DNA of 64,000 nucleotides from the NCBI GenBank assembly GCA_000002445.1, contig CH464491.1:4128001-4192000 (forward strand). The letters are read 5' to 3'. Shown here piece by piece: positions 1 through 64,000 of this stretch. Source of the DNA: Trypanosoma brucei (lineage: Eukaryota). Numbering within the stretch: position 1 is the stretch's first letter; each line of letters starts with the position of its first letter. The notes under the pieces were generated by a model. That model ran no database searches. It was not told where the DNA came from and saw only the letters and a list, made by a program, of their open reading frames with translations. Both the position numbers and the translations under genes were made by a program.

Positions 1-320
1 AATTCTAGCGTTGGAAGGAAGAAAAAGCCTTGTGATTGAAGGTAATTCTCCGCTCTTCGAATGTACTCATCCACACGCCAGTAAGTATCGCGGTGCTTCT
101 CTACGTAGTAATCGGGGGCCCGACCAGAGCGGTTGCGAAATTCATTGTATTGATCCATGTAATTGAAACGCCCAAGCACGATGTCGGCCTTCGGTGTGTG
201 CATAACTAAACCGCTGCGTAATGATGCTTGCAGCGCTGTGCCAAGGAACGGATCGCCCACCCCTCCCTTTACTAGCGATACCAACGGAATCGTGCCTGCG
301 AATGAAGCCACGCGACGCAT
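1..320 (-). CDS. Partial CDS, N-terminal part only; the ORF runs off the window start. Hypothetical small protein.
   Basis: Minus-strand ATG at 318-320 with an in-frame stop just upstream at 399-401. The frame stays open to position 1. Hand translation gives MRRVASFAGTIPLVSLVKGGVGDPFLGTALQASLRSGLVMHTPKADIVLGRFNYMDQYNEFRNRSGRAPDYYVEKHRDTYWRVDEY... It is absent from the ORF track only because it is truncated by the window edge. Confidence 0.3.
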   Translation of the reverse strand, partial: MRRVASFAGTIPLVSLVKGGVGDPFLGTALQASLRSGLVMHTPKADIVLGRFNYMDQYNEFRNRSGRAPDYYVEKHRDTYWRVDEYIRRAENYLQSQGFFFLPTLE

Positions 321-612
321 GGCTCGAAGGTATGAATGATGCTGGAAAATGAACTGAAGGGAGAGGCGACCAATAAATATTTACGTATGCGCCCCTTCAA
401 GCTCTGATAAAGTTTTCCACCGTAGTTGTCACTCTACTACGCTCAAAAACAAAAAAAACTTTAAAAGAAAAAGAATAAAATCGAACAACACATTCCGGTG
501 CAGTAACACACTGAGACACTGGTACCTTGTAATGACCGCGAAGCGTACACAAGCGCAGGGAGGAGCTTTTCTTATTCGCTATACTGTCGGTTAGTTATTA
601 GGCCCTTTTAAC

Positions 613-3600
613 TCAACTACTTTCGGGAGCGCCTCCCATTCGATGTTGCCGGGTGTACTCATACATAACGATAGATCCTGTCACGTGAACGTTGAGGGAG
701 CGTATTAAACCGTACTGCGGAATCTCCACACAGACGTCGAGGACCGTGAGCAACTGCGCTGGTATACCATGCCCTTCAGCGCCAAGCACGATGACTGCCC
801 GCTTCGGAAACTGGTACGATGACATCGGGACACTCCCCGCTGTCTGTTCGATTCCAACAAGCGTATATCCGTCCTGCCGCAGCGAGCTGAGGTAACCCGA
901 GAGTGCCTTCACCTGGACAGCGCTCCAAGGCAGCCACAGGTCAGAGCTTCGGGCCGCCGCGACGAAGTGCGGATGCTCGAGCACAGCAGCATCTGACACA
1001 ACAACCTTCTCAACAGCGAATACCTCCCCACAACGGAAAAGTCCCGCGACGTTCACAGGGTTCTGCAACAGAGATGCAATCACAATAACGGGTTGCCGTT
1101 CCGTTTTCAACGCACGTGGATGAAGTTCGTCATAAAGTTGACTACTCCACCACGGGGTTGCCTTGCGCTGGACATTTTCATAGCCAGTAACCGACGACAT
1201 CCCTTCGGAGATGTGGGTATCAGCAGTGAGTACCGCAACCGCCTCTGGCGTGTAGTCCACACAAAACAACGCGGTGCTTTTCGTGTGAGGAATGTAAGGA
1301 AATTCTTTCAAGGGCTCTAGCACTCGCGAAGCTTCGAAGTGTTGCATGAGCACCTGAACTCGAATTTGATCTACAGGAGTAAGTACACCGGTTAGACAAG
1401 CTACCTCGCGGTCAATAAACCTCATTCGCTCAAACGCCACCGCGGGAATACTCACCAGAAGAATATTATTTCCTTCTCTCCGCTGAATGCAGAACAATTG
1501 CCGGGGAGTGCAGGCCTCTCGAACGTCAAAAAATAATTGTTCAGCGTGCTGGACACGAAACTTCACATGCTCCGGCGCATTGGCAACGTAGTCAAATATG
1601 CTCTCTTCATTAGCTGAAAACACGATCCCCCTAGCGACAGATGCTTCGCGGATGAAGTTAAGCCCTATATGACAAACCAGACGCAGCATGTGTTGATGAG
1701 ATGTACTCTGCTGAAACAGACGATGCAGAAGCGTGTCCATCAAACCATCCACGGGTTCCACCTCTCCCCGGAGTTCTCGCAGTATAACGTGTGCTGAGAT
1801 GAATACGTAGCTTCCAATCACTTGCGGCCGGAGCTGATAATTGGCCATTGCGTTATCTATGATCCAATATAACTGTGGCTGCCTCTGCAGCAGCTGCAGT
1901 GCGAAAAGTTCCATCAGCCGGCGGACACTACCCATATTTGTAAGTGTAAGGCACTTCATCACCACCACGTGCAGGAGGTCCCGCTGCACGGTAGGGCTTC
2001 GAACCATGGGCACTAGCGCACACAGTAGCTGCCAGAGACGCATGCGGGACCGATGTGCCTTCGAGTTTGGCATACAGGGCTCGTGATTTACAGCTGGATT
2101 ACTGTTGTTCCACTCCAACAGCTGCAATGTGACATCTGCCGCCCACTCTTCCTTCTTAAAACAGCAGCACAAAATTGCTGAGATCGCCATAGCCCGCCCA
2201 ACATATGATAGACGGACCGTTGGGGGATACTGCACACGTAGTGATTCGGGCCACGCCTTCAACATAAGGGGCTCCAAAGCAGCCACAAGAACCTCGGCAC
2301 CCTCCTCTTCACGACTTGGATTGTGTAAGACAGCAACATGCAGCAAAAGCTCCTTCAGTCGCAACCAGTTGGACTCCGGATCGCGCAGCACCTCCGTCGA
2401 CAAGGTTACCGCAGCTATGTATCCGGCACGTTCCGACTGTGCTTCATCAAGTAGCGTACGGTATATGTGCGTTTTGACCAATTCCTCCTCACACTCAACC
2501 CCACACCGGAGGGCGTCAAAGGCAAGAACAGTCATACGGCAGTGATCCCTCCCTCCTGCAACGCCCAGATGGCCAAACATGGCGTTAATTATAGAACGCC
2601 GGTCAATATTTACGCTGCTGTCACCTTTTGGGGAAGCCGGCGCAGACGCAACCCACGAAAGAATACCATAGATGCTAGTGAGGTTGCTTTCCCAGCACCG
2701 CTCTACCTGATCTAGACCGTATTCCTCCAGTTCGTGCACCAGCTCTGGCACCGCGCTCTGGTCCATGCAGCTGCAGAGTAAAAAAATCACGTCATAAACA
2801 CACCCGTAGTACTGTGCAAGCACATTGGACCACGAGAGGTCTGTCAAAGAACAAGGTATATCGCAGGCAGAAAGTCGCAATGCCGGACAGCGCATGAGGG
2901 TACGAATGCAACGCGCGCGGTCATTGTTTGACAGGCACCTAAGAAAAGTCTTGTCCTCATCTCTTCGCTTGTCGTTTATGGAAATATTATCTCCAGTGCC
3001 AACAAGCCCGCAGAGCATTCCCTTCAACGCACGAGACGCGTTGCGCGCCAGAACTATGTGCGCAAAATGTTGAGCGACTCTGCGCGACTCATCCTCCGGA
3101 ACAATAGCGGGGAACCCCTCGGCAACCACGCTCAGAAGCTCCACAAAGTCACTTATGCGTTTACCACTCCTCAGTACCACGGAAGCTGATGAATGATCAT
3201 ATGACACGGCAATTTGTGATATGGTAACCACAGCAGCAACAACGGCATCCCATCGCGATGTGCTCTGAAGCGCCCACGCCTCGGCAGACAAATCACCCAG
3301 GGTCGTGACCTCCTTAATCGAGTGAAATGCCTGTCGGAGGGAACTAATCGCCAACCCACTAACAGCATCTTCCACATCAAGTATGACGGACAAGGGGAAA
3401 TACCGTGTACAAGGTTGTGACCCGACCGAGTGGTGAAACTCGACAAAGGCAACCAACGCCACAAAAATGTCCTCAGCTTCACTATACGGTCTTCTGCCAA
3501 ACGAAAGAACCATTTCGGCGAGTTCCCGCGCCACATCTGCGAGCACCTGTCTGTCTTCTCCCCCCATACTATCCAATGCACCTAAGAGAAACATCAACTG

Positions 3601-5763
3601 CTTGCCTTGTACTTCATCGGAGCCTTTTGTGCGGATGAAGTTCCGGATTTTATCGAGCACGTTGTCCACTTGCAGCAAATCACGTACAAATCTGTAGTTG
3701 GACCCCCCGACCCCAGCTTCCTGCGCCACGGACAGCAAGTGCTCATTCAGGTAATATGGGCTGATACATGTCCCAGCAACCCCCACGTGGGCTATCGTGT
3801 CCACAGTCATGAAACTGCTACCGGCGGAGGTCCCAAGGGGTCCGCACATACATAATAACTTCCAGAAGTTACTGCTCTTACGCACTGTTTTTGGATCCAT
3901 CCGAGCAAACTGAAGAAGGACGTGAAAAGCGATGGCACTAAGTCGTACATCAATCCAGAATGGAACCTTCTCCTGTGCTGCATCCCTAAGCACAAGCATG
4001 AATTCCGTCAACACCACATCGTCGGTAATCATCTCTACCGTTGCACATCTGCTCACGTCATCAATTTCCAACGCGAGCGTGGTGACTACCCCGTGAAGGA
4101 TCCGAAGGATCATTGTTGCTCCATGTACGCTGGGCTTTTCCACCACACAATGCAGCATACGTCGCATGGCCTCCTTGCGCTCAACCGCACCCTGCACGAC
4201 GTCACAAAAGAGGAGTGCATAAAACTGCTCAAGCTGATCCACCAAAGGTCCAGCTGTTCCCACGAGCGGCGACACCTCCCTCCCCTCGAAGCCCTTAGGG
4301 CCAAAGAAAGATGTAAGGTGGGAGGCACGGTCAACCTCCGCGCACAGTCTCGTGTCAAGGGAAACTTCCAATACGCTGGTGAATAAAAATTTTCTGGGGA
4401 ACAACTTTAGCAGTGGGGCGGATAGAGACCACAGGCGCATGAGCCCGATTTTGCGGAATGCCACATTTGGGTGAACCAACATTTTTAAAAAGAGTAGGGT
4501 CACCCACAGGGGGTGAATACCTCCCTTGAGCTGCAGGAGTAATATCTCATCCCCAGTTTCCCCAAAATCCGCCCACACGCTAGCGTCAGCTGTCACCTTT
4601 TCCACCAAAGAATCCAGTTTGGGAAGTATCGGTTGAATAATGTGCATTCCATAATCATTAGTTACCTCCAGAATAAGAAACAACATTTCCCACAGGTTGT
4701 TACTCACCGTTGGCACCCACACAAAGAGTGGATGGTATATTCTGCTGGCATCCCACTTCTCGCGCAACTCCTGGTCACGGGTCATTGCCACTATACGCTT
4801 GAGAAGATACTCAGCTCGCGACTGCATGTTCACGCGGTTCTCCACACTGCCACTGCCCGTACAGGCTCCATAAATTGCAGCGTGAATCGTGTCCCACAGA
4901 TTTGTTGAGCATCGGTAGTCCCGCTGCCTGTCACCATCCACGCATGAAAACAAGCATTCAAACAATGCTGCAATTAGCACAACAGTGTCTATCTGACTGC
5001 CCGCATTACACGTTAGCAGTGAACAAATACGGGAATGACCATCTTCCAAGAGAGCCTTGTCACCTAACGACAGCAGCGGAATCAGCACGCGGCGACAAAG
5101 GTACGAGCCCTGTGCGGATTCTTCACGCATATAAGGGATCGCATTAAGCGCGTAATCGATCACCATGCTTCTGATCGTGATACCACGCTCCTCTTCGCTA
5201 CGAATCTTTGCTTCATCGACCTCGTCATCGTTCATCCCCCTCGGGCCCCGCTTGCATCTCTCGTTCAGAGTGACCAGTGCAGTGGCAAACTGGGCCAATA
5301 GTTCGATAGCGCACTCCTTAGGTACCGTCAAATTGGTGTCAACCCCGCGAAGTGAATCCCCTGCCGCCACCAGTATTGCAATACTGCAACCCGAGAGGGT
5401 CACTTGTACAATGGAATAAAAAACGGCAGCAAGCACAGACTTTGGGTATGGTGGATGTGCCGTTAGGATGGACACCATCTCCACTTCCCACTTTGTAGTT
5501 TCTTCCGTACCACATCCACCGCCGCCAGAGGCGTCACAAAGGATCAGTGCACCACTGCAATATATATGCGCATCTGTACACATCTCCTTCTCGCTTTCGA
5601 GTAGTGCCAAAATCCGCAAAAACTGAAGCCGCCGCTCCCGGCCGCACATCGCCATCGCCAACTCCTTTGCTACGCCGAAGGCTTTGGAAGGATGAGGCTC
5701 ATTTTCTCCCTTACAAAAGCAACGAACCAACGCAACGACAACATCCTCCACCTTCGCTTCCAT
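613..5763 (-). CDS. Large HEAT/ARM-like repeat protein with a C-terminal SpoU/TrmH-type RNA 2'-O-ribose methyltransferase domain (TARBP1-like architecture), about 1,716 aa.
   Basis: The 1,767-aa ORF (613..5916) begins with a hydrophobic poly-Cys/Leu stretch that looks like read-through of untranslated sequence. The first plausible ATG is at 5761-5763 (MEAKVEDVV...). The C-terminal ~150 aa (encoded near 613-1100) carry the SPOUT motifs AVIVLGAEGHGIPAQLL ... IPQYGLIRSLNVHVTGSIVMYEY, which match the TrmH motifs LVLGNEGxGL and IPMxGxxxSLNVSVAAGIxLYE. The long N-terminal region is alpha-helical and repeat-like. Confidence 0.65.
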   Translation of the reverse strand: MEAKVEDVVVALVRCFCKGENEPHPSKAFGVAKELAMAMCGRERRLQFLRILALLESEKEMCTDAHIYCSGALILCDASGGGGCGTEETTKWEVEMVSILTAHPPYPKSVLAAVFYSIVQVTLSGCSIAILVAAGDSLRGVDTNLTVPKECAIELLAQFATALVTLNERCKRGPRGMNDDEVDEAKIRSEEERGITIRSMVIDYALNAIPYMREESAQGSYLCRRVLIPLLSLGDKALLEDGHSRICSLLTCNAGSQIDTVVLIAALFECLFSCVDGDRQRDYRCSTNLWDTIHAAIYGACTGSGSVENRVNMQSRAEYLLKRIVAMTRDQELREKWDASRIYHPLFVWVPTVSNNLWEMLFLILEVTNDYGMHIIQPILPKLDSLVEKVTADASVWADFGETGDEILLLQLKGGIHPLWVTLLFLKMLVHPNVAFRKIGLMRLWSLSAPLLKLFPRKFLFTSVLEVSLDTRLCAEVDRASHLTSFFGPKGFEGREVSPLVGTAGPLVDQLEQFYALLFCDVVQGAVERKEAMRRMLHCVVEKPSVHGATMILRILHGVVTTLALEIDDVSRCATVEMITDDVVLTEFMLVLRDAAQEKVPFWIDVRLSAIAFHVLLQFARMDPKTVRKSSNFWKLLCMCGPLGTSAGSSFMTVDTIAHVGVAGTCISPYYLNEHLLSVAQEAGVGGSNYRFVRDLLQVDNVLDKIRNFIRTKGSDEVQGKQLMFLLGALDSMGGEDRQVLADVARELAEMVLSFGRRPYSEAEDIFVALVAFVEFHHSVGSQPCTRYFPLSVILDVEDAVSGLAISSLRQAFHSIKEVTTLGDLSAEAWALQSTSRWDAVVAAVVTISQIAVSYDHSSASVVLRSGKRISDFVELLSVVAEGFPAIVPEDESRRVAQHFAHIVLARNASRALKGMLCGLVGTGDNISINDKRRDEDKTFLRCLSNNDRARCIRTLMRCPALRLSACDIPCSLTDLSWSNVLAQYYGCVYDVIFLLCSCMDQSAVPELVHELEEYGLDQVERCWESNLTSIYGILSWVASAPASPKGDSSVNIDRRSIINAMFGHLGVAGGRDHCRMTVLAFDALRCGVECEEELVKTHIYRTLLDEAQSERAGYIAAVTLSTEVLRDPESNWLRLKELLLHVAVLHNPSREEEGAEVLVAALEPLMLKAWPESLRVQYPPTVRLSYVGRAMAISAILCCCFKKEEWAADVTLQLLEWNNSNPAVNHEPCMPNSKAHRSRMRLWQLLCALVPMVRSPTVQRDLLHVVVMKCLTLTNMGSVRRLMELFALQLLQRQPQLYWIIDNAMANYQLRPQVIGSYVFISAHVILRELRGEVEPVDGLMDTLLHRLFQQSTSHQHMLRLVCHIGLNFIREASVARGIVFSANEESIFDYVANAPEHVKFRVQHAEQLFFDVREACTPRQLFCIQRREGNNILLVSIPAVAFERMRFIDREVACLTGVLTPVDQIRVQVLMQHFEASRVLEPLKEFPYIPHTKSTALFCVDYTPEAVAVLTADTHISEGMSSVTGYENVQRKATPWWSSQLYDELHPRALKTERQPVIVIASLLQNPVNVAGLFRCGEVFAVEKVVVSDAAVLEHPHFVAAARSSDLWLPWSAVQVKALSGYLSSLRQDGYTLVGIEQTAGSVPMSSYQFPKRAVIVLGAEGHGIPAQLLTVLDVCVEIPQYGLIRSLNVHVTGSIVMYEYTRQHRMGGAPESS

Positions 5764-6675
5764 TCGGAGATGGGAACCTAGTAACACACCACGGATACCC
5801 AAAAGTACGAAAGAAAAAAGAAGAGGATACAATAAATGAAACAGCAAAAACAAACAACAACAACACTTTTTCTTTAGATAGAAAACCAACAACAGGACCC
5901 GCAACAGTATCGTCAAAATCTTGTTTGCCTGCAGCCAAAAGGAGGGGAAAAAACGTTACTGCGAGTAAGAATTGAACTGACGAGACAGACAATAGAGAGA
6001 GCGACACAAAGTTCACGTTATAAGTAACAGCAGGGGTTACGAAAACATGAACAATATCACAAAAGAAATTAAACTAGAAAAAAGAAGCACATTCACGTAT
6101 TTTGGAAGAGCGTTCATTAACCGGTATCACCGACGGCAGTAGTAATAATTACACAACACGTATATATATATGAAGTACAAAGGGTATCAAGAGAAGCACA
6201 GCAACAGCTACATGAAAGCGGACACACACAGCATAACCACTTCACTCTCTTCGGTCAGCAAACCAACAAAAACCATAACATGGGTAAGTCTTGGATTAGA
6301 AACCGAATTAATCCGGATACGAAAAAGGGGGTCCAAAAAGATAGAAGAGTGTGGCGATGTAGAGAAAAAGACAAAGTGAGTTGTGTGACTCACATGACAA
6401 TAGGGAAAGCGGAAAACAGATCCGTATCCCCTCACCCAACTAATACAGCAGCTTCCCACTACTCAAATTAATGAAGGCGCTGACGCAATAAGGATGTGGA
6501 TCTGAATTATACCTCAGTGGGTGGATGCAGCAACAAGTTGCTATGATGTCATGGCAAGAAAGTGCCTAACTACGGGGAGGTACACAAACAAAGTAAACAC
6601 GGCAGCGCACATGGAGGCATTCCAAACAGTAATCCAAAACACAACATATATAGATCTTGTGGGAGGGGAATGTGC

Positions 6676-6699
6676 TATATATATATATATATATATATA
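6676..6699. repeat. (TA)12 microsatellite in the 3' spacer of AAT copy 1.
   Basis: Direct read: ctatatatatatatatatatatatatacg. The equivalent tract in copy 2 is (TA)14. Confidence 0.9.
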
Positions 6700-7779
6700 C
6701 GTAACCACTAATATCAAATCGAGAAGAATTAGGAAAGAGGGAAACGTGAGCAACAAATAAACCATCTGTCAGAAAACGTAACGCATCAGTGTACACAAAC
6801 ACACACAACTCTGGGGTAGTAATGTGCCACACTCCAGAAAACAAGAATCAAACTGAAGCATTTGATCATCAGTTTCACCACACACGAAGGTAAGGGGATA
6901 TATGAAACCAGATTCGCAGGGCTCCTCACAAGTACCACACTTCATCGCGCTGCCCAGTCAGACCACCAAACACCACGTGCGATGTGTGCAGACAAAAGGG
7001 AAGTTTGTGTTGGATGCAGGAAAAGGTATAGTGGCAAAGGGATTTAAAGGACAAAAAGAAGGGATAAAATAGAAAACACTATACAACACGTAATGCAACG
7101 TCTCAACCATAGGGATTAAACACCTAAAGGCTTACCCACCCACAACCCCAACCGCAGAAAATCCAATAATAATGGTGAGGAGGAGGGAAACAGCCTCTCT
7201 AAACAGCGTACCATAGAGACATTTGCGAAAAGGAAAGGGGTATTTTATTTTTGCACAAGGAAAAAAAAGAGCGAGGGAATTAACAAAAATTCAAAAAAAG
7301 GAAAAAAATAGATAGAAAATAACACAAAACCGTCAGTATCATAAGGGAAAATGTTAAAAAACAATCGTTCGCATACAAAGAACAGTAAAATAACAACAAG
7401 AAATGCTGAATTGCCCTTCCATACATTTATATATCTATGGAATTCTACGGCAAGCATCTTTAGACACTCATGAAAACTGTTATAGACATGGCTATGCAGC
7501 GTCCGCGGGGGAGAACGGCATCCAACAAACCATATAATGCAGTTTTCTTACTTCATCCACTAATATTACCAAGTTGCATCATTGATTCATAGGCCTCCCA
7601 TCATCAGTGGCATTATGTGAGACATGCATTTTCAACCCCATATCGCTGTCGCAAATGCCTAAATTCACACAAGAAAGGGGATGAACGAGAAAAATAAAAA
7701 AAACAAGAGGGAAAACAAAGAAGGAAAAGAAAAGAAAAGAGGGTATACTTCAATTAGGTCACGGGTTCTGACACATCCG

Positions 7780-9168
7780 CTACTTCTTAACCTCGTCGTA
7801 AATGGTTAATGCCGTACCAAACACAACAGCGAATACGCCGACAATGAGCAACTGGTATGTGACAGCGTAGTTGAACCACCCAACCTCTTTCAGAGAGAAG
7901 TTCCCCGCATACATGTAATACAGTGCTGGTAGAATAAAAGCAAGGAAGCCACCACAGAAACTTCCAAGAAAGTTGAAGACAACTTCAATACTGGGTAGCA
8001 CAAGTCCCAGTACGAGAGCGAGGGTAGCCAAGACACCACTCACTACGAGGTTCTTCCAGCTGTCAACATCAGACGTCTTCCCCCATCCCAATACATAATA
8101 AATCGCATCACGAGATGGCTGGATGCAAATAGCGAATCCTACGCATATCTTGATAGCGATGCCAACATACCCGATGGCCATCATCACATCATCTTGTGGT
8201 TTGTACAATTTGAGTACGGAGCCTTCTAGATCATTCCCGAAATCAAGATAACCGAAGATACCAGACAAGAAATACAGGAGACCAACCATCGACATCGCCA
8301 CACTACTGTCGCGCGTCATTCGCCGTGGGGTGGGTCCCTTCATCTCTTCATACACCTCAAAACAATTCACCTGACATATGAAGGCAAATACAAACAGTGT
8401 GAAGCCATTCAGAATCCCCCATCCATCACCGACGAGTCGAATGTCCGATCCTATCCCGTCTTTCAAGCCATTCATCGCAGCGTGTACAATCATGCATATC
8501 ACAAAGAAAACAATGAAGAAAACACCCACAGCAGAAGCATATCGAAGTGAGTTAATCTCCTTGGGAAGCGAGAGTGGTAACATGGCAACCAACCAAACTA
8601 CACCAACAATAACGTTCTTTCCCATCGATGTCCTCAGGAATCCAGTTGTTGAAGGCTGATTCAAAAGTGGAGAGAGTAAGTCACCCACTGATATCACGTA
8701 CCCAACGCAGGTTCCAAAGCAGAAAACAAACATCAAGAAAGCCGTAAAGTAGTCTGCACCGCGGCCAAGCAACCCACACGCCATCTCCTCATACGAACGG
8801 AATCCAGTTTTGTCCCTAGTGATCACGAGTATGCGGATAGAGTACACTGTGGTGAAGCAGATGTACACCAACATTAACGTGGCAATTATTATGCCAGAGT
8901 TGAGGAAACCAGAAGGCAGCATCACAATTCCAGCACCAAGGGTAGCACTCTCCAGGTTAAACACATTTGACGCCATTCCACCATATGGAACAATTCCCTT
9001 GATGGGGTCAAATACCGTGTTCAGGCAGCCCCTGTGCTCCCCGTCAGCAGCTGCTGTAGATTTATCGCTGTCTGGAGGTAATTCCAACACATTACCCTGA
9101 GACAAGCTTGGTATTAAGGTTGGGTGTTCGTCCTCGTTTATTATTGGCTCTGTTGCCCTGGGTGACAT
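7780..9168 (-). CDS. Amino acid transporter (AAT; transmembrane amino acid transporter / Aa_trans family), copy 1, 462 aa.
   Basis: ATG at 9166-9168. The 462-aa protein has about 11 hydrophobic helices and conserved AAT-family stretches (GGMASNVFNLESATLGAGIVMLPSGF..., FICQVNCFEVYEEMK, LPSIEVVFNFLGSFCGGFLAFILPALYYM). It is paralogous to the AAT genes at 33365 and 35955. Confidence 0.85.
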   Translation of the reverse strand: MSPRATEPIINEDEHPTLIPSLSQGNVLELPPDSDKSTAAADGEHRGCLNTVFDPIKGIVPYGGMASNVFNLESATLGAGIVMLPSGFLNSGIIIATLMLVYICFTTVYSIRILVITRDKTGFRSYEEMACGLLGRGADYFTAFLMFVFCFGTCVGYVISVGDLLSPLLNQPSTTGFLRTSMGKNVIVGVVWLVAMLPLSLPKEINSLRYASAVGVFFIVFFVICMIVHAAMNGLKDGIGSDIRLVGDGWGILNGFTLFVFAFICQVNCFEVYEEMKGPTPRRMTRDSSVAMSMVGLLYFLSGIFGYLDFGNDLEGSVLKLYKPQDDVMMAIGYVGIAIKICVGFAICIQPSRDAIYYVLGWGKTSDVDSWKNLVVSGVLATLALVLGLVLPSIEVVFNFLGSFCGGFLAFILPALYYMYAGNFSLKEVGWFNYAVTYQLLIVGVFAVVFGTALTIYDEVKK

Positions 9169-9250
9169 CTGCAGTTAACGTGAGTACTTAACTTTACAAT
9201 ATGCGCAGTAAGTGAGGAAAAGTAAGAAAATAAGAAAAAAAGAAAAGGAG
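9169..9250 (-). promoter_or_regulatory. Putative trans-splicing signal for AAT copy 1: a polypyrimidine tract on the coding (minus) strand followed by AG dinucleotides immediately upstream of the ATG.
   Basis: Plus strand 9211-9250 is purine-only (aaagtaagaaaataagaaaaaaagaaaaggag), which is a polyY tract on the minus strand. CTGCAG lies directly 5' of the ATG. This follows the kinetoplastid SL-addition convention. The actual splice site is not determinable from sequence alone. Confidence 0.35.
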
Positions 9251-9410
9251 TCAAACGCCCTGGCGTAACACAACAGTATATGACACAAACAATCAGGGAG
9301 GCGTAACCACAACATAAACACACAACACACAGATGCGAAAATGAGAGTAAGGACATAGAACTCAAACAGGAGCATTATCCACGCATCTTCACGCAACGCT
9401 TCCCACAACC

Positions 9411-11675
9411 TCAGTTATTGTCATCAAGTATATCCTTCGCAAGCCGCCACCCCCACGGGTTCTCTGCACACGGGTATGGTGGGGCGAGGAGGAGACCCTG
9501 CCGCTTCCGTTCCGCATCCTCCGCAACGTGACGAAGTGCCTGTTGTACCGCAGACACTCCCGTACCCCAAAATAGCAGTGGTTTGTTAGGTACACTCCAT
9601 GCTTGACCTAGAAGTTCCGGTTGAAACGTGCGTCGCCGGCGCTCGAACGGGTTAGCAGCTTTCCGCTCATCATCTTCCCGCAATTCACGCCATGCTTGCA
9701 CATCTGCCGCAGACACGTACGACATGTTTTCTGGTATTGGTAACAGCGGTGGTCGTTCCGCCTCTTCCATGTTTTGGAGCCACTCCATTTCCGTTTTCAC
9801 ATCGTTCTCAATTATACCCAGGATACGCATTGTCATCTTTTCCTTGCGTTGTTGGTGAAGGGCACGTAACTCCTCCGCAATACTTTGTTCGCCACCTTTG
9901 AGGCTCCTTATGATTCGATTAAGCATACGTGCTTTCGTTGCCGCCGCGCTCTGCACGTGGCGGTCCCGGATAACCCTAAGAGTTATTTCACGGATCTTTT
10001 CAAAGAGGGATGATGCCTCCGCATCGTCGTACACGTTAAACATTCCTGGTCCAACCTCACAATGATCTCCCTCGGTTTTGGCGGACTGGATGGCTGATCC
10101 CTCCCCCTCAGGAGGTGACGTCATGTTGCATTGGGCTGTTTTCTTTTCCATTATCTTTTCGTACAACTCCCGACATTGTGCTGCTTCCGGCATATTTTCC
10201 ACGCCGTCGAATAGCTTGGCATTTTCCCTGACGCACCTAATCTGCCGCTCCATCTGCATATGTGCAAGATACCGGAGGCGCTTTTCGTGCAACGATTCCA
10301 GACGTTTATCTTTGGGATCCATAAACATCTTCTCAACTAGGTTGACCACCTTTTGCGTTTTTATGCGGGCGACCTCGGCTTCGGCTTCGCAAGCAAATGC
10401 ATGACCTGTACCCGCAGTTTCTTTAATGTGCTTTACCGTCGATTCATCCCGTTGTTGGATTTGGAGTAGCTTTTGGTACTCTGGCGTGCTTTGCAGTGGG
10501 AGGAGCAATGCCCTTTCGTACCAGCGCTTGGCCCAATCCACGGGGTGTGCTCCCTCTTTAGATGAATAGTACTGGACAACGTCTAATGTGCTTAGCGTGG
10601 CGGCATCCATAGAGTATAGTTTGCGCAGACTTTCAATATACGCACTAAGATTCTCATCCTTTCCCGTGTGTTTGAAGCCACTGCCGAGTGTCAGCCGTGC
10701 AAAAACTTCGCAAAACTGTAGGAACTCCTCCTGGGCTTGCATCTCCGTCAGAACAGTTTCAGCGACGGCGATATCGAGGCCCACAGCGCGGTTAATAACG
10801 CGCTTAAGTCTCTCCATGCGCGACATCTTTCTGCTCCCACCCTTACGCCCCTTCACACCGCCCCTTTGCTGCGCCATCCTTCGAAGTCTTTCGATTTCTG
10901 CCAACTGATGATGCCGTTCCTCCAGTTTAACTTGCCGTAACCGCATCTCGGCATACTTGAACATATTGGCAAGGTGCTTCTGCGTTTCCAAATTGAGTTC
11001 CGCGGTGAGATTCGCCAGCATCCGTCTCTCAGCCTCCGTGCTGACACCTTCACGCTTTTTGTGAACGTAATCTGCAAACACTTGTTTCACGTGTGTCATC
11101 GCATTTTCCAGCCGGTGAACGTTTTCGGGATCGAAAAGGGAGGCATCAGCAGCATCGTATACGGCTTGCGACACACCGAGGGAGTACTGTGGATTCTTGA
11201 GGTGCACCGGCAAACCCAGTTTGACACGCTCGTACTCGTCTCGCACCGTTTTCCGTGGATCTAACTCAAAAACGTCAGCCATTGTGGTTTCGAAATACCT
11301 TCGGCGCTGCTGCTCTGTTGTTTCTGTGGGATGCTCCTGAAGCACTTTGTGCATGTACTTCGCAAAGGCATGCTTTTCGTCAACTGGCACACCTTCCCAT
11401 TCGGCGTCCGTCATGTGCTTTGCGCGCTCCGCCACCTCGCAACCAACACGACGCGTTGCCTCCTTTGAACGCTCCCCCTTGCTCCGTGGTGCTCTCGCTG
11501 AAGGTGAGCCGCCAAGCTCGGCATACAGCGCCTGTCGCTCGAAGTTTTCGCCCTGAGCCTTCTGAGCGGCCACCATTCGACGAACTTTCGCACGTTGACT
11601 ACGGGGATTTAGCAGCGAACTTCCAGGGGCTGGAACAAAGGCAGAGCGTCGGAAAAAAGGTATTGTGTGCCGCAT
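9411..11675 (-). CDS. Hypothetical charged, probably coiled-coil, protein of 754 aa.
   Basis: ATG at 11673-11675. Long ORF with coding-like GC3 and a K/E/R-rich helical composition. No family motif recognised. Its 3' terminal 210 bp fall inside duplication copy 1. Confidence 0.6.
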   Translation of the reverse strand: MRHTIPFFRRSAFVPAPGSSLLNPRSQRAKVRRMVAAQKAQGENFERQALYAELGGSPSARAPRSKGERSKEATRRVGCEVAERAKHMTDAEWEGVPVDEKHAFAKYMHKVLQEHPTETTEQQRRRYFETTMADVFELDPRKTVRDEYERVKLGLPVHLKNPQYSLGVSQAVYDAADASLFDPENVHRLENAMTHVKQVFADYVHKKREGVSTEAERRMLANLTAELNLETQKHLANMFKYAEMRLRQVKLEERHHQLAEIERLRRMAQQRGGVKGRKGGSRKMSRMERLKRVINRAVGLDIAVAETVLTEMQAQEEFLQFCEVFARLTLGSGFKHTGKDENLSAYIESLRKLYSMDAATLSTLDVVQYYSSKEGAHPVDWAKRWYERALLLPLQSTPEYQKLLQIQQRDESTVKHIKETAGTGHAFACEAEAEVARIKTQKVVNLVEKMFMDPKDKRLESLHEKRLRYLAHMQMERQIRCVRENAKLFDGVENMPEAAQCRELYEKIMEKKTAQCNMTSPPEGEGSAIQSAKTEGDHCEVGPGMFNVYDDAEASSLFEKIREITLRVIRDRHVQSAAATKARMLNRIIRSLKGGEQSIAEELRALHQQRKEKMTMRILGIIENDVKTEMEWLQNMEEAERPPLLPIPENMSYVSAADVQAWRELREDDERKAANPFERRRRTFQPELLGQAWSVPNKPLLFWGTGVSAVQQALRHVAEDAERKRQGLLLAPPYPCAENPWGWRLAKDILDDNN

Positions 11676-13230
11676 ATTAGTAGAATTCTAAAAAAAAAAA
11701 CGTACGCCTTTCGAATCGTTAAATATTGGGCTCCTCCACGTAGGGGTGAGCCTGAGAAAACAAGCAGATGGGTCCGATAAATACTCTTACAATAGAGCTG
11801 TTACAAAGGTTTTATGTATTTTTCTCCCTTGAATGATCTTCTTCCCACCATTAAGTGATAAAAGAAAAGAAAGCAGGGGAGATGAGAGTCATAGTGAAGT
11901 TAAAGAAGTGCCATAAACCCCTATTAAAGGACGTCACTAAAAGGAACTGAATAGCAGGTACATCCTGATGCAAACAGGAAACACATCGCACTTGTTTACG
12001 ATGTGGAAGCACAAAATAATGGGGGTGAAAATGTACGGGAAACCACATCTATACACAAAGAATTTGTTCCAGGCACCTGTACGAAATATTTTCATAAACC
12101 CTGCGGCATTCCCAAAATGAAAGTAGTGCCTTAAGCCGAAAGCGGCATCCAAGGCGGCAAACCAAAACTGAAAAGGGGAAAAACAGCGCCTCAACGAAGC
12201 AACCATCTATCCCCATGGGAACAAGCCAACAAACTTTATCCAGGTGGTTCGGGGAGTTCTGTAGCTTCGCTACAAAACACAACGTCTGCCGGTGGCACCA
12301 GGCGCCCCACAATAACTTCCAGTGCCTTTTCAAGCGCAAGCAGGCCCTCGCCCTGCCCAGAAGTTGAACACCAACCTGCCACGTCCGGTAAAATGTAAGG
12401 TATAGGAGCATCATCCGAATGTTCAAAATCATTAAAGGAGGCATCACCGAGACATACAAATAGCGGGTTATCATCCTTCCTAACAACTTTATCGTCCCCC
12501 TGCAAGGGACAATTTACAGAGCCGTTGATATGCAGTGGCGTGGAGCAAAACATATCAACAGCAAATCGCCGCTAAAACTAAAACAAAATAGAACAAAAGC
12601 GCAAGAAGACGATAGGACACATATGCCAATACGTAAAATCAGTCACTCAATAAAAGAAACAGCCTAAAATATTAACCGGTATCACCGACGGCAGTAGTAA
12701 TAATTACACAACACGTATATATATATGAAGTACAAAGGGTATCAAGAGAAGCACAGCAACAGCTACATGAAAGCGGACACACACAGCATAACCACTTCAC
12801 TCTCTTCGGTCAGCAAACCAACAAAAACCATAACATGGGTAAGTCTTGGATTAGAAACCGAATTAATCCGGATACGAAAAAGGGGGTCCAAAAAGATAGA
12901 AGAGTGTGGCGATGTAGAGAAAAAGACAAAGTGAGTTGTGTGACTCACATGACAATAGGGAAAGCGGAAAACAGATCCGTATCCCCTCACCCAACTAATA
13001 CAGCAGCTTCCCACTACTCAAATTAATGAAGGCGCTGACGCAATAAGGATGTGGATCTGAATTATACCTCAGTGGGTGGATGCAGCAACAAGTTGCTATG
13101 ATGTCATGGCAAGAAAGTGCCTAACTACGGGGAGGTACACAAACAAAGTAAACACGGCAGCGCACATGGAGGCATTCCAAACAGTAATCCAAAACACAAC
13201 ATATATAGATCTTGTGGGAGGGGAATGTGC

Positions 13231-13258
13231 TATATATATATATATATATATATATATA
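13231..13258. repeat. (TA)14 microsatellite, the copy-2 counterpart of 6676-6699.
   Basis: Direct read: gctatatatatatatatatatatatatatatacg. Confidence 0.9.
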
Positions 13259-14376
13259 CGTAACCACTAATATCAAATCGAGAAGAATTAGGAAAGAGGG
13301 AAACGTGAGCAACAAATAAACCATCTGTCAGAAAACGTAACGCATCAGTGTACACAAACACACACAACTCTGGGGTAGTAATGTGCCACACTCCAGAAAA
13401 CAAGAATCAAACTGAAGCATTTGATCATCAGTTTCACCACACACGAAGGTAAGGGGATATATGAAACCAGATTCGCAGGGCTCCTCACAAGTACCACACT
13501 TCATCGCGCTGCCCAGTCAGACCACCAAACACCACGTGCGATGTGTGCAGACAAAAGGGAAGTTTGTGTTGGATGCAGGAAAAGGTATAGTGGCAAAGGG
13601 ATTTAAAGGACAAAAAGAAGGGATAAAATAGAAAACACTATACAACACGTAATGCAACGTCTCAACCATAGGGATTAAACACCTAAAGGCTTACCCACCC
13701 ACAACCCCAACCGCAGAAAATCCAATAATAATGGTGAGGAGGAGGGAAACAGCCTCTCTAAACAGCGTACCATAGAGACATTTGCGAAAAGGAAATATTA
13801 TTAAGCAAAAAAGCGTAAAAAGGGAGGCGAGGCAAGGAATCACAAAATACTAACTTAATTACTACAGGCAGATAAATAAGGGTAAAAAAAAACAACTATT
13901 GCCGCTACTCAGTATCATAGTCAACAAAAGTTTTTTCGTTGTGCCTCTATAACGCGATAACTAATATTTTTAAAAAACCATAAATTAATTCGTAGAGATT
14001 TCCTCAAACTCTTACATTGCGATAAAGAGATTATCCTTTTTTTTTTTACAGATATTCATCATTGACGTTAAAAAAGTTGTAGATATGGCTATGCAGCGTC
14101 CGCGGGGGAGAGCGGCATCCAACAAACCATATAATGCAGTTTTCTTACTTCATCCACTAATATTACCAAGTTGCATCATTGATTCATAGGCCTCCCATCA
14201 TCAGTGGCATTATGTGAGACATGCATTTTCAACCCCATATCGCTGTCGCAAATGCCTAAATTCACACAAGAAAGGGGATGAACGAGAAGAATAAAAAAAA
14301 CAAGAGGGAAAACAAAGAAGGAAAAGAAAAGAAAAGAGGGTATACTTCAATTAGGTCACGGGTTCTGACACATCCG

Positions 14377-15765
14377 CTACTTCTTAACCTCGTCGTAAAT
14401 GGTTAATGCCGTACCAAACACAACAGCGAATACGCCGACAATGAGCAACTGGTATGTGACAGCGTAGTTGAACCACCCAACCTCTTTCAGAGAGAAGTTC
14501 CCCGCATACATGTAATACAGTGCTGGTAGAATAAAAGCAAGGAAGCCACCACAGAAACTTCCAAGAAAGTTGAAGACAACTTCAATACTGGGTAGCACAA
14601 GTCCCAGTACGAGAGCGAGGGTAGCCAAGACACCACTCACTACGAGGTTCTTCCAGCTGTCAACATCAGACGTCTTCCCCCATCCCAATACATAATAAAT
14701 CGCATCACGAGATGGCTGGATGCAAATAGCGAACCCCCCACAAATCTTGATAGCGATGCCAACATACCCGATGGCCATCATCACATCATCTTGTGGTTTG
14801 TACAATTTGAGTACGGAGCCTTCTAGATCATTCCCGAAATCAAGATAACCGAAGATACCAGACAAGAAATACAGGAGACCAACCATCGACATCGCCACAC
14901 TACTGTCGCGCGTCATTCGCCGTGGGGTGGGTCCCTTCATCTCTTCATACACCTCAAAACAATTCACCTGACATATGAAGGCAAATACAAACAGTGTGAA
15001 GCCATTCAGAATCCCCCATCCATCACCGACGAGTCGAATGTCCGATCCTATCCCGTCTTTCAAGCCATTCATCGCAGCGTGTACAATCATGCATATCACA
15101 AAGAAAACAATGAAGAAAACACCCACAGCAGAAGCATATCGAAGTGAGTTAATCTCCTTGGGAAGCGAGAGTGGTAACATGGCAACCAACCAAACTACAC
15201 CAACAATAACGTTCTTTCCCATCGATGTCCTCAGGAATCCAGTTGTTGAAGGCTGATTCAAAAGTGGAGAGAGTAAGTCACCCACTGATATCACGTACCC
15301 AACGCAGGTTCCAAAGCAGAAAACAAACATCAAGAAAGCCGTAAAGTAGTCTGCACCGCGGCCAAGCAACCCACACGCCATCTCCTCATACGAACGGAAT
15401 CCAGTTTTGTCCCTAGTGATCACGAGTATGCGGATAGAGTACACTGTGGTGAAGCAGATGTACACCAACATTAACGTGGCAATTATTATGCCAGAGTTGA
15501 GGAAACCAGAAGGCAGCATCACAATTCCAGCACCAAGGGTAGCACTCTCCAGGTTAAACACATTTGACGCCATTCCACCAGACGGAACAACTCCCTTGAT
15601 GGGGTCAAATACCGTGTTCAGGCAGCCCCTGTGCTCCCCGTCAGCAGCTGCTGTAGATTTATCGCTGTCTGGAGGTAATTCCAACACATTACCCTGAGAC
15701 AAGCTTGGTATTAAGGTTGGGTGTTCGTCCTCGTTTATTATTGGCTCTGTTGCCCTGGGTGACAT
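14377..15765 (-). CDS. Amino acid transporter (AAT family), copy 2, 462 aa.
   Basis: ATG at 15763-15765. It differs from copy 1 at only three residues in the translation: KGIVPYGG vs KGVVPSGG (two substitutions) and KICVGFAICIQ vs KICGGFAICIQ (one). Confidence 0.85.
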   Translation of the reverse strand: MSPRATEPIINEDEHPTLIPSLSQGNVLELPPDSDKSTAAADGEHRGCLNTVFDPIKGVVPSGGMASNVFNLESATLGAGIVMLPSGFLNSGIIIATLMLVYICFTTVYSIRILVITRDKTGFRSYEEMACGLLGRGADYFTAFLMFVFCFGTCVGYVISVGDLLSPLLNQPSTTGFLRTSMGKNVIVGVVWLVAMLPLSLPKEINSLRYASAVGVFFIVFFVICMIVHAAMNGLKDGIGSDIRLVGDGWGILNGFTLFVFAFICQVNCFEVYEEMKGPTPRRMTRDSSVAMSMVGLLYFLSGIFGYLDFGNDLEGSVLKLYKPQDDVMMAIGYVGIAIKICGGFAICIQPSRDAIYYVLGWGKTSDVDSWKNLVVSGVLATLALVLGLVLPSIEVVFNFLGSFCGGFLAFILPALYYMYAGNFSLKEVGWFNYAVTYQLLIVGVFAVVFGTALTIYDEVKK

Positions 15766-15847
15766 CTGCAGTTAACGTGAGTACTTAACTTTACAATATG
15801 CGCAGTAAGTGAGGAAAAGTAAGAAAATAAGAAAAAAAGAAAAGGAG
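15766..15847 (-). promoter_or_regulatory. Putative trans-splicing signal for AAT copy 2, identical to the copy-1 element.
   Basis: Identical sequence to 9169-9250 within the duplicated unit. Confidence 0.35.
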
Positions 15848-16007
15848 TCAAACGCCCTGGCGTAACACAACAGTATATGACACAAACAATCAGGGAGGCG
15901 TAACCACAACATAAACACACAACACACAGATGCGAAAATGAGAGTAAGGACATAGAACTCAAACAGGAGCATTATCCACGCATCTTCACGCAACGCTTCC
16001 CACAACC

Positions 16008-16217
16008 TCAGTTATTGTCATCAAGTATATCCTTCGCAAGCCGCCACCCCCACGGGTTCTCTGCACACGGGTATGGTGGGGCGAGGAGGAGACCCTGCCG
16101 CTTCCGTTCCGCATCCTCCGCAACGTGACGAAGTGCCTGTTGTACCGCAGACACTCCCGTACCCCAAAATAGCAGTGGTTTGTTAGGTACACTCCATGCT
16201 TGACCTAGAAGTTCCGG
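16008..16217 (-). pseudogene. Truncated 3' fragment (last ~70 codons) of the 754-aa gene, left at the duplication junction.
   Basis: The 71-aa ORF 16008..16223 (..PELLGQAWSVPNKPLLFWGTGVSAVQQALRHVAEDAERKRQGLLLAPPYPCAENPWGWRLAKDILDDNN) is identical to the C-terminus of the 9411..11675 product. The upstream 2 kb of the gene is absent. Confidence 0.75.
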
Positions 16218-17054
16218 TTGCAAATTGTAGATAAAGTTTTCGTGGGTAGGGTTGCGCTAACGACTGTTATCCGTATGTTGTTTCAATGAGTATTGTTATC
16301 GCCTTGCAAATGTTCTTTTTCAAGATTTGGAGGAGAAGGAAGCTCTTCGCCTTTTTTCATCGAATCATTCTTTATAACACGAACGTTACGTTGATCCATT
16401 GCGTTTCTGTTCTTTAAATGTTTGAAATCTGAAACTTTTGTCGCATATCAATTGGAACCTATTCTTCTCGTTTGTGTGTGTGTATTTATTAAAAGCTGTC
16501 TCACTTACCTGCTTTTTCGCGTCGTGTTACCTTCCCCCACACTTTAATCACTTTTTCAAACAGCTGACTTTGATTGTTACACTTTTTCCGCAGCGTAACG
16601 CAAGGAAATGCGATAAATCTTTCCCATAACAAAATGTATTTGTTGCACAAAACGACATTTCAGTGAGATGCTACCCCGATCACATTTGTAATGCAGGTAC
16701 ATCGTGTTTTAGTTTCACTCAACCAGGGTTCCACTTGGCAATGGTCACCCGAAACCATTCTGTATATTACATAATCCGCACCGCATGAATACGAAGAGAG
16801 CATTTGTACGTGCCCAAGGGATGTTTAGTGATTTTACTATCCGTGAAAGGGGTAAAAAGGGATTGATTGAGTCCTCTTTGTTCCCTCCACCCCTTTCGGC
16901 AAATGTCAGACTTTTCCTTTCCTTTGCTCCCCCCCCCCAAGGCACACACGTGATTCGTTCAACACATTTATTGGCTAATACACATGCACCGTGCGAGGAT
17001 AGGCGTACGGGTCTAGGGTGAAGAGCACACAAATACACCCAACCATCGGATCCT

Positions 17055-18209
17055 TTACGAAGGGCTCATAAATAACTTTACTACGATAAACATAATGATC
17101 AGTAACTGCATAAAAAAGAAGGACCAAAGTTTGTCAAGGCTGGCCTCCAAGGCTACGATGCGATCACGCTGCTCCAACCATCGTTGTCGTAGTGACTGTA
17201 TGTGTACATCCCGTGCTGCGTGGTGAAGTGCCTTATCCTGGGTTAACGACGGCCTTGCAGTTTTTGTATCAGCAGACGAACCCATGTTGAGGGCGTCGGC
17301 CAAAGAACTGGGATGTGGAGCGCTGTTCATCGTTTGATCGTTCACTCGGGCTGACAATAACGAAGTCATACGCCCGATATTTTGGAGTCCGGCCAAGTGC
17401 CACAAAAGTGAAACTGCGACAACCAAAGCAAGAACAAGCAGCAGACCCTGGAAAAGTGTACTGCTTTGGCCCACTTCCTCACTAGCGGATGGTTCGCTGA
17501 CAGAAGTTTCCTTTGCTGAGTAGGTACCCTCAGATACATCTGACGTCTGCACACATAGAACATCACCGGTCAGATCCTTCGAAATCATTTCCAGCATCTG
17601 CTGATATGCCCGCGTCATCTCCTTTATTGCCCGCGGATTAGCCATATATTGGATGGCAGCAAAGCCCATACTCATTTTCTTGCAACCACCGTACACGGCC
17701 AATGTGATATCTGCATCCTCAGAGGGTGCGGTAATTTCAAGAAGTGCCTCTGTCCGGAAGGTCGTTCCCATTGGTACATTTGGTGTCTGAGAGGATACGT
17801 GATACACGAGTGTTATACCACCACTTGTTGATGACGTGTAGGCAAAACGGTGCGCCTGATTAAGGGTAGTGTCGACGGGCCCTCTGGGTAAGTCCACGGT
17901 GCATTGGAAAGTTAGCGTTCGAAACCCGCTGGCCATGTCCGGCGCGTACTCCCACTTACTCAGCTCCAAGTTCGTCTCTTTTCGACTCCCGTGGTAACGC
18001 TGCAAGAACTCAGCTTTGTCGGAGAAAATAGCATCCCACAACTTGGCTACTGTAACTCCCTTCATCAGTGCCGGTGGGATCATACACTTCTTTTCCTTTA
18101 CCTTGTCGTGTGGTGAAAACATGTTTCTCGATATGCCCATGGTGTACTGCTGCTTATCGAACAAAGCCTGGGCGCTTGCCCCAGAAGCATATCGAATCTC
18201 CCCAGACAT
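17055..18209 (-). CDS. VASt (Aster/GRAMD1-like) domain protein with a C-terminal transmembrane anchor; putative lipid-transfer protein, ~384 aa.
   Basis: The ORF track start at 18218 is a GTG. The first ATG is at 18207-18209 (MSGEIRYASG...). The region KLWDAIFSDKAEFLQRYHGSRKETNLELSKWEY...FRTLTFQCTVDLP...GGITLVYHVSSQTPNVPMGTTFRTEALLEI resembles the VASt fold pattern. One hydrophobic helix lies near the C-terminus (LLLVLALVVAVSLLW). Confidence 0.5.
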   Translation of the reverse strand: MSGEIRYASGASAQALFDKQQYTMGISRNMFSPHDKVKEKKCMIPPALMKGVTVAKLWDAIFSDKAEFLQRYHGSRKETNLELSKWEYAPDMASGFRTLTFQCTVDLPRGPVDTTLNQAHRFAYTSSTSGGITLVYHVSSQTPNVPMGTTFRTEALLEITAPSEDADITLAVYGGCKKMSMGFAAIQYMANPRAIKEMTRAYQQMLEMISKDLTGDVLCVQTSDVSEGTYSAKETSVSEPSASEEVGQSSTLFQGLLLVLALVVAVSLLWHLAGLQNIGRMTSLLSARVNDQTMNSAPHPSSLADALNMGSSADTKTARPSLTQDKALHHAARDVHIQSLRQRWLEQRDRIVALEASLDKLWSFFFMQLLIIMFIVVKLFMSPS

Positions 18210-18665
18210 AGCAATCACACGCCTCCAATATATATGACTGTGCTGATATCAGGCCTACCGTGGTACGGAAAAGTACAACCGCAGAATATGGTGTACTTAA
18301 AACAAGTAACAATCGTTACTAAGAGGGAAAGGTTCTCCAAGATACGGGCTAGGATGTCAAACAAAAAAAATCGTTCAACAGAGACGCCCACCCAACGATA
18401 TTAAAACCTACGGTTAAACACTAGAATTTTTTTTGAAAAAAAAAACACCTTTCCAGTGAACAAATTATAATGGTAGACGGTAAGCGAAAAAGTAGTGATA
18501 CCACAAAAAACACCAACAACAGGCATTCGAAAAGGTAAGGAAGCATAAGCAAGGCAGCGAAGACGCTACCAACAGGGCAACTATGTATTATAAAACGTTT
18601 AGGAGTGCAGCACACCTGCCACCTCGTGCGGTGGGAACCCTACCACTGTCAGCAAGAAGTGCTCC

Positions 18666-19259
18666 AAAAAAAAATCCTAAAGAACAAAAAGTACCAGAGA
18701 GGAGCCAGTGCGAGCTTAGAAGCGAAGGCGCTGGAAGAACCAACGGTTGTTACCGGCGTTGTAGCGGGCCTGAAACAGACGTTTCACCAACTGCTTCGAC
18801 TTCGCCTTCTTCGATGCGTCGGAAACATTGATGCGACCGCGCAGTTCACGCGAGAGGTCCATGTTGTATCGGGTTGGTAGAAAGTGCTTGTGATTCACAA
18901 CGCGGAGGAACACACCAACTTGCGAGCGGCGTGTGATGGAGCGCTTGCTCATCCCGCGCACAACCTTTCTTGGGTATTTTTTAATTCCGGCGAGCAACGA
19001 ATGACCGTACGGGCGCTCCTTGTTCCTCGTATCCGTGTTCTGCACGATCACAGCCTTCTTGCCGGCATACCGGCCCGAAGTCATGATCACAACCTTGCCG
19101 GGCTTCAGAAACTTCATCACTGCCAGCACACTAATCCAGTGGGAAATGACAAGAAATAAAAGGACAGCAGATGGGAGATAGCAAGGGTAATAAAGAGTGA
19201 GTATACAAACAGGTTTCAAAGGCATTGGAACGGTGCCGGTGGAAAGACCATTCGGGAAA
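18666..19259. repeat. RPL27 repeat unit, copy 1 (~590 bp: CDS, ~145 bp upstream and ~47 bp downstream).
   Basis: Near-identical to 22579-23170, with one mismatch near the end. Confidence 0.9.
18716..19117 (-). CDS. RPL27: 60S ribosomal protein L27 (eL27), 133 aa, copy 1.
   Basis: The ORF track prefix is read-through. The ATG at 19115-19117 gives MKFLKPGKVVIMTSGRYAGKKAVIVQNTDTRNKERPYGHSLLAGIKKYPRKVVRGMSKRS..., which is the classic eL27 N-terminus (KOW motif GKVV...GRYAGKKAVIV). Confidence 0.9.
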   Translation of the reverse strand: MKFLKPGKVVIMTSGRYAGKKAVIVQNTDTRNKERPYGHSLLAGIKKYPRKVVRGMSKRSITRRSQVGVFLRVVNHKHFLPTRYNMDLSRELRGRINVSDASKKAKSKQLVKRLFQARYNAGNNRWFFQRLRF

Positions 19260-19428
19260 TTGATTGTACAGCACTTTTCAGTGGTGGAGAACATTTATGT
19301 GTGAAATGTAGAAAGGGTAGTGATGGAATTGAGGGTAAAGAACGGTAACATGAAGGGGCAACGGGGGTTCAGTCACCATGTGCCTCACTCTTCAACTTTG
19401 ATGAGTTTTGTGCCCACTCCAGCCTCCA

Positions 19429-22293
19429 TTACCTGATTTTACGAAGGGACTGTTCCGGGGCGCTGACAAAGCCGTAGTGAGCAGCAAGTGCCACTTCGCG
19501 TTCACTCAACTTCTGCTTCCGATCTATTCTGCTCATATTTGCCTTCATCAACTCGCAAAGATCCTGCACTGCCGCCTCCACAGCGGAATTCACCTTGCTG
19601 TCTCTACGACGCAGGAACCCCGTGATCTCTGCACCGAGTATTAGCTCATCCTGTACGCTCAGGGAACCAAAGTTCTTCGTAGCGAAGCGAAGGATATCGA
19701 TAGCGCGAACCGCATCGACGGAAGATATGTACAGGCCTGTAACCACAGCGTTGACCACTTGGCGGGGTTTATTTAGCAACTGTGCAAGATGTTTCGTATC
19801 CAGATTTTGTGATAAACGATAAAGCTCCCCCTGCGGGACAGCGGCGCCAAGCCGGTGTCCCACTGCCATCTGACTGAAAAGAAATGTGTTAGGTTGTAAT
19901 GTCCTCGACCGTGCAATATCCAGTAGCCGCGTCGTCACAAATGCAGCGGCCATCACCTTATAAGTCCCCAGAGCATCCACGTACGCCGAATCGTCTACCT
20001 TCCCACACTCAGCACCATTCCGGCCACTACCACCACTATTTGTAGATAACTGTGGCCACGCGTCTAGTAGACGGATCCAGTAGGCTACCTCAGCTACATC
20101 GACAAAGAGACCCCGTGACGACGCTAGGAGACTTGACGCCTTGTTCAGCGTTTCACAGACAATCCGATGGCAAAAACGGTGCTGATCAGTGCGACACAAT
20201 GCAACGGAAAACTCACCCAAAAGAGCAGCAGACTGAATATCTGCAAGGTTATCAAGCCTTGACAAGGGCCCATGGAGGAGTGCAAAAAGTGTCTCGTTGG
20301 CAAATTGTCGCAAATCAGCAAGGCCGACGAAAGCGAACACGGCGTCGATGAACGGCAAGGTCGTCACCTCTTCATGGGTTAGGAAAGAGCCCACATTCAA
20401 CGATAGGTGAAGTGGGGCCCGTACAAAGCGGCTGACACCTGCCCTTCCTAAATACCTCAAGAGCAAGCACTTCTGCCGCGGCTGCAAAGAAACCGATCGG
20501 TGGGGTATGCTACTCACGGTGTCCGATAGAAAGGTAAGTGCCCGCAACTGATGTCTGGCGACAACTCCCAACACACGAAGCCGTTCAAATTCCGTGAGAC
20601 ACCGCTTCTGAACTATATTCACAACCGCGTAATAGTCCGACTTCGCCCGTATGCCAAGCTTCGACATGGACGTCAGATAACGGACCAAGTGCGATGTTGG
20701 AACCAAATGAAACCCATCTTGCTTGGCTTGTATCCGCTGCTGCAGTAAAGACAACGTAGGCCGCACCACCGAAGGGTCATAAGGTTCATGACCTCTAGCT
20801 TCCGCATACACTACGCCGCACGCTTCATTAACAATTTGCATAGCATCCAACAGATTGTAAGAGTCAGCATATCTCACGATAGCCCTGCACCACACCGCAA
20901 GGGAAAAGATGGTGGTATCGGCGCTGGTGTTGAAGTGGGGATCGACGTCACTTCGCAATCGGCGCGGCTGCCCAGGCGTTTGCTTCGAGCGAGGCTTAGC
21001 AATGCCCCACAGGAAAACTGCAGCAAAGAGTTGCGCACGTTGCCATGGTGTAAACTTCTCCAAATGATTGTACGGCATGCAAAACAAACGTTCGACCAGT
21101 GACGGGGGAAACTCTAAACACCCCACTGTAGCCTCCTCAGCGAGCAGTGTAAGTGCCGGAAGCACGTAAGTAACACAGTCACTGCAGGAGGAGCCACGCT
21201 TTACCACGTCTGCTAATAAACTGTCCAAAAGTTTCACAATAACTTGGGCTACAAACCGTTGTTCAGTGCAAGAAATATCATTGTCACTGCGAGACCATCG
21301 GAGTGCCACAATGAGCGATTCGATGGAGGTGGACAACTGCGAAGACGACATCGCACGACGCACCTGTTCGTCGTTCAACCGCTTCAGTAACGTTGCGAAA
21401 AGTACATGGTGATAAATTCGGAGACCCACGATACGCACTACCCACGCGCTCACTTGCGACGGTGAAAGCGACATAACTATCAACCTGAGACGGTCAAATA
21501 TCACAAGCACAAGCGCCCGGCACTCATCGGGAACATGGCGAAGTGGCCCGCCATCTGAATGCTTCCGATTCGTCGTAGAACATTGCTGCGCTAGGTTGGT
21601 AAGTGCATCCGGTCTCCCACTTGAAGATGTACGAACTGTCATCGCGTCAACAAGTGTGACAAGGTCCTGCTTGCCAAAGAAATCAAGCCTACATTCGATT
21701 ACTCGACACACTTCACAGAGTTCCTGTGACCTTCCAAGTTGTGTCTGATTATCTCCTGCAGCACCCTCAGTAGCGGACGGTGCCAGAGAAGGCTGCGGTT
21801 CCTGCATGGCTTCAACAATGACACGGACGATTCCGATAAGTTCAACAGGGCCACTCACCACATTTATGAGCGTCACCACACGGCTGCGCAACATCAACAC
21901 TAACTTCCTGCGCACGCACGAGTATGGCATGATTTTCAGCAACCCTTCCATAACAAGAATACACTCCGAAGGGGAAAGGTCATCCCCATCGGCAAGAATA
22001 ACGTCCTGCATATTATGCAATTGTGCAATCAGTGTCTCATCCATACCCTCGTGGACACACTCTTGTTCGCGGACACTACAGGCGAGGGCGTGAAAAATGT
22101 TAGCACGGGATCGAACATCCGTCATGGAAAACACATTATTCAGAGAGCACATGAGGCTGGTATCCCTTAGATTCAATACACCCAGCACCCTTAGAGCGTG
22201 GGTTGTCATGCCGGAGTTAACGGGGGAAATTACCCCAGGATGTCCAGCCCGCAGGGCGAGAAGCCGCAAACGTTTGGCGCTACTAAAGGTCAT
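19429..22293 (-). CDS. Hypothetical protein of ~954 aa, helical, no recognised domain.
   Basis: The 1,038-aa ORF has an implausible F/L/C-rich first 84 aa, which looks like read-through of untranslated sequence. An in-frame ATG at 22291-22293 (MTFSSAKRLRLLALRAG...) is the likely start. The codon bias over about 2.9 kb is coding-like. Confidence 0.55.
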   Translation of the reverse strand: MTFSSAKRLRLLALRAGHPGVISPVNSGMTTHALRVLGVLNLRDTSLMCSLNNVFSMTDVRSRANIFHALACSVREQECVHEGMDETLIAQLHNMQDVILADGDDLSPSECILVMEGLLKIMPYSCVRRKLVLMLRSRVVTLINVVSGPVELIGIVRVIVEAMQEPQPSLAPSATEGAAGDNQTQLGRSQELCEVCRVIECRLDFFGKQDLVTLVDAMTVRTSSSGRPDALTNLAQQCSTTNRKHSDGGPLRHVPDECRALVLVIFDRLRLIVMSLSPSQVSAWVVRIVGLRIYHHVLFATLLKRLNDEQVRRAMSSSQLSTSIESLIVALRWSRSDNDISCTEQRFVAQVIVKLLDSLLADVVKRGSSCSDCVTYVLPALTLLAEEATVGCLEFPPSLVERLFCMPYNHLEKFTPWQRAQLFAAVFLWGIAKPRSKQTPGQPRRLRSDVDPHFNTSADTTIFSLAVWCRAIVRYADSYNLLDAMQIVNEACGVVYAEARGHEPYDPSVVRPTLSLLQQRIQAKQDGFHLVPTSHLVRYLTSMSKLGIRAKSDYYAVVNIVQKRCLTEFERLRVLGVVARHQLRALTFLSDTVSSIPHRSVSLQPRQKCLLLRYLGRAGVSRFVRAPLHLSLNVGSFLTHEEVTTLPFIDAVFAFVGLADLRQFANETLFALLHGPLSRLDNLADIQSAALLGEFSVALCRTDQHRFCHRIVCETLNKASSLLASSRGLFVDVAEVAYWIRLLDAWPQLSTNSGGSGRNGAECGKVDDSAYVDALGTYKVMAAAFVTTRLLDIARSRTLQPNTFLFSQMAVGHRLGAAVPQGELYRLSQNLDTKHLAQLLNKPRQVVNAVVTGLYISSVDAVRAIDILRFATKNFGSLSVQDELILGAEITGFLRRRDSKVNSAVEAAVQDLCELMKANMSRIDRKQKLSEREVALAAHYGFVSAPEQSLRKIR

Positions 22294-22578
22294 GGGGTCC
22301 GTAACTGAAAGAACGGGAGGATACAAACAAAAAAACAGGGTGAAGGGTACCCAAAACCCACACCACACACCAATACCCCCTCGCCCTTCTTCGACCTGAT
22401 ACAGACGCGGCAAGAAGGGAGAGCAAAGAAAAAAGAAAAAGACAAAGGAGGAGTTCAAACATGTTGGTATACTAACGAACCACAAAGCAGACCTGAGGTT
22501 GCAGAAAAATACACCCCAACACCGGGATACAGGAGGCATCACCAACGAAAATCCGCTTTACTGGGAAATAGAACAAGA

Positions 22579-23170
22579 AAAAAAATCCTAAAGAACAAAA
22601 AGTACCAGAGAGGAGCCAGTGCGAGCTTAGAAGCGAAGGCGCTGGAAGAACCAACGGTTGTTACCGGCGTTGTAGCGGGCCTGAAACAGACGTTTCACCA
22701 ACTGCTTCGACTTCGCCTTCTTCGATGCGTCGGAAACATTGATGCGACCGCGCAGTTCACGCGAGAGGTCCATGTTGTATCGGGTTGGTAGAAAGTGCTT
22801 GTGATTCACAACGCGGAGGAACACACCAACTTGCGAGCGGCGTGTGATGGAGCGCTTGCTCATCCCGCGCACAACCTTTCTTGGGTATTTTTTAATTCCG
22901 GCGAGCAACGAATGACCGTACGGGCGCTCCTTGTTCCTCGTATCCGTGTTCTGCACGATCACAGCCTTCTTGCCGGCATACCGGCCCGAAGTCATGATCA
23001 CAACCTTGCCGGGCTTCAGAAACTTCATCACTGCCAGCACACTAATCCAGTGGGAAATGACAAGAAATAAAAGGACAGCAGATGGGAGATAGCAAGGGTA
23101 ATAAAGAGTGAGTATACAAACAGGTTTCAAAGGCATTGGAACGGTGCCGGTGGAAAAACCATTCGGGAAA
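22579..23170. repeat. RPL27 repeat unit, copy 2.
   Basis: See copy 1. Confidence 0.9.
22627..23028 (-). CDS. RPL27: 60S ribosomal protein L27 (eL27), 133 aa, copy 2.
   Basis: ATG at 23026-23028. The protein is identical to copy 1. Confidence 0.9.
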   Translation of the reverse strand: MKFLKPGKVVIMTSGRYAGKKAVIVQNTDTRNKERPYGHSLLAGIKKYPRKVVRGMSKRSITRRSQVGVFLRVVNHKHFLPTRYNMDLSRELRGRINVSDASKKAKSKQLVKRLFQARYNAGNNRWFFQRLRF

Positions 23171-24093
23171 AAGTGGTCTAACCATGCTGAAATTGACAGG
23201 GAATTTTCAGATACATGAAAGCAGAAATCAAAGGAGAAAATGGAAATGAAATCTATAAACAATGCCAAATAACAATTATAATATAAGATGGAATCCAAAC
23301 TACAAGTGGAGTGAGTGACGGCGACCAGTGACTCGGCGGTATTATTTTCCCAAAGTGCTACAAAAGTACGAGCTAAAGCTGCAAGCAGCAATGGCGAAAT
23401 CACTGGTCAGGGAAAGGAAAAGGTGTCGGTGGTGCAATAAGAGAAGCGCTAGTAAAGCGGGAGGGGAAGGCGGCAGTGAATAAGATCGTCTTAATGTCGC
23501 AAGGAACATCATTTCCCCCGTCTTTCTCTAATCTGCCGGTGCGTTTCCCACCATAACTTCCAAATCGACGCATGCACACATTTAGTTCCTTCTCACATTG
23601 TCTCAACATGTTTCTTTATTGCCAAAATCGGTGTTGCCGCGCCCCCGACTCCCTCACTAAACTCCCGTTGGTATTCACCAGTCCTTTAATGTTTAGCCCC
23701 CTCCCACTCCACACACACACACACAAGTACCTGGTAACCGCGTAATTTTTTCCTTTTTGTTTTCCTTTTGCGTTGCTTTTGTTGTTATTCCCATTGACCT
23801 GACCAGCTTTCGTCTCCGACGAAATTTAGCGGGTGCACCCGCCACCTTACAAACTGTTCAGTAAGGGGGAAAGTGAAAAAAAAAAAGAAACCAAATATAT
23901 TCATTTTGTTCGTTTGAGCTAACCGTTTGCTTTATTACGTTTTCTCACCTTTTTATTTACCTTACCTTTTTGTCCGTTTCCCTCTCTTACCATTCTTCCT
24001 CCCTATTAGCATTCTCTCAGAATATGAACACAGTCACGGCTCTCACCTCCCTTTTCCCACATCACCTGCGCGCACCTGAACACACGCATGTTC

Positions 24094-24195
24094 ACATATA
24101 TGCATGTATATATGATATATGATACATATGTATATGTATATGTATGTATATATGTATGTATATGTACGTATATATATGTATATATATATATATAC
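24094..24195. repeat. Compound (TATG/TATA/TGTA)n microsatellite.
   Basis: Direct read: catatatgcatgtatatatgatatatgatacatatgtatatgtatatgtatgtatatatgtatgtatatgtacgtatatatatgtatatatatatatatac. Confidence 0.85.
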
Positions 24196-24639
24196 AGAAG
24201 CAGCGACAAGTATGCTGGACAAAGCATTCCTTCCCGCTTCCGAGATTAATACCACCCCTCGAGCCCTCAAATTATTCCTCACACCCCGCTTCGTGACCAA
24301 CAGCATCTCCCACTCGTAACAATAGCACCTTACTCGTCCAAGAGACACCCATCCATGCGACCTCTTACACGAAAGCGAGTTGTTGCCGCCAAATGGTTTA
24401 GAATGACTTGGAAGTATGCCAACTTACATGTTTGCGCGCGGAAGCAAGGAAAACTAACGTGGCTCAGGGGGGGGGGGTACTCGAAGACAAAAATATCAGG
24501 AAAAACTCAGATGATGCAAAAGTGTGTGGACCAACAGTATTAAATAAAAGGAAGAGAGAAAGTGTGGCTGTATCAATCCTCTCCCCGTTGCAGAAACCGA
24601 GTGAGGGTTAACAACAATAGCAGAGAGAGAGAGAGCCAC

Positions 24640-25236
24640 CTAGCTTTTCAGCAGCTGCTCCTCCGCATGTGCCCAGTTTACCACGTTCCAAAATGTTTGC
24701 ACGTAGGCCGGACGGTCATTCTTGTAATCAATATAGTAAGCATGCTCCCAAACATCGCAGGCGAGAATCGGCTTGAGATCCGCTTCAGTCAGTGGGCAAC
24801 CGGCGTCATGCGTTTGAAATACTTTCAGTTTTTTTGTGGTGGTGTCCTGCACAAGCCACGCCCAACCAGAGCCGAAGTGGCCCACCGCCGCATTAGTGAA
24901 CTCCTCCTTGAATCTGGCGAAGCTGCCGAATGAGTCGGCGATGGCGTCCGCGAGTTTACCGCTGGGCTCCCCGCCGCCGTTGGGAGATATGCTCTCCCAG
25001 TAGAAGTCGTGGTTAAATATTTGCGCCGCAAGGTTGAAGATGGGGCCTTTTTCTGTTCGGATGATTTCCTCAACACTCTTCGCCGCGACAGCTGCATTGC
25101 ACGCTGCGACCGCATTCAATTTCGTCACATAACCCATGTGATGCTTGTCATAGTGAAACGTCACCTGTTCCTTCGATATGCCCTTTGCGGCTAATCCATC
25201 GTACCCCCACGGAAGTGGTGGAATGCTGAAGGTCAT
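24640..25236 (-). CDS. SODB: Iron superoxide dismutase (Fe/Mn-SOD family, FeSOD-B type with no transit peptide), 198 aa.
   Basis: ATG at 25234-25236. MTFSIPPLPWGYDGLAAKGISKEQVTFHYDKHH...NHDFYWESISPNGGGEP...FGSGWAWLV...DVWEHAYYIDYKNDRPAYVQTFWNVVNW contains the SOD N- and C-domain signatures, including the DVWEHAYY metal-ligand motif. Confidence 0.9.
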   Translation of the reverse strand: MTFSIPPLPWGYDGLAAKGISKEQVTFHYDKHHMGYVTKLNAVAACNAAVAAKSVEEIIRTEKGPIFNLAAQIFNHDFYWESISPNGGGEPSGKLADAIADSFGSFARFKEEFTNAAVGHFGSGWAWLVQDTTTKKLKVFQTHDAGCPLTEADLKPILACDVWEHAYYIDYKNDRPAYVQTFWNVVNWAHAEEQLLKS

Positions 25237-25659
25237 TGTATGATTTTAGCGTCAAGAAAACGGGGTGTCCTCTGACTTGTTTTGTCAGCCTCTGTCAATC
25301 AATTTTCCAGATAAGTACTTTCCGGTATTCAGGTGTGACTCCTCTTTGCTAACACTCAACACTAGTACTACCTTAAAAGAATTGTCTTTGCTTCCTATTT
25401 CACTTTGAGGTCGTATTCCAACTGCAACATATGGGGATAGAGTGAGAAACAAAAGGAGTTGTGCCAAAACTGAATGACGCGCAGTTTAATCGAAAGAGTA
25501 GTTGGAACCATTCAACTTACATGACAAGCAAAATGCCAACCACCTAGGGTCAGACACCTGCTCTCACTAAGATGAGGTATACCAAACATGAGGGTATAAA
25601 ACATACCATGCCCCTACATACGCCCGTACGCTACAAATTATACGCTGAATGTACACCCG

Positions 25660-26130
25660 TCACTCATCGCACAACTGTGAAACATAGCGCTCAAGTTCCT
25701 CCAGCGAGCTTCCTGGCTGAAGCTTCACGCATGGGAGTCCGGCACGATTGCACACAACCTTGGTGTAATTCCACCGTATAGGTCCAAGTGACGACTGAAT
25801 CATTTGAAACAGAGGGTGTGTATTCGGCCCCTTCAGGTTAACTTTATCAAACACAGGAAAGTTAATTCCATTACGAGCCACCCAACAGCAAATCTCATCC
25901 CTCTTCTTCGGCTCTTGATTTCCAAATTGAGAGCACGGAAAGGCTAAGACAGTGAAACTTCGTGAGGCCCATTTTTGCTGAACGTGTATAAGGTGTTGAA
26001 TGTTTGAAGATGTAAAAGAGCAGAGGGACGCAGTGTTAACAAGAACCGTTACACAACCAGCATACTTGGACAGCATCACTGCGTTACCGTCCATTAGAAC
26101 CGAGTGAGAAAAAATGGCGCCGCCATTCAT
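25660..26130 (-). CDS. Non-selenium glutathione peroxidase-like protein (tryparedoxin-dependent peroxidase type), ~156 aa.
   Basis: The track start at 26199 is GTG. The first ATG is at 26128-26130 (MNGGAIFSHSVLMDGNAVMLSKY...). The GPx motifs are present: peroxidatic Cys in VNTASLCSFT, FTVLAFPCSQFGNQEP and WNYTKVV (the WNF/Y motif). The active site is Cys, not selenocysteine. Confidence 0.8.
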   Translation of the reverse strand: MNGGAIFSHSVLMDGNAVMLSKYAGCVTVLVNTASLCSFTSSNIQHLIHVQQKWASRSFTVLAFPCSQFGNQEPKKRDEICCWVARNGINFPVFDKVNLKGPNTHPLFQMIQSSLGPIRWNYTKVVCNRAGLPCVKLQPGSSLEELERYVSQLCDE

Positions 26131-26535
26131 AGGGCACGACTCGTTTAAAAGTACTTTACGTAACAAAGAAGAAGAGGGAAAAGAAAGCAGTCGGGTCACC
26201 GTTACTAATTCAACTGATAGTCATACGGGATTGAAGTTAAAAGCGTCGTATTGAAGGTGAAATGCAACAGCAGGCTAAACCTTTACACTTGAAAACACAC
26301 GAACGGATGCGGGAGTCCTGGATTCAAGAAATAAGCAAACAATCGGCTGCTGCTTTGTTGTTCCTGTCTTTTTCCTCACCACTTGGAAAGTCAGCTGAAG
26401 GAAACAAAAGCAGCAAAAACTCACGACAGCATGCGGAACTTCTTCAGAGATGGAGACATTTGGTTCATCCCATCGCGGTAAAACCTCCACCAGAAGCGAA
26501 AAAAATGTGATTGGCTTTGCATTCATCCTTCACAA

Positions 26536-27009
26536 TCACCTCTTCACCGCGGGCTGCTGTGTGTGGCTATGATATTTATCCACGGCCTCCTTTACTGCCT
26601 CAGTGAAGGCAGGTATGCGAATAGGTTGCCCGATGCCTCCTTCATCAATTATGTTAAACGGGTTTTTCACTACGTACTCCACATACAGTGAGTGCAACTG
26701 GCGAAAGAGCGCATTACACTCATAGGTGTGGTGGTCGGAAACGAGAACGAACTTTACAAGAGATGGGGTCTCGTAAATGTGTACATTGTGCTCCGCGAAC
26801 TCCAGTAGCGTCATCCCAGCACTATCCACAGGGTTGGCGTTCGGCGTTAATTCCTGCGACATACCGAAGGTGGAGAAGAGGATGCTAGACATTGTGAGTT
26901 GTAGATCAGGCTTTGCTCCAAGCTCTCCAATACTGTTCTGCGCGGTGAAACTGGACTTAGCAATGAGCTGACCTGACTGGTTTATGATCCAGAGCAAGTG
27001 AACTGTCAT
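26536..27009 (-). CDS. BET5: TRAPP complex subunit TRAPPC1/Bet5 (sybindin-like longin fold), 157 aa.
   Basis: ATG at 27007-27009. MTVHLLWIINQSGQLI and LHSLYVEYVVKNPF match the Bet5/TRAPPC1 hallmarks (MTVHNLYLFDRNG and YVELVVKNP). Confidence 0.8.
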   Translation of the reverse strand: MTVHLLWIINQSGQLIAKSSFTAQNSIGELGAKPDLQLTMSSILFSTFGMSQELTPNANPVDSAGMTLLEFAEHNVHIYETPSLVKFVLVSDHHTYECNALFRQLHSLYVEYVVKNPFNIIDEGGIGQPIRIPAFTEAVKEAVDKYHSHTQQPAVKR

Positions 27010-27528
27010 GGCTTGTGTGGAGAAAGGGTCAGTTACCGAGATATTCTAACGTTTCTTACAACCCCGGCCCTTCCAGCTCCTTGGTTTGATCCAAATAAAC
27101 GGAAAATTCACAAAAAAAAGGCAAAGAAATTTATGCATATACTTATTTAGAATAGCCGTTATAGTTGCTGCTAATGTATATATATATATATCGATGGTAA
27201 AGAGAAACCACGAACAAGCACCATCACGAAAAGAAACATGTGATTAATTAAATACGTATTAGTTTAGTGCAAAAAGAAACTATTTTCTTTGAGCTGACTT
27301 AAAACGAACCGCTAAAAAAGCTCGCGCTCGTAAGGGAATCACGCACGAGAAGCAGTTTTTCACTGCGACTGTTACCCGTCCATGCTTTCAGCCACCTGCA
27401 CAATACCAATACCCACCAATTCAACTATACCAAGACCTCAGCGCAGAGGGTATTGTTAGCGTAATAAAGAAGGAAAGGTTCACCCCCTTTACTTTTTCAC
27501 CTTGGGTACTCGTGTGGAGACAGGTTAC

Positions 27529-30411
27529 TCACTCCCACGGTGGCAGTCCATCGTCGACCTCCCCTACCTTAGCGCCCTCTGAAATGCCACGTGGTAAAGG
27601 ACTTGCGGTACACAGAACTGGCTCCCAAATGGTATTAATGGTTCCCCTCACTGCGTCTCTACCCGCGGCAGTGGCCCATACATACACAGTGATCACATTT
27701 TGCCGCTTATCTTCACCCTTCCCCGCACGGTCATCACCTTCGTCATCCTCCCAAGGTTCGCCTTCTTCCAGAGTGAGGCAGCGCGACGAAATGTCAAGAG
27801 CTAAAAGACCTCTCGACTTTGGACGGCTTGCAATCCATACCTCCCCTTGAACCCACAAAACCACAGCATGGCGGTAACATTCATCTAACCCCGCAACTTC
27901 CAGCAACCTCGCCAGACGCGATGGCTCAACTGGACGACCAGTGCAGGTGACGGTTATCTCGTGCAGCGAAGATTCATCATACGACGTCTGATCACCACCG
28001 TCCCCTTCCTTTCCAATGGGTGGCGTTTCGATAGGGCGCCGCGAAACAATGCCAGCGCAGAGCATAAGTTCACCGTTCAGTTCATGTGCAAGCTGCAGCA
28101 GACCCCACATCTCCGACGTGAACTTCTGCTGATCTTCCTCTGCGGTCACAAGCACATCCGATAGCATTATACTATAGATGAAGGCAGAGGCCGAATCGGC
28201 TCCATCGTCGGCTCCCTGAAGGATCATTTCACTCACACCTGAAAAAAGAAGAGTCACCAACCGTGGCCGAGCTCCCTTCTCGGACCAGTACGTCAACTGT
28301 TCCTCGGAAAAAACATTCACGTCTACATCACACTGAAGGCAAAGGACGAGAGTAGTTTTCCCCGCCTGCATCGTCTCCCGAGCACCCTGGAGGATTTCGC
28401 AACGAGGGGTTTCGTTCCCTACACGTAACACACATTCAGTGAGATGCTCCCGAGCCACTTGCATGGATTGCCCTGAGGTGTCACCAGGGGAACAAACAAC
28501 CAACAGCTCGAGCCCTTCTAACGGCCTCCTCATTCCCGAAGCCGGTTCCACCTCAGATGTTCTCCTGCCTGCCACACCCAAAACATCGTCTCCAAATACG
28601 CCAAGCCCCTTTAGAGGAATATATAGCCCAACATCGTAGGCACTGCGAACGGCGCATTGCAACTGCTGCACTATCTTCCTATCTGCACACGACTGCAACA
28701 TCCTAAGTGCTCTTGTGTAGCCAAACCAGTCATACGGTTCATTGAAGTCCTCCTCATCCTCCACGGCATCACCCGCACCCTCTGCAGGTGGTGTCACTGC
28801 CAGGGCAACATACATCATCCTACTGGTGGTTATTCCCGTATCCGCGTCCTTCTCATAGACACACGTCGGTGGAATATAACTTGGCAAGTAGAAATTATCT
28901 GGGCTGATATCACAGTGCTCACAGAGGGCACGCTCCGCACACTCCATCGAGGATTCCTCCGAGGATGTGTGAAGCAAGTAAGGCAGCCGCACTCCCTCGT
29001 ATTCTTCATCCAAACTACGTACAAGCACGCATTTTCGACCGCGAACAAGTAAAGCACCATACGCATGGGCCACCTCAGACACGTTGTATGCAGGCACCTG
29101 GGCCATTGAACACACCGTCATTGAGCGTCGTTCTTGATTCTTTGTGAGAAACACGGCACTCGTCACCTGCAGCGAGGTGCGGCCCTGCTCATCCCGTTTA
29201 ACGAAGGACCGAAGACGAACTGCCACGCCTTTGATAGACTTGTGTACGGATGACGTGCCACTACTGGAACACTTGAGCACCTCATGCATCCCTGTAACGT
29301 ACACCCGACCTTGCGTCGTGCCCAACGTCGTCGCCGCTGCATCCATGATGCGCCCTTCGACGACAACGCAGGTAGAACGTTTACAGTTCGGCAGAGACAT
29401 GAGTCCAAATACCTCTTCCGAGGTTCCCACCCCTCTGCAAACTGGTGGAAACTCACTTTTCCCCAAACCCCGCTCATGGTCTCCGCATTCATATTCTTCT
29501 TCATCCTCGCACTCTTCCCCATCATCGCTTTCCAGGGGACTGCTTCCCATGTCTTCTTCACCGCAACCTGAAGATGACAGAGGGCTGAGTGTCACCTGCT
29601 GCTCTGTTCGTTTCGTAACGGCGCTCAGAACAAAGTCAATGCGATAAACACGTGGGGCACTGTGCCGGGTCTCAAGAGCCACCTTCGTCCCATCAGCACT
29701 GATACCCGCTTCCCTCAGTATAGCAGCAAAAAGTGATGGTTCGACGTTGCTCGAGACTGACCACGATTCGAGGGCAGATGTGGCGGCAAAATCTGTCAGA
29801 AACTCATTCCAACCATTCACAGCGGATACATCGGAAAGTACGACAACGATCTCTGGCTTTGGATAACCACGTTCAGGGACTCGCTTTCCCATCACTTGGA
29901 ACAACGCCAGAAACGGGTGTATAGATGGTGGGCAAACGAGAAGCAGGCGCTGTACAAGCCGATCTGTGTGTCCCAGTGTCTTTTCGCCCATAAAAATATA
30001 CTTAAAGGCGAGCACGCCTGACACGCCAGCGGCAACCATGGTTCCGTTGTGGGGGTTGAGCTTCGCAACGACGTTGGCGAGTCGCTTCACTATGGGACCC
30101 ACCGTTGTTGAAACCTGCTCCTCACGCTCCATCGAATCCGGAAGTCCCGTAGTGTCCGCAACGTACATGGCGTGTGTTGTGTTTGGCAGCTGGACAAAGA
30201 GCAGTGAGGCAAGCGGAGACCATTGCATACATGGATGTTGTCGTGGTTTGTCAGCAGACTTGCGGGTTTTCAAAACGATAAGTGGCTGCTCAGGGGAAAA
30301 CACCACTTGATATCCCGGCCTGGTATTTGCAAATGCGTAAAGCCTCACGGACTCGTCCTTAGTTGTGCCAACGACACAGTCGCGATGCCGTCTCTTATCA
30401 GGCCGGCTCAT
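27529..30411 (-). CDS. Hypothetical protein of 960 aa, no recognised domain.
   Basis: ATG at 30409-30411. Long ORF with coding-like composition and an acidic low-complexity stretch in the middle (DDGEECEDEEEYECGDHE). Confidence 0.55.
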   Translation of the reverse strand: MSRPDKRRHRDCVVGTTKDESVRLYAFANTRPGYQVVFSPEQPLIVLKTRKSADKPRQHPCMQWSPLASLLFVQLPNTTHAMYVADTTGLPDSMEREEQVSTTVGPIVKRLANVVAKLNPHNGTMVAAGVSGVLAFKYIFMGEKTLGHTDRLVQRLLLVCPPSIHPFLALFQVMGKRVPERGYPKPEIVVVLSDVSAVNGWNEFLTDFAATSALESWSVSSNVEPSLFAAILREAGISADGTKVALETRHSAPRVYRIDFVLSAVTKRTEQQVTLSPLSSSGCGEEDMGSSPLESDDGEECEDEEEYECGDHERGLGKSEFPPVCRGVGTSEEVFGLMSLPNCKRSTCVVVEGRIMDAAATTLGTTQGRVYVTGMHEVLKCSSSGTSSVHKSIKGVAVRLRSFVKRDEQGRTSLQVTSAVFLTKNQERRSMTVCSMAQVPAYNVSEVAHAYGALLVRGRKCVLVRSLDEEYEGVRLPYLLHTSSEESSMECAERALCEHCDISPDNFYLPSYIPPTCVYEKDADTGITTSRMMYVALAVTPPAEGAGDAVEDEEDFNEPYDWFGYTRALRMLQSCADRKIVQQLQCAVRSAYDVGLYIPLKGLGVFGDDVLGVAGRRTSEVEPASGMRRPLEGLELLVVCSPGDTSGQSMQVAREHLTECVLRVGNETPRCEILQGARETMQAGKTTLVLCLQCDVDVNVFSEEQLTYWSEKGARPRLVTLLFSGVSEMILQGADDGADSASAFIYSIMLSDVLVTAEEDQQKFTSEMWGLLQLAHELNGELMLCAGIVSRRPIETPPIGKEGDGGDQTSYDESSLHEITVTCTGRPVEPSRLARLLEVAGLDECYRHAVVLWVQGEVWIASRPKSRGLLALDISSRCLTLEEGEPWEDDEGDDRAGKGEDKRQNVITVYVWATAAGRDAVRGTINTIWEPVLCTASPLPRGISEGAKVGEVDDGLPPWE

Positions 30412-32888
30412 GATTCCCTGGGACGAGTGTGAAACAAAAAGAAGCTACCTGTCAAACTGCACGAAACCGGAAGGAAACACGCCAGAGTTCAGCGCCCGGT
30501 TTTATTCTAGTTCACAGTTTACGCGCAATGAACGCCACTGCCCATTTTAAGGAGAAAACGAACCGACAAAAAAAGAAGAGGAGAGGAGAGAAAAAACGTA
30601 TACGAGTGAAGTTTATTCACCAGGTGCACACGGCAACCACGACACTGCACCACGTCATAATGAGCACCGAGAGCTCAACCATGTACATCAACAATGACAA
30701 CAGAGGAAGGATCAGTTTCTCTCTTTTAAGAAAAAAAAAAAAGAAAACAACAACGAAACGAAGAAACAAAGGCGATGTTGCCCTATGCCACCGGAGAACT
30801 GTAAGTCTCGAAGATGTCTGGTGGGTCAAAATCGTTTTGCACCTCCGCTTTACAGGTTGAATCTTATCACATCATGCACTAATCAAAAGTAAAAGAAAAA
30901 GAGTTCTCCTATTCACGGCTGAGCACTGTAAACGCTTGCTGTTAACATATATTTTCCTTCACCGTCGCGAAAATTAAAAAAAAAGGAATATGACAGAAAT
31001 AACAACTGGATAATTAAAAATGAAAAGACATCCTCTAATGCAGTTTAATCGCCAAAACTTCCGCTGCGTTTCATTTTTCCTTCCCTCCAAACTGCTTTCC
31101 GATCAGTTACGCTCCGTTCAAGCCACCTGCTTCGTCTTTTCTGTTCCACTGTGAAGCAGCGCTTTTTTACACACAGACAAACATGCACGAAAATTTGGAT
31201 GGGCAAAAGAAATTTGCAGCAAATCACAAAGATGCGAATTCTGTTACGAAAACGAGCTGAAGAGACTTCGGCCGCTGCATTTATCGACCACCGTCACTTC
31301 TTTTCTTTTCTTTTCTTTTTTTTTTGAATAATTTACCCCTTTTTCTTTTCCTTTCATTCCCTCCTCCCCGACCCCAAAACCCCTCCCTCCTCTTTACTTT
31401 TCTCCTGTTTCCTTTTCTTTCCTTTCCTTTCCTTCTTTCTTTTGATGACGCACTTCAACTCTCCCTCTCTCCCTTTTTTTTTTCGACATTTACTCCATTC
31501 ATCATTCGACACGTCACACCTTCTTACTTTCTCCTTCAAGTGGCCCAACCAAACAGACGTACTGCCCCCAATATGCACTTCTTTTTTTTTTTCTTCAACA
31601 AAAGAAAAAACAATCATTTTCCCTCTATTTTAAAGATCACTAATTATATGCTTATTACTAATTATTATTGTTATTTGTGCATCTGACCCTTAACGATCCT
31701 CACATTTATATGAATATTTATGCGAGTGTAAATATGTGCATGCGGAGTATTACCGTCACAATCATCTTCACTGGCGCCATTCCATCCCTCCGTCCATTAT
31801 ATATCCTCCAACTCTGCTGTATTCTTTTTTTTTTCCTTCTTTTTTTTCTTTTCTCCCCTTCAGCTCTCCCCGTTACTTAAACGCGTTTTGTTTATTTCAT
31901 TAATTTAATGACGCTAATATTAATAATTCTCTACCCGATGTACACTAGCCGTATTTTTCCCCCCCCTTGCATTATTACACTTTATTACTAAAATATGTCT
32001 TGCTTCATTTTCCTTTTTTTTTCTACCATTTGTGTTGTCGCAAAGACAGTTGAACACAATGAACGACGACAACATGAACAACAATAAAAAAAAAGTGCAG
32101 ACGAGTGGGCGCAGAGCCGCAGCACTCTTGCAAAAGAGTCAATAAACTCACAATGAAGGTTGGTGAGAAATAAGAGGTGTTAAGAAAAGCGTAAACTTCA
32201 CACTTTTAATCTTCCAACTCTTTTTTCTTCCCTCCAGTGAGCAAAGACACATATAAATACATATATATAAATACATATAAATATATATTCCCAGCCACTG
32301 TTAAGAACAAACAATTAAGAAAGCGCTTACCGAAACGGAAACAAACAAACAAAAAAGCAAAGCAGAAAAGAACAGAACAAAAAAAAACAAAAACAAACAT
32401 CATTATTATTTCTAACATTAGTTTTGGGTACGGTGCGTAATGAAATACGCACCACATACACACGCACATACAAAAATATGTATATAAATGTATATAAATA
32501 TGTGACCTAATACAACATTTATTATGAGAAAGTGCATGCATTCACCAACTCAAGCATTCCTTACAGTACGTCCCTCTTGCGTGGGCATAAATAAAACAAC
32601 AACATAAGTGAAAAAAACGTGAAACAAAAAAAATGTTCAGGAACAACAAAAGAAAAAAAAGAATCAGAAACCCATGGAGAGGAGCGGAGGAGGAAGAGGA
32701 AAGAAAGCTATTCGACTAATATGTAAGCGGCACATACTTCGACGCATATTTACATACACACAAGAACTCATATAAATATATTTGCACGAGTTCGCCAATC
32801 TCTATAACAGCAAAAGAAAAAAAACGAAAACCGGTAAGGGAATAGTAAGAATATAACCGCGTGATTCTTATTTTTCCCCTGCCTCAGC

Positions 32889-32936
32889 TACACACACGCG
32901 CACACATACACACACACATACATATACATACATACA
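32889..32936. repeat. CA-rich (CA/CATA)n microsatellite.
   Basis: Direct read: acacacacgcgcacacatacacacacacatacatatacatacatacac. Confidence 0.8.
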
Positions 32937-33085
32937 CGGCAAGAATTACTATGAATGCATCATGCAACTGTTTGTGGAGCGGAGTGAAGCGAAGAGAGGG
33001 GGGGAAAAAAACAAAACAAGAAAACTGACAACAACACGTGGTGGCGATGGAAAAGCAGAATAGAAAAGTGCGCACTCGAAAAAAA

Positions 33086-33130
33086 ATAATAATAATAACA
33101 ACAACAACAATAATAATAATAATAATAATA
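33086..33130. repeat. (AAT)n/(AAC)n trinucleotide repeat.
   Basis: Direct read: aataataataacaacaacaacaataataataataataataa. Confidence 0.85.
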
Positions 33131-33299
33131 AAACGAATAAAAAACGGAAACTACAGCGTCGAACAAAAACAACAACGGCGGAGCAACGGGAAGGATGTAA
33201 TCATTCTCAGGGGTCAACTCACAAAGCAGTTTCGAAAGATACGGGTAGGAAAAATTTTTTTAAAAGGAGAATGTGAAAGAAAAAGAAGAAGAAGCATAA

Positions 33300-35238
33300 G
33301 TGCCGTTGAAGGTTGGTACACAAGGAAACCCATGTCACTTATGGCGTCGTAACTGTTTGCGCACTCAGCACTGAGTTTCCGGCGCCCTCACACGAACAAC
33401 TTCCACCTTGTTGGCGATAAGCGCCAAAATGTTTTCCGACACGACGGAGACTGTACCGAAGACGAGACCCACGACGCCAGCACATAAAAGAAAGTAGGTT
33501 CCAAAAAAGTGGAAGTTGCCCACATTCCGTCGAGTCCATTTGCCAGAATACATGTAGAATAGCGATGGGAATATGAAACTGAGGAACCCGCCACAAATAG
33601 CACCCACAATACCAAACACAGTGTTAATGTTAGGAATGAAGAGGCCAGCCAGCAACACAACGAGGGAAAGGGGAATCACGAAGGAAAAGTGCTTCCAATA
33701 AGGCAGCGTCTCTAATTCCCAGCCCAGAACATGATATATTGTGTTCCGCAACGCCATTGTTTGAAGGGCGTAAGCAACACAAAGTTTGACCACCATGCCA
33801 ATGAAACCTATCATCATCATCACCTCCGTGATGGGATTGTACATGAGAAGAATTGAGTTGTCGATAGCACCACCAAACTCACCATACGCAAACAAAATAG
33901 TGAGTGCGTACAGAATACCGCAAAACGCCATGGATATGGCAGCGTACACTGTGAACCTGGCACAGCTGCGCTTCTTCATCTCCCAGTAAACTTCATAGCA
34001 ATTGATCTGGCAAACATATGCAAACATAAAAACACCAACGGACGCAATAGCAGAGTTTCCAGTGTTGAACAACTTCACGCCATCTTCTTCATCACTCGTT
34101 AACTTCGGGAGTCCGCTTTGAGCTCCATGAATCACAATTGCGAAGACGAAGTACAGGACAAAAATAATTGCGAAACCGGAAACATAGCGGAGCGAGTTAA
34201 CCCTCTTCGGTAAAACGAGTGGCAACATGAAAACCATCCATGTGAGTGCAGTCAGGAGACGAATCCCACCCGGAGTCCTCAGGAACTCGGGAGCACCGCA
34301 CGATTTCTCTATGATGGGATTCAACACATGGCCGACGCTAATCACATAGGAAACCGTCGCACCGAACGAGTTGATCCATCGAATAACAACAACAAAATAC
34401 TCAAACCTTCGCCCCATAACCCCTCTTGCGGTGTGCTCAAACGTGCGAAGACCGGTCTTCTCCATCACAAGTGACAGGATATGCAGGGAAAAAACACCCA
34501 ACCCACCAATAACCACCAAATACAACATTGCCATCACAAGCCCACTGCGGTTTGCCGCGGCAGGAAGTCCAAGGATACCGGCACCAATGCACACTGAACA
34601 AAGGTTAAAAACACTTGACACTAATCCACCATATGGAACAACAGTACCTGCAATATGCTTCATCTTTGCACTAAATGATTGCCACACGGATGGCGGTGCA
34701 TCGCCACGAGCGTCAACCCTCTTGTTCTTATCATCCGTGTGAATAGGTTCACTCGCATCAACTATTCCTGAAGGTTCCGCAGGAAAAGTCTGTTGGGTTA
34801 CGGGTGAAGTGGTGTTCTCGACATCAGTGGCACACTTGCCTTTGTCAGACATACCTTAATGTGCGCGATGGCAACGTCAATAAATGGGTAACTTATTGGA
34901 TATCGCCTGTCTTATACCAATCGTTGTACAACTCACGAAAGAAAGCACCCTTGTGTTATTATGTTACTCGCACTTCTCGTTTCGCTAGTAAGTTACTACC
35001 TTCAAGTAGATTATTAGCCTTTACTGTCGGTGTGCAGGAGTAAACAGAAGAAACAACAAAGTGAAGACAATGAAGGGAAATGATAGATCAGTACGTGCTC
35101 AAACATAGACGAGATAAGTCGGTATATTGAAGGGAGAAATAGGAAAGATAATGAAACAAGATACCTACACTTTACGTAATAGAGACATATTTGGAAAAGG
35201 GTATTTTGCTTCCCACAGTTGATAGAAAAAATATATAT
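33300..35238. repeat. AAT paralog unit A (gene, identical 386-bp upstream block and a partly similar 3' flank).
   Basis: 34853-35238 is almost identical to 37440-37825. The first 29 codons are identical to unit B. The 3' flank shares aaggttggtacaca...gactgtttg..gcactcagc. Confidence 0.85.
33365..34852 (-). CDS. Amino acid transporter (AAT family), 495 aa, paralog A.
   Basis: ATG at 34850-34852. It has about 11 TM helices and Aa_trans-like stretches (VVPYGGLVSSVFNLCSVCIGAGILGLP, FMFAYVCQINCYEVYWEMKK, IVGAICGGFLSFIFPSLFYM). It is about 85% identical to paralog B. Confidence 0.85.
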   Translation of the reverse strand: MSDKGKCATDVENTTSPVTQQTFPAEPSGIVDASEPIHTDDKNKRVDARGDAPPSVWQSFSAKMKHIAGTVVPYGGLVSSVFNLCSVCIGAGILGLPAAANRSGLVMAMLYLVVIGGLGVFSLHILSLVMEKTGLRTFEHTARGVMGRRFEYFVVVIRWINSFGATVSYVISVGHVLNPIIEKSCGAPEFLRTPGGIRLLTALTWMVFMLPLVLPKRVNSLRYVSGFAIIFVLYFVFAIVIHGAQSGLPKLTSDEEDGVKLFNTGNSAIASVGVFMFAYVCQINCYEVYWEMKKRSCARFTVYAAISMAFCGILYALTILFAYGEFGGAIDNSILLMYNPITEVMMMIGFIGMVVKLCVAYALQTMALRNTIYHVLGWELETLPYWKHFSFVIPLSLVVLLAGLFIPNINTVFGIVGAICGGFLSFIFPSLFYMYSGKWTRRNVGNFHFFGTYFLLCAGVVGLVFGTVSVVSENILALIANKVEVVRVRAPETQC

Positions 35239-35879
35239 ATTTAAAAAAATCTACCAGAAACACAAACATTGTCACTAACCGCAGTGCGAAGAGCACACAA
35301 ACTATTTGTCAAGGGTTGAATGCGCACAACAAAAACAAAAAAGGGGTTGCACGCATAGAACGTCGAAAAGAAAAATAAAATAAAAGACAAATATTCACTT
35401 TTTAAAAACGCGGAGCGCAGGCTCCTTTTTACCGGTGAAACAAAAATATCTGAATTTTGCTGTGCATCAATCCATTCAAACGTGTGGTATTGCGCCATCG
35501 GTAAAAAAAAAAAATACAAACGAAACCGGACCGATTGGTAAAGCATGGTCAAGAGGGGGCATCGTGGTGGCAACTTGCATCAATAGTACAAAATAAAAAT
35601 AAAAATAATTTGACGTTTTCGTTTTGGCTCCACTAACCTATTGGAAACGAAACACAAATACAAAGAACCTTAAAATTCAATACACTGGTAGCAGTAGGTG
35701 TAACAAGGCCAGTGGTTACGTTTTTTTCTTTCTTTTGCATATATGTATAACTTTTCGTTTGGTTGTATTAGATAATATAAAATATTTAATAAGAAAGGAA
35801 GGTTAAGGTACCTTACGGCTGCGTAATTCACTTTACGGAGTTAACACGTCTTGTTTAAGGTTAAACAGGGAAGAGAAAA

Positions 35880-37825
35880 GAAATTTTACCCAACGTCAAA
35901 GGTTGGTACACATAGAAATCGACGCCATAAGTGACGTCGCGACTGTTTGAGCACTCAGCAGACAGGCGGGGGCTTAATAACAGCAGCGCCACCACCACCG
36001 TGAATGAACGACATGATGGTGTTTGTTACAACAGTGACTGTGCCGAACACGAGACCCACTACACCAAGAATGAACAGTGCGTAGGTTCCAAAAAAGTGGA
36101 AGTTGCCCACATTCCGTCGAGTCCATTTGCCAGAATACATGTAGAATAGCGATGGGAATATAGCGCTCAGGAACCCGCCACAAATAGCACCCACAATACC
36201 AAACACAGTGTTAATGTTAGGAATGAAGAGGCCAGCCAGCAACACGGTGAGGGAAAGGGGAATCACGAAGGAAAAGTGCTTCCAATAAGGCAGCGTCTCT
36301 AATTCCCAGCCCAGAACATGATATATTGAATTGCGAATCGCCATTGTTTGAAGGGCGTAACTAATACATATCTTAACGACCACACCTATAGAGCCTATCA
36401 GCATCATGACCTCCGTGATGGGATTGTACATGAGAAGAATTGAGTTGGTCACAGTGCCGCCAAACTCACCATAGCCGAAAAAGGCAACAAAGCCGTAAAA
36501 AGTGCCGCAAAAAGCCATGGATATGGCAGCGTACAATGTGAACCTGGCACAGCTGCGCTTCTTCATCTCCCAGTAAACTTCATAAATATTGATCTGGCAA
36601 ACATATGCAAACATAAATACACCAACGGACGCAATAGCAGAGTTCCCACTGTTGAACAACTTCACGCCATCTTCTTCATCACTCGTTAACTTCGGGAGTC
36701 CGCTTTGAGCTCCATGAATCACAATTGTAAGTGCAAAATACAGGACAAAAATAATTGCGAAACCGGAAACATAGCGGAGCGAGTTAACCCTCTTCGGTAA
36801 AATGAGTGGTAACATGAAAACCATCCATGTGAGTGCAGTCAGGAGACGAATCCCACCCGGAGTCCTCAGGAACTCGGGAGCACCGCATGAGTTCTCTATG
36901 ATGGGTCTTAAAACATGACCGATAGTAATAATATAGGAGGTACTTGTACCGAACGAGTTCAGCAAACGAATTGCAATGACGAAGTATACAAATCGTCCAC
37001 CCATAACCCCTCTTGCGGTGTGCTCAAACGTGCGAAGACCGGTCTTCTCCATCACAAGTGACAGGATATGCAGGGAAAAAACTGTCATTAATGCCATGAT
37101 GATCAAATACAACATTGCCATCACAAGCCCACTGCGGTTTGCCGCGGCAGGAAGTCCAAGAAAACCGGCACCAATGCACACTGAACAAAGATTAAAAACA
37201 CTTGACGCTAATCCACCATATGGAACAACAGTACCTGCAATGTGCTTCATCTTTGCACTAAATGATTGCCACACGGATGGCGGTGCATCGCCACGAGCGT
37301 CAACCCTCTTGTTCTTATCATCCGCATAAACAGGTTCACTGACTTTGCTTACTCCTGAAGGTTCCGCAGGAAAAGTCTGTTGGGTTACGGGTGAAGTGGT
37401 GTTCTCGACATCAGTGGCACACTTGCCTTTGTCAGACATACCTTAATGTGCGCGATGGCAACGTCAATAAATGGGTAACTTATTGGATATCGCCTGTCTT
37501 ATACCAATCGTTGTACAACTCACGAAAGAAAGCACCCTTGTGTTATTATGTTACTCGCACTTCTCGTTTCGCTAGTAAGTTACTACCTTCAAGTAGATTA
37601 TTAGCCTTTACTGTCGGTGTGCAGGAGTAAACGGAAGAAACAACAAAGTGAAGACAATGAAGGGAAATGATAGATCAGTACGTGCTCAAACATAGACGAG
37701 ATAAGTCGGTATATTGAAGGGAGAAATAGGAAAGATAATGAAACAAGATACCTACACTTTACGTAATAGAGACATATTTGGAAAAGGGTATTTTGCTTCC
37801 CACAGTTGATAGAAAAAATATATAT
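35880..37825. repeat. AAT paralog unit B.
   Basis: See unit A. Confidence 0.85.
35955..37439 (-). CDS. Amino acid transporter (AAT family), 494 aa, paralog B.
   Basis: ATG at 37437-37439. Its N-terminus is identical to paralog A for 29 aa. The extreme C-terminal tail differs (..NTIMSFIHGGGGAAVIKPPPVC vs ..ENILALIANKVEVVRVRAPETQC). Confidence 0.85.
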   Translation of the reverse strand: MSDKGKCATDVENTTSPVTQQTFPAEPSGVSKVSEPVYADDKNKRVDARGDAPPSVWQSFSAKMKHIAGTVVPYGGLASSVFNLCSVCIGAGFLGLPAAANRSGLVMAMLYLIIMALMTVFSLHILSLVMEKTGLRTFEHTARGVMGGRFVYFVIAIRLLNSFGTSTSYIITIGHVLRPIIENSCGAPEFLRTPGGIRLLTALTWMVFMLPLILPKRVNSLRYVSGFAIIFVLYFALTIVIHGAQSGLPKLTSDEEDGVKLFNSGNSAIASVGVFMFAYVCQINIYEVYWEMKKRSCARFTLYAAISMAFCGTFYGFVAFFGYGEFGGTVTNSILLMYNPITEVMMLIGSIGVVVKICISYALQTMAIRNSIYHVLGWELETLPYWKHFSFVIPLSLTVLLAGLFIPNINTVFGIVGAICGGFLSAIFPSLFYMYSGKWTRRNVGNFHFFGTYALFILGVVGLVFGTVTVVTNTIMSFIHGGGGAAVIKPPPVC

Positions 37826-39155
37826 GCGTTGTAAGAACGATATCAATGATCAGAAACTTTGTAAATTTATAACGAAAATCCTATTTTCCCGAAGAAAAAA
37901 GAATTCCCCCCTTTTTACTATGGAGCGCCCTTCTTTCACAGACGGACTTACCACCTCCATGGAGCACAAGCTGGGCTTATGGCTGAAGGACCAGGCGGGT
38001 GAGCAGACAAACAAACTCCGCGGTTGAAGGGTACGACGGACCCATCACTGAAGTCAAACACGCACCGTAGTGGAAAATAAAATAACGACGCCTTTGTTGT
38101 ACTCACTCCACCGTTTTGCTGTTGAGGGTTTCGAATGTATTGGAAACCTCCATTGGTATGGGTAAAGTTAACCAACACGCCAGAGGGCTGTGCATTCATG
38201 CATCCGCCGAAGCATTAAATCACGTCTTCCTTGCAGTCCCACCCAAACAATACTGGTGGTTCTTTTTTCCCCCGAATGCTTCAACTTGGGAAACGGTGCG
38301 ACTACGACCCGGGTAGTTGATTAAAAGCATTTCTTCCTTACCATCTTTCCTGGCGCTGAAAGGGACGGTGATGGGCTTTTAACATGGCCACTCATGCCAA
38401 ACCACACGCTGCCTTTGCTATCCCACCTTCTATCACGCACTTCATCAACGTTACGGGTAGCTAATATGTGAAATGTGAAGAAGGAGATCAGCAGCGGTCC
38501 TTTAAAAAAACGGGTAAAACACAGTCACAGCATAAGATGAAAATAATAATATCAATAACAATGATAATAACAATGGCGCTGACCTTCACAGAGGATGCCA
38601 ATACGCATAGCAGCCGTGTGCAAGCAAGGGTGGAAAGGGAATGGAAGGGAAAAAAAACCGTACAAAAAGGTTTCAGAAGGCAAAGGAGTCGAGCGGCGAA
38701 CGGTTGCGTTAACAACGTGCAGCGGGCGCCGATGCACAAATGTGGATTGGGAAGTCAAACAGAAAAAAACACAAAAACGCTTCCGTCGCGGTGACGTTCG
38801 AACACTGCTGTCTGCTCCTCCCTTCCACATATTTGTAGCATTCTTTCGGATTGCTCCTCTTGCATATTCTTCGTCGTGCACAGCTTTTCTTAACAATTTA
38901 GCCTCCACACATAGTAGTGCACAGCGGTGTTTCCCTCAATACTAATAACAGATGTTGCAACGAGAGTTTTAAGAAAAACAAGGCGCCACAACAGACAGGG
39001 AACAGTGCAAGAATACCTTATCATATCTTGCCGCATGAACACTCAAACACTTATGTCGACAAGCAACTGAAGGTTGAGGGTGATACCCCAAGTTGATTGT
39101 GCCTCTCCGGTAACCACAAAGCTAACCTACACAAATATCTGCCATTTATCAACCA

Positions 39156-42100
39156 TCACACAAGATTCATGAGCGGCAGGGCAAATGTCGCCCTTGTGGG
39201 AGGTGGGAGGTGACGAGTACCTCCCCTCAGCATGTAGTACTGAATTCTTTTTTCTACAGCCACATGCATTCCGGTGAGATTCACCGCAAAGGCAGCAACC
39301 AGGTCATCCAGCATGCTATACGTGTCGTGAAGCAGCCGAAGTATCGGCTGAACCTCAAGGACACGTAGACCTTTGTATATAGTAGCCGCGATTTGTGGGT
39401 ATAAGCTCAGCAGCATGGGTCGTACATGCTGGGCGTAATGTGGAATAGCATAGGGCTGCACACCACCGCGGTCGCCACAGAGTACGCGGTGCTCACGCTC
39501 GAGGCGCTGCAGGCACTGAAGTGCCAACTCAGCATACCGTTGGTGATAAGGCTCACGAGATTTAAATGTCTCCAACTCCTCCGTGTAGGGTAACATAGAT
39601 GCATCAAGCAGGGATGAATCGCTGTGTCCACTTGATCCAACAAAGTTTTCCAGTGAGGCGTCTCGCGTACCACTCCCCGAATGAGACAGTCCCGCTGCGT
39701 CCACAGTTTGACCCACAGCATCTGCGGGCGCTAGCTGCTCAGAAGATAAAACATGCTGTTGCCTCTGCTGATTGTATATATCAAGCATACGGGCGAGTCC
39801 AGGTGAAGAAAACTCCATTTCAGCCTGTCGGGGTGTCCGTTGGAACCTATCCAGCTCCCACTTACTTCTAGCCACACGCGTGTACATCTCACACATAACA
39901 TCCTCGGGAAACGGTACTGCGACACATTCGTTGCCATTCCTAACAAAATCCTTCATCGTCATCCGGGAAGATCTCACGTTCGCATTGTGAAGGCTTGTAT
40001 GAAGAAACAGAAGCACTCCAGCCATAGCGTTAGCATCATCAGGCGAAATACTGCGGGGGTTTTGTGCCGCGTATACTTCACCAAAGCGCTGTTGGATTAC
40101 TACCCACACTTGCGCCTCGAAAGTGGGACGATCCCAAGACATAAACTCGCACGTAGTGTCCCTCAGCGCAATGTCGATAGGCACATTTCTATATGAAAAA
40201 TGTTGCAAGTATTCCCTTAGAATGCGGTCGCAGTCCTTGTCCTTTAGCACGCGCTCGAATATTCCACATAAAGCTCCCCGCTCAACACCCTCGTACGTTT
40301 TGAGAAACAGTGCAAAGGCACTCCAGCCTTCTTCACCCTCTGCCGGAATATAATCTCGCTCCTTCAAGAAGCTCATCGCCTGCCGCCACTGACCCTTGTT
40401 GATTAGGCCTACAGCTAGCTGTGCTGTGCGCTTGCTATGCAGCAGGTAATGTATGTGCTTCCAGTGGTAACCAACACTCCAGCGTCTTTCAACTCCCTGC
40501 TGTTCGAAGAGGGATTCATCAGTCACTATGGGGGAAACGGGCATATTGTTGCCTGTCACCCTTTCCGAGACCCGATGTCCATCCTTCACGTCCCTCTCCG
40601 AGTAGTTGCGGTACACATCATACCAACGGTTATCTGATACCGTGTCACCGGGAAGCCTGGAAAGCACCTGTCCCACAACCTCACGTGTTTGCTGGTGGGA
40701 ATAGTCATCAGGATCTTCCGCGATCCAGCGCTGCAACGAGTGAACTAAATTGTGTATGGCACTCGCACAACCACTGCGCAGGAGTTGTTGTTGGTCGTCA
40801 GAAAGCCAGTCCGGTTCAATAAGATGCGTGAAGGTCATCTCGGCCACGAAATTTACCATGAGCTCCAGCATCCCACCGTACTTACCACCGGCGTCAAATG
40901 TTGGATTACAGTCATAGTTGATGAAAAGCGAAACACACAGATGAGGAACACTGAGAAGCTCCCGCACCATGTCCACAACTGCGTGTTTTTGAGAAAAACT
41001 TGAGTAACGCGACAAAGCTAACGGAAACAGCATTACAGCAAGAACTGTGTGCAGCTCTCGAGCAAGGTGATAATGACATTTTTGGAGTAGCAATGAGATT
41101 ATACGCACCGCAGAGGCGAAGAAAGAAGCTGGGGCCACTGCGGTCAGATTCCGTGCAAGACACCTTGTAAGGTCGTACTTTGTTGCCGTAATCACTAGAG
41201 ACAACCATGTCGCGCAGTGGTGCTCTGCACAACAGTTTGCCATTGGGAGAGCCTGAAATACCGCCTCAAGCATATCAAGTGCAAGCTGCCGCGCTCGTGC
41301 TTCGGGACCTCCCTCACCAGTTGAACCTGATCCGCTTACTGTGCGAGCCCCAAGACTACAGGTATGCTTTATCAGTAACAGTAAATCCTTCATTGCGTCA
41401 GGGAACCGGCCCATTTTCATAGAAGATAAGGCGCTTCCAATTATCTGCCCATTCAAAGTGCTTCGAAAGTAGTCAAAGGAGGAAAACGTGGTCTCAGCGA
41501 ATAACTCACACTCTGAATTATGGCTCAGTGACTGCGCTGCCCTTTCGTCCCCTGTCGTTTCACCCAATGAAGCTTCGACAAAGGGATCCGTGTTGTTCTC
41601 CACACTGATGGGGAGGTGCTTCGAATCGGGCTCCACATCATGAACGTAGTCGTCCAACGGCGTTAGAGACGTAAAGGTGCATGAACGAGAATCTGTAGGT
41701 GCAGATTCCAGGAAAGTTCGAGTCACGCGAAGAACACATAACGGTAGCAGGTCGCGGCTAATCCCCCGAGCCCCTTCACTCGCGCCCAACAGGGCGACGC
41801 GACAACACGTTTGGATGCACCGGGTAACACACTTACCGGTGAACGAAGGGAAACTGTCATCACTCACGAGATCATGCAAAATCTCTACGCTGGTCAGCTG
41901 TAATCCCGCGTCTGTGATGCGTGCAAGCACATCCCCCAACGCCTCGAACATCGCGGCCCCGCACGAAAGTACGCTGCTGCTACCATTGGCCCGATATAGC
42001 ACGATGGATGTCGTATACTGAATGCAATTATTGTGGATCATCCGTTGTAATAGTGGGAGTGCAGCCTCCGTTACGCGCGTCTTCTTGATATAGAGGGCAC

Positions 42101-42296
42101 CCAAAACGGAAGACATAACCGAATCGGTCACAAATCGTATTCGCTCGCTTTTCCAAGCACCACCGCGCCACCTGCCGACAGATGACTGGGCTTGCTTAAG
42201 CGCCTGCTTAAACTCAGGATCAATAACAAAACTCCCACCATCACCACGGGAAACCAGTGCCAACAGCGAATCAAGTGACCGCAGGAGAGCCTCCAT
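39156..42296 (-). CDS. Sec7-domain ARF guanine-nucleotide exchange factor (compact GBF/BIG-like), 1,046 aa.
   Basis: ATG at 42294-42296. The C-terminal third aligns to the Sec7 catalytic domain: GLINKGQWRQAMSFLKERDYI (KKGIQFL-like), WDRPTFEAQVWVVIQQRF (the FRLPGEAQKIDRMME-like motif with the glutamic finger), and SPDDANAMAGVLLFLHTSLHNANVRSSRMTMKDFVRNGNE (matching [38 protein letters not shown]). Confidence 0.7.
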   Translation of the reverse strand: MEALLRSLDSLLALVSRGDGGSFVIDPEFKQALKQAQSSVGRWRGGAWKSERIRFVTDSVMSSVLGALYIKKTRVTEAALPLLQRMIHNNCIQYTTSIVLYRANGSSSVLSCGAAMFEALGDVLARITDAGLQLTSVEILHDLVSDDSFPSFTGKCVTRCIQTCCRVALLGASEGARGISRDLLPLCVLRVTRTFLESAPTDSRSCTFTSLTPLDDYVHDVEPDSKHLPISVENNTDPFVEASLGETTGDERAAQSLSHNSECELFAETTFSSFDYFRSTLNGQIIGSALSSMKMGRFPDAMKDLLLLIKHTCSLGARTVSGSGSTGEGGPEARARQLALDMLEAVFQALPMANCCAEHHCATWLSLVITATKYDLTRCLARNLTAVAPASFFASAVRIISLLLQKCHYHLARELHTVLAVMLFPLALSRYSSFSQKHAVVDMVRELLSVPHLCVSLFINYDCNPTFDAGGKYGGMLELMVNFVAEMTFTHLIEPDWLSDDQQQLLRSGCASAIHNLVHSLQRWIAEDPDDYSHQQTREVVGQVLSRLPGDTVSDNRWYDVYRNYSERDVKDGHRVSERVTGNNMPVSPIVTDESLFEQQGVERRWSVGYHWKHIHYLLHSKRTAQLAVGLINKGQWRQAMSFLKERDYIPAEGEEGWSAFALFLKTYEGVERGALCGIFERVLKDKDCDRILREYLQHFSYRNVPIDIALRDTTCEFMSWDRPTFEAQVWVVIQQRFGEVYAAQNPRSISPDDANAMAGVLLFLHTSLHNANVRSSRMTMKDFVRNGNECVAVPFPEDVMCEMYTRVARSKWELDRFQRTPRQAEMEFSSPGLARMLDIYNQQRQQHVLSSEQLAPADAVGQTVDAAGLSHSGSGTRDASLENFVGSSGHSDSSLLDASMLPYTEELETFKSREPYHQRYAELALQCLQRLEREHRVLCGDRGGVQPYAIPHYAQHVRPMLLSLYPQIAATIYKGLRVLEVQPILRLLHDTYSMLDDLVAAFAVNLTGMHVAVEKRIQYYMLRGGTRHLPPPTRATFALPLMNLV

Positions 42297-42394
42297 TGTA
42301 GATCAGTACACCGGCACTGAGAGACCGTACACAATGTCGCCCAAGCACTTACTCTAACGTTCCCACGATTCCCCCACCCACTAAACTTGCACTG

Positions 42395-42500
42395 TACAAC
42401 AGAAAGGAAAAAAACGAAATAGGAAAAGAAAAAATGGAGAGAAATATAAAGAGGGGAAAATATAGACTACGGTTGAGGCGAAAACGAAAAAGTGGAAAAG
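42395..42500 (-). promoter_or_regulatory. Putative polypyrimidine tract / trans-splicing region upstream of the Sec7 gene.
   Basis: The plus strand is purine-rich (aaaggaaaaaaacgaaataggaaaagaaaaaatggagagaaatataaagaggggaaaatatag), which is a polyY tract on the coding strand 100-200 nt 5' of the ATG. Confidence 0.3.
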
Positions 42501-44082
42501 GATCGGAGAGAACGGTCGTTGAGGACGTGGTGATATCCACCCATGCGAGAAACGTTACCAGAATAACGGACCACTTCCACTGGAGCCGCCCGCCGTGACG
42601 TCTGTCATTATAGTCGCAACTTCGTCCCACAGCACCGCTTCATCTTAATCATTTCTGACGCCGTAACAACTACAACCACACACAACTTGAGCAGCCACGA
42701 CGATAATTACGAAAAAAAAAAAAAGAACCCGCTCCTCTACTATCTACACACATATATGCATAAGGGTCGATGGAAAGGAATTTTTCTAAAGTATTAGATG
42801 TTCTCCCACCCCCTCCGTTTCTTTGCATGACGCCACCGGGTAAACCAAAGGCAAGCGAGTCAAGCCGCAGTAAGTCGAGCAAAGCCAATGCCACAGCAGC
42901 CTTCACCCTGGCCATACAAATGTGGCACTCCAAAAAGGGGAACACACACAGAGAGAAAAGGGGCAATAAATGAACAGCTAAGCATCCCAAAATGTCTCTA
43001 CGACCACAGCACGAATAACGAAGCGCGAAACACCAAACTATGGCACTGATCAAATTGACAAGTTACAAAAAAAAAGAGTGGAAGAGGGAGAAATAGTGCG
43101 GAATAAAAGCAGGAAATGGAACATGTAAAGGGAGAACTCAACAAACACATATTCAGCGGAGTCATACCAAAGATTTCCCGACCCCACGTATGCACACTAA
43201 CTGGAATGAAGCGTAGGGGTGCGCGAAAATAAGTAACAACATTAGAATAAAAATTAAGGCGTAAGCAACTTTTGCACACCATACACCTCGGACCCAACAT
43301 TCCCCCTCCTCCACACACACCTCTTCCCCTCCAGTTATACTCTTTTTTCTTCTTTCCTTTCGTTACTTTTCCAACTACATATATTTGGACGGGCTCTCGT
43401 GACGCACAACAGATTCAAATGGGAAAGAACCGGAAGCTTGGAATCCAAGAACCCCAAGCGGGACTAGCGAAAGTACCTGCACAAACTGTACCCGCAGGCG
43501 GAGCAGCCGATAAGGAATGGAAGAAAGGAAAGTGAAGGAAACAAAGCATAGAAAGGCTCTCGTACAGAGCACCAAAGCGCAAAACAACAAAGTGACTCAA
43601 GGTAGAGAGAGGTAGTAAAATTAATAAAACAATAAAATCGGCCATCCCCCCTCTAGCGTGTTGAGAAGGCACACACCAAAAACACACAACCGACGGGGCT
43701 TCCGCTGATGAAATGTTTAAACCCCACACACACTCCCTTTCGCGCCAGCGCGTGTAAAGACAACGTTGTGGCAAAGGAGTGGTAACAAGTAAATACTGGA
43801 AATATTGGAAAAAAAAAAAGGTCGAAAACCAAAAAGACAAGAAAGCAAACAATCATTTGCGGCATACCATAAACTCTCCTTAGGTACATAAGGGCCCTCT
43901 TTCCTCCCTCCCCCTCCTTTGTCTACCAACAGGCAAATTCTGCACAACCCATCATTGCCGTTTACATGTGATGCAGATTAGACGACACGGAAGGGAAGGG
44001 GAATATATGATACATACCCTATCGTGCTCTCACTTCTACTGTATACGTTTATGACTACTAATATAAGAATTAGAAACATGGT

Positions 44083-45585
44083 TCACATCACCGAACAGCA
44101 TTTAGACGCTGCGCATTTATTCGTGTGCGGTTCCCTGGTCCGCGGGTTGAATCCTCCACCGGGGGAAGCAAAATTGCAGCTGGGTCTTGCCTTCTTAGCG
44201 TCTGATGCGCGTGTTTGAGGTCCTTCTTCTGTCACTTGAAATGGTTCAGAAAAACAACAAACAGCAGTCGGCTCTGCTATCGTTGAATTCACCACAACAG
44301 GTATCACTAGTACACCGCCCTCAGACGCATTATCAATGAGACAACCGGAGCTGCATAGTGTCTGGTGGACGCCACTTCCTGATACCTCAACCGCGCTTCG
44401 GCTCCCACGCGCCTGCAGTGTTGTAGGTTTAGGATCGGGTTTCTGCACAAAATCTGTCACAGGCGCTCTATCTATCAGTTTACTTTCACCCGAACCCTTG
44501 CACCGCCCTTCCGCCCCCATTGGGGACTGCGCGACAGGGGTTAACATCCTCTTCTTGTCGCTCACGCCGTTGTGCGCTTCGTGTTTCACCGTGGTGCTTG
44601 AGCCATTACACGGAGCACACCCCACCTGACTAGTATAAACAGCAGTACATTTTTTAGAGATTGGAGACACCGGGGCTCTCGTCACCTTTCCACGGGCCTG
44701 CGACACCCTACGTCTATCACCTTCCACAGACGCGTCCTTATGCTGAAACCTCTCCCGATGCGACTGCTGCCGTTGTTGGTTGTGACTATGATCTCCTAAA
44801 CCCACAAGACTCCGTACCTGCCCCGCGCGCACCTCCTGCTCCCTCTGCGAGCCGGCAGTTGATGCATATCTTAGTCTAACTTTACTATTCCTTGTAACAG
44901 AAACTACACTGTCGATTCCCTCCCGCCTATGATTTTGTGAGAGTTGCCTGGTATTTGGGGCCCCCATCCGCTCGTCCCTGTGGTGTTTCTCACCCGAAAT
45001 CCTTCCCTTATGTCGCAGCGTTGCCCGGCGGCTCCCCCTTCTAAGAGCGGGAGAGAATGAGTCATCTGCAGTAAACTTCTTTGGCGACGACTCATCACTT
45101 GGGTACGACAGGTCGAGCCAAATTGATGTCTTCTGCACCGCAGTATGTGAAGAGGACGACTCGGACACCCCGTCGTCCTCGGCCTGCAATGCACGCCAGT
45201 ACTCCTCACTCCAATATTCCTCATCTGCCGTCACATGCCGGCCCCGCTGCAACTCCTCAGCGATGGCATCCAAACCTTCACGCTCCGGCGCGCACAGAAA
45301 TGCACAAAAGGGGTTCGATGATGACACACATCTGTGAAAGTGGTCCGCACATGGAGCCACCTCTATAGCCAAAGTGATCGTGGGCAACGTGCCATGCAGC
45401 AGGGAAGTGCGGTTCCCCGACACAATATCATCAATGAGTGGGGTCAAATCGTCGGGTGGGCGATAGATGACTTGAGGGTCTGATAATCTGAAGTCACGCA
45501 AGAATGGGACAGTGGTGAACACGTTGCCATCAGGCTGTACGTCATCACCTGGGTAGTAGGCCACCGCGGCGTGACGTTGGGACAT
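44083..45585 (-). CDS. Hypothetical S/R/Q-rich protein of 500 aa, largely low-complexity.
   Basis: ATG at 45583-45585. The N-terminal ~130 aa look globular and the remainder is disorder-like. The ORF length and the absence of competing frames support a gene. Confidence 0.4.
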   Translation of the reverse strand: MSQRHAAVAYYPGDDVQPDGNVFTTVPFLRDFRLSDPQVIYRPPDDLTPLIDDIVSGNRTSLLHGTLPTITLAIEVAPCADHFHRCVSSSNPFCAFLCAPEREGLDAIAEELQRGRHVTADEEYWSEEYWRALQAEDDGVSESSSSHTAVQKTSIWLDLSYPSDESSPKKFTADDSFSPALRRGSRRATLRHKGRISGEKHHRDERMGAPNTRQLSQNHRREGIDSVVSVTRNSKVRLRYASTAGSQREQEVRAGQVRSLVGLGDHSHNQQRQQSHRERFQHKDASVEGDRRRVSQARGKVTRAPVSPISKKCTAVYTSQVGCAPCNGSSTTVKHEAHNGVSDKKRMLTPVAQSPMGAEGRCKGSGESKLIDRAPVTDFVQKPDPKPTTLQARGSRSAVEVSGSGVHQTLCSSGCLIDNASEGGVLVIPVVVNSTIAEPTAVCCFSEPFQVTEEGPQTRASDAKKARPSCNFASPGGGFNPRTREPHTNKCAASKCCSVM

Positions 45586-46098
45586 GAACGACTCTCAGTC
45601 CACCGCATGCGATGCCGCGGCGACACCGGGTAAACTACAACAAGTAGGGCAGAATAAAACACGCCCCAGCGAACAGAGGCCTAGTCACTAAATGGATGTC
45701 AGAAATCAAAAAGCAATGAAGGAAGAGAGAACAAAAAAGAAAATTTACGTACTTCGTAAGTCAGCACACGTGAAGACGCAGAAAAGGTTCCCGCTTGCCT
45801 GCTAATAGGCGAATGCCGGTGGTTCGTTGAGGTACCGAGAGCCTGATGCTTCAGCACAGCTTATACGGTACAACCGGCTCACTTTTTGAGAATCCCTCCC
45901 CATGTTCATCCGGTTCATCCGCCGAAGTCACTTCCCCACTTGATTCAAATCTCTCATATCCGTTTATTTCCTGTCTTGTCCACCACCTCCCGCACAGCAC
46001 CTTCGGCATTCCCACTCACACACTCTTATGGTCAGCTGTTTTTCTATTAACTTCTCCCTCTACCTCCACAAACCCAGTGATGTCGGACCAAACCGGCA

Positions 46099-49000
46099 TC
46101 ATTTCCTCACCCTGTCATGATACTCACATGGTCTCACACGCCCGCACGGCTTCTTGCTACGTTTCAAAATTGCCTCACAGTACAGCTGCTCGCGCTGCGT
46201 TGCTGAACCGACGGAAAACGTCACGGTTTCTGCCACTGCCGCAGAACCACTGGTAGCGGGTGCCTGTGTGAGCAACGAACCATCCAACGTGCTGATGCTG
46301 TCATTCCCCAAATGCGCGCCCGAAACTGGGCTTAAACACTCGGGTGCTCGCTCCTGCCCATGTGAAACCACGTTCGTCTCTTGAGTCTCCGCAACTGACA
46401 CGGAAGACGCTGGGACAGCATTGGCGCTGCTTCGGCTCTGCGAGTTGCCGAAGACTATGATATCAAGAGGCCTTCCCTCGTGTCGTAATGCAGAGATTCG
46501 CGAAGCGGCACGGGCGACATCCTCTTCTAACTGCTGCTCCTCGTTTTGAAGAGGACAGATGCTCAATGTAGCTGTGTGGGGCGGGGCGAAAGCAGCTTTT
46601 GTACTCAGTACAACAGAACCTGCCTGTCCCCCAACAGCTGAAAACATTTCGTCACATCGCCCCTCCATGGAGGGGCGATGTGAGTACGAAACATTACCAT
46701 TTGGCATCAGGCTACGTAGATGCGAAGCGACGACCTGTAGCTTCTGGGCATCTACTGAGCAGTTGGCCGTTATACGCTCACATACCTGCAAAGCATCCGC
46801 ATATCGCTGCATGAGAATGTAAAAATCCAGGCGAAGCACATCTGCGGCGGCGGGATCGGGGAAGCGTCGGAGAACGGTTTCTACAATTTCTTCCTCCGGC
46901 GACTGGGGCTTGATGAGGCCGCTGAATATTTTAATATCAGCTGTTTGCAGCGCCGCCCACGCCAACACGCGCGTTGCAACGCAGTGCCATGGCGTTCCGT
47001 CAGATCTACGGAACAATGTTTCCAGTACCGCAGTGCTCCCGCGCTTGTAGGCCAGGTAAAGAAGTTTCACCGCAACCGACGAAGGCAGTGTCCCCACAGT
47101 GGTGATTGCCAAAGTGCTGCCAATTAGGTGAAACACACTTTCGTATGCTCCACTGTGTGTGAGGCCGCTAAGAATGCCAGGAATTATGTCGAGAAACGGC
47201 GGGGAACCGATCTCGCGTGCAGGCAAGGTAGGGCAAATGCAGTGATCCGCTGCGTAGGCTAAGTAGGCCCATGAATCCACTGAAGCCGGAAGGCAAAAGG
47301 TACTGAGAAATTGCACTCGTGCAGACCTCTTTTCGTAGTCGTGGTAACAATGTGGTCCCGTAAAGGTGCAGTACAACACGAGAAGAGCTATTTCTGGTTT
47401 CAGCGACGCCACCTGTTGGACGATACTTCGCAACGGAGCACCATCTGTACAGTTTACGTGTGAAAGAATGGCGTCGATGCACATGGACGGTGCCGAACCT
47501 TCAGAACCCCATAATTTCAACGCTTCCATCGAAGAAGCGGGCTCAAGTAAGTCAAATTCCTGCTGAAATTGTTTGCGCAACTCAGTTTGTAACGTACACA
47601 CTTGTTGACGTATACTGTCCAAGCCTAGCACCTCGCGAAGAGGTACATCAAGGCACTCCTGAGCTCCAACAGTGTGAAGAAACTGATACACAGAGAGTCG
47701 AATATACACAATGTGAAGCCTCCGAATCAGGTGCATGGAAATACTCTGGTACGACATCAAGTCCCTGTTCAGCTCCCGTTCGCGGTGCAGTGTGGCAACC
47801 ATACAGTGTTGTAGGTCCAGTAGCTTCCTAATAGCGCTCTCCACGGAATGTTGATCGCGTACTACAGCAGCCTCGGTCTCCAACTCCCGAACTAGCGACT
47901 CACACTCTTCCCGCAATCCAGCAAGTTGAGTAGGCGCAGCGCAAACCACCTGATGGCAAAGTTGCTTGTTATTCAAGTCCCCGAAGATAAGCACACTGGC
48001 ATTCTGTCGCAGGGATATTATGTTCAGCGAAGAGCTTCCCAGCTCGTTCTGCACGAGCAACTCATAGGCTCGCTGCCTGAAGGCTAAATCATGTATGTGA
48101 CCACTCCACACGAAAACGCTATGGGACCACCCACCAACTGTAGGCAGTGTGCCCGGACCGCCTGAGCTGTGTAGTGGCAACGAACTAAAGTTCACTGATA
48201 CTGGCGTTTGCACAGCAAGGTGAATGCCGTACGCACGGCTTTCGCCAGCAAGGAAAATTCTTCCCACGTCCTCTGATCCAGCGGGTACCGACAGTTGCTC
48301 GTCAAGCAGCCGCACAGGCGTTACAGAACAGTCAGCCACCTCCTCATCTACCGCCATCATTGCCCCACCGCGCACGTTAGGGGGAAACCAGTAGGCACAC
48401 AGCGAGTAATCATCGCACATCACCCACAAGGCGGACCCTCCGGCGAAGGCAGCGTGAGTCGGGGTTGCAGAGGACGACACTCGTAGCAAGTGAGTAATGC
48501 GGCACAGAATAGAACGGTCACTGGACTCATACAGTTCAGCAACAGCAACACAGCCGTCATCCAAAAGGACAATCAGTTCCGCCGTTGTACGCCCACTAAG
48601 GATTCGCACTGGACACGTGTTACCAAAATCGTATAGAATCCGCACGTGGCACCCTCCCTGGCCACGCGTACAGCTGAACAACTCGCCGGTGCCAAGAATG
48701 TAAAGGGCCACATCACAAAATCCGTTCCGGATGCACACAACACTGTGCCGTCTCACCTTCGGCTTCCTCTTCATGCGAGGTAATTCATGCACCTTCACCT
48801 GTGGACCAGATACAAACGTGACGGTTGTCCTCTGCCCCTTATCCGGCTCGTGAGTAGCGCAGCAAACCAAGACATCACTCGAATTCGTGGCGGCGTCGAT
48901 ACCCCCATCGGGGACGTCCGGCAGTTTTGCCTGAGCAAGCAGAACTCCGGTATCAGAAAAAACTCGAGCCTCGGATACGCAACTGCCACTTGAGTTACCA

Positions 49001-49104
49001 ACGCTTTTGTACCCCCGTCTCCCTGTAGATACCGTCAGTACCTTACCGGCATCAAAAGAAGCCCAATCAACTGCCGCTGTCGTTATACGCCGCACCTCCG
49101 CCAT
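46099..49104 (-). CDS. Hypothetical protein of 1,001 aa, no recognised domain.
   Basis: ATG at 49102-49104. Long ORF with coding-like codon usage. The N-terminal half is beta-rich in composition and the C-terminal half is helical, possibly a propeller plus solenoid arrangement. Confidence 0.55.
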   Translation of the reverse strand: MAEVRRITTAAVDWASFDAGKVLTVSTGRRGYKSVGNSSGSCVSEARVFSDTGVLLAQAKLPDVPDGGIDAATNSSDVLVCCATHEPDKGQRTTVTFVSGPQVKVHELPRMKRKPKVRRHSVVCIRNGFCDVALYILGTGELFSCTRGQGGCHVRILYDFGNTCPVRILSGRTTAELIVLLDDGCVAVAELYESSDRSILCRITHLLRVSSSATPTHAAFAGGSALWVMCDDYSLCAYWFPPNVRGGAMMAVDEEVADCSVTPVRLLDEQLSVPAGSEDVGRIFLAGESRAYGIHLAVQTPVSVNFSSLPLHSSGGPGTLPTVGGWSHSVFVWSGHIHDLAFRQRAYELLVQNELGSSSLNIISLRQNASVLIFGDLNNKQLCHQVVCAAPTQLAGLREECESLVRELETEAAVVRDQHSVESAIRKLLDLQHCMVATLHRERELNRDLMSYQSISMHLIRRLHIVYIRLSVYQFLHTVGAQECLDVPLREVLGLDSIRQQVCTLQTELRKQFQQEFDLLEPASSMEALKLWGSEGSAPSMCIDAILSHVNCTDGAPLRSIVQQVASLKPEIALLVLYCTFTGPHCYHDYEKRSARVQFLSTFCLPASVDSWAYLAYAADHCICPTLPAREIGSPPFLDIIPGILSGLTHSGAYESVFHLIGSTLAITTVGTLPSSVAVKLLYLAYKRGSTAVLETLFRRSDGTPWHCVATRVLAWAALQTADIKIFSGLIKPQSPEEEIVETVLRRFPDPAAADVLRLDFYILMQRYADALQVCERITANCSVDAQKLQVVASHLRSLMPNGNVSYSHRPSMEGRCDEMFSAVGGQAGSVVLSTKAAFAPPHTATLSICPLQNEEQQLEEDVARAASRISALRHEGRPLDIIVFGNSQSRSSANAVPASSVSVAETQETNVVSHGQERAPECLSPVSGAHLGNDSISTLDGSLLTQAPATSGSAAVAETVTFSVGSATQREQLYCEAILKRSKKPCGRVRPCEYHDRVRK

Positions 49105-49875
49105 ATGAAAGAGTAAAAAAGGGAGGGGATGTTATGACGAGAGAAAAGTATCTCAAGCCGAGTTACTTGCCTCCTGCACACGTAACCCCCTCGCTTCTCT
49201 ATTATTGATTTCCTCTTCCGTTCTTACCCTTCCCACTGCACACTTCCCCGTTCCTCCTCCTGCTTTTCCTCTCTGCTATTATTCCTCTTTTGGATGTTTA
49301 CCTTCTCCTCCTCGTACTTCTGTATTTTCGTGCACTCCGTGAAAGTGTGCACACTCCTCGTTCCTTTGCTCTTCGGTGGAGTCCTACACTTTGAAAAAAA
49401 ATAAATAAAGGTCTTTTGTCAATCCCGAACCCCGTTCGCTCCTTTCTTCTTCCTGTTGTCTTTTCCGGAACGGCACCCCTTTCTGAGAGTGACCGGAGGG
49501 CGAGTTGAGCTAGTTACAATAGGCCTCCACCTTCCTTTGTGTATGTTTATGGATATGCGAGTGAGTGAGGGTGCCTGCTTCTTTTTTCTCCCCTTTTTTT
49601 TTCTGTTAGTCTGCTTCCACTCGCGCAAACTCCTAATATTTATACCCCTTGCGCCGCTAAGAGATAATGAGGTCGTGAGTTGAGAATAGGGATCAAGAAG
49701 GTAAACGAAAATCAAAAAGTCACGCACAGAGTTTTTGGTTGGGTGGAACAGGAGCGGTAACCACCGTCTGCATGAAAAGTGTCTTAACGCCACCGCACAG
49801 AAGAACACACAAAAATGCATAAACGTAGTTGTTGCTGCTGTTGTGCCTCTAAATGCAAATTTCAGGCGACCCAAC

Positions 49876-50976
49876 CTATACAGTTTCCGTATTATCGGGA
49901 TCCCTTTTGGAGCAAGATTTCCAAGCTTCAGTTAAGTAAATAAATAAATGTCCGCACAGTTGGGCATCTTGTAAAGCATCGTGTCGGTCCTCCCTTCCAG
50001 CAGCGTCAATGCCAGCCAAGCTACATGCTTTGGTTAAATTCGTAGGACATTCCGGATACAACGCACGGAACATTGACATCGTGCAGGTAAGAGGTGATTG
50101 CTTGTCCCACACCACTTCCCAACCATTGCGAAGTGCACTTTGGTACAGGAAGTTCCTATCGAAGGCAGCATTATGGGCTATAACAGGCGGGAATACAAGT
50201 GTCCTGTTGTTGCGACATGACGATTGGAGCGCCGTGAGGAAACCACCAACCTTTGCAGCACATCCTTCAACCTGGAAAGAGGGTCTGCTTACGCTGACGG
50301 TCGCAGCAGCTCCACCACTGCTGAGAGGTACACGCTCAACATTATTAGTACCGCCAGGACCTTTGTAATGGATATCTCCCGCTGCTGTCGATGTGGACCC
50401 GCTCCGAACATCGGACAAGAACGCGGCTAAATCTGGAAGGATGGCTGCAAAAGGTGGTTGGCGTTCAAGCACCTTTGATGTCAATTTGTGCACCCTGTAA
50501 GCAGAAGAAGAAACTTTTTTAGTTGGCTTCACTAAGCGGTGGAATGAACGGCCGCTCAACTCCCACTGGTTGTGACCAGCCGCACCGAAGAGCAACTCAA
50601 CGACCGCGATAGAAATTATCTCGTCTTTCGTGGGTGCAATGCCAGTTGTTTCAACGTCAATGCACACCGCAGAGAGGGGCTGGAGACGTTTAGAAGAAAG
50701 CACACTGCGCTCAACTATTGTTGGCGGCGCGGAAGAAGGAGGTGCATGTGGGGCACCAAGCAGTAACGAAACTCCCATTGCAGATGTCTGCACAGCATCT
50801 GAAGGATGAGCGGTCGTGTTTTCTCTCCGCTGTTTTTTTTGAACCTGCTCCCCGTCACACGGCCCGTCCCAACCGCTTAAAGCTTCGCTCCAGGAAGAAG
50901 GAAGGGAGTCAGGCAAGTCACTATCCATTGCCTCTGTGGAGCTCTTTTCGGAATGTCCGTGTTTATTGGCACTCAT
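49876..50976 (-). CDS. DEDDh-family (DnaQ/RNase T-like) 3'-5' exonuclease domain protein, ~366 aa.
   Basis: The track start at 50991 is GTG. The first ATG is at 50974-50976 (MSANKHGHSEKSS...). It has Exo I (CIDVETTGIAPTKDEIISIAVVEL), Exo II (IAHNAAFDRNFL) and Exo III (HDALQDAQLCGHLF) motifs, after an S-rich N-terminal region. Confidence 0.75.
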   Translation of the reverse strand: MSANKHGHSEKSSTEAMDSDLPDSLPSSWSEALSGWDGPCDGEQVQKKQRRENTTAHPSDAVQTSAMGVSLLLGAPHAPPSSAPPTIVERSVLSSKRLQPLSAVCIDVETTGIAPTKDEIISIAVVELLFGAAGHNQWELSGRSFHRLVKPTKKVSSSAYRVHKLTSKVLERQPPFAAILPDLAAFLSDVRSGSTSTAAGDIHYKGPGGTNNVERVPLSSGGAAATVSVSRPSFQVEGCAAKVGGFLTALQSSCRNNRTLVFPPVIAHNAAFDRNFLYQSALRNGWEVVWDKQSPLTCTMSMFRALYPECPTNLTKACSLAGIDAAGREDRHDALQDAQLCGHLFIYLTEAWKSCSKRDPDNTETV

Positions 50977-51942
50977 TTGGCTTCTCTCCACAAGACTAGT
51001 GTATTATCAAGAAGTCGATAGTAAGACAATGATAAGGGGAACAAAAAAAAAAGAGATAAGAGTGAAATGTCGTACGAGTGAGTTTGCAAAAGAAAAAAAA
51101 AGAAATGTAACCACTCACCAGGTGCGTATAACTTGGTGCCCTTAGACACCAACGCAAATCGCACGCACGGAGACGATTCGGCGTGTTGCCGCAACAATAC
51201 CTGAGCTATCAAAATTTCGAACCCCGATGCAATTTTCATTGGAGTTTCTGTCGCTCACTTCCTTTTTGTGCCGACTTCCCTTCCTCCTCCCTTCATGTTG
51301 TTCTCCTCCTTCATCTGAAAAGGGGGAAAATCTCAAAATCATCGCCCCCCCCCCAGAAAAAATAAAACGACGAAACAAAATGAGGAAGACAGGACACCAC
51401 ACCACTTCTCACGACCTTTGACCGTCGGCCCTTTCCGACCGCTCGAAATACAGCACATGTTAATTCTTGGTATTCCGTGTAAAATGCCGCCGTCAAGCAA
51501 CACTGCAGAAACGCACACCCCCCTTGCCTTCCGCACACGTGCAAAAAAAAAAAAACTCTCCACACAATGGCGACTACAAGATGTGTCGACCACACCCCCT
51601 TATTCACACCATCTTTCTTTTGCCCTCGAAGAGCTGAAGCACCGTCCGAACTTGACCAACGTTCACTTACACCGACAATTTACGGTCACATTTGCCTCCT
51701 CCAACACGTTTTCCTTCCTTCCTTCATTGTTTTTTATGGGTGATCCACAATGCGGAAATACATCTCATTTTTGTTTTTTCTTTTCACTTTGCACCACAAC
51801 AAATTGCACAAACTTAATACTCGCCGAAGCTTTCCCCCTCAGAAAAGCAAGACCCCATCCCCGCTGCGACGCGCAGACGCAAATTAAGTACCCAAGTTTA
51901 CCAAAACCAACCACCTGACAGCGCAACCAATTAAACCATTAT

Positions 51943-54900
51943 TTATCGCACATCACTAAAAAAGCCCATGAGTTGGGCCTCTAAAAGACGCGCGCTGTGT
52001 CCACATATCCCTACGACTGCCATCCACTGCACAGCCTTCTGAGACGAGAATAAAAGTGTCATAATTCCAACGAGAACAAAGGCGACTGCTGGCCTAACCG
52101 AAACCCGTGCGGCTTTTTTGGAAGCATACACCAACGTCAGCAGTGAAATATGTGAAGGTGCCAAAGGAAGAGCACATAACACCTCCCGCAACACGGCAGC
52201 AACGCTGGAAGTTCGGGATCCTCCAGCTCTGTACGCATCGTGAATAAGACACCCCCAAAGCAGACCCAGTGCGTAAGCAAGCGGAGGGAAGTAGCGGTAG
52301 TTTTCTCGATCCAGTTCCAGGAACAATGTGTCGTCTTTCACCAGCAGAAGCAGTAGAAGCGATGTTACAACATGCAGTCCTGGTTCATAGTCATGATTCC
52401 ACATGTTCAGGACTGTCAAGCAGGTAACAGACAGAATGACGTTATAATTAACAACGACGCCTATATGCTCCATCAGCTCAGACGTTATGGGTACTGCGCC
52501 TGGCAACAGGGCCTCACCACCCAGGCGAAATCTCAATAATATAGCTGTGAAAAGACCTGTCACACTTACTACCGACAACAACCGCCGAAGGCCAACCACG
52601 TGCGTCTCCCAGATCAACAACACGTCACTGGTGTCGCTCTCCTCCATGCCGCCGCGGCCCATCAACGCAACAGAAAAAACAGCGAAACACACAGCAACAG
52701 TGCTTAACATCCATAAATACTGCATCCTCTTCTCTCGGTAATGTGCAACGTCAAGCGTAACAAATGTGAAATACACAAAAACGCCCAATGAAATGAGCAA
52801 CAGTACGCTAGGTGTCGGTAGAAGGTAAGTTCCAAGACCAGCCACCAGGAAAAAGGTTGCGACAAACCAGTATATGACGGAAATTGCCATGGGTAGGGAT
52901 GCCATCGGTAGATATCGACCCGCTGCAACAAGCAACATGCCGGCAAGCACGCACTGCTTGCTATAGCCTAGCTCCTCGGTTCCAAATTCTTCCTCATCTT
53001 TGGCGCTTTCTAGGTGAATAGCTTGCGAGGCGAGAACAATGATACCCAAGCCTAAAGCACCACGTGCAACAGAATTCAGGTGCCGCATTATCGGCCCCAC
53101 CCCAAGGTGACGTGCTGAGAAAGGGTATGTCAGAGCGCCAAAAACGATGCAGGACATACCTACAAACACATAAGCGGCCTCCCCTTCGGTGATTTGGCTC
53201 TTCGTGAGAAACTCGTACGTCGCACGCTGAAAATTCCGTACGGTAGACGCCACCATTAGCATGGCACTGAAGGCAAATAACACCACGGTAGCGACGATGG
53301 TTTTGTTGCCCATCTGCGATACTTTCTCTAGTTCAAAAAGCATGGCAACAAAACCACAGAGCAGTGCAGCCCACCACATTGTGGTGATCTCGACAGCAAA
53401 TAATGGCCCCGACGATTCCATCTCTGCGTCCTCCACGTAGTAAGAGCCTGTAACCTCCACCAAGAATTTAAAGAGTTTTGCAATATACGATGACGCCACC
53501 AGGGAGGCCCCTGCAGCGCCAAGCACACCGTTCCTGTGCAACCGTGAAACCAACAGCACACCAACAACACTCGTAAATAACACGAGAACAGCGGGATACA
53601 CGCCGTCCTCTTTCTGAGAGTAGAGAATGTGCTCCACCACAACAACATTTAATGACTGAAGAAAAAGCGTTAATGCATACAAAAACTTGAAGCCTGTGAA
53701 CGCGTGGGGGAATGACATGCAGCCTACGAAGTAGCTCGATAGTATGTTACCGGCCAAAGCAGGACTCGGAATCGTTCTTGATTCGCCAAATACATGCAGT
53801 CTGAGAATCACAAAAGAAAACGTCCGAGACATCCACCAGGCGAGGAGCAGGCTCGAAAAAAAGGCAAAGATGAACATAAGCCCTGCGTTACCGCGATCAA
53901 TGAGAAATAGGTTAAAGCTGCACAGGCAAATAACGAGGTTGAACATGAGAGGTCCCGGGAGCCCCACAACGAATCCTACAAATACGGCTGATACCGCCGC
54001 CGCCACAATGGCTACCATACGCTCTTTCATGTGACGGTCCGTCAGGACGCTCCGTCCCTCCTTATCCGCATCAAGTAGTTTTTTAGTCATATAAGCAGCC
54101 AAAAGTGCAGCGTACAGTGCAACAGATAGAAGAATACCATTGATCGGCGGAGCCACACCGTCGAACAGAAACCTGTATCGTGAGTTGAGTAGCCGATAAA
54201 CACACCAATTGGGTAAAATCAGCGCACCAAGAGCGTACATACAACTCCTATACCGGTATATAGTTACACACAGACCGAAAGAATCGTGCGCAAAGAACTC
54301 ACGTGAATTTTGCTTGTTGGACAGGAGGAACCATAGGCTACGCTCCGGTTTCCAAAAGAGGTACAGAATCTGTACGCAGACCATGCCAACAACGTTAACG
54401 ATGTTCGACAGCCATGCTTCGTACAGGTCCCTCTGGAATGCCACGTAGAGAGTGGCCGGTAGCACTAACAAAAGAACTGTGAAGACAACTGCTTCAGGTT
54501 TTCCGTTAATCTGCATCCAACTTTCCCCAGCCTCCTCCCCAACACCAGCAATACCACTACTCCGGTTACCGTCGTCATCCGCTTTGCCGCGCCTTTTTGG
54601 TGACTGACCAAGGTCTGCTTGTTCCCCTCGGGTCACACGACGCCTCAAGACAAAACTACTCTCCAGTGGACGATAGAAATAGCAATGAATAGCGCACATG
54701 CTCAGCAAGAACCACGCGGGGGCGTGACGCGAACCGACAAAGGCTGTGGTGCTGGACAACAGTGAAGGCAGTACCAACATTGGGGTAACGCCCAAGACAC
54801 TACGCTCCATCAAACACACAAGTTCCGGGTATCCAACCTGCAACCAATGAAAGTGAAGGAACGCGGCCATAGCGGTGGTTGTTAGCAACCCCTGCACAGT

Positions 54901-55584
54901 TAATATCATACAGAGGGGGCCTAAAAACGTAATTGATGCTCGCAGGTTAGACAGGAATAGCGCAAAGCCGAAACAGAGGGTGGTGGCAATTATGGCAAAC
55001 ACACCTCCAAGACGGTATCCAGCGTAATCCACCACATACGTCACAATGCATCCTGTGAGAAGAACCGCAAACGCGAATGATGACATCAACGGAATAGCAC
55101 CAAAAAGACCTACAGCCAAAAGCAGAGAGACCGGCAGTACGTACTTCGGTGACCCCGTGTGAAACTCCAACTCTTCCGAGGGAAATTCGGCCCTTTCCGG
55201 ACCGCGGAATTCCCCAGGGAGGGAACTGCATCCCGATCCTGTAGCCTGTTCCATCGCCACCCGCCGTGCTTGCTCACTTTTCCAGAAATCTGCTGAGGCC
55301 CGAATGGCCGCGTTAGCGTACCCCTCACGACCTGCGTAGGCGGCACCTTGCGGTTCACTGGGGAGTCCCGTATTGAATCCAACTTGAGATGGTGGCACGC
55401 CTGCAGCAGACACAGGTGCGGTAGCAACAGCGGGAGTTGCGGTTGCCCAGAGGGGCCTAGTTCCTCCATGAAATTGGAGGCCGCTGTCGGGAATACCACC
55501 GCCGCCACTGCTTGAATGACCGGGTGGAGGCGGAAATGCAGGAAGTAACGGTTGTGCCCCCTCACGAAGATCAGTGGGGTTCAT
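51943..55584 (-). CDS. Large polytopic membrane protein (more than 25 predicted hydrophobic helices), function unknown, ~1,213 aa.
   Basis: The track start at 55626 is GTG. The first ATG is at 55582-55584 (MNPTDLREGAQ...). After a G/P-rich N-terminal region, essentially the whole protein consists of 18-25-aa hydrophobic segments separated by short loops. Confidence 0.6.
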   Translation of the reverse strand: MNPTDLREGAQPLLPAFPPPPGHSSSGGGGIPDSGLQFHGGTRPLWATATPAVATAPVSAAGVPPSQVGFNTGLPSEPQGAAYAGREGYANAAIRASADFWKSEQARRVAMEQATGSGCSSLPGEFRGPERAEFPSEELEFHTGSPKYVLPVSLLLAVGLFGAIPLMSSFAFAVLLTGCIVTYVVDYAGYRLGGVFAIIATTLCFGFALFLSNLRASITFLGPLCMILTVQGLLTTTAMAAFLHFHWLQVGYPELVCLMERSVLGVTPMLVLPSLLSSTTAFVGSRHAPAWFLLSMCAIHCYFYRPLESSFVLRRRVTRGEQADLGQSPKRRGKADDDGNRSSGIAGVGEEAGESWMQINGKPEAVVFTVLLLVLPATLYVAFQRDLYEAWLSNIVNVVGMVCVQILYLFWKPERSLWFLLSNKQNSREFFAHDSFGLCVTIYRYRSCMYALGALILPNWCVYRLLNSRYRFLFDGVAPPINGILLSVALYAALLAAYMTKKLLDADKEGRSVLTDRHMKERMVAIVAAAVSAVFVGFVVGLPGPLMFNLVICLCSFNLFLIDRGNAGLMFIFAFFSSLLLAWWMSRTFSFVILRLHVFGESRTIPSPALAGNILSSYFVGCMSFPHAFTGFKFLYALTLFLQSLNVVVVEHILYSQKEDGVYPAVLVLFTSVVGVLLVSRLHRNGVLGAAGASLVASSYIAKLFKFLVEVTGSYYVEDAEMESSGPLFAVEITTMWWAALLCGFVAMLFELEKVSQMGNKTIVATVVLFAFSAMLMVASTVRNFQRATYEFLTKSQITEGEAAYVFVGMSCIVFGALTYPFSARHLGVGPIMRHLNSVARGALGLGIIVLASQAIHLESAKDEEEFGTEELGYSKQCVLAGMLLVAAGRYLPMASLPMAISVIYWFVATFFLVAGLGTYLLPTPSVLLLISLGVFVYFTFVTLDVAHYREKRMQYLWMLSTVAVCFAVFSVALMGRGGMEESDTSDVLLIWETHVVGLRRLLSVVSVTGLFTAILLRFRLGGEALLPGAVPITSELMEHIGVVVNYNVILSVTCLTVLNMWNHDYEPGLHVVTSLLLLLLVKDDTLFLELDRENYRYFPPLAYALGLLWGCLIHDAYRAGGSRTSSVAAVLREVLCALPLAPSHISLLTLVYASKKAARVSVRPAVAFVLVGIMTLLFSSQKAVQWMAVVGICGHSARLLEAQLMGFFSDVR

Positions 55585-56207
55585 AGTTGTTGCTCGTTTT
55601 CTGCCCTCACTCGTATATCTGCGCACCTCTGTGTACAGTCAATATTAAGTTGATCTCCCAGTGGTGCTTTTAAACAAGCAGGTTAACGCTCTCTAATCGG
55701 TGGATAGAAACAAGAAGATTTGGTCCACCAGACACAACTAAACCCACCAAAGGTGACAATTGATATTATTATATTCCGCTCCCTTGAAAACCTGACGTGG
55801 AGATCAACGTACAGCGTCATGGGTATCCGTGAAAAAAAAAACGGAAGAAGGAAAGAGTTTTAAGCGTGGATGAAGAAGCGAAGATCAGAACAACGGCAGT
55901 ACCGTTAGGCAAAAAAACAATGTTGGGATCAAAAAGGGGAAATGAGGAAGGCAAGCATGGCGTTGCACCTAGCAGGACCAACACAAACGCACGCACAGCA
56001 GCGCACACAAGTAAATAATGATTGAAATGGCCCTCTCCCACCTTTGGCATTACGGTTGCCGGCCCCCATCGGTTTTCCTTGCCTCAGCAGAACTTGCTTT
56101 GGCGTTACTTTGTCGTTTAATCGAATTCTAGTATGCATAGTCTTTCCTTTAGCACTTCACGGATAAAGGACACGACCTGCACCCCATCTTGGTACACCAA
56201 AGTACAT

Positions 56208-57509
56208 TTAGTTTGCCTCATTGTTGGAACTCTTGTTGAGAAGTGCAGCATCACGCTGTCGGCGCAGCTCCCGGATGCGTTTAAGCTTCTGCAGGGCGTT
56301 AATGTCTTCAATAGCGAAGGACACCAATAGGCGGCGATGGTCCCCAAAGATGGTCGGGTTGTTGTTGAGGGCTCGAAGTGCATGGAGGGCCACGGGGTGG
56401 TTAACGAGCTCAACGAAGGCGTAACCCTTCGACGTGCCCGCAGAGTCCTTCACTATCTTGACGTTTTTGATGGGGCCATACTTCCCCCAATTCGATTTAT
56501 CGGCAAAATTTTTGTTCTTTTTCAGGAAAGAACGCACGTGTGTGGAAAACAGCAGCCTCAATTCCTTCTCACCCATCGTTCGCGGCAGGTTACGCACACT
56601 AAGTCGCGTCGTACTAACGAACATGTTGCTATCACGCAGTTGATTCTTTCGAGATTCATAGTCCGCACGAATCATTTCGATATAACGGGGGTGTAAACCA
56701 CGGGCGGCAGGAGTGTCGGGGAGGATAAGCCCCTCTTGCAATAGATAAAGGTGCCGTGGGTCATCAGCAGCCACCTTTGTGCGCTTCTTCTTTTTCTGCT
56801 GGGCAGCAGTGGCATCGTGTGAATCCTTCCGTGACAGCACGCGATGGACGGTGAAACGTGTCTCACGGAGAGTCATGAAAGGTTCACGAGAGTTGAAAGC
56901 ATCAGCACGATTCTTGAACAACAGCCGCTTCGCCCTACAGTGTGAAAGATCTTTCGTCTGTTCGCGCCAGTCTGCACGATCATTCGCTGATAACTCCCGT
57001 GCGTTCTGTTGGGCGTGGTCAAATATTTTGTCAGCCATTTCCACAGTGCCGCAGTGTATAAAGCCTGTACCTGCAAGTGTTTTGGTTCGGCTGTTGCGCA
57101 CCAGGAGCACGCGGCGGACGCCACCGAAACGCGTCTGGAAAAAGTTTAGTAGCTCCTCCTCGCTTGTGTCGAGGGGAAGTCGTTTTAAGAAGAGTTGAGT
57201 TTCCAGCGGGTCCTGCTTATTTAACCGTTCCTGCTTCTCCTCATCGATATCACTCTGAACTTCCTCTTCCACATCCTCTGGAGTGCTGTGGGTCTCGTCA
57301 TCATCACCAGAACGTTTCTTTTTCCCTCGAAAGCGTTCATCCTTCTTCCCCTTTGCGTTACCGCTGTCGTACGTCTTCGCTATAGCGACCTTCCAGTTAG
57401 ACTTTTTTCTCTCAATCTTGCGCTGAAGCTTTTTGCGGATGCGCTGCTTGGCCTTCTTCCTCCTCATCATTGATGGTGTGGCCTTTCTCTTAAGTAACGC
57501 TGCTGCCAT
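56208..57509 (-). CDS. RRM-domain RNA-binding protein with a Lys/Arg-rich N-terminus (nucleolar-type), 433 aa.
   Basis: ATG at 57507-57509. Two RRM-like segments are present: RVLLVRNSRTKTLAGTGFIHCGTVEMADKIF and LSVRNLPRTMGEKELRLLFS...KGYAFVELVNHPVALHALRALNN (an RNP1-like KGYAFVEL). The basic N-terminus is MAAALLKRKATPSMMRRKKAKQRIRKK. Confidence 0.65.
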   Translation of the reverse strand: MAAALLKRKATPSMMRRKKAKQRIRKKLQRKIERKKSNWKVAIAKTYDSGNAKGKKDERFRGKKKRSGDDDETHSTPEDVEEEVQSDIDEEKQERLNKQDPLETQLFLKRLPLDTSEEELLNFFQTRFGGVRRVLLVRNSRTKTLAGTGFIHCGTVEMADKIFDHAQQNARELSANDRADWREQTKDLSHCRAKRLLFKNRADAFNSREPFMTLRETRFTVHRVLSRKDSHDATAAQQKKKKRTKVAADDPRHLYLLQEGLILPDTPAARGLHPRYIEMIRADYESRKNQLRDSNMFVSTTRLSVRNLPRTMGEKELRLLFSTHVRSFLKKNKNFADKSNWGKYGPIKNVKIVKDSAGTSKGYAFVELVNHPVALHALRALNNNPTIFGDHRRLLVSFAIEDINALQKLKRIRELRRQRDAALLNKSSNNEAN

Positions 57510-58266
57510 CTCGCGTCAGGCTGATAACGATGCTTAGCAGTAGGTGTCGTATGTACTGTCCGACGCGTATTAAGCAAAAGAGAAAGTAAATTCAAAAGAT
57601 AAGAAAAACAATGGTCAGGTCGGGCATAAAGTTATGTAATATCCGGCGTGCAGTGTGAGAGAACAACCTCACAAAAAACAACACGAGCCGACACAGGACA
57701 AAGCAAACAATACCAAAATGAACGGTATATATATATTATAAGCAGGGGTAGGGTCGTTCCCTGCGACAGATCCACGCCCCAAGTTCAGTAGTTAACCCAG
57801 AACATCAAAAACAGAAATGAAGCGCGGTAAGGGAAAGAGAGAAATAGGCAAACAAAGAAATTTGCGACGCCACAGTGAAGAACCGGCCTCTCCAAACGTA
57901 CACAACCCGTGAATAAGCACGTAAAGGTGAGTAAAAGAAAAACAGTCATCAAGCGAGAGGGTATGGAAGAAGAAGAAAGCAGTACACCCTTCGCCCTCTC
58001 TCCCGCCTCACAGTGTTAAATTGGACGGCCCCTCACATCAGCACTATTGTTTGCTTGACTGGGTCGGAGCGCCACTCCGCTTATTTGAACTCTTCTACAC
58101 ATTTGATTTCCTTTGCTTTCCTGCTCGCTCCTTCTCCGGAGGTGGCAGCTGCGACCACCGGGGACCACGTAAAAACAATCGAACACCAACAACAAAAGAA
58201 TAAAGAGAAGGTGCCCTCCCCCTTCCCATATGATTCTCTTTTGTGGAATAACACGCGTAAGTTTCT

Positions 58267-59466
58267 TCACACTTCTGCAAGACGAGATAATTTCTGAATG
58301 CGGTTGAGCAACAAGTCACCATTCTTTACTATACGGTGATAGTCAAGGTTTGTTGTGTCTCCACGATATGTGGTAATACTATCCGAGACACGGTCCATCT
58401 TGCATGCGATGCGCTCATTTGATATGAGGGTTCCCAACATGCTATCCAGAACTGGGGAGGGAATACCAAATGCATTGCTCATTGATTTTAGCGTTACACT
58501 GCTGTATGAATCAAGGAATTGCTTGAACACAAGCACACGCACCTCGCGAAAGAAGTAATTAACATGCTGCGACAGGTACACAATACCTCGTAGTTGCTGG
58601 CACACAGCATCGAGGGTTGGAAAAACCTCCTTGTAGCGGCATTCGTATATGGCAGTAACGAGATGGAAAACATTCTTGATGTTGGCACTGTGCACTTCAG
58701 GGCTATCGAGTATGCATTTCTTCAGCTGTGAGCGACTCAACACGGGCAAACTAGCCACAACTGTGACGAGAATGAATTCGTTGAAGTCCATGAGCTCGCT
58801 AGCAGCAAAGGTGGAGATTGAGTCTAATAGTAGCTCGGAACCCTTCTTAAAGTCACGGATGTATACGTAGAAGAGACCTTCGTATACCTTGAGACGGTTT
58901 CGCCGTTCCCAATCACCCTCCTTCATCAGTCGGTGAGCGCTGCAAATGCCATTAGCAGCAACTTCATTGTCAGAGAACGCCAGTCCAAGAAGGATGCGCT
59001 GAAAGCAAAGGTCGAGCTTTGATCCGGCGGCAAGGGTTTTTCCGGAGCATTCGTTGTTAAATTTAAGACACTCCTCCATGTCCCCAATGCGGGCGAAATG
59101 ATGGCATCTAGCCAGCAGACCATCACGCACCTCCACATCACCGAGGTTTTCCTGCGCATCCTTAATGCGTGCATCCAACTCTTCAAGTTTCGTCGCATTT
59201 ATGGCATCCATCGCGCGCAACTGCTCCTCATCTACCGTCCAACAGAACATCTCCGACGCGAAGCGCAAGTAAGGAGCCATATTGTGTTCGTGCGCTATTT
59301 TCAACATGGCAGCCTTTACCTCCTCGCGCACAGCTTCGTCAACATACTGCGAGGTGTACGTGTGGCGCAAATGTAATAGTTTGATAAGGGGATCCATTGG
59401 AGGGGGTTCTTCAACTGGAAACTCCTCCTCATTGTCCATAATACCAACCGGTTGCTGAGGCGGCAT
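58267..59466 (-). CDS. RPN7: 26S proteasome regulatory (lid) subunit RPN7/PSMD6, a PCI-domain protein, 399 aa.
   Basis: ATG at 59464-59466. DWERRNRLKVYEGLFYVYIRDFKKGSELLLDSISTFAASELMDFNEFI closely matches the PSMD6 block DWERRNRLKVYQGLY...RDFK...LFLD..STFTSYEL. A C-terminal PCI/winged-helix region follows. Confidence 0.85.
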   Translation of the reverse strand: MPPQQPVGIMDNEEEFPVEEPPPMDPLIKLLHLRHTYTSQYVDEAVREEVKAAMLKIAHEHNMAPYLRFASEMFCWTVDEEQLRAMDAINATKLEELDARIKDAQENLGDVEVRDGLLARCHHFARIGDMEECLKFNNECSGKTLAAGSKLDLCFQRILLGLAFSDNEVAANGICSAHRLMKEGDWERRNRLKVYEGLFYVYIRDFKKGSELLLDSISTFAASELMDFNEFILVTVVASLPVLSRSQLKKCILDSPEVHSANIKNVFHLVTAIYECRYKEVFPTLDAVCQQLRGIVYLSQHVNYFFREVRVLVFKQFLDSYSSVTLKSMSNAFGIPSPVLDSMLGTLISNERIACKMDRVSDSITTYRGDTTNLDYHRIVKNGDLLLNRIQKLSRLAEV

Positions 59467-60670
59467 CGTTACTTCTGCTTATATCACTGAGGCTCTTGAC
59501 GGTTGATTTACCTGAAACTGTAACTATTAACCCTTCCCTCTTTGTCCTATTTCGATCCACCTTTTTTCAGCACTGTCTTCTTTTTTTTCTTTCTTTTTTA
59601 CTTGCTTCTAAACGTGTCTGTTCTCTCGCTTGATTACTTGCCTTGTGTACCCGCACTCCACCACATCGGATGCAGCAGCGGCAATTCGGATTTAAAAAAA
59701 AAGAAAATAAAGAGTGATGAGGCACATTGAAACACAAAACAAAACACACAAGAACCAAAGATAAAACACGCGGAAGCAAAGGAAGAGGGTAAATGGGATC
59801 TGAGAGAACTGGCGCCGTAACTAGAGATCCCTTTACTTTGCTGCTTTACCGCCACGCACCGAAATAACACAGGTGAGGCAATAATTAGACAGCACAAATA
59901 CCAACCGGAACAGGCACAATTTTCCTTTCGTTGGCAATGAAAAAAAAAAAGGACATATTATAAGCACATGGGGGTGTTCTTGCCCGTGCCACGAGGACGT
60001 GGTGCGTCGATTGTGCAGCGTCAACAATGCATACAATAAGATGCGAAACCTGCATCAGCATAAATTTAAACGAAGGAAAAAACAGCGAACGAAAAGTGTT
60101 GACGCATAATAGGTTAGACGACCGTGCTGGAGCTTAAAGTTTAAGTAAATCACAAACTATAAAGGTATTTTTCACATGTATGTGCGTTTGCCTGTGAAAT
60201 ATGAATATACCGTCAACTTCGGATGTAAACGGCCCGCATTCTGGTGCGGTGAAACTTTCTCTCCTCTTCTGCATTTCCATATCCCACGATGTCTGCGCCG
60301 ATCGAAATACAATTAGAGTGTACTCACGGGCCATCCAAGCACATCACCTACGAGTTTGCCTGTACTCTTCCGCAAGGGATCCGCCGTTAGGTGGACACGG
60401 AACAACTGAACAAGACAAAGTGGTAGAGCTCCGTGAAGAAGTACTGTGCGTCAACTCATCACATTTTCTGGGCAGTGCACACCCTTCAACCCACTAAAGA
60501 ACACACGTTGGTACGGCGACATATCGGGAAAATATAAGATTGAAACAAGAATTAATGTCAAGAATTCAAAAGCCCAGCGAAGAGGTAAAGCCTACCCGAC
60601 TATCCTATATAGCGTAAACAGACATAGCGTGCGAAAACAGCATGAAATTAAGCCCCGCATCGCAAATACA

Positions 60671-61906
60671 TCATAAACTGCCTACACCACCCATCGCACC
60701 ATTCTCCATCTCAGCGCGAAAGATGGACTTCTTAGTTGTCGATATGATCCCTGTGACAGGACCAGGACTTAAAGGGTCTCTTGCATTGCGCTCCACAACG
60801 TCCCCAAAAACATGCGAGGGGACATCCCGTTTGAGGACGGGAGCATGTTCATCCGGCGGTACTATATCCACAGCATCGCTGAACCTAACGCGCCTCTTGG
60901 GAGTTTTCATATTCGCCTCCACAGAGGGCATAGAACCTCCAGACTTCTTTTCGTCAACTATCAGTGTAGCCGCAAACCCAATATCTCCGGGAGATGTATA
61001 TTTGAACGCGGGTGGTACTGCCAACGACGGGTCATGGGGAATTAGCTGTTGCCCGCACACCTCAAACCCCTCCCCCTTAACTGACTCGGTGGCCGCAGAT
61101 GGGGTTATTGTCGTTACCCGTTTGCGCTCCATCTCCTCGCGAACTCGCCTCTCCTTCTTTGCGATTAGTCTCTCCGTCATGAGGCGCTCCGCCAATTCAT
61201 CATCATCAATCCGATCCCCCAGCTCCCGCTCGATTTCCAAGAGTTCTTCCTCTGTAAGTTCATCAAGTTCATCAAAAATTGCCATATCTTCTTCCTTCAG
61301 TCCCACCTCCATCGGTGCTGCCCTTGTGCCGCCTTCCACAGGATCCAATCCAGAGAAGTTCGGGCGCTCATCCACTTGTGCCAATGGGAAAGATTTCATG
61401 GGTGCATTAGCGGCAGCCCCCTGGCACGATTCACTTGCCACCGGCACGCGCTTCTTGCTGTAGTTTTCCATGGCTGCTTGTTTGGTGGCTTCAACCTCTG
61501 CCATTGCCTTTTCTGCACTGGGTATCTCTGTCAGGAATAATTGCTGGCGCTGCGCCAGCGCGCCCTCCTCCGCTATCAACGCGGCTTCCTCCCCACGTAA
61601 AAAATCCAAACGCCTCTCGGCAATTTCTCGCGCCTGCTTCGCGCTGCGCTCGGTGAACCAATTATCTCCCAGTAAAACAAGAATGTTATTCGTATAGTCG
61701 ATGATGGCTTCAAAGTACGCCGCACCAGATGCTACAGGGGCGAGTACAGGCACTCGGCACCGGTCCGTGATGCACTGCAGAACATCCTGAAGTTGTTTGT
61801 ACTCACCCATTTTTCGCCTGCATCGCTCTAACTGTTCCTGATTCTTTTTCGTGAGATAGTAAAACAGTTCGGCCCCCGTAAGAACCTCCCCTTCGTCCGA
61901 GTCCAT
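60671..61906 (-). CDS. Prefoldin-alpha-like / URI1 (RPB5-interactor)-like protein with an acidic C-terminal region, 411 aa.
   Basis: ATG at 61904-61906. The N-terminal ~130 aa fit a prefoldin-alpha hairpin pattern (coil, VPVLAPVASGAAYFEAIIDYTNNILVLLGDNWFTERSAKQAREIAERRLDFL, coil). They are followed by a long D/E-rich tail, as in URI1. Confidence 0.5.
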   Translation of the reverse strand: MDSDEGEVLTGAELFYYLTKKNQEQLERCRRKMGEYKQLQDVLQCITDRCRVPVLAPVASGAAYFEAIIDYTNNILVLLGDNWFTERSAKQAREIAERRLDFLRGEEAALIAEEGALAQRQQLFLTEIPSAEKAMAEVEATKQAAMENYSKKRVPVASESCQGAAANAPMKSFPLAQVDERPNFSGLDPVEGGTRAAPMEVGLKEEDMAIFDELDELTEEELLEIERELGDRIDDDELAERLMTERLIAKKERRVREEMERKRVTTITPSAATESVKGEGFEVCGQQLIPHDPSLAVPPAFKYTSPGDIGFAATLIVDEKKSGGSMPSVEANMKTPKRRVRFSDAVDIVPPDEHAPVLKRDVPSHVFGDVVERNARDPLSPGPVTGIISTTKKSIFRAEMENGAMGGVGSL

Positions 61907-62197
61907 CGAATTCGCTATCCGCGGCTACTGTAGCCCTACTGAAACGTAAGGGGTGAAACAGGATATGAAAGAAAGCAAAGAAGGTTCCGTGAAAAAGATG
62001 GAAAAACGAAAGGGACGTAATTGAAAGAAGAACTCAAACAAAACACAAAAAGTCCTTTAGGGTGCGTGTTGGGTGGAAATCAGAACCGCGAGCACGCGCG
62101 TAGATGTGTATGTGCACATCCAAGGATGTATCACGCGTACGTATATATCTATGCTACAATAAACCCACGAACCAACCACTAGCGGCTCATCTTCACG

Positions 62198-64000
62198 TCA
62201 AGTGGCAATCGCTGGTGGTGGAGCCTCAGCCGTCTTCGACGGTGCCTTCTCCAATTTCCCACTGGAAGCCGCGAGCAGTGTTTCCATTCGCATTTTCTCC
62301 ACCACGCGATTGTAATCATCGTGAAGATCATTGTCGTATGGCGTAATACGCATTGCCTGCTCTAGCAATTCCAGAGCCTTGCGATAGTCTTTCAGCCCGC
62401 AGTGAGCGGCGGCCCCCCTCACACAAGCTTTGAGAATAGCGTATACGTGACCACTTTTCTCCCCCACTTTCCTCGCAGCTGCATTCCGCTTGCGCATGAC
62501 CTCATCTTCACCACAGCCACCACCATCACCCCCAACTCCATCTTCGCCCCCGTCCTCGTCATCGCTATCCACTAAATTCGTTGAAAGGGCTCCAGGACAA
62601 CTCAATGCTTCCGCCACTTCTCGGCAAAATTCTAGCACATGAGAAGATTCCATCAAAGCTTCCTTGAAACAACCCTGATGAAGAAGAGCTGCGCTCAAGT
62701 TGTTGCGCGCCCGCACCTCGTAGGGATCCTCCTCCAAAACCTGACGGTAAACATCGGCAGCCGCGGCATAGTCGCCTTGATAGTACATGGAAGAAGCTTC
62801 GTGCAGTTTGGCAGCAAGTGGGTCCCTCGTTTCTAACATGCCACGTTTCTTCATGTATGATTCCACTAACTTGTAATCTGCTATGACATCTGCATCCTCT
62901 TCCGCGTCACAGTAAGCAGCCGCCATCCGTAGATCCTCTATGCCGCGCTCAAAGCACTTCCCCCAGCAGTAAGCCGCACCGCGGCGGGAATGAAGCTTCA
63001 TCATTAGATAGCGATACCGCTCTTGTGTGAGGTCACTTGCCGGAGTATTGGACAGCATCGTGAGGGCCAACGTACAGTCCTCAATAGCACGTTTATATTC
63101 AAACAACTGAATAAAGCAAGCGGCACGGTTTGATACGCAAATAAGAAACGCACCATCACGCTTGATAGATTCCGTGTAGGCGTCTGCGGCTGCTTTCCAC
63201 TCACGGCGTTGATAGTGTTTATCCGCCCGCTCTTTCCAAAACATAGGACTATCTTCAACGCGGGTCGGTTTGTAGCGGCTTCTCCGGTAGTACTCATCCT
63301 CTCCACGCGACCGCGTGGGTATTGCCGCCATTTTCGATGTGAATTGTACAGGAACGACGACAGTTTCTGTGTGGCGCACGCATGGGGTCATCTCCTCTTC
63401 TTTTCTTTCTTCCATACTCCCTTGCATCGCACCAATATCCCCGGGACATTGGGGTGCTCGTTTCTTCTCCTCATGTGCCTGCTGTTCGGCCCGCTGCTGT
63501 TCTTCCCATGAATACAACTCCGCCTCCGCAGAGTCCTTCTCCTCCTTCATTCGCCCCTCTATGAGACGCCGCTGTGCACGGTCCACTTCCCACTGTTCCT
63601 CCGTCATTCGTCGCTTCTCCTCCTCCCTTTTACCAACACGTTCCTTTAGCCGCCGGTTGTAGGACTCCTCCGCCCGCTGAATAGCACCAGCCCGCCGCTC
63701 CCGTATGGCTTCGGCGCCAATCTCCCCTTCGTTGATACAAAGAGATTCCCACAGTTCCGGAACCCGTTTTCGTAAACGCACGCGTAAACACGTTCGGTCC
63801 TCCGGATCCATAAAGTGGGTAGACTTCGCTTCATCTATGGGATGCAGCAGGTCAAGCACCAAAAGATACGTCGGGGAAGCATTTACCTTCACTAAAAGAT
63901 CTGACACAAAGATATCAATGGCCTCCTTCTTAAACCCCTTGATCGTGATGCGGAGGAGGACTTCGGTGTTGGTCTGTTCCCACTCGTATACAGGTTTGAC
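62198..64000 (-). CDS. CS (p23-like) domain plus TPR-repeat protein, DNAAF4/DYX1C1-like architecture. The 5' end is truncated by the window edge.
   Basis: The track ORF start at 63907 is a GTG. Reading the same frame upstream shows it stays open to position 64000 (..VKPVYEWEQTNTEVLLRITIKGFKKEAIDIFVSDLLVKVNASPTYLLVLDLLHPIDEAKSTHF..), which is a p23/CS-domain pattern (YxWxQT..V.L.I..K). A charged coiled-coil segment follows, then several TPR-like helices (AADVYRQVLEEDPYEVRARNNLSAALLHQGCFKEAL..., ALELLEQAMRITPYDNDLHDDYNRV). Confidence 0.6.
   Translation of the reverse strand, partial: VKPVYEWEQTNTEVLLRITIKGFKKEAIDIFVSDLLVKVNASPTYLLVLDLLHPIDEAKSTHFMDPEDRTCLRVRLRKRVPELWESLCINEGEIGAEAIRERRAGAIQRAEESYNRRLKERVGKREEEKRRMTEEQWEVDRAQRRLIEGRMKEEKDSAEAELYSWEEQQRAEQQAHEEKKRAPQCPGDIGAMQGSMEERKEEEMTPCVRHTETVVVPVQFTSKMAAIPTRSRGEDEYYRRSRYKPTRVEDSPMFWKERADKHYQRREWKAAADAYTESIKRDGAFLICVSNRAACFIQLFEYKRAIEDCTLALTMLSNTPASDLTQERYRYLMMKLHSRRGAAYCWGKCFERGIEDLRMAAAYCDAEEDADVIADYKLVESYMKKRGMLETRDPLAAKLHEASSMYYQGDYAAAADVYRQVLEEDPYEVRARNNLSAALLHQGCFKEALMESSHVLEFCREVAEALSCPGALSTNLVDSDDEDGGEDGVGGDGGGCGEDEVMRKRNAAARKVGEKSGHVYAILKACVRGAAAHCGLKDYRKALELLEQAMRITPYDNDLHDDYNRVVEKMRMETLLAASSGKLEKAPSKTAEAPPPAIAT

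What the first reader, a model, noticed from the sequence alone, without database searches (positions are those of the whole stretch)
6118..16217. Very recent 3.5-kb tandem duplication of an amino-acid transporter gene, with a truncated fragment of the neighbouring gene marking the junction
Segments 6118-9620 and 12673-16217 are almost base-for-base identical; the two AAT CDSs differ at three codons. They are separated by ~3 kb of unique sequence that holds the intact 754-aa gene. Copy 2 ends in a 210-bp fragment, the last 70 codons of that 754-aa gene, so one breakpoint lies inside that gene's 3' end. This is a clean example of AAT copy-number expansion by segmental duplication, which is the mechanism kinetoplastids use to tune transporter dosage because they lack promoter-level control. 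The near-identity points to very recent duplication or ongoing gene conversion.
Basis: seen in the sequence. Interest (0 to 1): 0.6.

Follow-up and report, generated by a model that had tools for sequence, protein, structure and literature searches.

The report
Old homogenised lysine transporter gene duplication
This is the already described two-copy lysine transporter locus (AAT16) of Trypanosoma brucei; the copies look freshly duplicated, but the duplication is old and gene conversion keeps the copies nearly identical, so it is a tidy but ordinary example.

Summary
The repeat is real. Window 6116-9626 and 12671-16224 (all genes on the minus strand) are 99.3-99.6% identical wherever they align. 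The window is T. brucei TREU927 chromosome 11. The genes are the known lysine transporters TbAAT16 (Tb927.11.15840/15860, 3 aa apart), flanking mt-SAF5 (Tb927.11.15850). Copy 2 does begin with the last 70-71 codons of mt-SAF5.

"Very recent" is not supported. The same junctions, block and paralog-specific patches occur in T. b. gambiense and T. b. equiperdum, and the patches also occur in Lister 427. T. congolense also has AAT-mtSAF5-AAT, while T. vivax, T. melophagium, T. theileri and T. cruzi have one AAT, downstream of mt-SAF5. Fourteen strain-specific substitutions are shared by both copies within a strain, so gene conversion (concerted evolution) explains the near-identity.

The layout is A-B-A, not tandem. 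Three islands escape homogenisation: the 3' block and two micro-patches. One patch (I59V/Y62S) coincides with a published difference in histidine complementation in yeast.

The duplicated 3' segment also carries a conserved 66-nt hairpin with an AGA box, a candidate H/ACA-like snoRNA.

Low interest; already known.

The parts
6116..9626 (-). Repeat copy 1, the ancestral position. It comprises the last 213-216 nt of mt-SAF5, a 242-nt intergenic stretch, AAT16.1 and 1.66 kb of downstream sequence.
   Evidence: Self-BLAST and global alignment. The single AAT of T. vivax, T. melophagium, T. theileri and T. cruzi lies in this position, downstream of mt-SAF5.
12671..16224 (-). Repeat copy 2, the derived position, inserted between the VASt-domain gene and the small 105-aa ORF.
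   Evidence: The junctions are sharp, with no microhomology beyond 0-1 nt. The same boundaries are seen in DAL972 and T. b. equiperdum.
7780..9168 (-). AAT16.1 CDS (Tb927.11.15840, EAN80529), 462 aa, lysine transporter of the AAAP family.
   Evidence: Pfam Aa_trans 1.5e-58. Exact protein match. Gene naming from PMC5207785.
14377..15765 (-). AAT16.2 CDS (Tb927.11.15860, EAN80531), 462 aa.
   Evidence: Identical to P0001/EAN80531. 459/462 identical to copy 1.
9411..11675 (-). Intact 754-aa gene, mt-SAF5 / 'kinetoplast poly(A) polymerase complex 1 subunit' (Tb927.11.15850). Its last 213-216 nt belong to repeat copy 1.
   Evidence: Exact match to EAN80530. PDB 6SGA/9HNY chain F5. Orthologues across kinetoplastids, including Bodo saltans.
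16008..16224 (-). Pseudogene fragment: a copy of the last 70-71 codons plus stop of mt-SAF5 at the 5' end of repeat copy 2.
   Evidence: Translation is identical apart from the first residue, and there is no ATG.
7237..7472 (-). Copy-1-specific block (236 bp), pyrimidine-rich in the mRNA sense, 308-543 nt after the AAT16.1 stop.
   Evidence: Not alignable to the copy-2 block (z = 0.45). 97.5% conserved in DAL972 copy 1. Sequence.
13796..14069 (-). Copy-2-specific block (274 bp).
   Evidence: 87% conserved in copy 2 of DAL972 and T. b. equiperdum, differing by indels.
8984..8994 (-). Patch A (equivalent to 15581-15591 in copy 2): 3 nt differences giving I59V and Y62S. Copy 1 carries the ancestral state.
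   Evidence: Fixed by paralog in all three assemblies and in Lister 427. The outgroups have (G)IVPY. Copy-2-type variants complement histidine uptake in yeast.
8137..8146 (-). Patch B (equivalent to 14734-14743 in copy 2): 5 nt differences giving V343G.
   Evidence: Partly converted in T. b. equiperdum copy 1. Swapped variants were PCR-cloned from Lister 427.
9627..12670 (-). Unique spacer of 3044 bp, holding most of mt-SAF5 and a conserved small ORF (12236-12553, 105 aa).
   Evidence: The small ORF is called in L001 and L006, with positional counterparts in T. vivax, T. melophagium, T. theileri, T. cruzi and T. congolense.
6243..6309 (-). Candidate H/ACA-like snoRNA (hairpin plus AGA box), the copy in repeat 1.
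12798..12864 (-). The same candidate H/ACA-like snoRNA, the copy in repeat 2.

Best explanation
The region is the TbAAT16 locus of T. brucei TREU927 chromosome 11. A 3.5-kb segment was copied about 3 kb upstream, into the intergenic region between the VASt-domain gene and a small ORF. The segment comprises the 3' end of mt-SAF5, the lysine transporter AAT16 and 1.66 kb of downstream sequence that includes a conserved hairpin-AGA element. The result is an A-B-A layout: AAT16.2, then small ORF plus mt-SAF5, then AAT16.1.

The copying most likely happened once, before T. brucei and T. congolense separated and after T. vivax branched off. It certainly happened before the T. brucei subspecies diverged.

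The copies are nearly identical because non-crossover gene conversion keeps homogenising them (concerted evolution). The latest homogenisation post-dates the split of the sampled T. brucei strains.

Three islands have escaped conversion: a 236/274-bp block in the 3' flank, patch A (I59V/Y62S) and, incompletely, patch B (V343G).

Both genes sit in one polycistronic unit, so the pair doubles the dosage of an essential transporter. Patch A and the distinct 3' block leave room for some functional or regulatory difference between the copies.

Status of each step:
- Shown: the structure, its distribution among taxa, and the conversion signature.
- Inferred: a single origin, the dosage role, the role of the islands, and that an important gene between the repeats disfavours loss of one copy by crossover.
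For: Structure.

Identity of the locus.

Shared junctions, block and patches in DAL972 (L005) and T. b. equiperdum (L001). The patches are also in Lister 427 (S3 Table of PMC5207785).

Gene conversion:
- 14 sites carry a strain-specific base in both paralogs (patterns 011011 x8, 001001 x3, 010010 x3).
- 7 sites are fixed by paralog in all three strains and 5 more in two of them. These 12 lie in the two patches, at the edge of the divergent block (7478-7487) and at the repeat boundary (9624).
- Outside the patches and block edges, TREU927 paralogs differ at 3 isolated sites in about 3.25 kb (about 0.09%). Between strains the unique spacer differs by 0.46-0.56%.
- Lister 427 shows the same pattern (positions 60, 411, 531, 747).

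T. congolense:
- Contig L007 begins inside an AAT C-terminus (aa 363-461), runs through the small ORF and mt-SAF5, then reaches a second AAT. Its positions 1-499 match 6342-6844 at 98-99%.
- The two T. congolense 3' flanks are otherwise unalignable, as expected for an old duplication.
- Third codon positions between T. brucei and T. congolense differ at 58%.
- Spacings match between the species. AAT stop to hairpin element is 1465 nt in T. congolense copy 2 and 1471/1513 nt in T. brucei. Element to small-ORF ATG is about 195 nt versus 244 nt.

Single AAT downstream of mt-SAF5 in T. vivax, T. melophagium, T. cruzi and T. theileri.

Functional difference linked to patch A.
Against: - The T. congolense contig is only 7.6 kb and starts inside the upstream AAT. 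Whether it carries the mt-SAF5 fragment and the same junctions could not be checked, so independent duplications in the two species are not excluded.
- Non-coding T. brucei and T. congolense sequence is too diverged to test whether the copy-specific blocks are orthologous.
- The divergent block could be a later insertion or replacement in one copy rather than a relic.
- Dosage, differential 3' processing and selection on patch A are inferred. No expression data were available. The yeast histidine result comes from heterologous expression.
- The Lister 427 patch-B swap variants could be PCR chimeras.
Confidence: 0.65

Rival explanations
1. Very recent segmental duplication: the copies are near-identical simply because too little time has passed for them to diverge.
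For: Alignable parts are 99.3-99.6% identical, including a non-functional gene fragment and non-coding sequence.
Against: - The same junctions, the same paralog-specific patches and the same non-homologous block are present in DAL972 and T. b. equiperdum, and the patches also in Lister 427.
- 14 strain-specific substitutions occur in both copies. A single old or young duplication cannot produce that without conversion.
- T. congolense has the same layout.
- A fresh copy would not contain a 236/274-bp unalignable block.
Confidence: 0.04
2. Two independent duplications. T. brucei and T. congolense each copied AAT16 upstream of mt-SAF5 after they separated. In T. brucei the event is older than the subspecies radiation, and gene conversion has homogenised the copies since.
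For: - The upstream junction in T. congolense is unseen because the contig ends.
- The T. theileri clade independently carries pieces of a different neighbour (gene X plus the hairpin element) in the same VASt / small-ORF intergenic region. That site therefore seems prone to receiving copies.
- In T. brucei the high identity extends 1.66 kb past the stop codon. In T. congolense it extends only about 200 nt.
Against: Gene order is the same and the spacings match (stop to element, element to small ORF) in both species. One event is more parsimonious than two for sister lineages.
Confidence: 0.22
3. Much older duplication, already present in the common ancestor of the trypanosomes sampled, of a larger segment (AAT16 + hairpin element + gene X), followed by differential loss. 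T. brucei and T. congolense kept AAT2 and the element. The T. theileri clade kept the element and fragments of X. T. vivax and T. cruzi lost everything.
For: T. theileri has a second copy of the hairpin element and X fragments exactly where T. brucei has copy 2. T. melophagium has a 1170-bp X fragment there at 99.7% identity.
Against: It needs at least two complete and two partial losses, against two gains. No AAT remnant was detected in the upstream region of T. theileri, T. melophagium or T. vivax.
Confidence: 0.08
4. Assembly artefact: a mis-joined or falsely duplicated repeat.
For: Short-read assemblies do fail here. The T. equiperdum OVI contig ends inside the repeat, and its single AAT mixes copy-1 and copy-2 markers.
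Against: - Three independent assemblies agree on the structure.
- Each copy has its own unique flanks, block and patches.
- Distinct ORF variants were PCR-cloned from Lister 427.
Confidence: 0.01

Closest known systems
TbAAT16 locus (Tb927.11.15840 / Tb927.11.15860; AAT16.1 / AAT16.2), the high-affinity lysine transporter of T. brucei (Mathieu et al. 2017, PMC5207785; locus numbering from Jackson 2007, PMC1810246)
   Same: It is this locus. The proteins match the TREU927 records exactly. The published 3-aa difference and the nucleotide table match the window.
   Different: Nothing differs in the object itself. What the papers read here do not state: the repeat boundaries, the mt-SAF5 fragment, the non-homologous 3' block, the A-B-A origin, and the explicit case for concerted evolution at this two-copy locus. 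Jackson tested only loci with more than two duplicates.
Concerted evolution of T. brucei AAT arrays AAT2, AAT5 and AAT7 (Jackson 2007)
   Same: Conspecific copies cluster together to the exclusion of positional orthologues in T. congolense. Short conversion tracts swap motifs between copies.
   Different: Those loci are head-to-tail arrays of 3-11 copies. Here two copies are separated by two unrelated genes. Homogenisation covers non-coding sequence and a pseudogene fragment.
AAT17.1 / AAT17.2 tandem pair in the same window (33365-34852 and 35955-37439)
   Same: Duplicated AAAP transporter genes in the same transcription direction.
   Different: A true tandem pair that is only 91.8% identical, so it is not being homogenised to the same degree.
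Alpha/beta-tubulin-type alternating arrays and the RPL27e / 1038-aa gene / RPL27e triplet next door (18667-19259 = 22578-23170)
   Same: Near-identical gene copies with an unrelated gene between them, all in one polycistron.
   Different: The RPL27e layout is also present in T. vivax, so it is older. Its repeats are only 593 bp.
Solitary H/ACA-like snoRNAs of trypanosomes, such as TB1Cs2H1 between the tubulin genes (Michaeli et al. 2012, PMC3273796; Psiscan, PMC2613932)
   Same: The 66-nt element in the duplicated 3' segment has the family's single hairpin, AGA box, pocket geometry and compensatory changes. It lies between protein-coding genes.
   Different: No Rfam family matches it. Expression, CBF5 dependence and an rRNA target were not testable here.

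Membership tests
AAAP amino-acid transporter (Pfam Aa_trans) / TbAAT16 lysine transporter | Aa_trans domain over the whole protein | tested here: met
   PF01490 E = 1.5e-58 and 2.7e-59, profile positions 4/5-409 of 410.
AAAP amino-acid transporter (Pfam Aa_trans) / TbAAT16 lysine transporter | Sequence identity with Tb927.11.15840 / 15860 | tested here: met
   Copy 1 equals EAN80529 and copy 2 equals EAN80531. The nucleotide differences match S3 Table of PMC5207785.
AAAP amino-acid transporter (Pfam Aa_trans) / TbAAT16 lysine transporter | High-affinity, selective lysine transport | not testable with these tools
   Taken from PMC5207785 (Km 4.3 uM in yeast).
Tandem (head-to-tail) duplication | Copies directly adjacent, with a single novel junction | tested here: not met
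   3044 bp of unique sequence holding two genes lies between the copies. There are two junctions, at 12670|12671 and 16224|16225.
Very recent duplication | Confined to one strain or lineage and absent from close relatives | tested here: not met
   Present with the same boundaries in DAL972 and T. b. equiperdum. Two genes with the same patches are found in Lister 427. T. congolense has the same layout.
Very recent duplication | Uniform near-identity across the whole copied segment | tested here: not met
   The 236/274-bp block is unalignable. The remaining differences are clustered in patches.
Concerted evolution by gene conversion | Paralogs within a genome share derived states that differ between genomes (cladistic criterion of Jackson 2007) | tested here: met
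   14 such sites among three T. brucei assemblies. T. brucei copies are 99.8% and T. congolense copies 99.0% identical, against about 64% between the species over the same 499 nt.
Concerted evolution by gene conversion | Mosaic or partial tracts visible | tested here: met
   T. b. equiperdum copy 1 carries 2 of the 5 patch-B sites in the copy-2 state. Sites 9116, 7625 and 6223 show mixed patterns. Swapped patch-B clones were obtained from Lister 427.
Concerted evolution by gene conversion | The duplication predates the split of the compared species (needed to rule out parallel duplication) | tested here: inconclusive
   Same gene order and matching spacings in T. congolense, but the upstream junction lies beyond the contig end.
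Trypanosomatid H/ACA-like snoRNA (features from Psiscan, PMC2613932) | [quoted passage not shown] | tested here: met
   66-67 nt. A, then TTCGGT/ACCGAA (6 bp), then G, then AGA.
Trypanosomatid H/ACA-like snoRNA (features from Psiscan, PMC2613932) | Target position 13-16 nt upstream of the AGA box; perfect stem II next to the pocket; apical loop of at least 5 nt | tested here: met
   3' pocket strand (7) + stem I (6) + spacer (1) = 14 nt. Stem II CCAA/TTGG and a 9-nt loop.
Trypanosomatid H/ACA-like snoRNA (features from Psiscan, PMC2613932) | Compensatory changes between orthologues, with unconserved flanks | tested here: met
   5 of 15 pairs have changes on both sides. 92% of cells are paired, against 24-53% when the partners are slid. 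1 of 500 shuffles reached the observed count. Conservation stops at both ends of the element.
Trypanosomatid H/ACA-like snoRNA (features from Psiscan, PMC2613932) | Complementarity of the pocket to an rRNA or snRNA uridine; expression; CBF5 dependence | not testable with these tools
   No trypanosome rRNA or small-RNA data were available. There was no Rfam match.

The most novel reading that the evidence does not exclude
The A-B-A layout may be a stabilised state rather than an accident. With a conserved mitochondrial ribosome assembly factor (mt-SAF5) sitting between the two repeats, a crossover that would collapse the duplication also truncates that gene. Only non-crossover conversion would then be tolerated. 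The pair could persist and evolve in concert since before the T. brucei / T. congolense split, while selection holds a 3-nt patch (I59V/Y62S, linked to histidine uptake in yeast) and a distinct 3' block against homogenisation.

In addition, the VASt / small-ORF intergenic region may be a recurrent landing site for copies of the region downstream of mt-SAF5 in separate trypanosome lineages. The duplicated flank may also double the dose of an unannotated H/ACA-like snoRNA.
Probability: 0.2. Interest if true: 0.45.

Novelty: already known. Interest (0 to 1): 0.22.

Why it matters
In practice it matters for anyone working on TbAAT16.
- The two genes cannot be told apart by their ORFs or by most of the flanks. 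They can be told apart by the 236/274-bp block and the two patches, which gives copy-specific probes, qPCR amplicons and guide sites.
- The near-identity should not be read as recent origin. Copy-number or 'recent duplication' scans in trypanosomes will misdate loci that evolve in concert.
- Short-read assemblies collapse this locus, as T. equiperdum OVI shows.

Biologically it adds one well-resolved case to the known pattern of concerted evolution in trypanosome transporter families. Here a patch that resists conversion coincides with a published difference in substrate range. It also flags a conserved hairpin-AGA element that is worth checking against small-RNA data.

Tried and rejected
- Donor search for the two micro-patches. 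Neither variant occurs elsewhere in the 64-kb window, including the AAT17 pair, at up to 3 mismatches. Other AAT loci on chromosomes 4, 8 and 10 could not be searched as DNA.
- Orthology of the copy-specific blocks with the T. congolense flanks. Local alignment scores are no better than dinucleotide shuffles (best z = 1.9), so this is inconclusive.
- Rfam scan of 5900-17100 at E <= 1 found nothing.
- Full-text search for the hairpin element's sequence found no paper. The supplements of Michaeli 2012 are not held.
- T. congolense chromosome-level record (TCIL3000_11_15770, P0002): not in the contig collection. The only T. congolense DNA obtained was the 7.6-kb contig L007.
- Exact look-up of the copy-2 protein and of the TREU927 mt-SAF5 protein returned no contig, although both are TREU927 proteins. 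The TREU927 chromosome itself was therefore not re-fetched.
- T. equiperdum OVI (L006) was discarded as evidence for structure, because the contig ends in the repeat and its AAT is a marker chimera.
- A second short T. brucei / T. congolense match (window about 7046-7078, L007 7388-7421; 34 nt, 85%) was not seen in other species and was not pursued.
- Tandem duplication of the 6.56-kb unit followed by deletion of the upstream small ORF and most of mt-SAF5 was considered as the origin. It predicts the same final sequence as a one-step insertional copy, so the two cannot be told apart here.


Full report
OBSERVATION

A self-comparison of the window shows a long direct repeat. Positions 6116-7236 match 12671-13795 (1125 nt, 99.64%, no mismatch, one 4-bp indel in a (TA)n run). 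Positions 7473-9626 match 14070-16224 (2155 nt, 99.30%). The start-to-start spacing is 6555-6597 bp.

Between the two matching stretches lies a block of 236 bp in copy 1 (7237-7472) and 274 bp in copy 2 (13796-14069). These blocks do not align: the local alignment score is 23, against 21.7 +/- 2.9 for dinucleotide shuffles.

All long ORFs in the region are on the minus strand. The two 462-aa ORFs (7780-9168 and 14377-15765) are Aa_trans proteins. They differ at I59V, Y62S and V343G.

The 754-aa ORF (9411-11675) lies between them, and its last 213-216 nt form the upstream end of repeat copy 1. Copy 2 starts with the same 213-216 nt (16008-16224). That stretch translates to the same 70-71 residues plus stop but has no ATG. 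Both junctions are sharp, with no microhomology to speak of.

WHAT IT IS

Copy 1 is identical to EAN80529 and copy 2 to EAN80531. The 754-aa protein is identical to EAN80530. All three are T. brucei brucei TREU927 records, so the window is T. brucei chromosome 11.

The genes are Tb927.11.15840 and Tb927.11.15860, the TbAAT16 locus. Mathieu et al. (PMC5207785) describe two genes that differ by 3 amino acids and encode a high-affinity lysine transporter (Km 4.3 uM). The transporter is essential in bloodstream forms. Their S3 Table lists exactly the nucleotide differences seen here. [quoted passage not shown]

The gene in the middle is mt-SAF5, also named 'kinetoplast poly(A) polymerase complex 1 subunit' (PDB 6SGA / 9HNY chain F5). 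It is conserved as far out as Bodo saltans.

The object is therefore already known and annotated.

AGE AND ANCESTRAL STATE

T. b. gambiense DAL972 (L005) and T. b. equiperdum IVM-t1 (L001) have the same two copies. Their repeat boundaries fall at the same coordinates, and they carry the same copy-specific blocks (97.5% and 80% identical for copy 1, 87% for copy 2, the differences being mostly indels).

T. vivax (L003), T. melophagium (L004), T. cruzi (L008) and T. theileri (L009) have a single AAT16, always immediately downstream of mt-SAF5. In T. vivax, T. melophagium and T. theileri the order is VASt gene, small ORF, mt-SAF5, AAT16, TARBP1-like methyltransferase. No VASt match was found in the T. 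cruzi locus. Copy 1 therefore sits in the ancestral position. Copy 2 is the derived one, which agrees with the mt-SAF5 fragment it carries.

T. congolense contig L007 (7.6 kb) begins inside the C-terminus of an AAT (aa 363-461). It continues through 1.7 kb of flank, a small-ORF homologue and mt-SAF5, and then reaches a complete AAT. Its first 499 nt match the end of that second AAT and about 200 nt of 3' flank at 98-99%. Beyond that the two flanks are unrelated. T. congolense thus has the same A-B-A layout.

Over the same 499 nt, the T. brucei copies are 99.8% identical, the T. congolense copies 99.0%, and the between-species comparisons about 64%. Third codon positions between the two species differ at 58%.

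The spacings agree as well. The conserved hairpin element lies 1465 nt after the stop of the upstream AAT in T. congolense, and 1471/1513 nt after the stop in T. brucei. It lies about 195 nt and 244 nt, respectively, before the small-ORF ATG.

I take this as a single duplication in the T. brucei / T. congolense ancestor. Because the T. congolense contig ends before the upstream junction, parallel duplication remains possible.

WHY THE COPIES ARE NEARLY IDENTICAL

I aligned both copies from TREU927, DAL972 and T. b. equiperdum and excluded the divergent block.
- 14 sites carry a base that differs between strains but is the same in both copies of a strain: 9109, 8758, 8638, 8422, 7939, 7780, 7754 and 7654; 9301, 7834 and 6327; 9380, 6422 and 6288.
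- 7 sites are fixed by paralog across all three strains and 5 more in two of them. These 12 lie in the two patches, at the block edge (7478-7487) and at the repeat boundary (9624).

With shared junctions, the first class can only arise by transfer between copies after the strains separated. Lister 427 shows the same thing: positions 60, 411, 531 and 747 differ from TREU927 in both genes.

Outside the patches and block edges, the TREU927 copies differ at three isolated sites in about 3.25 kb. The unique spacer differs by 0.46-0.56% between TREU927 and the other two strains.

Partial tracts are also visible.
- T. b. equiperdum copy 1 has two of the five patch-B sites in the copy-2 state.
- Mathieu et al. 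cloned patch-B-swapped ORFs from Lister 427. PCR chimeras cannot be excluded for those clones.

This is concerted evolution by gene conversion. Jackson demonstrated it for the AAT2, AAT5 and AAT7 arrays but did not test it at two-copy loci.

ISLANDS THAT ESCAPE

All eight CDS differences fall in two windows of 10-11 nt. That clustering appeared in none of 10^6 random placements.

Patch A:
- Copy 1 reads ATT GTT CCA TAT and copy 2 reads GTT GTT CCG TCT.
- Copy 1 is ancestral: T. vivax and T. melophagium have GIVPY and T. congolense has LIPY.
- The patch is fixed by paralog in every T. brucei genome examined.
- In yeast, only the copy-2-type proteins complemented histidine uptake, whatever the residue at position 343.
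- Selection on patch A is therefore plausible, but this is an inference.

Patch B (V343G) is less stable, as described above. Its polarity is ambiguous: V in T. vivax and T. melophagium, G in T. congolense. No donor for either patch exists elsewhere in the window.

The 236/274-bp block lies 308-543 nt after the stop codons and is pyrimidine-rich in the mRNA sense. It may hold the poly(A) and trans-splicing signals. This is an inference, as no transcript data were available. The block is either a relic of the original divergence or a later replacement in one copy, and cannot tell which.

MECHANISM OF ORIGIN

A single unequal crossover gives a head-to-tail repeat, not A-B-A. The structure therefore needs one of two routes:
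- a one-step insertional copy of the 3.5-kb segment about 3 kb upstream, by template switching or break repair; or
- a tandem duplication of the 6.56-kb unit, followed by deletion of the upstream small ORF and most of mt-SAF5.

Both routes leave the same two junctions, and I cannot separate them.

One consequence, which is an inference: a crossover between the two repeats would remove the small ORF and all but the last 71 codons of mt-SAF5. If that gene is needed, the duplication is protected from collapse and only non-crossover conversion is seen.

OTHER THINGS IN THE DUPLICATED SEGMENT

The only part of the 1.66-kb 3' flank that is conserved across species is a 66-nt element (6243-6309 and 12798-12864, minus strand). 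It is found after AAT16 in T. vivax, T. melophagium, T. cruzi and T. theileri. It is found after the upstream AAT in T. congolense. T. theileri has a second copy.

Its features are:
- an invariant A;
- a 6-bp stem, TTCGGT/ACCGAA, with a compensatory TTCGAC/GTCGAA in T. cruzi;
- invariant unpaired strands, TTCTAAT and TTTGCTG;
- a covarying upper stem;
- then G and AGA.

Conservation stops at both ends of the element. For the structure as drawn, 92% of cells pair, against 24-53% when the partners are slid, and 5 pairs have double changes.

These are the published features of trypanosomatid H/ACA-like snoRNAs (PMC2613932). Solitary snoRNAs lying between protein-coding genes are known in T. brucei (PMC3273796). 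Rfam has no match. Expression and target could not be tested, so it remains a candidate.

VERDICT

The locus and its two genes are already in the literature. What this analysis adds is the exact anatomy, the evidence that near-identity reflects gene conversion of an old A-B-A duplication, the markers that distinguish the copies, and a candidate snoRNA in the flank. Interest is low.

Noticed in passing
window 6243-6309 and 12798-12864 (minus strand); L007 1760-1827; L003 13982-14046; L004 13777-13839; L008 13569-13634; L009 13796-13858 and 4444-4506: A conserved 66-nt hairpin followed by an AGA box, with invariant pocket strands and compensatory stem changes. It fits the trypanosomatid H/ACA-like snoRNA pattern. 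No Rfam family matches it, and its sequence was not found in the searchable papers. It is duplicated together with AAT16 in T. brucei.
   Followed up: partly
window 18667-19259 and 22578-23170: Two RPL27e copies, 99.8% identical over 593 bp, flank a 1038-aa gene. This is the same A-B-A layout directly upstream of the AAT16 one. T. vivax has the same RPL27e / gene / RPL27e order.
   Followed up: partly
window 33449-35238 and 36036-37825: A true tandem pair of Aa_trans genes (495 and 494 aa, presumably AAT17.1/17.2) that is only 91.8% identical. It contrasts with the homogenised AAT16 pair 20 kb away.
   Followed up: partly
L004 14142-15311 vs 4407-5575; L009 13736-14331 vs 4384-4970 and 14180-14636 vs 3768-4209: In T. 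melophagium and T. theileri a 470-aa gene lies between AAT16 and the TARBP1-like gene; it has no match in the T. brucei window. Pseudogene pieces of it have been copied into the VASt / small-ORF intergenic region, at 99.7% identity in T. melophagium. That is the same target site as AAT16 copy 2 in T. brucei, which suggests either a recurrent landing site or a very old shared duplication.
   Followed up: partly
L006 (T. equiperdum OVI, CZPT02001381.1): The contig ends inside the repeat. Its single AAT16 mixes copy-1 markers (patch A) with copy-2 markers (patch B, and the 3' block at 100% identity to TREU927 copy 2). This looks like a short-read collapse of the two copies.
   Followed up: yes
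window 12236-12553 (minus strand): A small 105-aa ORF with no Pfam hit lies in the unique spacer. It has positional counterparts in T. congolense, T. vivax, T. melophagium, T. theileri and T. cruzi that share an (I/V)PY(I/V) motif and a C-terminal (A/E)PP motif. It is probably a real small gene.
   Followed up: partly
window 6676-6699 and 13231-13258; also near 6161: (TA)n microsatellites inside the repeat vary in length between the two copies and between strains. At 6161, DAL972 and T. b. equiperdum carry long TA runs that TREU927 lacks.
   Followed up: no
window 7046-7078 and 13605-13637; L007 7388-7421: A second short match between T. brucei and T. congolense (34 nt, 85%), at a collinear position about 700-770 nt after the AAT stop. 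It was not detected in other species.
   Followed up: no

What the first reader, a model, noticed from the sequence alone, without database searches (positions are those of the whole stretch)
7237..7483. Copy-specific replacement of ~250-290 bp in the 3' spacer of otherwise identical AAT copies
Within the near-identical duplication, 7237-7483 (copy 1) and 13796-14080 (copy 2) are completely unrelated in sequence, while homology is perfect on both sides (...gcgaaaaggaaa | ... | agaYatggctatgcagcgtccgcggggg...). The block lies ~300-550 nt 3' of the AAT stop codons, inside what should be the 3' UTR or polyadenylation region. In trypanosomes 3' UTRs carry nearly all gene-specific regulation, so two otherwise identical transporter genes would gain different mRNA stability or translational control. 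The copy-2 segment is AT-rich with a T11 run, and the copy-1 segment is A-rich.
Basis: partly seen in the sequence, partly recalled or inferred. Interest (0 to 1): 0.55.

Follow-up and report, generated by a model that had tools for sequence, protein, structure and literature searches.

The report
Unconverted island between duplicated transporter genes
The two almost identical lysine-transporter genes (AAT16) of Trypanosoma brucei really do differ by a ~250-base stretch downstream of the coding region, but it is best read as a patch that gene conversion between the copies has not homogenised, an ordinary by-product of duplicate-gene evolution whose regulatory role is untested.

Summary
The window is T. 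brucei TREU927 chromosome 11. The two genes are the known lysine-transporter pair TbAAT16 (Tb927.11.15840 and Tb927.11.15860), both on the minus strand. The copies share 2,154 nt (99.3%) and 1,121 nt (no substitutions). Between these lies a non-matching block: 7237-7472 (236 nt) against 13796-14069 (274 nt), 308 nt onwards past each stop codon.

Both blocks sit at the same places in T. b. gambiense DAL972 and T. b. equiperdum IVM-t1, so this is not an assembly artefact.

T. vivax, T. cruzi, T. theileri, T. conorhini, T. melophagium and L. major have one AAT here. T. congolense has two, and their homology also ends about 200 nt after the stop.

In both flanks, strain-specific substitutions are shared by both paralogues. 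That is the signature of ongoing gene conversion. The block is what conversion has not homogenised.

The block evolves about 3.7 times faster than other unique intergenic DNA. It has no unusual RNA fold and no other copy in the window.

Whether it lies in the mature 3' UTR, or alters expression, could not be tested. The pattern is a known kind of feature in T. brucei duplicates.

In passing: the duplicated downstream segment carries a roughly 60-nt hairpin conserved from Leishmania to Trypanosoma and absent from Rfam.

The parts
7237..7472 (-). Island b1: the copy-1-specific block (236 nt), 308-543 nt downstream of the stop codon of AAT16 copy 1. Its 3' half is pyrimidine-rich on the sense strand.
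   Evidence: Present in place in gambiense (97.5%) and, as a mosaic, in IVM-t1.
13796..14069 (-). Island b2: the copy-2-specific block (274 nt), 308-581 nt downstream of the stop codon of AAT16 copy 2.
   Evidence: Present in place in gambiense and IVM-t1 (about 95-96%). Those two genomes carry a 27-nt extra segment bounded by the 12-nt direct repeat GCTTTTTTGCTT.
7473..9626 (-). Homology tract R, copy 1. It holds the last 72 codons of KPAC1, the KPAC1-AAT spacer, the AAT16 CDS and the first 307 nt after the stop.
   Evidence: 99.30% to 14070-16223; the 15 mismatches are mapped.
14070..16223 (-). Homology tract R, copy 2.
6116..7236 (-). Homology tract Lf, copy 1: 1.1 kb downstream of the island, with no substitutions against copy 2.
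12671..13795 (-). Homology tract Lf, copy 2.
7780..9168 (-). AAT16 copy 1 CDS (Tb927.11.15840, XP_829641; lysine transporter). This is the ancestral position, downstream of KPAC1.
   Evidence: PMC5207785; synteny.
14377..15765 (-). AAT16 copy 2 CDS (Tb927.11.15860, XP_829643). This is the derived position, between the VASt gene and KPAC1.
16008..16223 (-). Relic of the 3' end of KPAC1 (72 codons, 97% identical to the real gene), upstream of AAT16 copy 2.
9411..11675 (-). KPAC1 (kinetoplast poly(A) polymerase complex 1 subunit, XP_829642), the gene between the two AAT16 copies.
6243..6308 (-). Conserved hairpin E, the copy inside Lf of copy 1.
12798..12863 (-). Conserved hairpin E, the copy inside Lf of copy 2, about 1.1 kb upstream of the KPAC1 ATG.
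7671..7743 (-). A 73-nt polypyrimidine tract 37-109 nt after the stop of copy 1. The twin in copy 2 is at 14268-14340. It is a possible processing signal upstream of the island.

Best explanation
The block is a neutral, unhomogenised island between two stretches that interlocus gene conversion keeps alike.

AAT16 was duplicated before T. brucei and T. congolense split. A copy carrying a piece of the KPAC1 3' end was placed between the VASt gene and KPAC1.

Since then the two copies have been repeatedly homogenised by conversion over two tracts:
- the CDS tract (R), which ends about 200-300 nt past the stop codon;
- in T. brucei, a second 1.1-kb tract (Lf), which carries an old conserved hairpin.

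The 236/274 nt in between has not been converted. It is either the place where the original duplicated segment ended, so that the two sides were never homologous. Or it is homologous DNA that has diverged to saturation.

It drifts fast through substitutions and microhomology indels, and its 5' edge is ragged where conversion tracts run out.

Shown: the duplication history, the conversion signature and the rapid drift. Inferred: that the island persists for lack of conversion across it rather than through selection. The island's origin (never homologous, or diverged in place) is left open.
For: 1. The island is real and old. Both blocks sit at the same positions in TREU927, gambiense DAL972 and equiperdum IVM-t1.

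2. Copy 2 is derived, and the duplication predates the T. brucei/T. congolense split. T. vivax, T. cruzi, T. theileri, T. conorhini, T. melophagium and L. major have VASt-KPAC1-AAT with a single AAT, and no AAT relic upstream of KPAC1 (tested in T. vivax, T. cruzi and T. theileri). T. congolense has an AAT 3' end upstream of KPAC1 as well.

3. Evolution is concerted. Paralogues are 98-99% identical within T. brucei and within T. congolense, but about 80% identical between the species.

4. In R, at least 10 sites have both TREU927 copies carrying one base and both gambiense and IVM-t1 copies carrying another. Seven paralogue-specific sites persist in small patches.

5. In Lf there is no fixed paralogue difference. 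Strain-specific bases and TA-repeat lengths are shared by both copies.

6. In T. congolense the paralogue homology also stops 198 nt after the stop codon.

7. The 5' edge is ragged and strain-dependent. In IVM-t1, copy-2-type sequence runs about 25 nt further.

8. There is no sign of constraint. Divergence between TREU927 and gambiense is 2.6% in the islands against 0.7% in unique spacer (Fisher p = 0.0006). There is a 27-nt indel between 12-nt direct repeats. Fold z-scores are -0.66 and +1.02.

9. Mosaic conversion that reaches into UTRs, and unrelated UTR types among near-identical copies, are documented for T. brucei arrays (PMC1855330).
Against: Both flanks are homogenised on the time scale of subspecies divergence. 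A conversion spanning the island has 2.1 kb and 1.1 kb of homology available to it. Yet both island types persist in three genomes, which could instead reflect selection for keeping them.

The origin of the island is unresolved. Residual b1-b2 similarity is marginal in TREU927 and absent in gambiense.

The IVM-t1 mosaic (z 6-7 to b2) and the OVI contig with b2 at the copy-1 position could be assembly or polishing artefacts. They could equally be real conversions.

Fast divergence does not exclude short functional motifs.
Confidence: 0.68

Rival explanations
1. The island is a selected, copy-specific 3' UTR module. It gives the two otherwise identical lysine-transporter mRNAs different stability or translation, and selection prevents gene conversion from erasing either version.
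For: - The island starts 308 nt after the stop, within the typical 3' UTR range (median 388 nt; PMC2936537).
- Polypyrimidine tracts inside each block, followed by a shared AGAGAG, would put the poly(A) site inside the block.
- Both versions persist in three genomes although both flanks are being homogenised.
- A UA(U)6 (RBP10-type) motif is present in b1 of TREU927 and gambiense but in no b2. AUUUA motifs occur only in b2.
- Precedent within the same gene family: Tb427.08.4700 of the AAT5 array has a distinct 3' UTR (PMC5207785).
Against: - The island evolves about 3.7 times faster than other unique spacer, and by indels.
- It has no unusual structure.
- It has no conserved counterpart in T. 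congolense.
- The UA(U)6 motif is lost in the IVM-t1 version.
- Ribosome profiling lists both genes with the same behaviour, although reads cannot separate them (PMC4210626).
- There are no data placing the island in the mature mRNA.
Confidence: 0.2
2. One of the two blocks is foreign. It would be a retroposon or other dispersed-repeat fragment, or filler DNA captured during microhomology-mediated repair, that replaced the original sequence in one copy after the duplication.
For: - The 3' boundary is razor-sharp in all strains.
- b2 has an A11 run on the sense strand.
- T. brucei repairs breaks by microhomology-mediated joining (my own knowledge), and a microhomology indel is seen inside b2.
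Against: - Neither block has another copy in the 64-kb window or in any fetched locus; only low-complexity matches appear.
- No flanking target-site duplication is visible at the boundaries.
- The two blocks have nearly the same length (236 and 274 nt).
- In T. congolense the paralogues also lose homology at about the same distance from the stop. This argues for an old boundary rather than a recent insertion.
- The whole T. brucei genome could not be searched.
Confidence: 0.1
3. The block is an assembly artefact in the TREU927 reference.
For: Repeats of 1-2 kb are prone to mis-joins. The short-read T. equiperdum OVI contig shows b2 at the copy-1 position and ends inside the repeat.
Against: The same two blocks are at the same two positions in the gambiense DAL972 assembly and the PacBio IVM-t1 assembly. 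A Logan contig from another strain breaks exactly at the island edge, as expected at a real fork.
Confidence: 0.02

Closest known systems
Concerted evolution of T. brucei tandem and dispersed gene duplicates by gene conversion (Jackson 2007, BMC Evol Biol 7:54, PMC1855330)
   Same: The coding sequences are near-identical, and conversion tracts extend into or lie wholly within non-coding flanks. Breakpoints are discrete. Some copies carry UTR types that do not align with the others. Copies separated by an unrelated gene occur.
   Different: Here the unconverted piece is a short internal island bracketed by two homogenised tracts, rather than a terminal copy with a wholly remodelled flank. Despite being separated by KPAC1, the copies have not escaped conversion.
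Copy-specific 3' UTRs in duplicated trypanosome genes that confer stage-specific expression (PGKB/PGKC and THT1/THT2, from my own knowledge; AAT5 Tb427.08.4700 with a distinct 3' UTR, PMC5207785)
   Same: The duplicated genes have nearly identical proteins, and their downstream sequences differ. This is the standard route to differential regulation in an organism without gene-specific promoters.
   Different: In those cases the UTRs differ from near the stop codon and differential expression has been shown. Here the first 307 nt are shared, only 236/274 nt differ, homology then resumes for 1.1 kb, and no expression difference is known.
TbAAT16 lysine-transporter locus (Mathieu et al. 2017, PMC5207785; locus numbering of Jackson 2007, PMC1810246)
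   Same: It is the same two genes (Tb927.11.15840 and Tb927.11.15860). They are reported as 99% identical, with 3 amino-acid differences. The UTR similarity was drawn in that paper's S1 Fig.
   Different: The text I could read does not describe the island, the duplication history or the conversion signature. The two transcripts were explicitly not distinguished.

Membership tests
AAAP-family amino acid transporter, TbAAT16 locus | An Aa_trans (PF01490) domain across the protein, and identity to the annotated T. brucei genes | tested here: met
   PF01490, E = 1.5e-58. Exact matches to XP_829641 and XP_829643 of TREU927. Locus named in PMC5207785.
Interlocus gene conversion / concerted evolution | Paralogues within a species are more alike than orthologues between species, although the duplication predates the split | tested here: met
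   T. brucei copies are 99% identical and T. congolense copies 98.2%, against about 80% (protein) between the species. The upstream copy is at the same syntenic place in both.
Interlocus gene conversion / concerted evolution | Lineage-specific substitutions shared by both paralogues of one genome | tested here: met
   At least 10 such sites in R. In Lf, several such sites plus shared TA-repeat lengths.
Interlocus gene conversion / concerted evolution | A mosaic of converted tracts and persisting paralogue-specific patches with discrete breakpoints | tested here: met
   Fixed patches at 8137-8146 and 8984-8994, plus the island. The 5' edge is ragged and differs in IVM-t1.
Interlocus gene conversion / concerted evolution | Direct observation of a conversion event (pedigree or experimental) | not testable with these tools
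   This needs clonal lines or population long-read data.
Copy-specific regulatory 3' UTR (PGKB/PGKC-like) | The divergent sequence is part of the mature mRNA | not testable with these tools
   No poly(A) or splice-site data could be retrieved for these genes. Sequence-based prediction is ambiguous.
Copy-specific regulatory 3' UTR (PGKB/PGKC-like) | The copies differ in expression, stability or translation | not testable with these tools
   Published qPCR and ribosome profiling did not separate the copies.
Copy-specific regulatory 3' UTR (PGKB/PGKC-like) | Sequence constraint, or a conserved known motif, in the divergent part | tested here: not met
   2.6% against 0.7% divergence, p = 0.0006. 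UA(U)6 is in b1 of two genomes only. Fold z-scores are -0.66 and +1.02. No match in T. congolense.
Retroposon or dispersed-repeat insertion (RIME/ingi-type) | Other copies of the sequence, and target-site duplication at the boundaries | tested here: inconclusive
   No other copy in the 64-kb window or in the 11 loci, and no flanking direct repeat. The rest of the T. brucei genome could not be searched.
Rfam RNA families (for the blocks and the hairpin E) | A match to any covariance model | tested here: not met
   No hit at E <= 1 over 5500-17000 on either strand.

The most novel reading that the evidence does not exclude
The island is kept unconverted by selection, because b1 and b2 give the two copies of the essential lysine transporter different post-transcriptional control. 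For example, RBP10-type repression of copy 1 might operate in one life-cycle stage, or the poly(A) site choice might differ. If so, AAT16 would be a minimal natural 'UTR-cassette' pair in which only about 250 nt decide copy-specific expression. Separately, the conserved hairpin E in the adjoining tract could be an undescribed kinetoplastid RNA element.
Probability: 0.15. Interest if true: 0.55.

Novelty: new member of a known kind. Interest (0 to 1): 0.25.

Why it matters
If the neutral reading is right, the block is mainly of practical use. It is the only sizeable sequence that tells Tb927.11.15840 from Tb927.11.15860. It therefore offers copy-specific probes, primers and read mapping for an essential transporter pair that published work could not separate.

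It is also a clean small example of how conversion tracts and their boundaries shape trypanosome duplicates, and of a duplication whose true age (before the T. brucei/T. congolense split) is hidden by homogenisation.

If the regulatory reading is right, it would give a compact, swappable element for studying 3' UTR control.

Tried and rejected
- Poly(A) and splice-site data. I searched the supplements of Kolev 2010 (only an abundance entry was found), Siegel 2010 (none held), Jensen 2014 and Nilsson 2010. No coordinates for these genes were available.
- The Logan contig L002 as transcript evidence. Its 5' end is not preceded by AG, so it is not a splice site, and the type of run is unknown. 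I rejected it as evidence.
- Rfam over the whole region: no hit.
- RNA folding of b1 and b2: not different from shuffles.
- Orthology of b1 and b2 in T. congolense: non-coding DNA is saturated between the species apart from hairpin E, so the ancestral state of the island cannot be read.
- AAT or KPAC1 relics in the VASt-KPAC1 spacers of T. vivax, T. cruzi and T. theileri: none. The upstream copy is therefore specific to the brucei/congolense clade.
- Residual b1-b2 homology: marginal in TREU927, nil in gambiense. It is not enough to decide between divergence in place and sequences that were never homologous.
- The T. equiperdum OVI contig with b2 at the copy-1 position. It comes from a short-read assembly, the contig ends in the repeat, only one AAT16 is annotated, and the CDS is chimeric. 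It cannot be separated from a collapsed or mis-threaded repeat.
- A 70-codon ORF on the sense strand of b1. It is rich in F and L from U-rich DNA, and I regard it as spurious.
- Hairpin E as an H/ACA-like snoRNA. It has a single hairpin followed by AGA, but its internal loops (2x2 and 1x1) are too small for a pseudouridylation pocket. I did not file it there.

Full report
**What the window is**

The ORFs at 7780-9168 and 14377-15765 (minus strand, 462 aa each, 3 amino-acid differences) carry the Aa_trans domain. They match XP_829641 and XP_829643 of Trypanosoma brucei brucei TREU927 exactly. These are Tb927.11.15840 and Tb927.11.15860, the TbAAT16 lysine transporters, which are essential in bloodstream forms (PMC5207785).

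The 754-aa gene between them (9411-11675) is KPAC1. All genes in this part of the window are on the minus strand. 'Downstream of the stop codon' therefore means towards lower coordinates.

**Checking the observation**

A self-comparison of the window shows two homology tracts:
- R: 7473-9626 = 14070-16223, 2,154 nt, 15 mismatches.
- Lf: 6116-7236 = 12671-13795, 1,121 nt, no substitutions, only a 4-nt TA-repeat length difference.

Between them are 236 nt in copy 1 (b1, 7237-7472) and 274 nt in copy 2 (b2, 13796-14069). The boundary at 7236/7237 is sharp. The one at 7472/7473 is ragged, with mismatches at 7477, 7478, 7482, 7487 and 7515.

The blocks start 308 nt after each stop codon. The composition claims are correct.

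A forced alignment of b1 and b2 gives about 48% identity. Against dinucleotide shuffles the similarity is marginal in TREU927 (z 2.1-2.7) and absent in the gambiense pair. Neither block recurs anywhere else in the window or in the fetched loci.

**It is not an artefact, and it is old**

Loci fetched through exact protein look-ups show both blocks at the same two positions in T. b. gambiense DAL972 (b1 97.5%, b2 about 95%). The same holds in the PacBio assembly of T. b. equiperdum IVM-t1.

The short-read T. equiperdum OVI contig has b2 (100% identical to TREU927 b2) at the copy-1 position. However:
- the contig ends in the repeat;
- only one AAT16 is annotated in that assembly;
- its CDS is a copy-1/copy-2 chimera.

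I cannot separate a real conversion from a collapsed repeat there.

**History of the duplication**

T. vivax, T. cruzi, T. theileri, T. conorhini, T. melophagium and Leishmania major all have the order VASt gene, KPAC1, a single AAT, then the TARBP1-like methyltransferase. No AAT relic lies upstream of KPAC1 in the three of these I tested, T. vivax, T. cruzi and T. theileri.

Copy 1 is therefore in the ancestral position and copy 2 is derived. Copy 2 still drags a 72-codon relic of the KPAC1 3' end (16008-16223, 97% identical).

T. congolense also has an AAT 3' end upstream of KPAC1, so the duplication predates the brucei/congolense split. Yet the copies are 98-99% identical within each species and about 80% identical between species. 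That requires concerted evolution.

In T. congolense the homology between the paralogues stops 198 nt after the stop codon. This is close to where the first T. brucei tract ends.

**Direct signature of conversion**

In tract R, at least ten sites carry one base in both TREU927 copies and another base in both copies of gambiense and IVM-t1. Seven sites are paralogue-specific in all three genomes and cluster in two small patches (8137-8146 and 8984-8994).

In tract Lf there is no fixed paralogue-specific difference. Strain-specific bases and TA-repeat lengths are shared by both copies.

Both flanks have therefore been homogenised since the subspecies diverged. The island, with the same limits in three genomes, has not.

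In IVM-t1, copy-2-type sequence runs about 25 nt further into the copy-1 island. The rest of that island is a b1/b2 mosaic whose similarity to b2 is highly significant (z 6-7, 0 of 500 shuffles). This is either short-tract conversion inside the island or a polishing artefact of that assembly.

**How the island evolves**

Between TREU927 and gambiense the two islands differ at 13 of 507 aligned sites (2.6%). Other unique non-coding DNA of the locus differs at 21 of 2,970 sites (0.7%), and Lf at about 0.3% (Fisher p = 0.0006).

b2 of gambiense and IVM-t1 has 27 extra nt bounded by a 12-nt direct repeat. That is a slippage or microhomology indel.

Neither block folds better than shuffled sequence (z -0.66 and +1.02). 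There is no Rfam hit. There is no alignable counterpart in T. congolense, where only one short element of the whole spacer is conserved.

**Best explanation**

The block is the unhomogenised island between two conversion domains of an old duplication. Two origins remain open:
- The original duplicated segment ended about 200-300 nt after the stop, as in T. congolense. In that case b1 and b2 were never homologous, and Lf is a separate, older repeat.
- The whole stretch was duplicated and the island diverged in place to saturation.

Either way it is a by-product of duplication plus patchy conversion. This pattern is already described for T. brucei gene arrays, including unrelated UTR types among near-identical copies (PMC1855330).

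It cannot be judged with these tools. General figures (median 3' UTR 388 nt; poly(A) site a median 142 nt upstream of the next splice site; PMC2936537) and a scan for polypyrimidine tracts allow three outcomes. Processing could occur upstream of the island, inside it, or about 1 kb beyond it.

Gene-specific tables were not retrievable. The published qPCR and ribosome profiling did not separate the copies.

Two points favour the idea:
- Both versions persist although conversion acts on both sides.
- b1 of TREU927 and gambiense has a UA(U)6 motif that b2 lacks.

Against it are the fast drift, the indels, the possible swaps in two 'equiperdum' assemblies and the absence of any conserved feature. 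I give it about 0.2.

**A by-product worth noting**

The only part of the spacer conserved between species is a roughly 60-nt element inside Lf (window 6243-6308 and 12798-12863, minus strand). It folds as a hairpin: UUCGGUU..UAA.CCAAGA / UGUUGG.UUG..GACCGAA, followed by an invariant GAGA.

A covariance model built from it finds one or two copies per locus in T. brucei, T. congolense, T. cruzi, T. conorhini, T. theileri, T. melophagium and L. major. It finds none in T. vivax.

Across 8 distinct sequences, 94% of cells pair and 5 pairs show compensatory changes. No shuffle reaches the observed covariation. It has no Rfam match, and I found no mention of its sequence in the literature held.

Its position varies:
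- In L. major, T. congolense and T. brucei copy 2 it lies about 950-1,120 nt upstream of KPAC1.
- In the T. cruzi and T. theileri clades it lies about 90-270 nt upstream of an extra gene between AAT and the methyltransferase.
- T. theileri and T. brucei have it in both spacers.

This shared element may have provided the homology that seeded the second conversion tract. That is inference.

**Verdict**

The feature is real, and the known T. brucei AAT16 locus now has its structure and history worked out. The mechanism is ordinary, so interest is low to moderate. Its practical value is as the copy-specific tag of the two genes.

Noticed in passing
window 6243-6308 (-) and 12798-12863 (-); also L005 1761-1826, L007 16735-16800, L008 7104-7169 and 16456-16521, L009 16453-16518, L010 16515-16580, L011 8972-9055: A roughly 60-nt hairpin followed by an invariant GAGA is the only spacer sequence conserved from Leishmania major to Trypanosoma. 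Across 8 distinct sequences, 94% of cells pair, 5 pairs show compensatory changes and covariation exceeds all 500 shuffles. It has no Rfam match, no literature match and no copy in T. vivax. Depending on the species it sits upstream of KPAC1, downstream of AAT16, or both.
   Followed up: yes
window 8137-8146 and 8984-8994 (inside the AAT16 CDS): The paralogue-specific differences in the coding region are not scattered. They form two tight patches (5 differences in 10 nt and 3 in 11 nt) that are fixed in TREU927, gambiense and IVM-t1. They cause the amino-acid differences, including residue 343, which Mathieu et al. mutated. They are micro-islands that resist, or are selected against, conversion.
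   Followed up: partly
window 16008-16223 (-): A 72-codon relic of the KPAC1 3' end (97% identical to the real gene at 9411-9626) lies upstream of AAT16 copy 2. It marks the upstream end of the duplicated and converted segment.
   Followed up: yes
window 12239-12553 (-): A 105-codon ORF upstream of KPAC1 is called as a gene in several assemblies. ORFs of similar size occupy the same place in T. vivax, T. cruzi, T. theileri, T. conorhini and T. melophagium. It has no Pfam match and diverges fast between TREU927 and gambiense (7/315 = 2.2%). Its coding status is doubtful.
   Followed up: partly
L007 16870-18360, L008 16606-17595, L009 16730-18100, L010 16665-18077; partial paralogue L008 7254-7628: T. 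cruzi, T. conorhini, T. theileri and T. melophagium have an extra conserved hypothetical gene (about 330-496 aa as called, no Pfam domain) between AAT16 and the TARBP1-like gene. It has no tblastn trace in the T. brucei window. T. theileri has a second, partial copy in the VASt-KPAC1 spacer (85-92% identical DNA).
   Followed up: partly
window 18667-19259 and 22578-23170; 33309-35238 and 35899-37825: There are two further duplications in the window. The RPL27 genes are 99.8% identical over 593 nt and flank a 1,038-codon ORF. A pair of roughly 495-codon ORFs is 89% identical over 1.9 kb. I did not examine either.
   Followed up: no
window 7671-7743 (-) and 14268-14340 (-): A 73-nt polypyrimidine tract starts 37 nt after each AAT16 stop codon. 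This is near the upper end of the tract lengths reported for T. brucei splice signals (7-79 nt, PMC2936537). It could act as a U-rich UTR element or as an internal processing signal.
   Followed up: partly

What the first reader, a model, noticed from the sequence alone, without database searches (positions are those of the whole stretch)
33300..37825. Second AAT pair is a mosaic: the 5' end and 386-bp upstream block are identical, the body is ~85% identical, and the C-terminal tails are unrelated
Paralogs A (33365-34852) and B (35955-37439) share an almost identical upstream block (34853-35238 vs 37440-37825, one mismatch) and identical first 29 codons. Downstream they alternate between identical patches and clustered substitutions, for example LYLVVIGGLGVFS vs LYLIIMALMTVFS and CGILYALTILFAYGEFGGAIDNS vs CGTFYGFVAFFGYGEFGGTVTNS, in predicted TM helices. 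The last ~25 aa are completely different (B ends in a Gly-rich GGGGAAVIKPPPVC tail). This pattern suggests partial gene conversion homogenising the 5' end and its splice-signal region, while the transmembrane core and cytosolic tail diverge. That is what one would expect for neofunctionalising transporters of different substrate or sorting. This AAT family also differs from the 462-aa pair at 7780/14377, so the PTU carries two independent AAT expansions.
Basis: partly seen in the sequence, partly recalled or inferred. Interest (0 to 1): 0.6.

Follow-up and report, generated by a model that had tools for sequence, protein, structure and literature searches.

The report
Trypanosome transporter twins patched by conversion
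Two neighbouring amino-acid-transporter genes of Trypanosoma brucei keep copying stretches of sequence onto each other, which leaves a patchwork of near-identical stretches and old divergent islands; this is a clear but ordinary example of a process already described for this parasite's tandem genes.

Summary
The window is T. b. brucei TREU927 chromosome 11. Copy A (33365-34852) is Tb927.11.15950 (AAT17.1) and copy B (35955-37439) is Tb927.11.15960 (AAT17.2).

The two units share a 473-nt 5' tract (386-nt upstream block plus 29 codons) with one mismatch. Their bodies are mosaic, and their C-terminal tails are very different.

Silent differences cluster with amino-acid differences. Island dS is about 1.2-1.5, against about 0.1 elsewhere. 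The mosaic therefore reflects segments of different age, not recent point-mutation selection.

A three-subspecies comparison shows ongoing exchange in both directions. There are sites where the strains differ but A equals B within each strain. There are also short tracts swapped between the copies.

B is the derived copy. Its islands lie in TM2, TM3, TM7, TM8 and TM11.

The tails are not unrelated. Homology resumes in register at the stop codon.

T. cruzi, T. grayi and T. theileri have one gene at this position.

The 3'UTRs are unalignable after about 65 nt. This fits published B-specific starvation induction.

No donor paralog for B's islands was found.

The locus, its rate asymmetry and gene conversion in T. 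brucei AAT arrays were published in 2007. This pair was not reported as converted there. Verdict: a new example of a known process, of low to moderate interest.

The parts
35955..37439 (-). Copy B CDS, 494 aa = Tb927.11.15960 / AAT17.2 / XP_829653; the derived copy
   Evidence: ORF. Pfam Aa_trans. Published Tb927.11.15960 qRT-PCR primers match only here. Exact match to the TREU927 protein. Outgroup polarisation.
33365..34852 (-). Copy A CDS, 495 aa = Tb927.11.15950 / AAT17.1 / XP_829652; keeps the ancestral states at most differing sites
   Evidence: T. congolense agrees with A at 36 of 47 informative differing sites and with B at 2.
37353..37825 (-). B copy of the fully homogenised 5' tract: 386-nt upstream block (37440-37825) plus codons 1-29
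   Evidence: 1 mismatch in 473 nt against the A copy. Within-strain A-B differences are 0-3, between-strain differences 1-8.
34766..35238 (-). A copy of the fully homogenised 5' tract: 386-nt upstream block (34853-35238) plus codons 1-29
   Evidence: There is a sharp 5' homology edge at 35238/37825, next to an (AT)n run.
35019..35160 (-). Pyrimidine-rich tracts followed by the first AG dinucleotides (G at 35024 and 35019). Inferred trans-splice acceptor region, giving a 5'UTR of about 170 nt with no upstream ATG. The identical element in B is at 37606-37747.
   Evidence: Read from the sequence. Not verified with spliced-leader RNA data.
34736..34765 (-). N-terminal island, codons 30-39 (B: 37323-37352). 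Lies in the disordered cytosolic N-terminus and is being swapped between copies among subspecies.
   Evidence: T. equiperdum B carries the A type here. T. equiperdum A carries the B type at codons 37-39. pLDDT is below 50.
34496..34516 (-). TM2 island, codons 113-119 (B: 37083-37103)
   Evidence: 7 of 7 residues differ. Helix assignment from the AF2 model.
34304..34411 (-). TM3 island, codons 148-183 (B: 36891-36998). Largest island, 14 replacements plus many silent changes.
   Evidence: B replaces W159 and S172, which are invariant in all 10 outgroups.
33860..33916 (-). TM7 / EL4 island, codons 313-331 (B: 36447-36503)
   Evidence: The published B-specific forward primer lies here.
33740..33814 (-). 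TM8 island, codons 347-371 (B: 36327-36401)
   Evidence: The published B-specific reverse primer lies here.
33368..33493 (-). TM11 and C-terminal tail island, codons 454-495 (B: 35958-36080). Most divergent segment, but collinear, with one 3-nt indel.
33300..33367 (-). Stop codon plus about 65 nt of conserved proximal 3'UTR (B: 35890-35957). This is the last recognisable homology of the duplicated unit.
   Evidence: 79% over 63 nt, in register. Four-sequence alignment.
35239..35889 (-). B-specific 3'UTR and intergenic DNA. No similarity to the sequence downstream of A.
   Evidence: BLAST of the flanks. Sliding-window identity at random level.
30412..33299 (-). A-specific downstream region, about 2.9 kb to the next gene. 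Contains (AAT)n, (CA)n and AT-rich microsatellites and is unrelated to B's.

Best explanation
**What it is (shown)**
- This is the tandem AAT17 pair of T. brucei: Tb927.11.15960 upstream and Tb927.11.15950 downstream, in one polycistronic unit.

**History and age (inferred)**
- The pair comes from an old tandem duplication of a unit of at least 1.95 kb.
- The unit contained the splice-signal/5'UTR block, the CDS and the start of the 3'UTR.
- The duplication happened after the split from the T. cruzi/T. grayi/T. theileri lineages. It possibly predates the T. brucei/T. congolense split.

**Ongoing exchange (shown)**
- Since then the copies have repeatedly exchanged sequence by non-reciprocal homologous recombination (interlocus gene conversion).
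- Exchange goes in both directions and is still going on within T. brucei subspecies.

**Resulting mosaic: three divergence classes (shown), read as age classes**
- A 473-nt 5' tract, re-homogenised separately in each subspecies.
- A background of about 80% of the CDS, at about 3% nt divergence (dS about 0.1).
- Short islands in TM2, TM3, TM7, TM8, TM11 and the tail, carrying old divergence (dS about 1.2-1.5, dN/dS about 0.3).

**Why the islands persist (inferred)**
- T. brucei recombination needs long matched substrates, is impeded by mismatches, and resolves heteroduplex by short-patch repair.
- Conversion tracts are therefore expected to stop at, or be repaired around, diverged islands, which makes the mosaic self-reinforcing.
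- Selection for B-specific residues may add to this.

**Regulatory consequence (inferred)**
- Both genes keep the same RNA-processing signal, 5'UTR and phosphorylated N-terminus.
- They have unrelated 3'UTRs and different membrane-core residues.
- That would allow separate post-transcriptional control and possibly different transport properties.
For: **Mosaic of ages**
- In the islands (97 codons) pS is 0.645 and pN 0.34.
- In the other 380 codons pS is 0.097 and pN 0.016.
- Silent changes are over-dispersed (4/20,000 permutations reach the observed value).
- Silent changes lie 2.07 codons from the nearest replacement, against 6.52 expected (0/5000).

**Ongoing conversion**
- At six sites inside the unit, the strains differ but A equals B in each strain. 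The A coordinates are 35033, 34927, 34838, 34833, 34241 and 33722.
- Residues 7 and 45 change in both copies together.
- Gambiense A has B's A426. Gambiense B has A's V113. Equiperdum A has B's VYA at 37-39. Equiperdum B has A's codons 30-39.
- In the 5' tract, A and B differ by 0-3 sites within a strain and by 1-8 between strains.

**Whole-unit duplication**
- Homology resumes in register at the stop codon and the proximal 3'UTR.

**Polarity**
- Outgroup majority equals A at 46 sites and B at 11 sites.
- T. congolense equals A at 36 sites and B at 2.

**Age bracket**
- There is a single gene at the syntenic position in T. cruzi, T. grayi and T. theileri.
- Island pS between A and B is 0.59, against 0.74-0.84 between A and those outgroups.
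- A and T. congolense share derived states at 322, 454 and 474, where B keeps the ancestral residue.

**Recombination rules**
- Barnes & McCulloch 2007 (PMC1904282).

**Regulation**
- Tb927.11.15960 mRNA rises several-fold on amino-acid, glucose or proline starvation (PMC8094907).

**Precedent**
- Partial conversion in T. brucei AAT4, AAT7 and AAT9 arrays (PMC1810246).
Against: - **Dating:** no T. congolense or T. vivax DNA could be fetched. The duplication date and the 'old islands' reading rest on saturating silent-site estimates and three amino-acid synapomorphies.
- **Island definition:** islands were defined from amino-acid clusters. This inflates island dN, though not the independent silent-site signal.
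- **Sampling:** only three genomes were compared, and one (T. equiperdum) has indels that may be assembly errors.
- **Barrier versus selection:** the two explanations for island persistence were not separated.
- **RNA evidence:** the splice site and UTR limits are inferred from sequence only.
- **Copy A expression:** A's response to starvation was not found in the text available, so differential regulation is documented only for B.
- **Earlier test:** Jackson 2007 tested AAT alignments with GENECONV and reported no further confirmed events beyond AAT4, AAT7 and AAT9. I suspect, but did not check, that a two-copy array gives that triplet-based test little power.
Confidence: 0.8

Rival explanations
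1. Recent duplication followed by positive selection on point mutations in B's transmembrane helices, with no gene conversion. The identical 5' end simply has not had time to diverge, or is constrained.
For: - B carries many unique replacements at positions invariant in all outgroups, for example I93F, W159L, S172T, C285I, T318V, F426A and L456F.
- The replacements concentrate in TM3, TM7 and TM8.
- B has its own expression response.
Against: - Silent divergence is more than 10-fold higher inside the islands than outside. Selection on amino acids does not produce that.
- Island dN/dS is about 0.3, not above 1.
- Concerted sites and swapped tracts between subspecies show that exchange has occurred.
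Confidence: 0.05
2. B's islands were imported by ectopic gene conversion from another, more distant AAT paralog elsewhere in the genome. The mosaic is then A-like sequence with foreign inserts.
For: - Island silent divergence is high, as a foreign donor would give.
- A few local resemblances exist. MALMT in TM2 occurs in P0090. RLLN..FG in TM3 resembles T. grayi PAT1 and the T. vivax homolog.
Against: - Among 86 kinetoplastid homologs, the best non-B sequence matches B at only 16 of 61 sites. None has a B-majority in any island.
- The AAT4 array and AAT16 are about 50% nt-identical to both A and B in the islands, while A and B are 65% identical to each other.
- At least six separate imports into one gene would be needed.
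- Jackson 2007 never observed ectopic conversion between AAT loci.
- Caveat: AAT2, AAT7, AAT10 and some other T. brucei loci were not examined at DNA level. The patch-only database search failed its own positive control.
Confidence: 0.07
3. Same conversion history, but the islands persist because selection removes convertants that erase B-specific or A-specific residues. This would be true sub- or neofunctionalisation of substrate or regulation, as opposed to a passive mismatch barrier.
For: - TM islands are fixed in all three subspecies, whereas the island in the disordered N-terminus is being swapped.
- Islands lie in TM3 and TM8. From general knowledge of LeuT-fold transporters, these helices contribute to the substrate site. 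Fold confirmed.
- dN/dS of about 0.3 shows that both versions are constrained.
- B alone is reported as starvation-induced.
- B appears disrupted in T. equiperdum, which has no insect stage.
Against: - TM1 and TM6, the core substrate helices, are almost unchanged.
- TM2, TM7 and TM11 islands are not obviously at the substrate site.
- Single 'protected' residues do get converted: gambiense A has A426 and gambiense B has V113.
- No substrate was found for AAT17.2 in yeast.
- A passive barrier explains the pattern equally well.
Confidence: 0.35
4. The identical 5' block is an assembly artefact, from collapse or mis-joining of near-identical repeats.
For: None beyond the general risk in repeats.
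Against: - The same two-copy structure, with the same block edges, occurs in three separate assembly records (TREU927, DAL972, T. equiperdum).
- Strain-specific substitutions are present in both copies.
Confidence: 0.01

Closest known systems
Partial gene conversion in T. brucei AAT tandem arrays AAT4, AAT7 and AAT9 (Jackson 2007, BMC Evol Biol 7:26; PMC1810246)
   Same: - Same gene family, same genome and same mechanism.
- Short tracts (19-327 bp) are exchanged between neighbouring tandem duplicates.
- Divergence and homogenisation coexist.
   Different: - AAT17 was listed there only as a two-copy locus with a rate asymmetry. No conversion event was reported for it.
- Here most of the gene is homogenised and only islands survive.
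- The evidence comes from silent-site clustering and cross-subspecies site patterns, not from GENECONV triplets.
T. brucei tandem arrays with invariant non-coding regions but divergent CDS (Tb24, Tb62a), or with a divergent C-terminus and unrelated UTRs (Tb105a, Tb109c) (Jackson 2007, BMC Evol Biol 7:54; PMC1855330)
   Same: - The 5' non-coding block is identical while the CDS differs.
- One copy has a distinctive C-terminus and an unalignable 3' flank.
- Breaks in the repeat structure limit concerted evolution.
   Different: - AAT17 combines both patterns in a two-gene array.
- It was not found in that paper's text or in its supplementary files held here.
Phosphoglycerate kinase (PGKA/B/C) and hexose transporter (THT1/THT2) tandem genes of T. 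brucei (recalled from general knowledge, not tested here)
   Same: Tandem paralogs in one polycistron that share sequence through conversion, yet differ in C-terminus and/or 3'UTR. This gives different localisation or stage-specific expression.
   Different: - For those genes the functional difference is established experimentally.
- For AAT17.1 and AAT17.2 neither substrate nor localisation is established.
AAAP-family LeuT-fold transporters with solved structures (AUX1/LAX3, SLC38A9)
   Same: - Predicted fold of 11 TM helices with broken TM1 and TM6.
- Foldseek probability 1.0, TM-score 0.6-0.8.
- Pfam Aa_trans.
   Different: - Only 14-17% sequence identity.
- The substrate of AAT17 is unknown.

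Membership tests
AAAP / Pfam PF01490 Aa_trans transporters | Significant match to the family profile over the whole membrane domain | tested here: met
   A scores 157.8 bits and B 165.7 bits, against a cut-off of 25.6. The matches cover profile positions 5-408 of 410.
AAAP / Pfam PF01490 Aa_trans transporters | LeuT-type fold with 11 TM helices and discontinuous TM1 and TM6 | tested here: met
   AF2 model pTM 0.77, with TM1a/1b and TM6a/6b breaks. The best PDB matches are LAX3, AUX1 and SLC38A9.
AAAP / Pfam PF01490 Aa_trans transporters | Demonstrated amino-acid transport | not testable with these tools
   The literature reports that AAT17.2 supported growth on no substrate tested in yeast (PMC8094907).
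T. brucei AAT17 locus (Jackson 2007 nomenclature) | Identity with the annotated TREU927 genes Tb11.01.7590/7600 = Tb927.11.15950/15960 | tested here: met
   - Exact protein matches to XP_829652 and XP_829653.
- The published 15960 primers match copy B only.
- The 494-aa length matches the paper's supplement.
T. brucei AAT17 locus (Jackson 2007 nomenclature) | Conserved genomic position, with a single-copy homolog in T. cruzi | tested here: met
   The order Sec7-GEF ... AAT17 ... ~950-aa gene ... sybindin is conserved. There is one AAT17 in T. cruzi, T. grayi and T. theileri.
Tandem duplicates under concerted evolution by gene conversion | Heterogeneous silent-site divergence along the alignment, beyond chance | tested here: met
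   Island dS is 1.2-1.5 and background dS about 0.1. Permutation tests.
Tandem duplicates under concerted evolution by gene conversion | Paralogs within a genome are more alike than orthologs between genomes in the converted tract | tested here: met
   In the 5' tract, A and B differ at 0-3 sites within a strain, against 1-8 between strains. Six fully concerted sites.
Tandem duplicates under concerted evolution by gene conversion | Identifiable tracts where one copy carries the other copy's variant in some lineages only | tested here: met
   Gambiense A 33575-33578 (F426A), gambiense B V113, equiperdum A codons 37-39, equiperdum B codons 30-39.
Tandem duplicates under concerted evolution by gene conversion | Formal breakpoint test (GENECONV/RDP) with several taxa, including close outgroups | not tested
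   These programs are not available here, and T. congolense DNA could not be fetched.

The most novel reading that the evidence does not exclude
AAT17.2 (copy B) may be a neofunctionalised transporter, or a non-transporting sensor, specific to the insect stage and induced by proline starvation.
- Its specificity-determining islands in TM3, TM7 and TM8 would be actively protected by selection from erasure by its neighbour.
- Its unrelated 3'UTR would carry the starvation-response element.
- It would be dispensable, and decaying, in T. equiperdum, which never passes through a fly.
Probability: 0.2. Interest if true: 0.45.

Novelty: new member of a known kind. Interest (0 to 1): 0.25.

Why it matters
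- **Evolutionary example.** This is a compact, well-resolved case of how tandem genes in a promoter-less polycistronic genome can keep identical RNA-processing signals and 5'UTRs while holding different protein cores and 3'UTRs.
- **Practical reagent design.** Only the islands and the 3'UTRs distinguish the two genes. This matters for primers, RNAi fragments, peptide assignment in proteomics and short-read mapping.
- **Which copy is derived.** The uncharacterised, starvation-induced AAT17.2 is the derived copy, and the analysis shows which helices to swap in functional tests.
- **Limits.** It does not change current understanding of trypanosome genome evolution.

Tried and rejected
1. **Patch-only database search.** I searched the large protein database with a query made only of B's divergent patches, to find a donor or a B-like ortholog. 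It returned nothing, not even copy B itself. It failed its positive control and is uninformative.
2. **T. congolense DNA.** I tried to fetch the locus through the exact-protein look-up. It is not on record, so the duplication could not be dated against the closest outgroup.
3. **Donor hypothesis.** I tested 86 kinetoplastid homologs, the chromosome-4 AAT4 array and AAT16 at DNA level, and looked through the sequences of 23 top hits of the exhaustive HMMER search by eye. No donor emerged. AAT2, AAT7 and AAT10 DNA was not examined.
4. **Partial duplication with a novel read-through tail.** Rejected, because homology resumes in register after the tail.
5. **Pure positive selection.** Rejected on silent-site clustering.
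6. **Assembly artefact.** Rejected on three assemblies.
7. **Rhodanese remnant.** I looked for a remnant of the rhodanese gene that lies upstream of AAT17 in other trypanosomes. There is none in the window.
8. **Supplement search.** I searched the supplements of Jackson's tandem-array paper for this array and found nothing.

Full report
**Identity of the locus**

- Every ORF of 250 aa or more except one overlapping ORF lies on the minus strand. This fits a single polycistronic unit.
- The two ORFs named in the finding exist exactly as stated. They are 33365-34852, 495 aa, called A here, and 35955-37439, 494 aa, called B here. Both are full-length Pfam Aa_trans proteins.
- Exact-sequence look-up shows that the window is Trypanosoma brucei brucei TREU927 chromosome 11. 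A is XP_829652 (Q381J1) and B is XP_829653 (Q381J0).
- The qRT-PCR primers published for Tb927.11.15960 (AAT17.2) match only copy B, at 36484-36506 and 36381-36402. So B is Tb927.11.15960 (AAT17.2) and A is Tb927.11.15950 (AAT17.1).
- Jackson (2007, PMC1810246) defined this locus as AAT17 (Tb11.01.7590, two copies). T. cruzi has one copy and L. major none.
- The 462-aa pair at 7780 and 14377 is AAT16 (Tb11.01.7500, now Tb927.11.15840/15860). A is 38% identical to that pair, and the pair is 99.4% identical internally.

**Checking the observation**

- Self-BLAST finds one repeat, 33449-35238 against 36036-37825, at 91.8% identity.
- The upstream 386 nt plus the first 87 coding nt (473 nt) differ at one position, 35046/37633.
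- The first amino-acid difference is at codon 30 and the first silent difference at codon 66.
- The rest of the shared body has 149 differences in 1317 nt. The proteins are 83.7% identical.
- Differences are strongly clumped. The longest identical run is 280 nt, against a maximum of 155 in 20,000 permutations.
- The same two-copy structure, with the same edges, is present in T. b. gambiense DAL972 (L001) and T. b. equiperdum (L002). It is not an assembly artefact.

**The tails are not unrelated**

- BLAST of the 3' flanks shows that homology resumes in register: 33309-33370 against 35899-35960, 79% over 63 nt, offset 2590 against 2587 for the main repeat.
- A four-sequence alignment shows a conserved TGCTGA stop region and about 65 nt of proximal 3'UTR. 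The stretch TGTGTACCAACCTT is identical. The tail contains one 3-nt indel.
- Both tails end in Cys and differ in length by one residue. The tail DNA aligns better than shuffled controls.
- The tail is therefore the most diverged island of a unit that was duplicated whole, at least 1.95 kb. It is not a foreign or read-through sequence.
- Beyond that point the downstream regions are unalignable. These are about 650 nt of B-specific DNA up to A's block, and about 2.9 kb downstream of A.

**What kind of mosaic this is**

- I defined islands from clusters of amino-acid differences only.
- The 97 island codons have pS 0.645 (dS about 1.5) and pN 0.34. The other 380 codons have pS 0.097 (dS about 0.10) and pN 0.016.
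- A second calculation, with a slightly different island set, gives dS 1.18 against 0.09.
- Among the 409 codons that encode the same amino acid in both copies, silent changes are over-dispersed (4 of 20,000 permutations).
- Silent changes lie on average 2.07 codons from the nearest replacement, against 6.52 expected (0 of 5000).
- Selection on amino acids cannot raise silent divergence more than ten-fold in short patches. The segments must differ in age, which is the signature of gene conversion.
- Island dN/dS is about 0.3, so both versions are under purifying selection.

**Direct evidence that conversion is ongoing**

I aligned A and B from the three subspecies.
- 217 positions are fixed differences between the copies.
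- At six positions inside the homologous unit the strains differ while A equals B within every strain. The A coordinates are 35033, 34927, 34838, 34833, 34241 and 33722.
- At protein level, residue 7 is Cys in both TREU927 copies and Ser in the other genomes. Residue 45 is Gly in both gambiense copies.
- Short tracts have also moved between copies in single lineages.
  - Gambiense A carries B's CGCT at 33575-33578. This gives A426 at a position where every outgroup has Phe.
  - Gambiense B carries A's V113.
  - Equiperdum A carries B's VYA at residues 37-39.
  - Equiperdum B carries A's version of codons 30-39.
- In the 473-nt 5' tract, A and B differ at 1, 3 and 0 sites within the three genomes. 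The same copy differs at 1-8 sites between genomes.
- The 5' tract has therefore been re-homogenised since the subspecies separated, and exchange runs in both directions.

**Polarity and age**

- Ten other trypanosome orthologs were used as outgroups. At the 63 informative differing sites the outgroup majority agrees with A at 46 and with B at 11.
- The T. congolense ortholog agrees with A at 36 of 47 sites and with B at 2.
- B replaces residues that are invariant in all outgroups: I93F, W159L, S172T, V213I, V236A, T264S, C285I, T318V, L357I, V398T, F426A and L456F. B is the derived copy.
- Jackson 2007 reported that 'AAT17.1Tb' changed more than 'AAT17.2Tb'.
  - With the numbering of Haindrich et al. 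(AAT17.2 = Tb927.11.15960 = B), my result is the reverse.
  - Jackson's numbering may follow transcription order, in which B comes first. I could not resolve this.
  - The asymmetry itself is published.
- T. cruzi, T. grayi and T. theileri each have a single AAT17 at the syntenic position, in the order Sec7-GEF, rhodanese, AAT17, a ~950-aa gene, sybindin.
- Island pS between A and B (0.59) is below the saturated values between A and those species (0.74-0.84). The duplication therefore arose in the African-trypanosome lineage.
- At residues 322, 454 and 474, A and T. congolense share a derived state while B keeps the ancestral one. This hints that the duplication predates the T. brucei/T. congolense split.
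- I could not obtain T. congolense DNA to test this.

**Was there a foreign donor for B's islands?**

- Among 86 kinetoplastid homologs, the best non-B sequence matches B at 16 of 61 differing sites. None has a B-majority in any island.
- At DNA level, the four genes of the chromosome-4 AAT4 array (L003) and AAT16 are about 50% identical to both A and B in the islands. A and B are 65% identical to each other there.
- I read through the sequences of 23 top hits from the exhaustive HMMER search by eye. They showed only short local resemblances.
- A database search with a patch-only query failed to find even B itself, so it is uninformative.
- AAT2, AAT7 and AAT10 were not examined at DNA level. 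An ectopic donor is unlikely but not excluded.

**Anatomy and likely working**

*The shared 386-nt block*
- It begins abruptly next to an (AT)n run.
- It contains pyrimidine-rich tracts between about 35160 and 35028, for example TCTTTCCTATTTCTCCCTTC at 35148-35129.
- The next AG dinucleotides have their G at 35024 and 35019. An ATG-free leader of about 170 nt follows, up to the start codon.
- From general knowledge of trypanosome mRNA processing, this is what a trans-splice acceptor region plus 5'UTR looks like. Polyadenylation of the upstream mRNA is coupled to such a signal. This part is inferred, not verified with RNA data.

*The protein*
- An AlphaFold model of B (pTM 0.77) gives 11 TM helices with broken TM1 and TM6.
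- Its best structural matches are LAX3, AUX1 and SLC38A9.
- The A/B differences fall in TM3 (13), TM7 (10), TM11 (10), TM8 (8) and TM2 (7). TM1a, TM1b, TM4, TM6, TM9 and TM10 carry at most one each.
- Enrichment in TM segments as a class is only marginal (p=0.03).

*Why a patchwork forms*
- Barnes & McCulloch 2007 (PMC1904282) showed three things about T. brucei homologous recombination. It depends strictly on substrate length, it is impeded by mismatches, and it can resolve mismatches by short-patch repair.
- This gives a simple mechanism for a self-reinforcing patchwork.
  - Long identical stretches, above all the 5' tract, keep being homogenised.
  - Diverged islands block tracts or are repaired around.
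- Selection for copy-specific residues may act as well. I could not separate the two explanations.

**Functional context from the literature**

- Tb927.11.15960 (B) mRNA is among the most strongly induced transcripts when procyclic cells are starved of amino acids, glucose or proline alone. It supported growth on no substrate tested in yeast (PMC8094907).
- The Tb927.11.15950 protein (A) was detected in bloodstream forms (bioRxiv 10.1101/2020.06.15.152785).
- Phosphosites are reported in the shared N-terminus (PMC13524880).
- From general knowledge, trypanosome mRNA levels are controlled mainly through 3'UTRs. The unrelated 3'UTRs are therefore the likely basis of B-specific induction. That is an inference.

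**Novelty**

- The locus, its two copies and a rate asymmetry between them were published in 2007. So was partial gene conversion in T. brucei AAT arrays (AAT4, AAT7, AAT9).
- The general patterns 'identical non-coding region, divergent CDS' and 'distinct C-terminus plus unrelated UTRs' were also published then (PMC1810246, PMC1855330).
- Conversion was not reported for AAT17 there. The array does not appear in the text of the tandem-array survey, or in its supplements held here.
- New here:
  - the island map;
  - the silent-site evidence;
  - the cross-subspecies concerted sites;
  - the polarity (B derived);
  - the collinearity of the tails.
- This is a new, well-documented member of a known kind, of low to moderate interest.

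Noticed in passing
L002:5422-6905 (T. b. equiperdum copy B; corresponds to window 37326, 37307 and 36724): Copy B has three 1-bp deletions within the CDS, no gene is called there, and no intact T. equiperdum B protein is in the database. Copy A and all neighbouring genes are intact. This is either real pseudogenisation, which would be notable because T. equiperdum has no insect stage and B is induced in starved procyclic forms, or long-read consensus error in a repeat.
   Followed up: partly
window 37826-39155, compared with L004:4596-4979, L005:33-419 and L006:4786-5232: T. cruzi, T. grayi and T. theileri have a small rhodanese-domain gene between the Sec7-GEF gene and AAT17. T. brucei has no trace of it anywhere in the window (tblastn). 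The extra AAT17 copy B lies between the Sec7-GEF gene and copy A, where the other species have the rhodanese gene.
   Followed up: partly
window 6116-9626 vs 12671-16224: The AAT16 pair (462 aa, lysine-transporter locus) is duplicated with long flanks at 99.3-99.6% identity (7473-9626 vs 14070-16224; 6116-7236 vs 12671-13795), although an unrelated 754-aa gene lies between the copies. About 240 nt between the two homologous blocks is not shared. This is near-complete homogenisation, in contrast to the AAT17 mosaic.
   Followed up: no
window 18667-19259 vs 22578-23170: A 593-bp direct repeat at 99.8% identity. One copy lies downstream of the 1038-aa ORF and the other overlaps the 258-aa ORF at 22627-23403. 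Its nature was not examined.
   Followed up: no
window 32251-32288, 32889-32937 and 33085-33131: Microsatellites in the region downstream of copy A: an AT-rich 10-14-nt repeat, (CA)n, and (AAT)15. They are absent from the region downstream of B.
   Followed up: no
literature vs window (copies A and B): Jackson 2007 states that AAT17.1Tb evolved faster than AAT17.2Tb. With the gene numbering used by later authors (AAT17.2 = Tb927.11.15960 = B), the outgroup polarisation here shows the opposite. This is probably a numbering difference (chromosome order versus transcription order).
   Followed up: partly
P0090 vs copy B residues 115-119 (window 37083-37097): An unidentified kinetoplastid AAT of another subfamily (P0090) has the same MALMT motif as B's TM2 island at the aligned position. 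Its T. brucei relative (P0066) matches only 3 of the 7 sites. This is probably convergence in a hydrophobic helix.
   Followed up: partly
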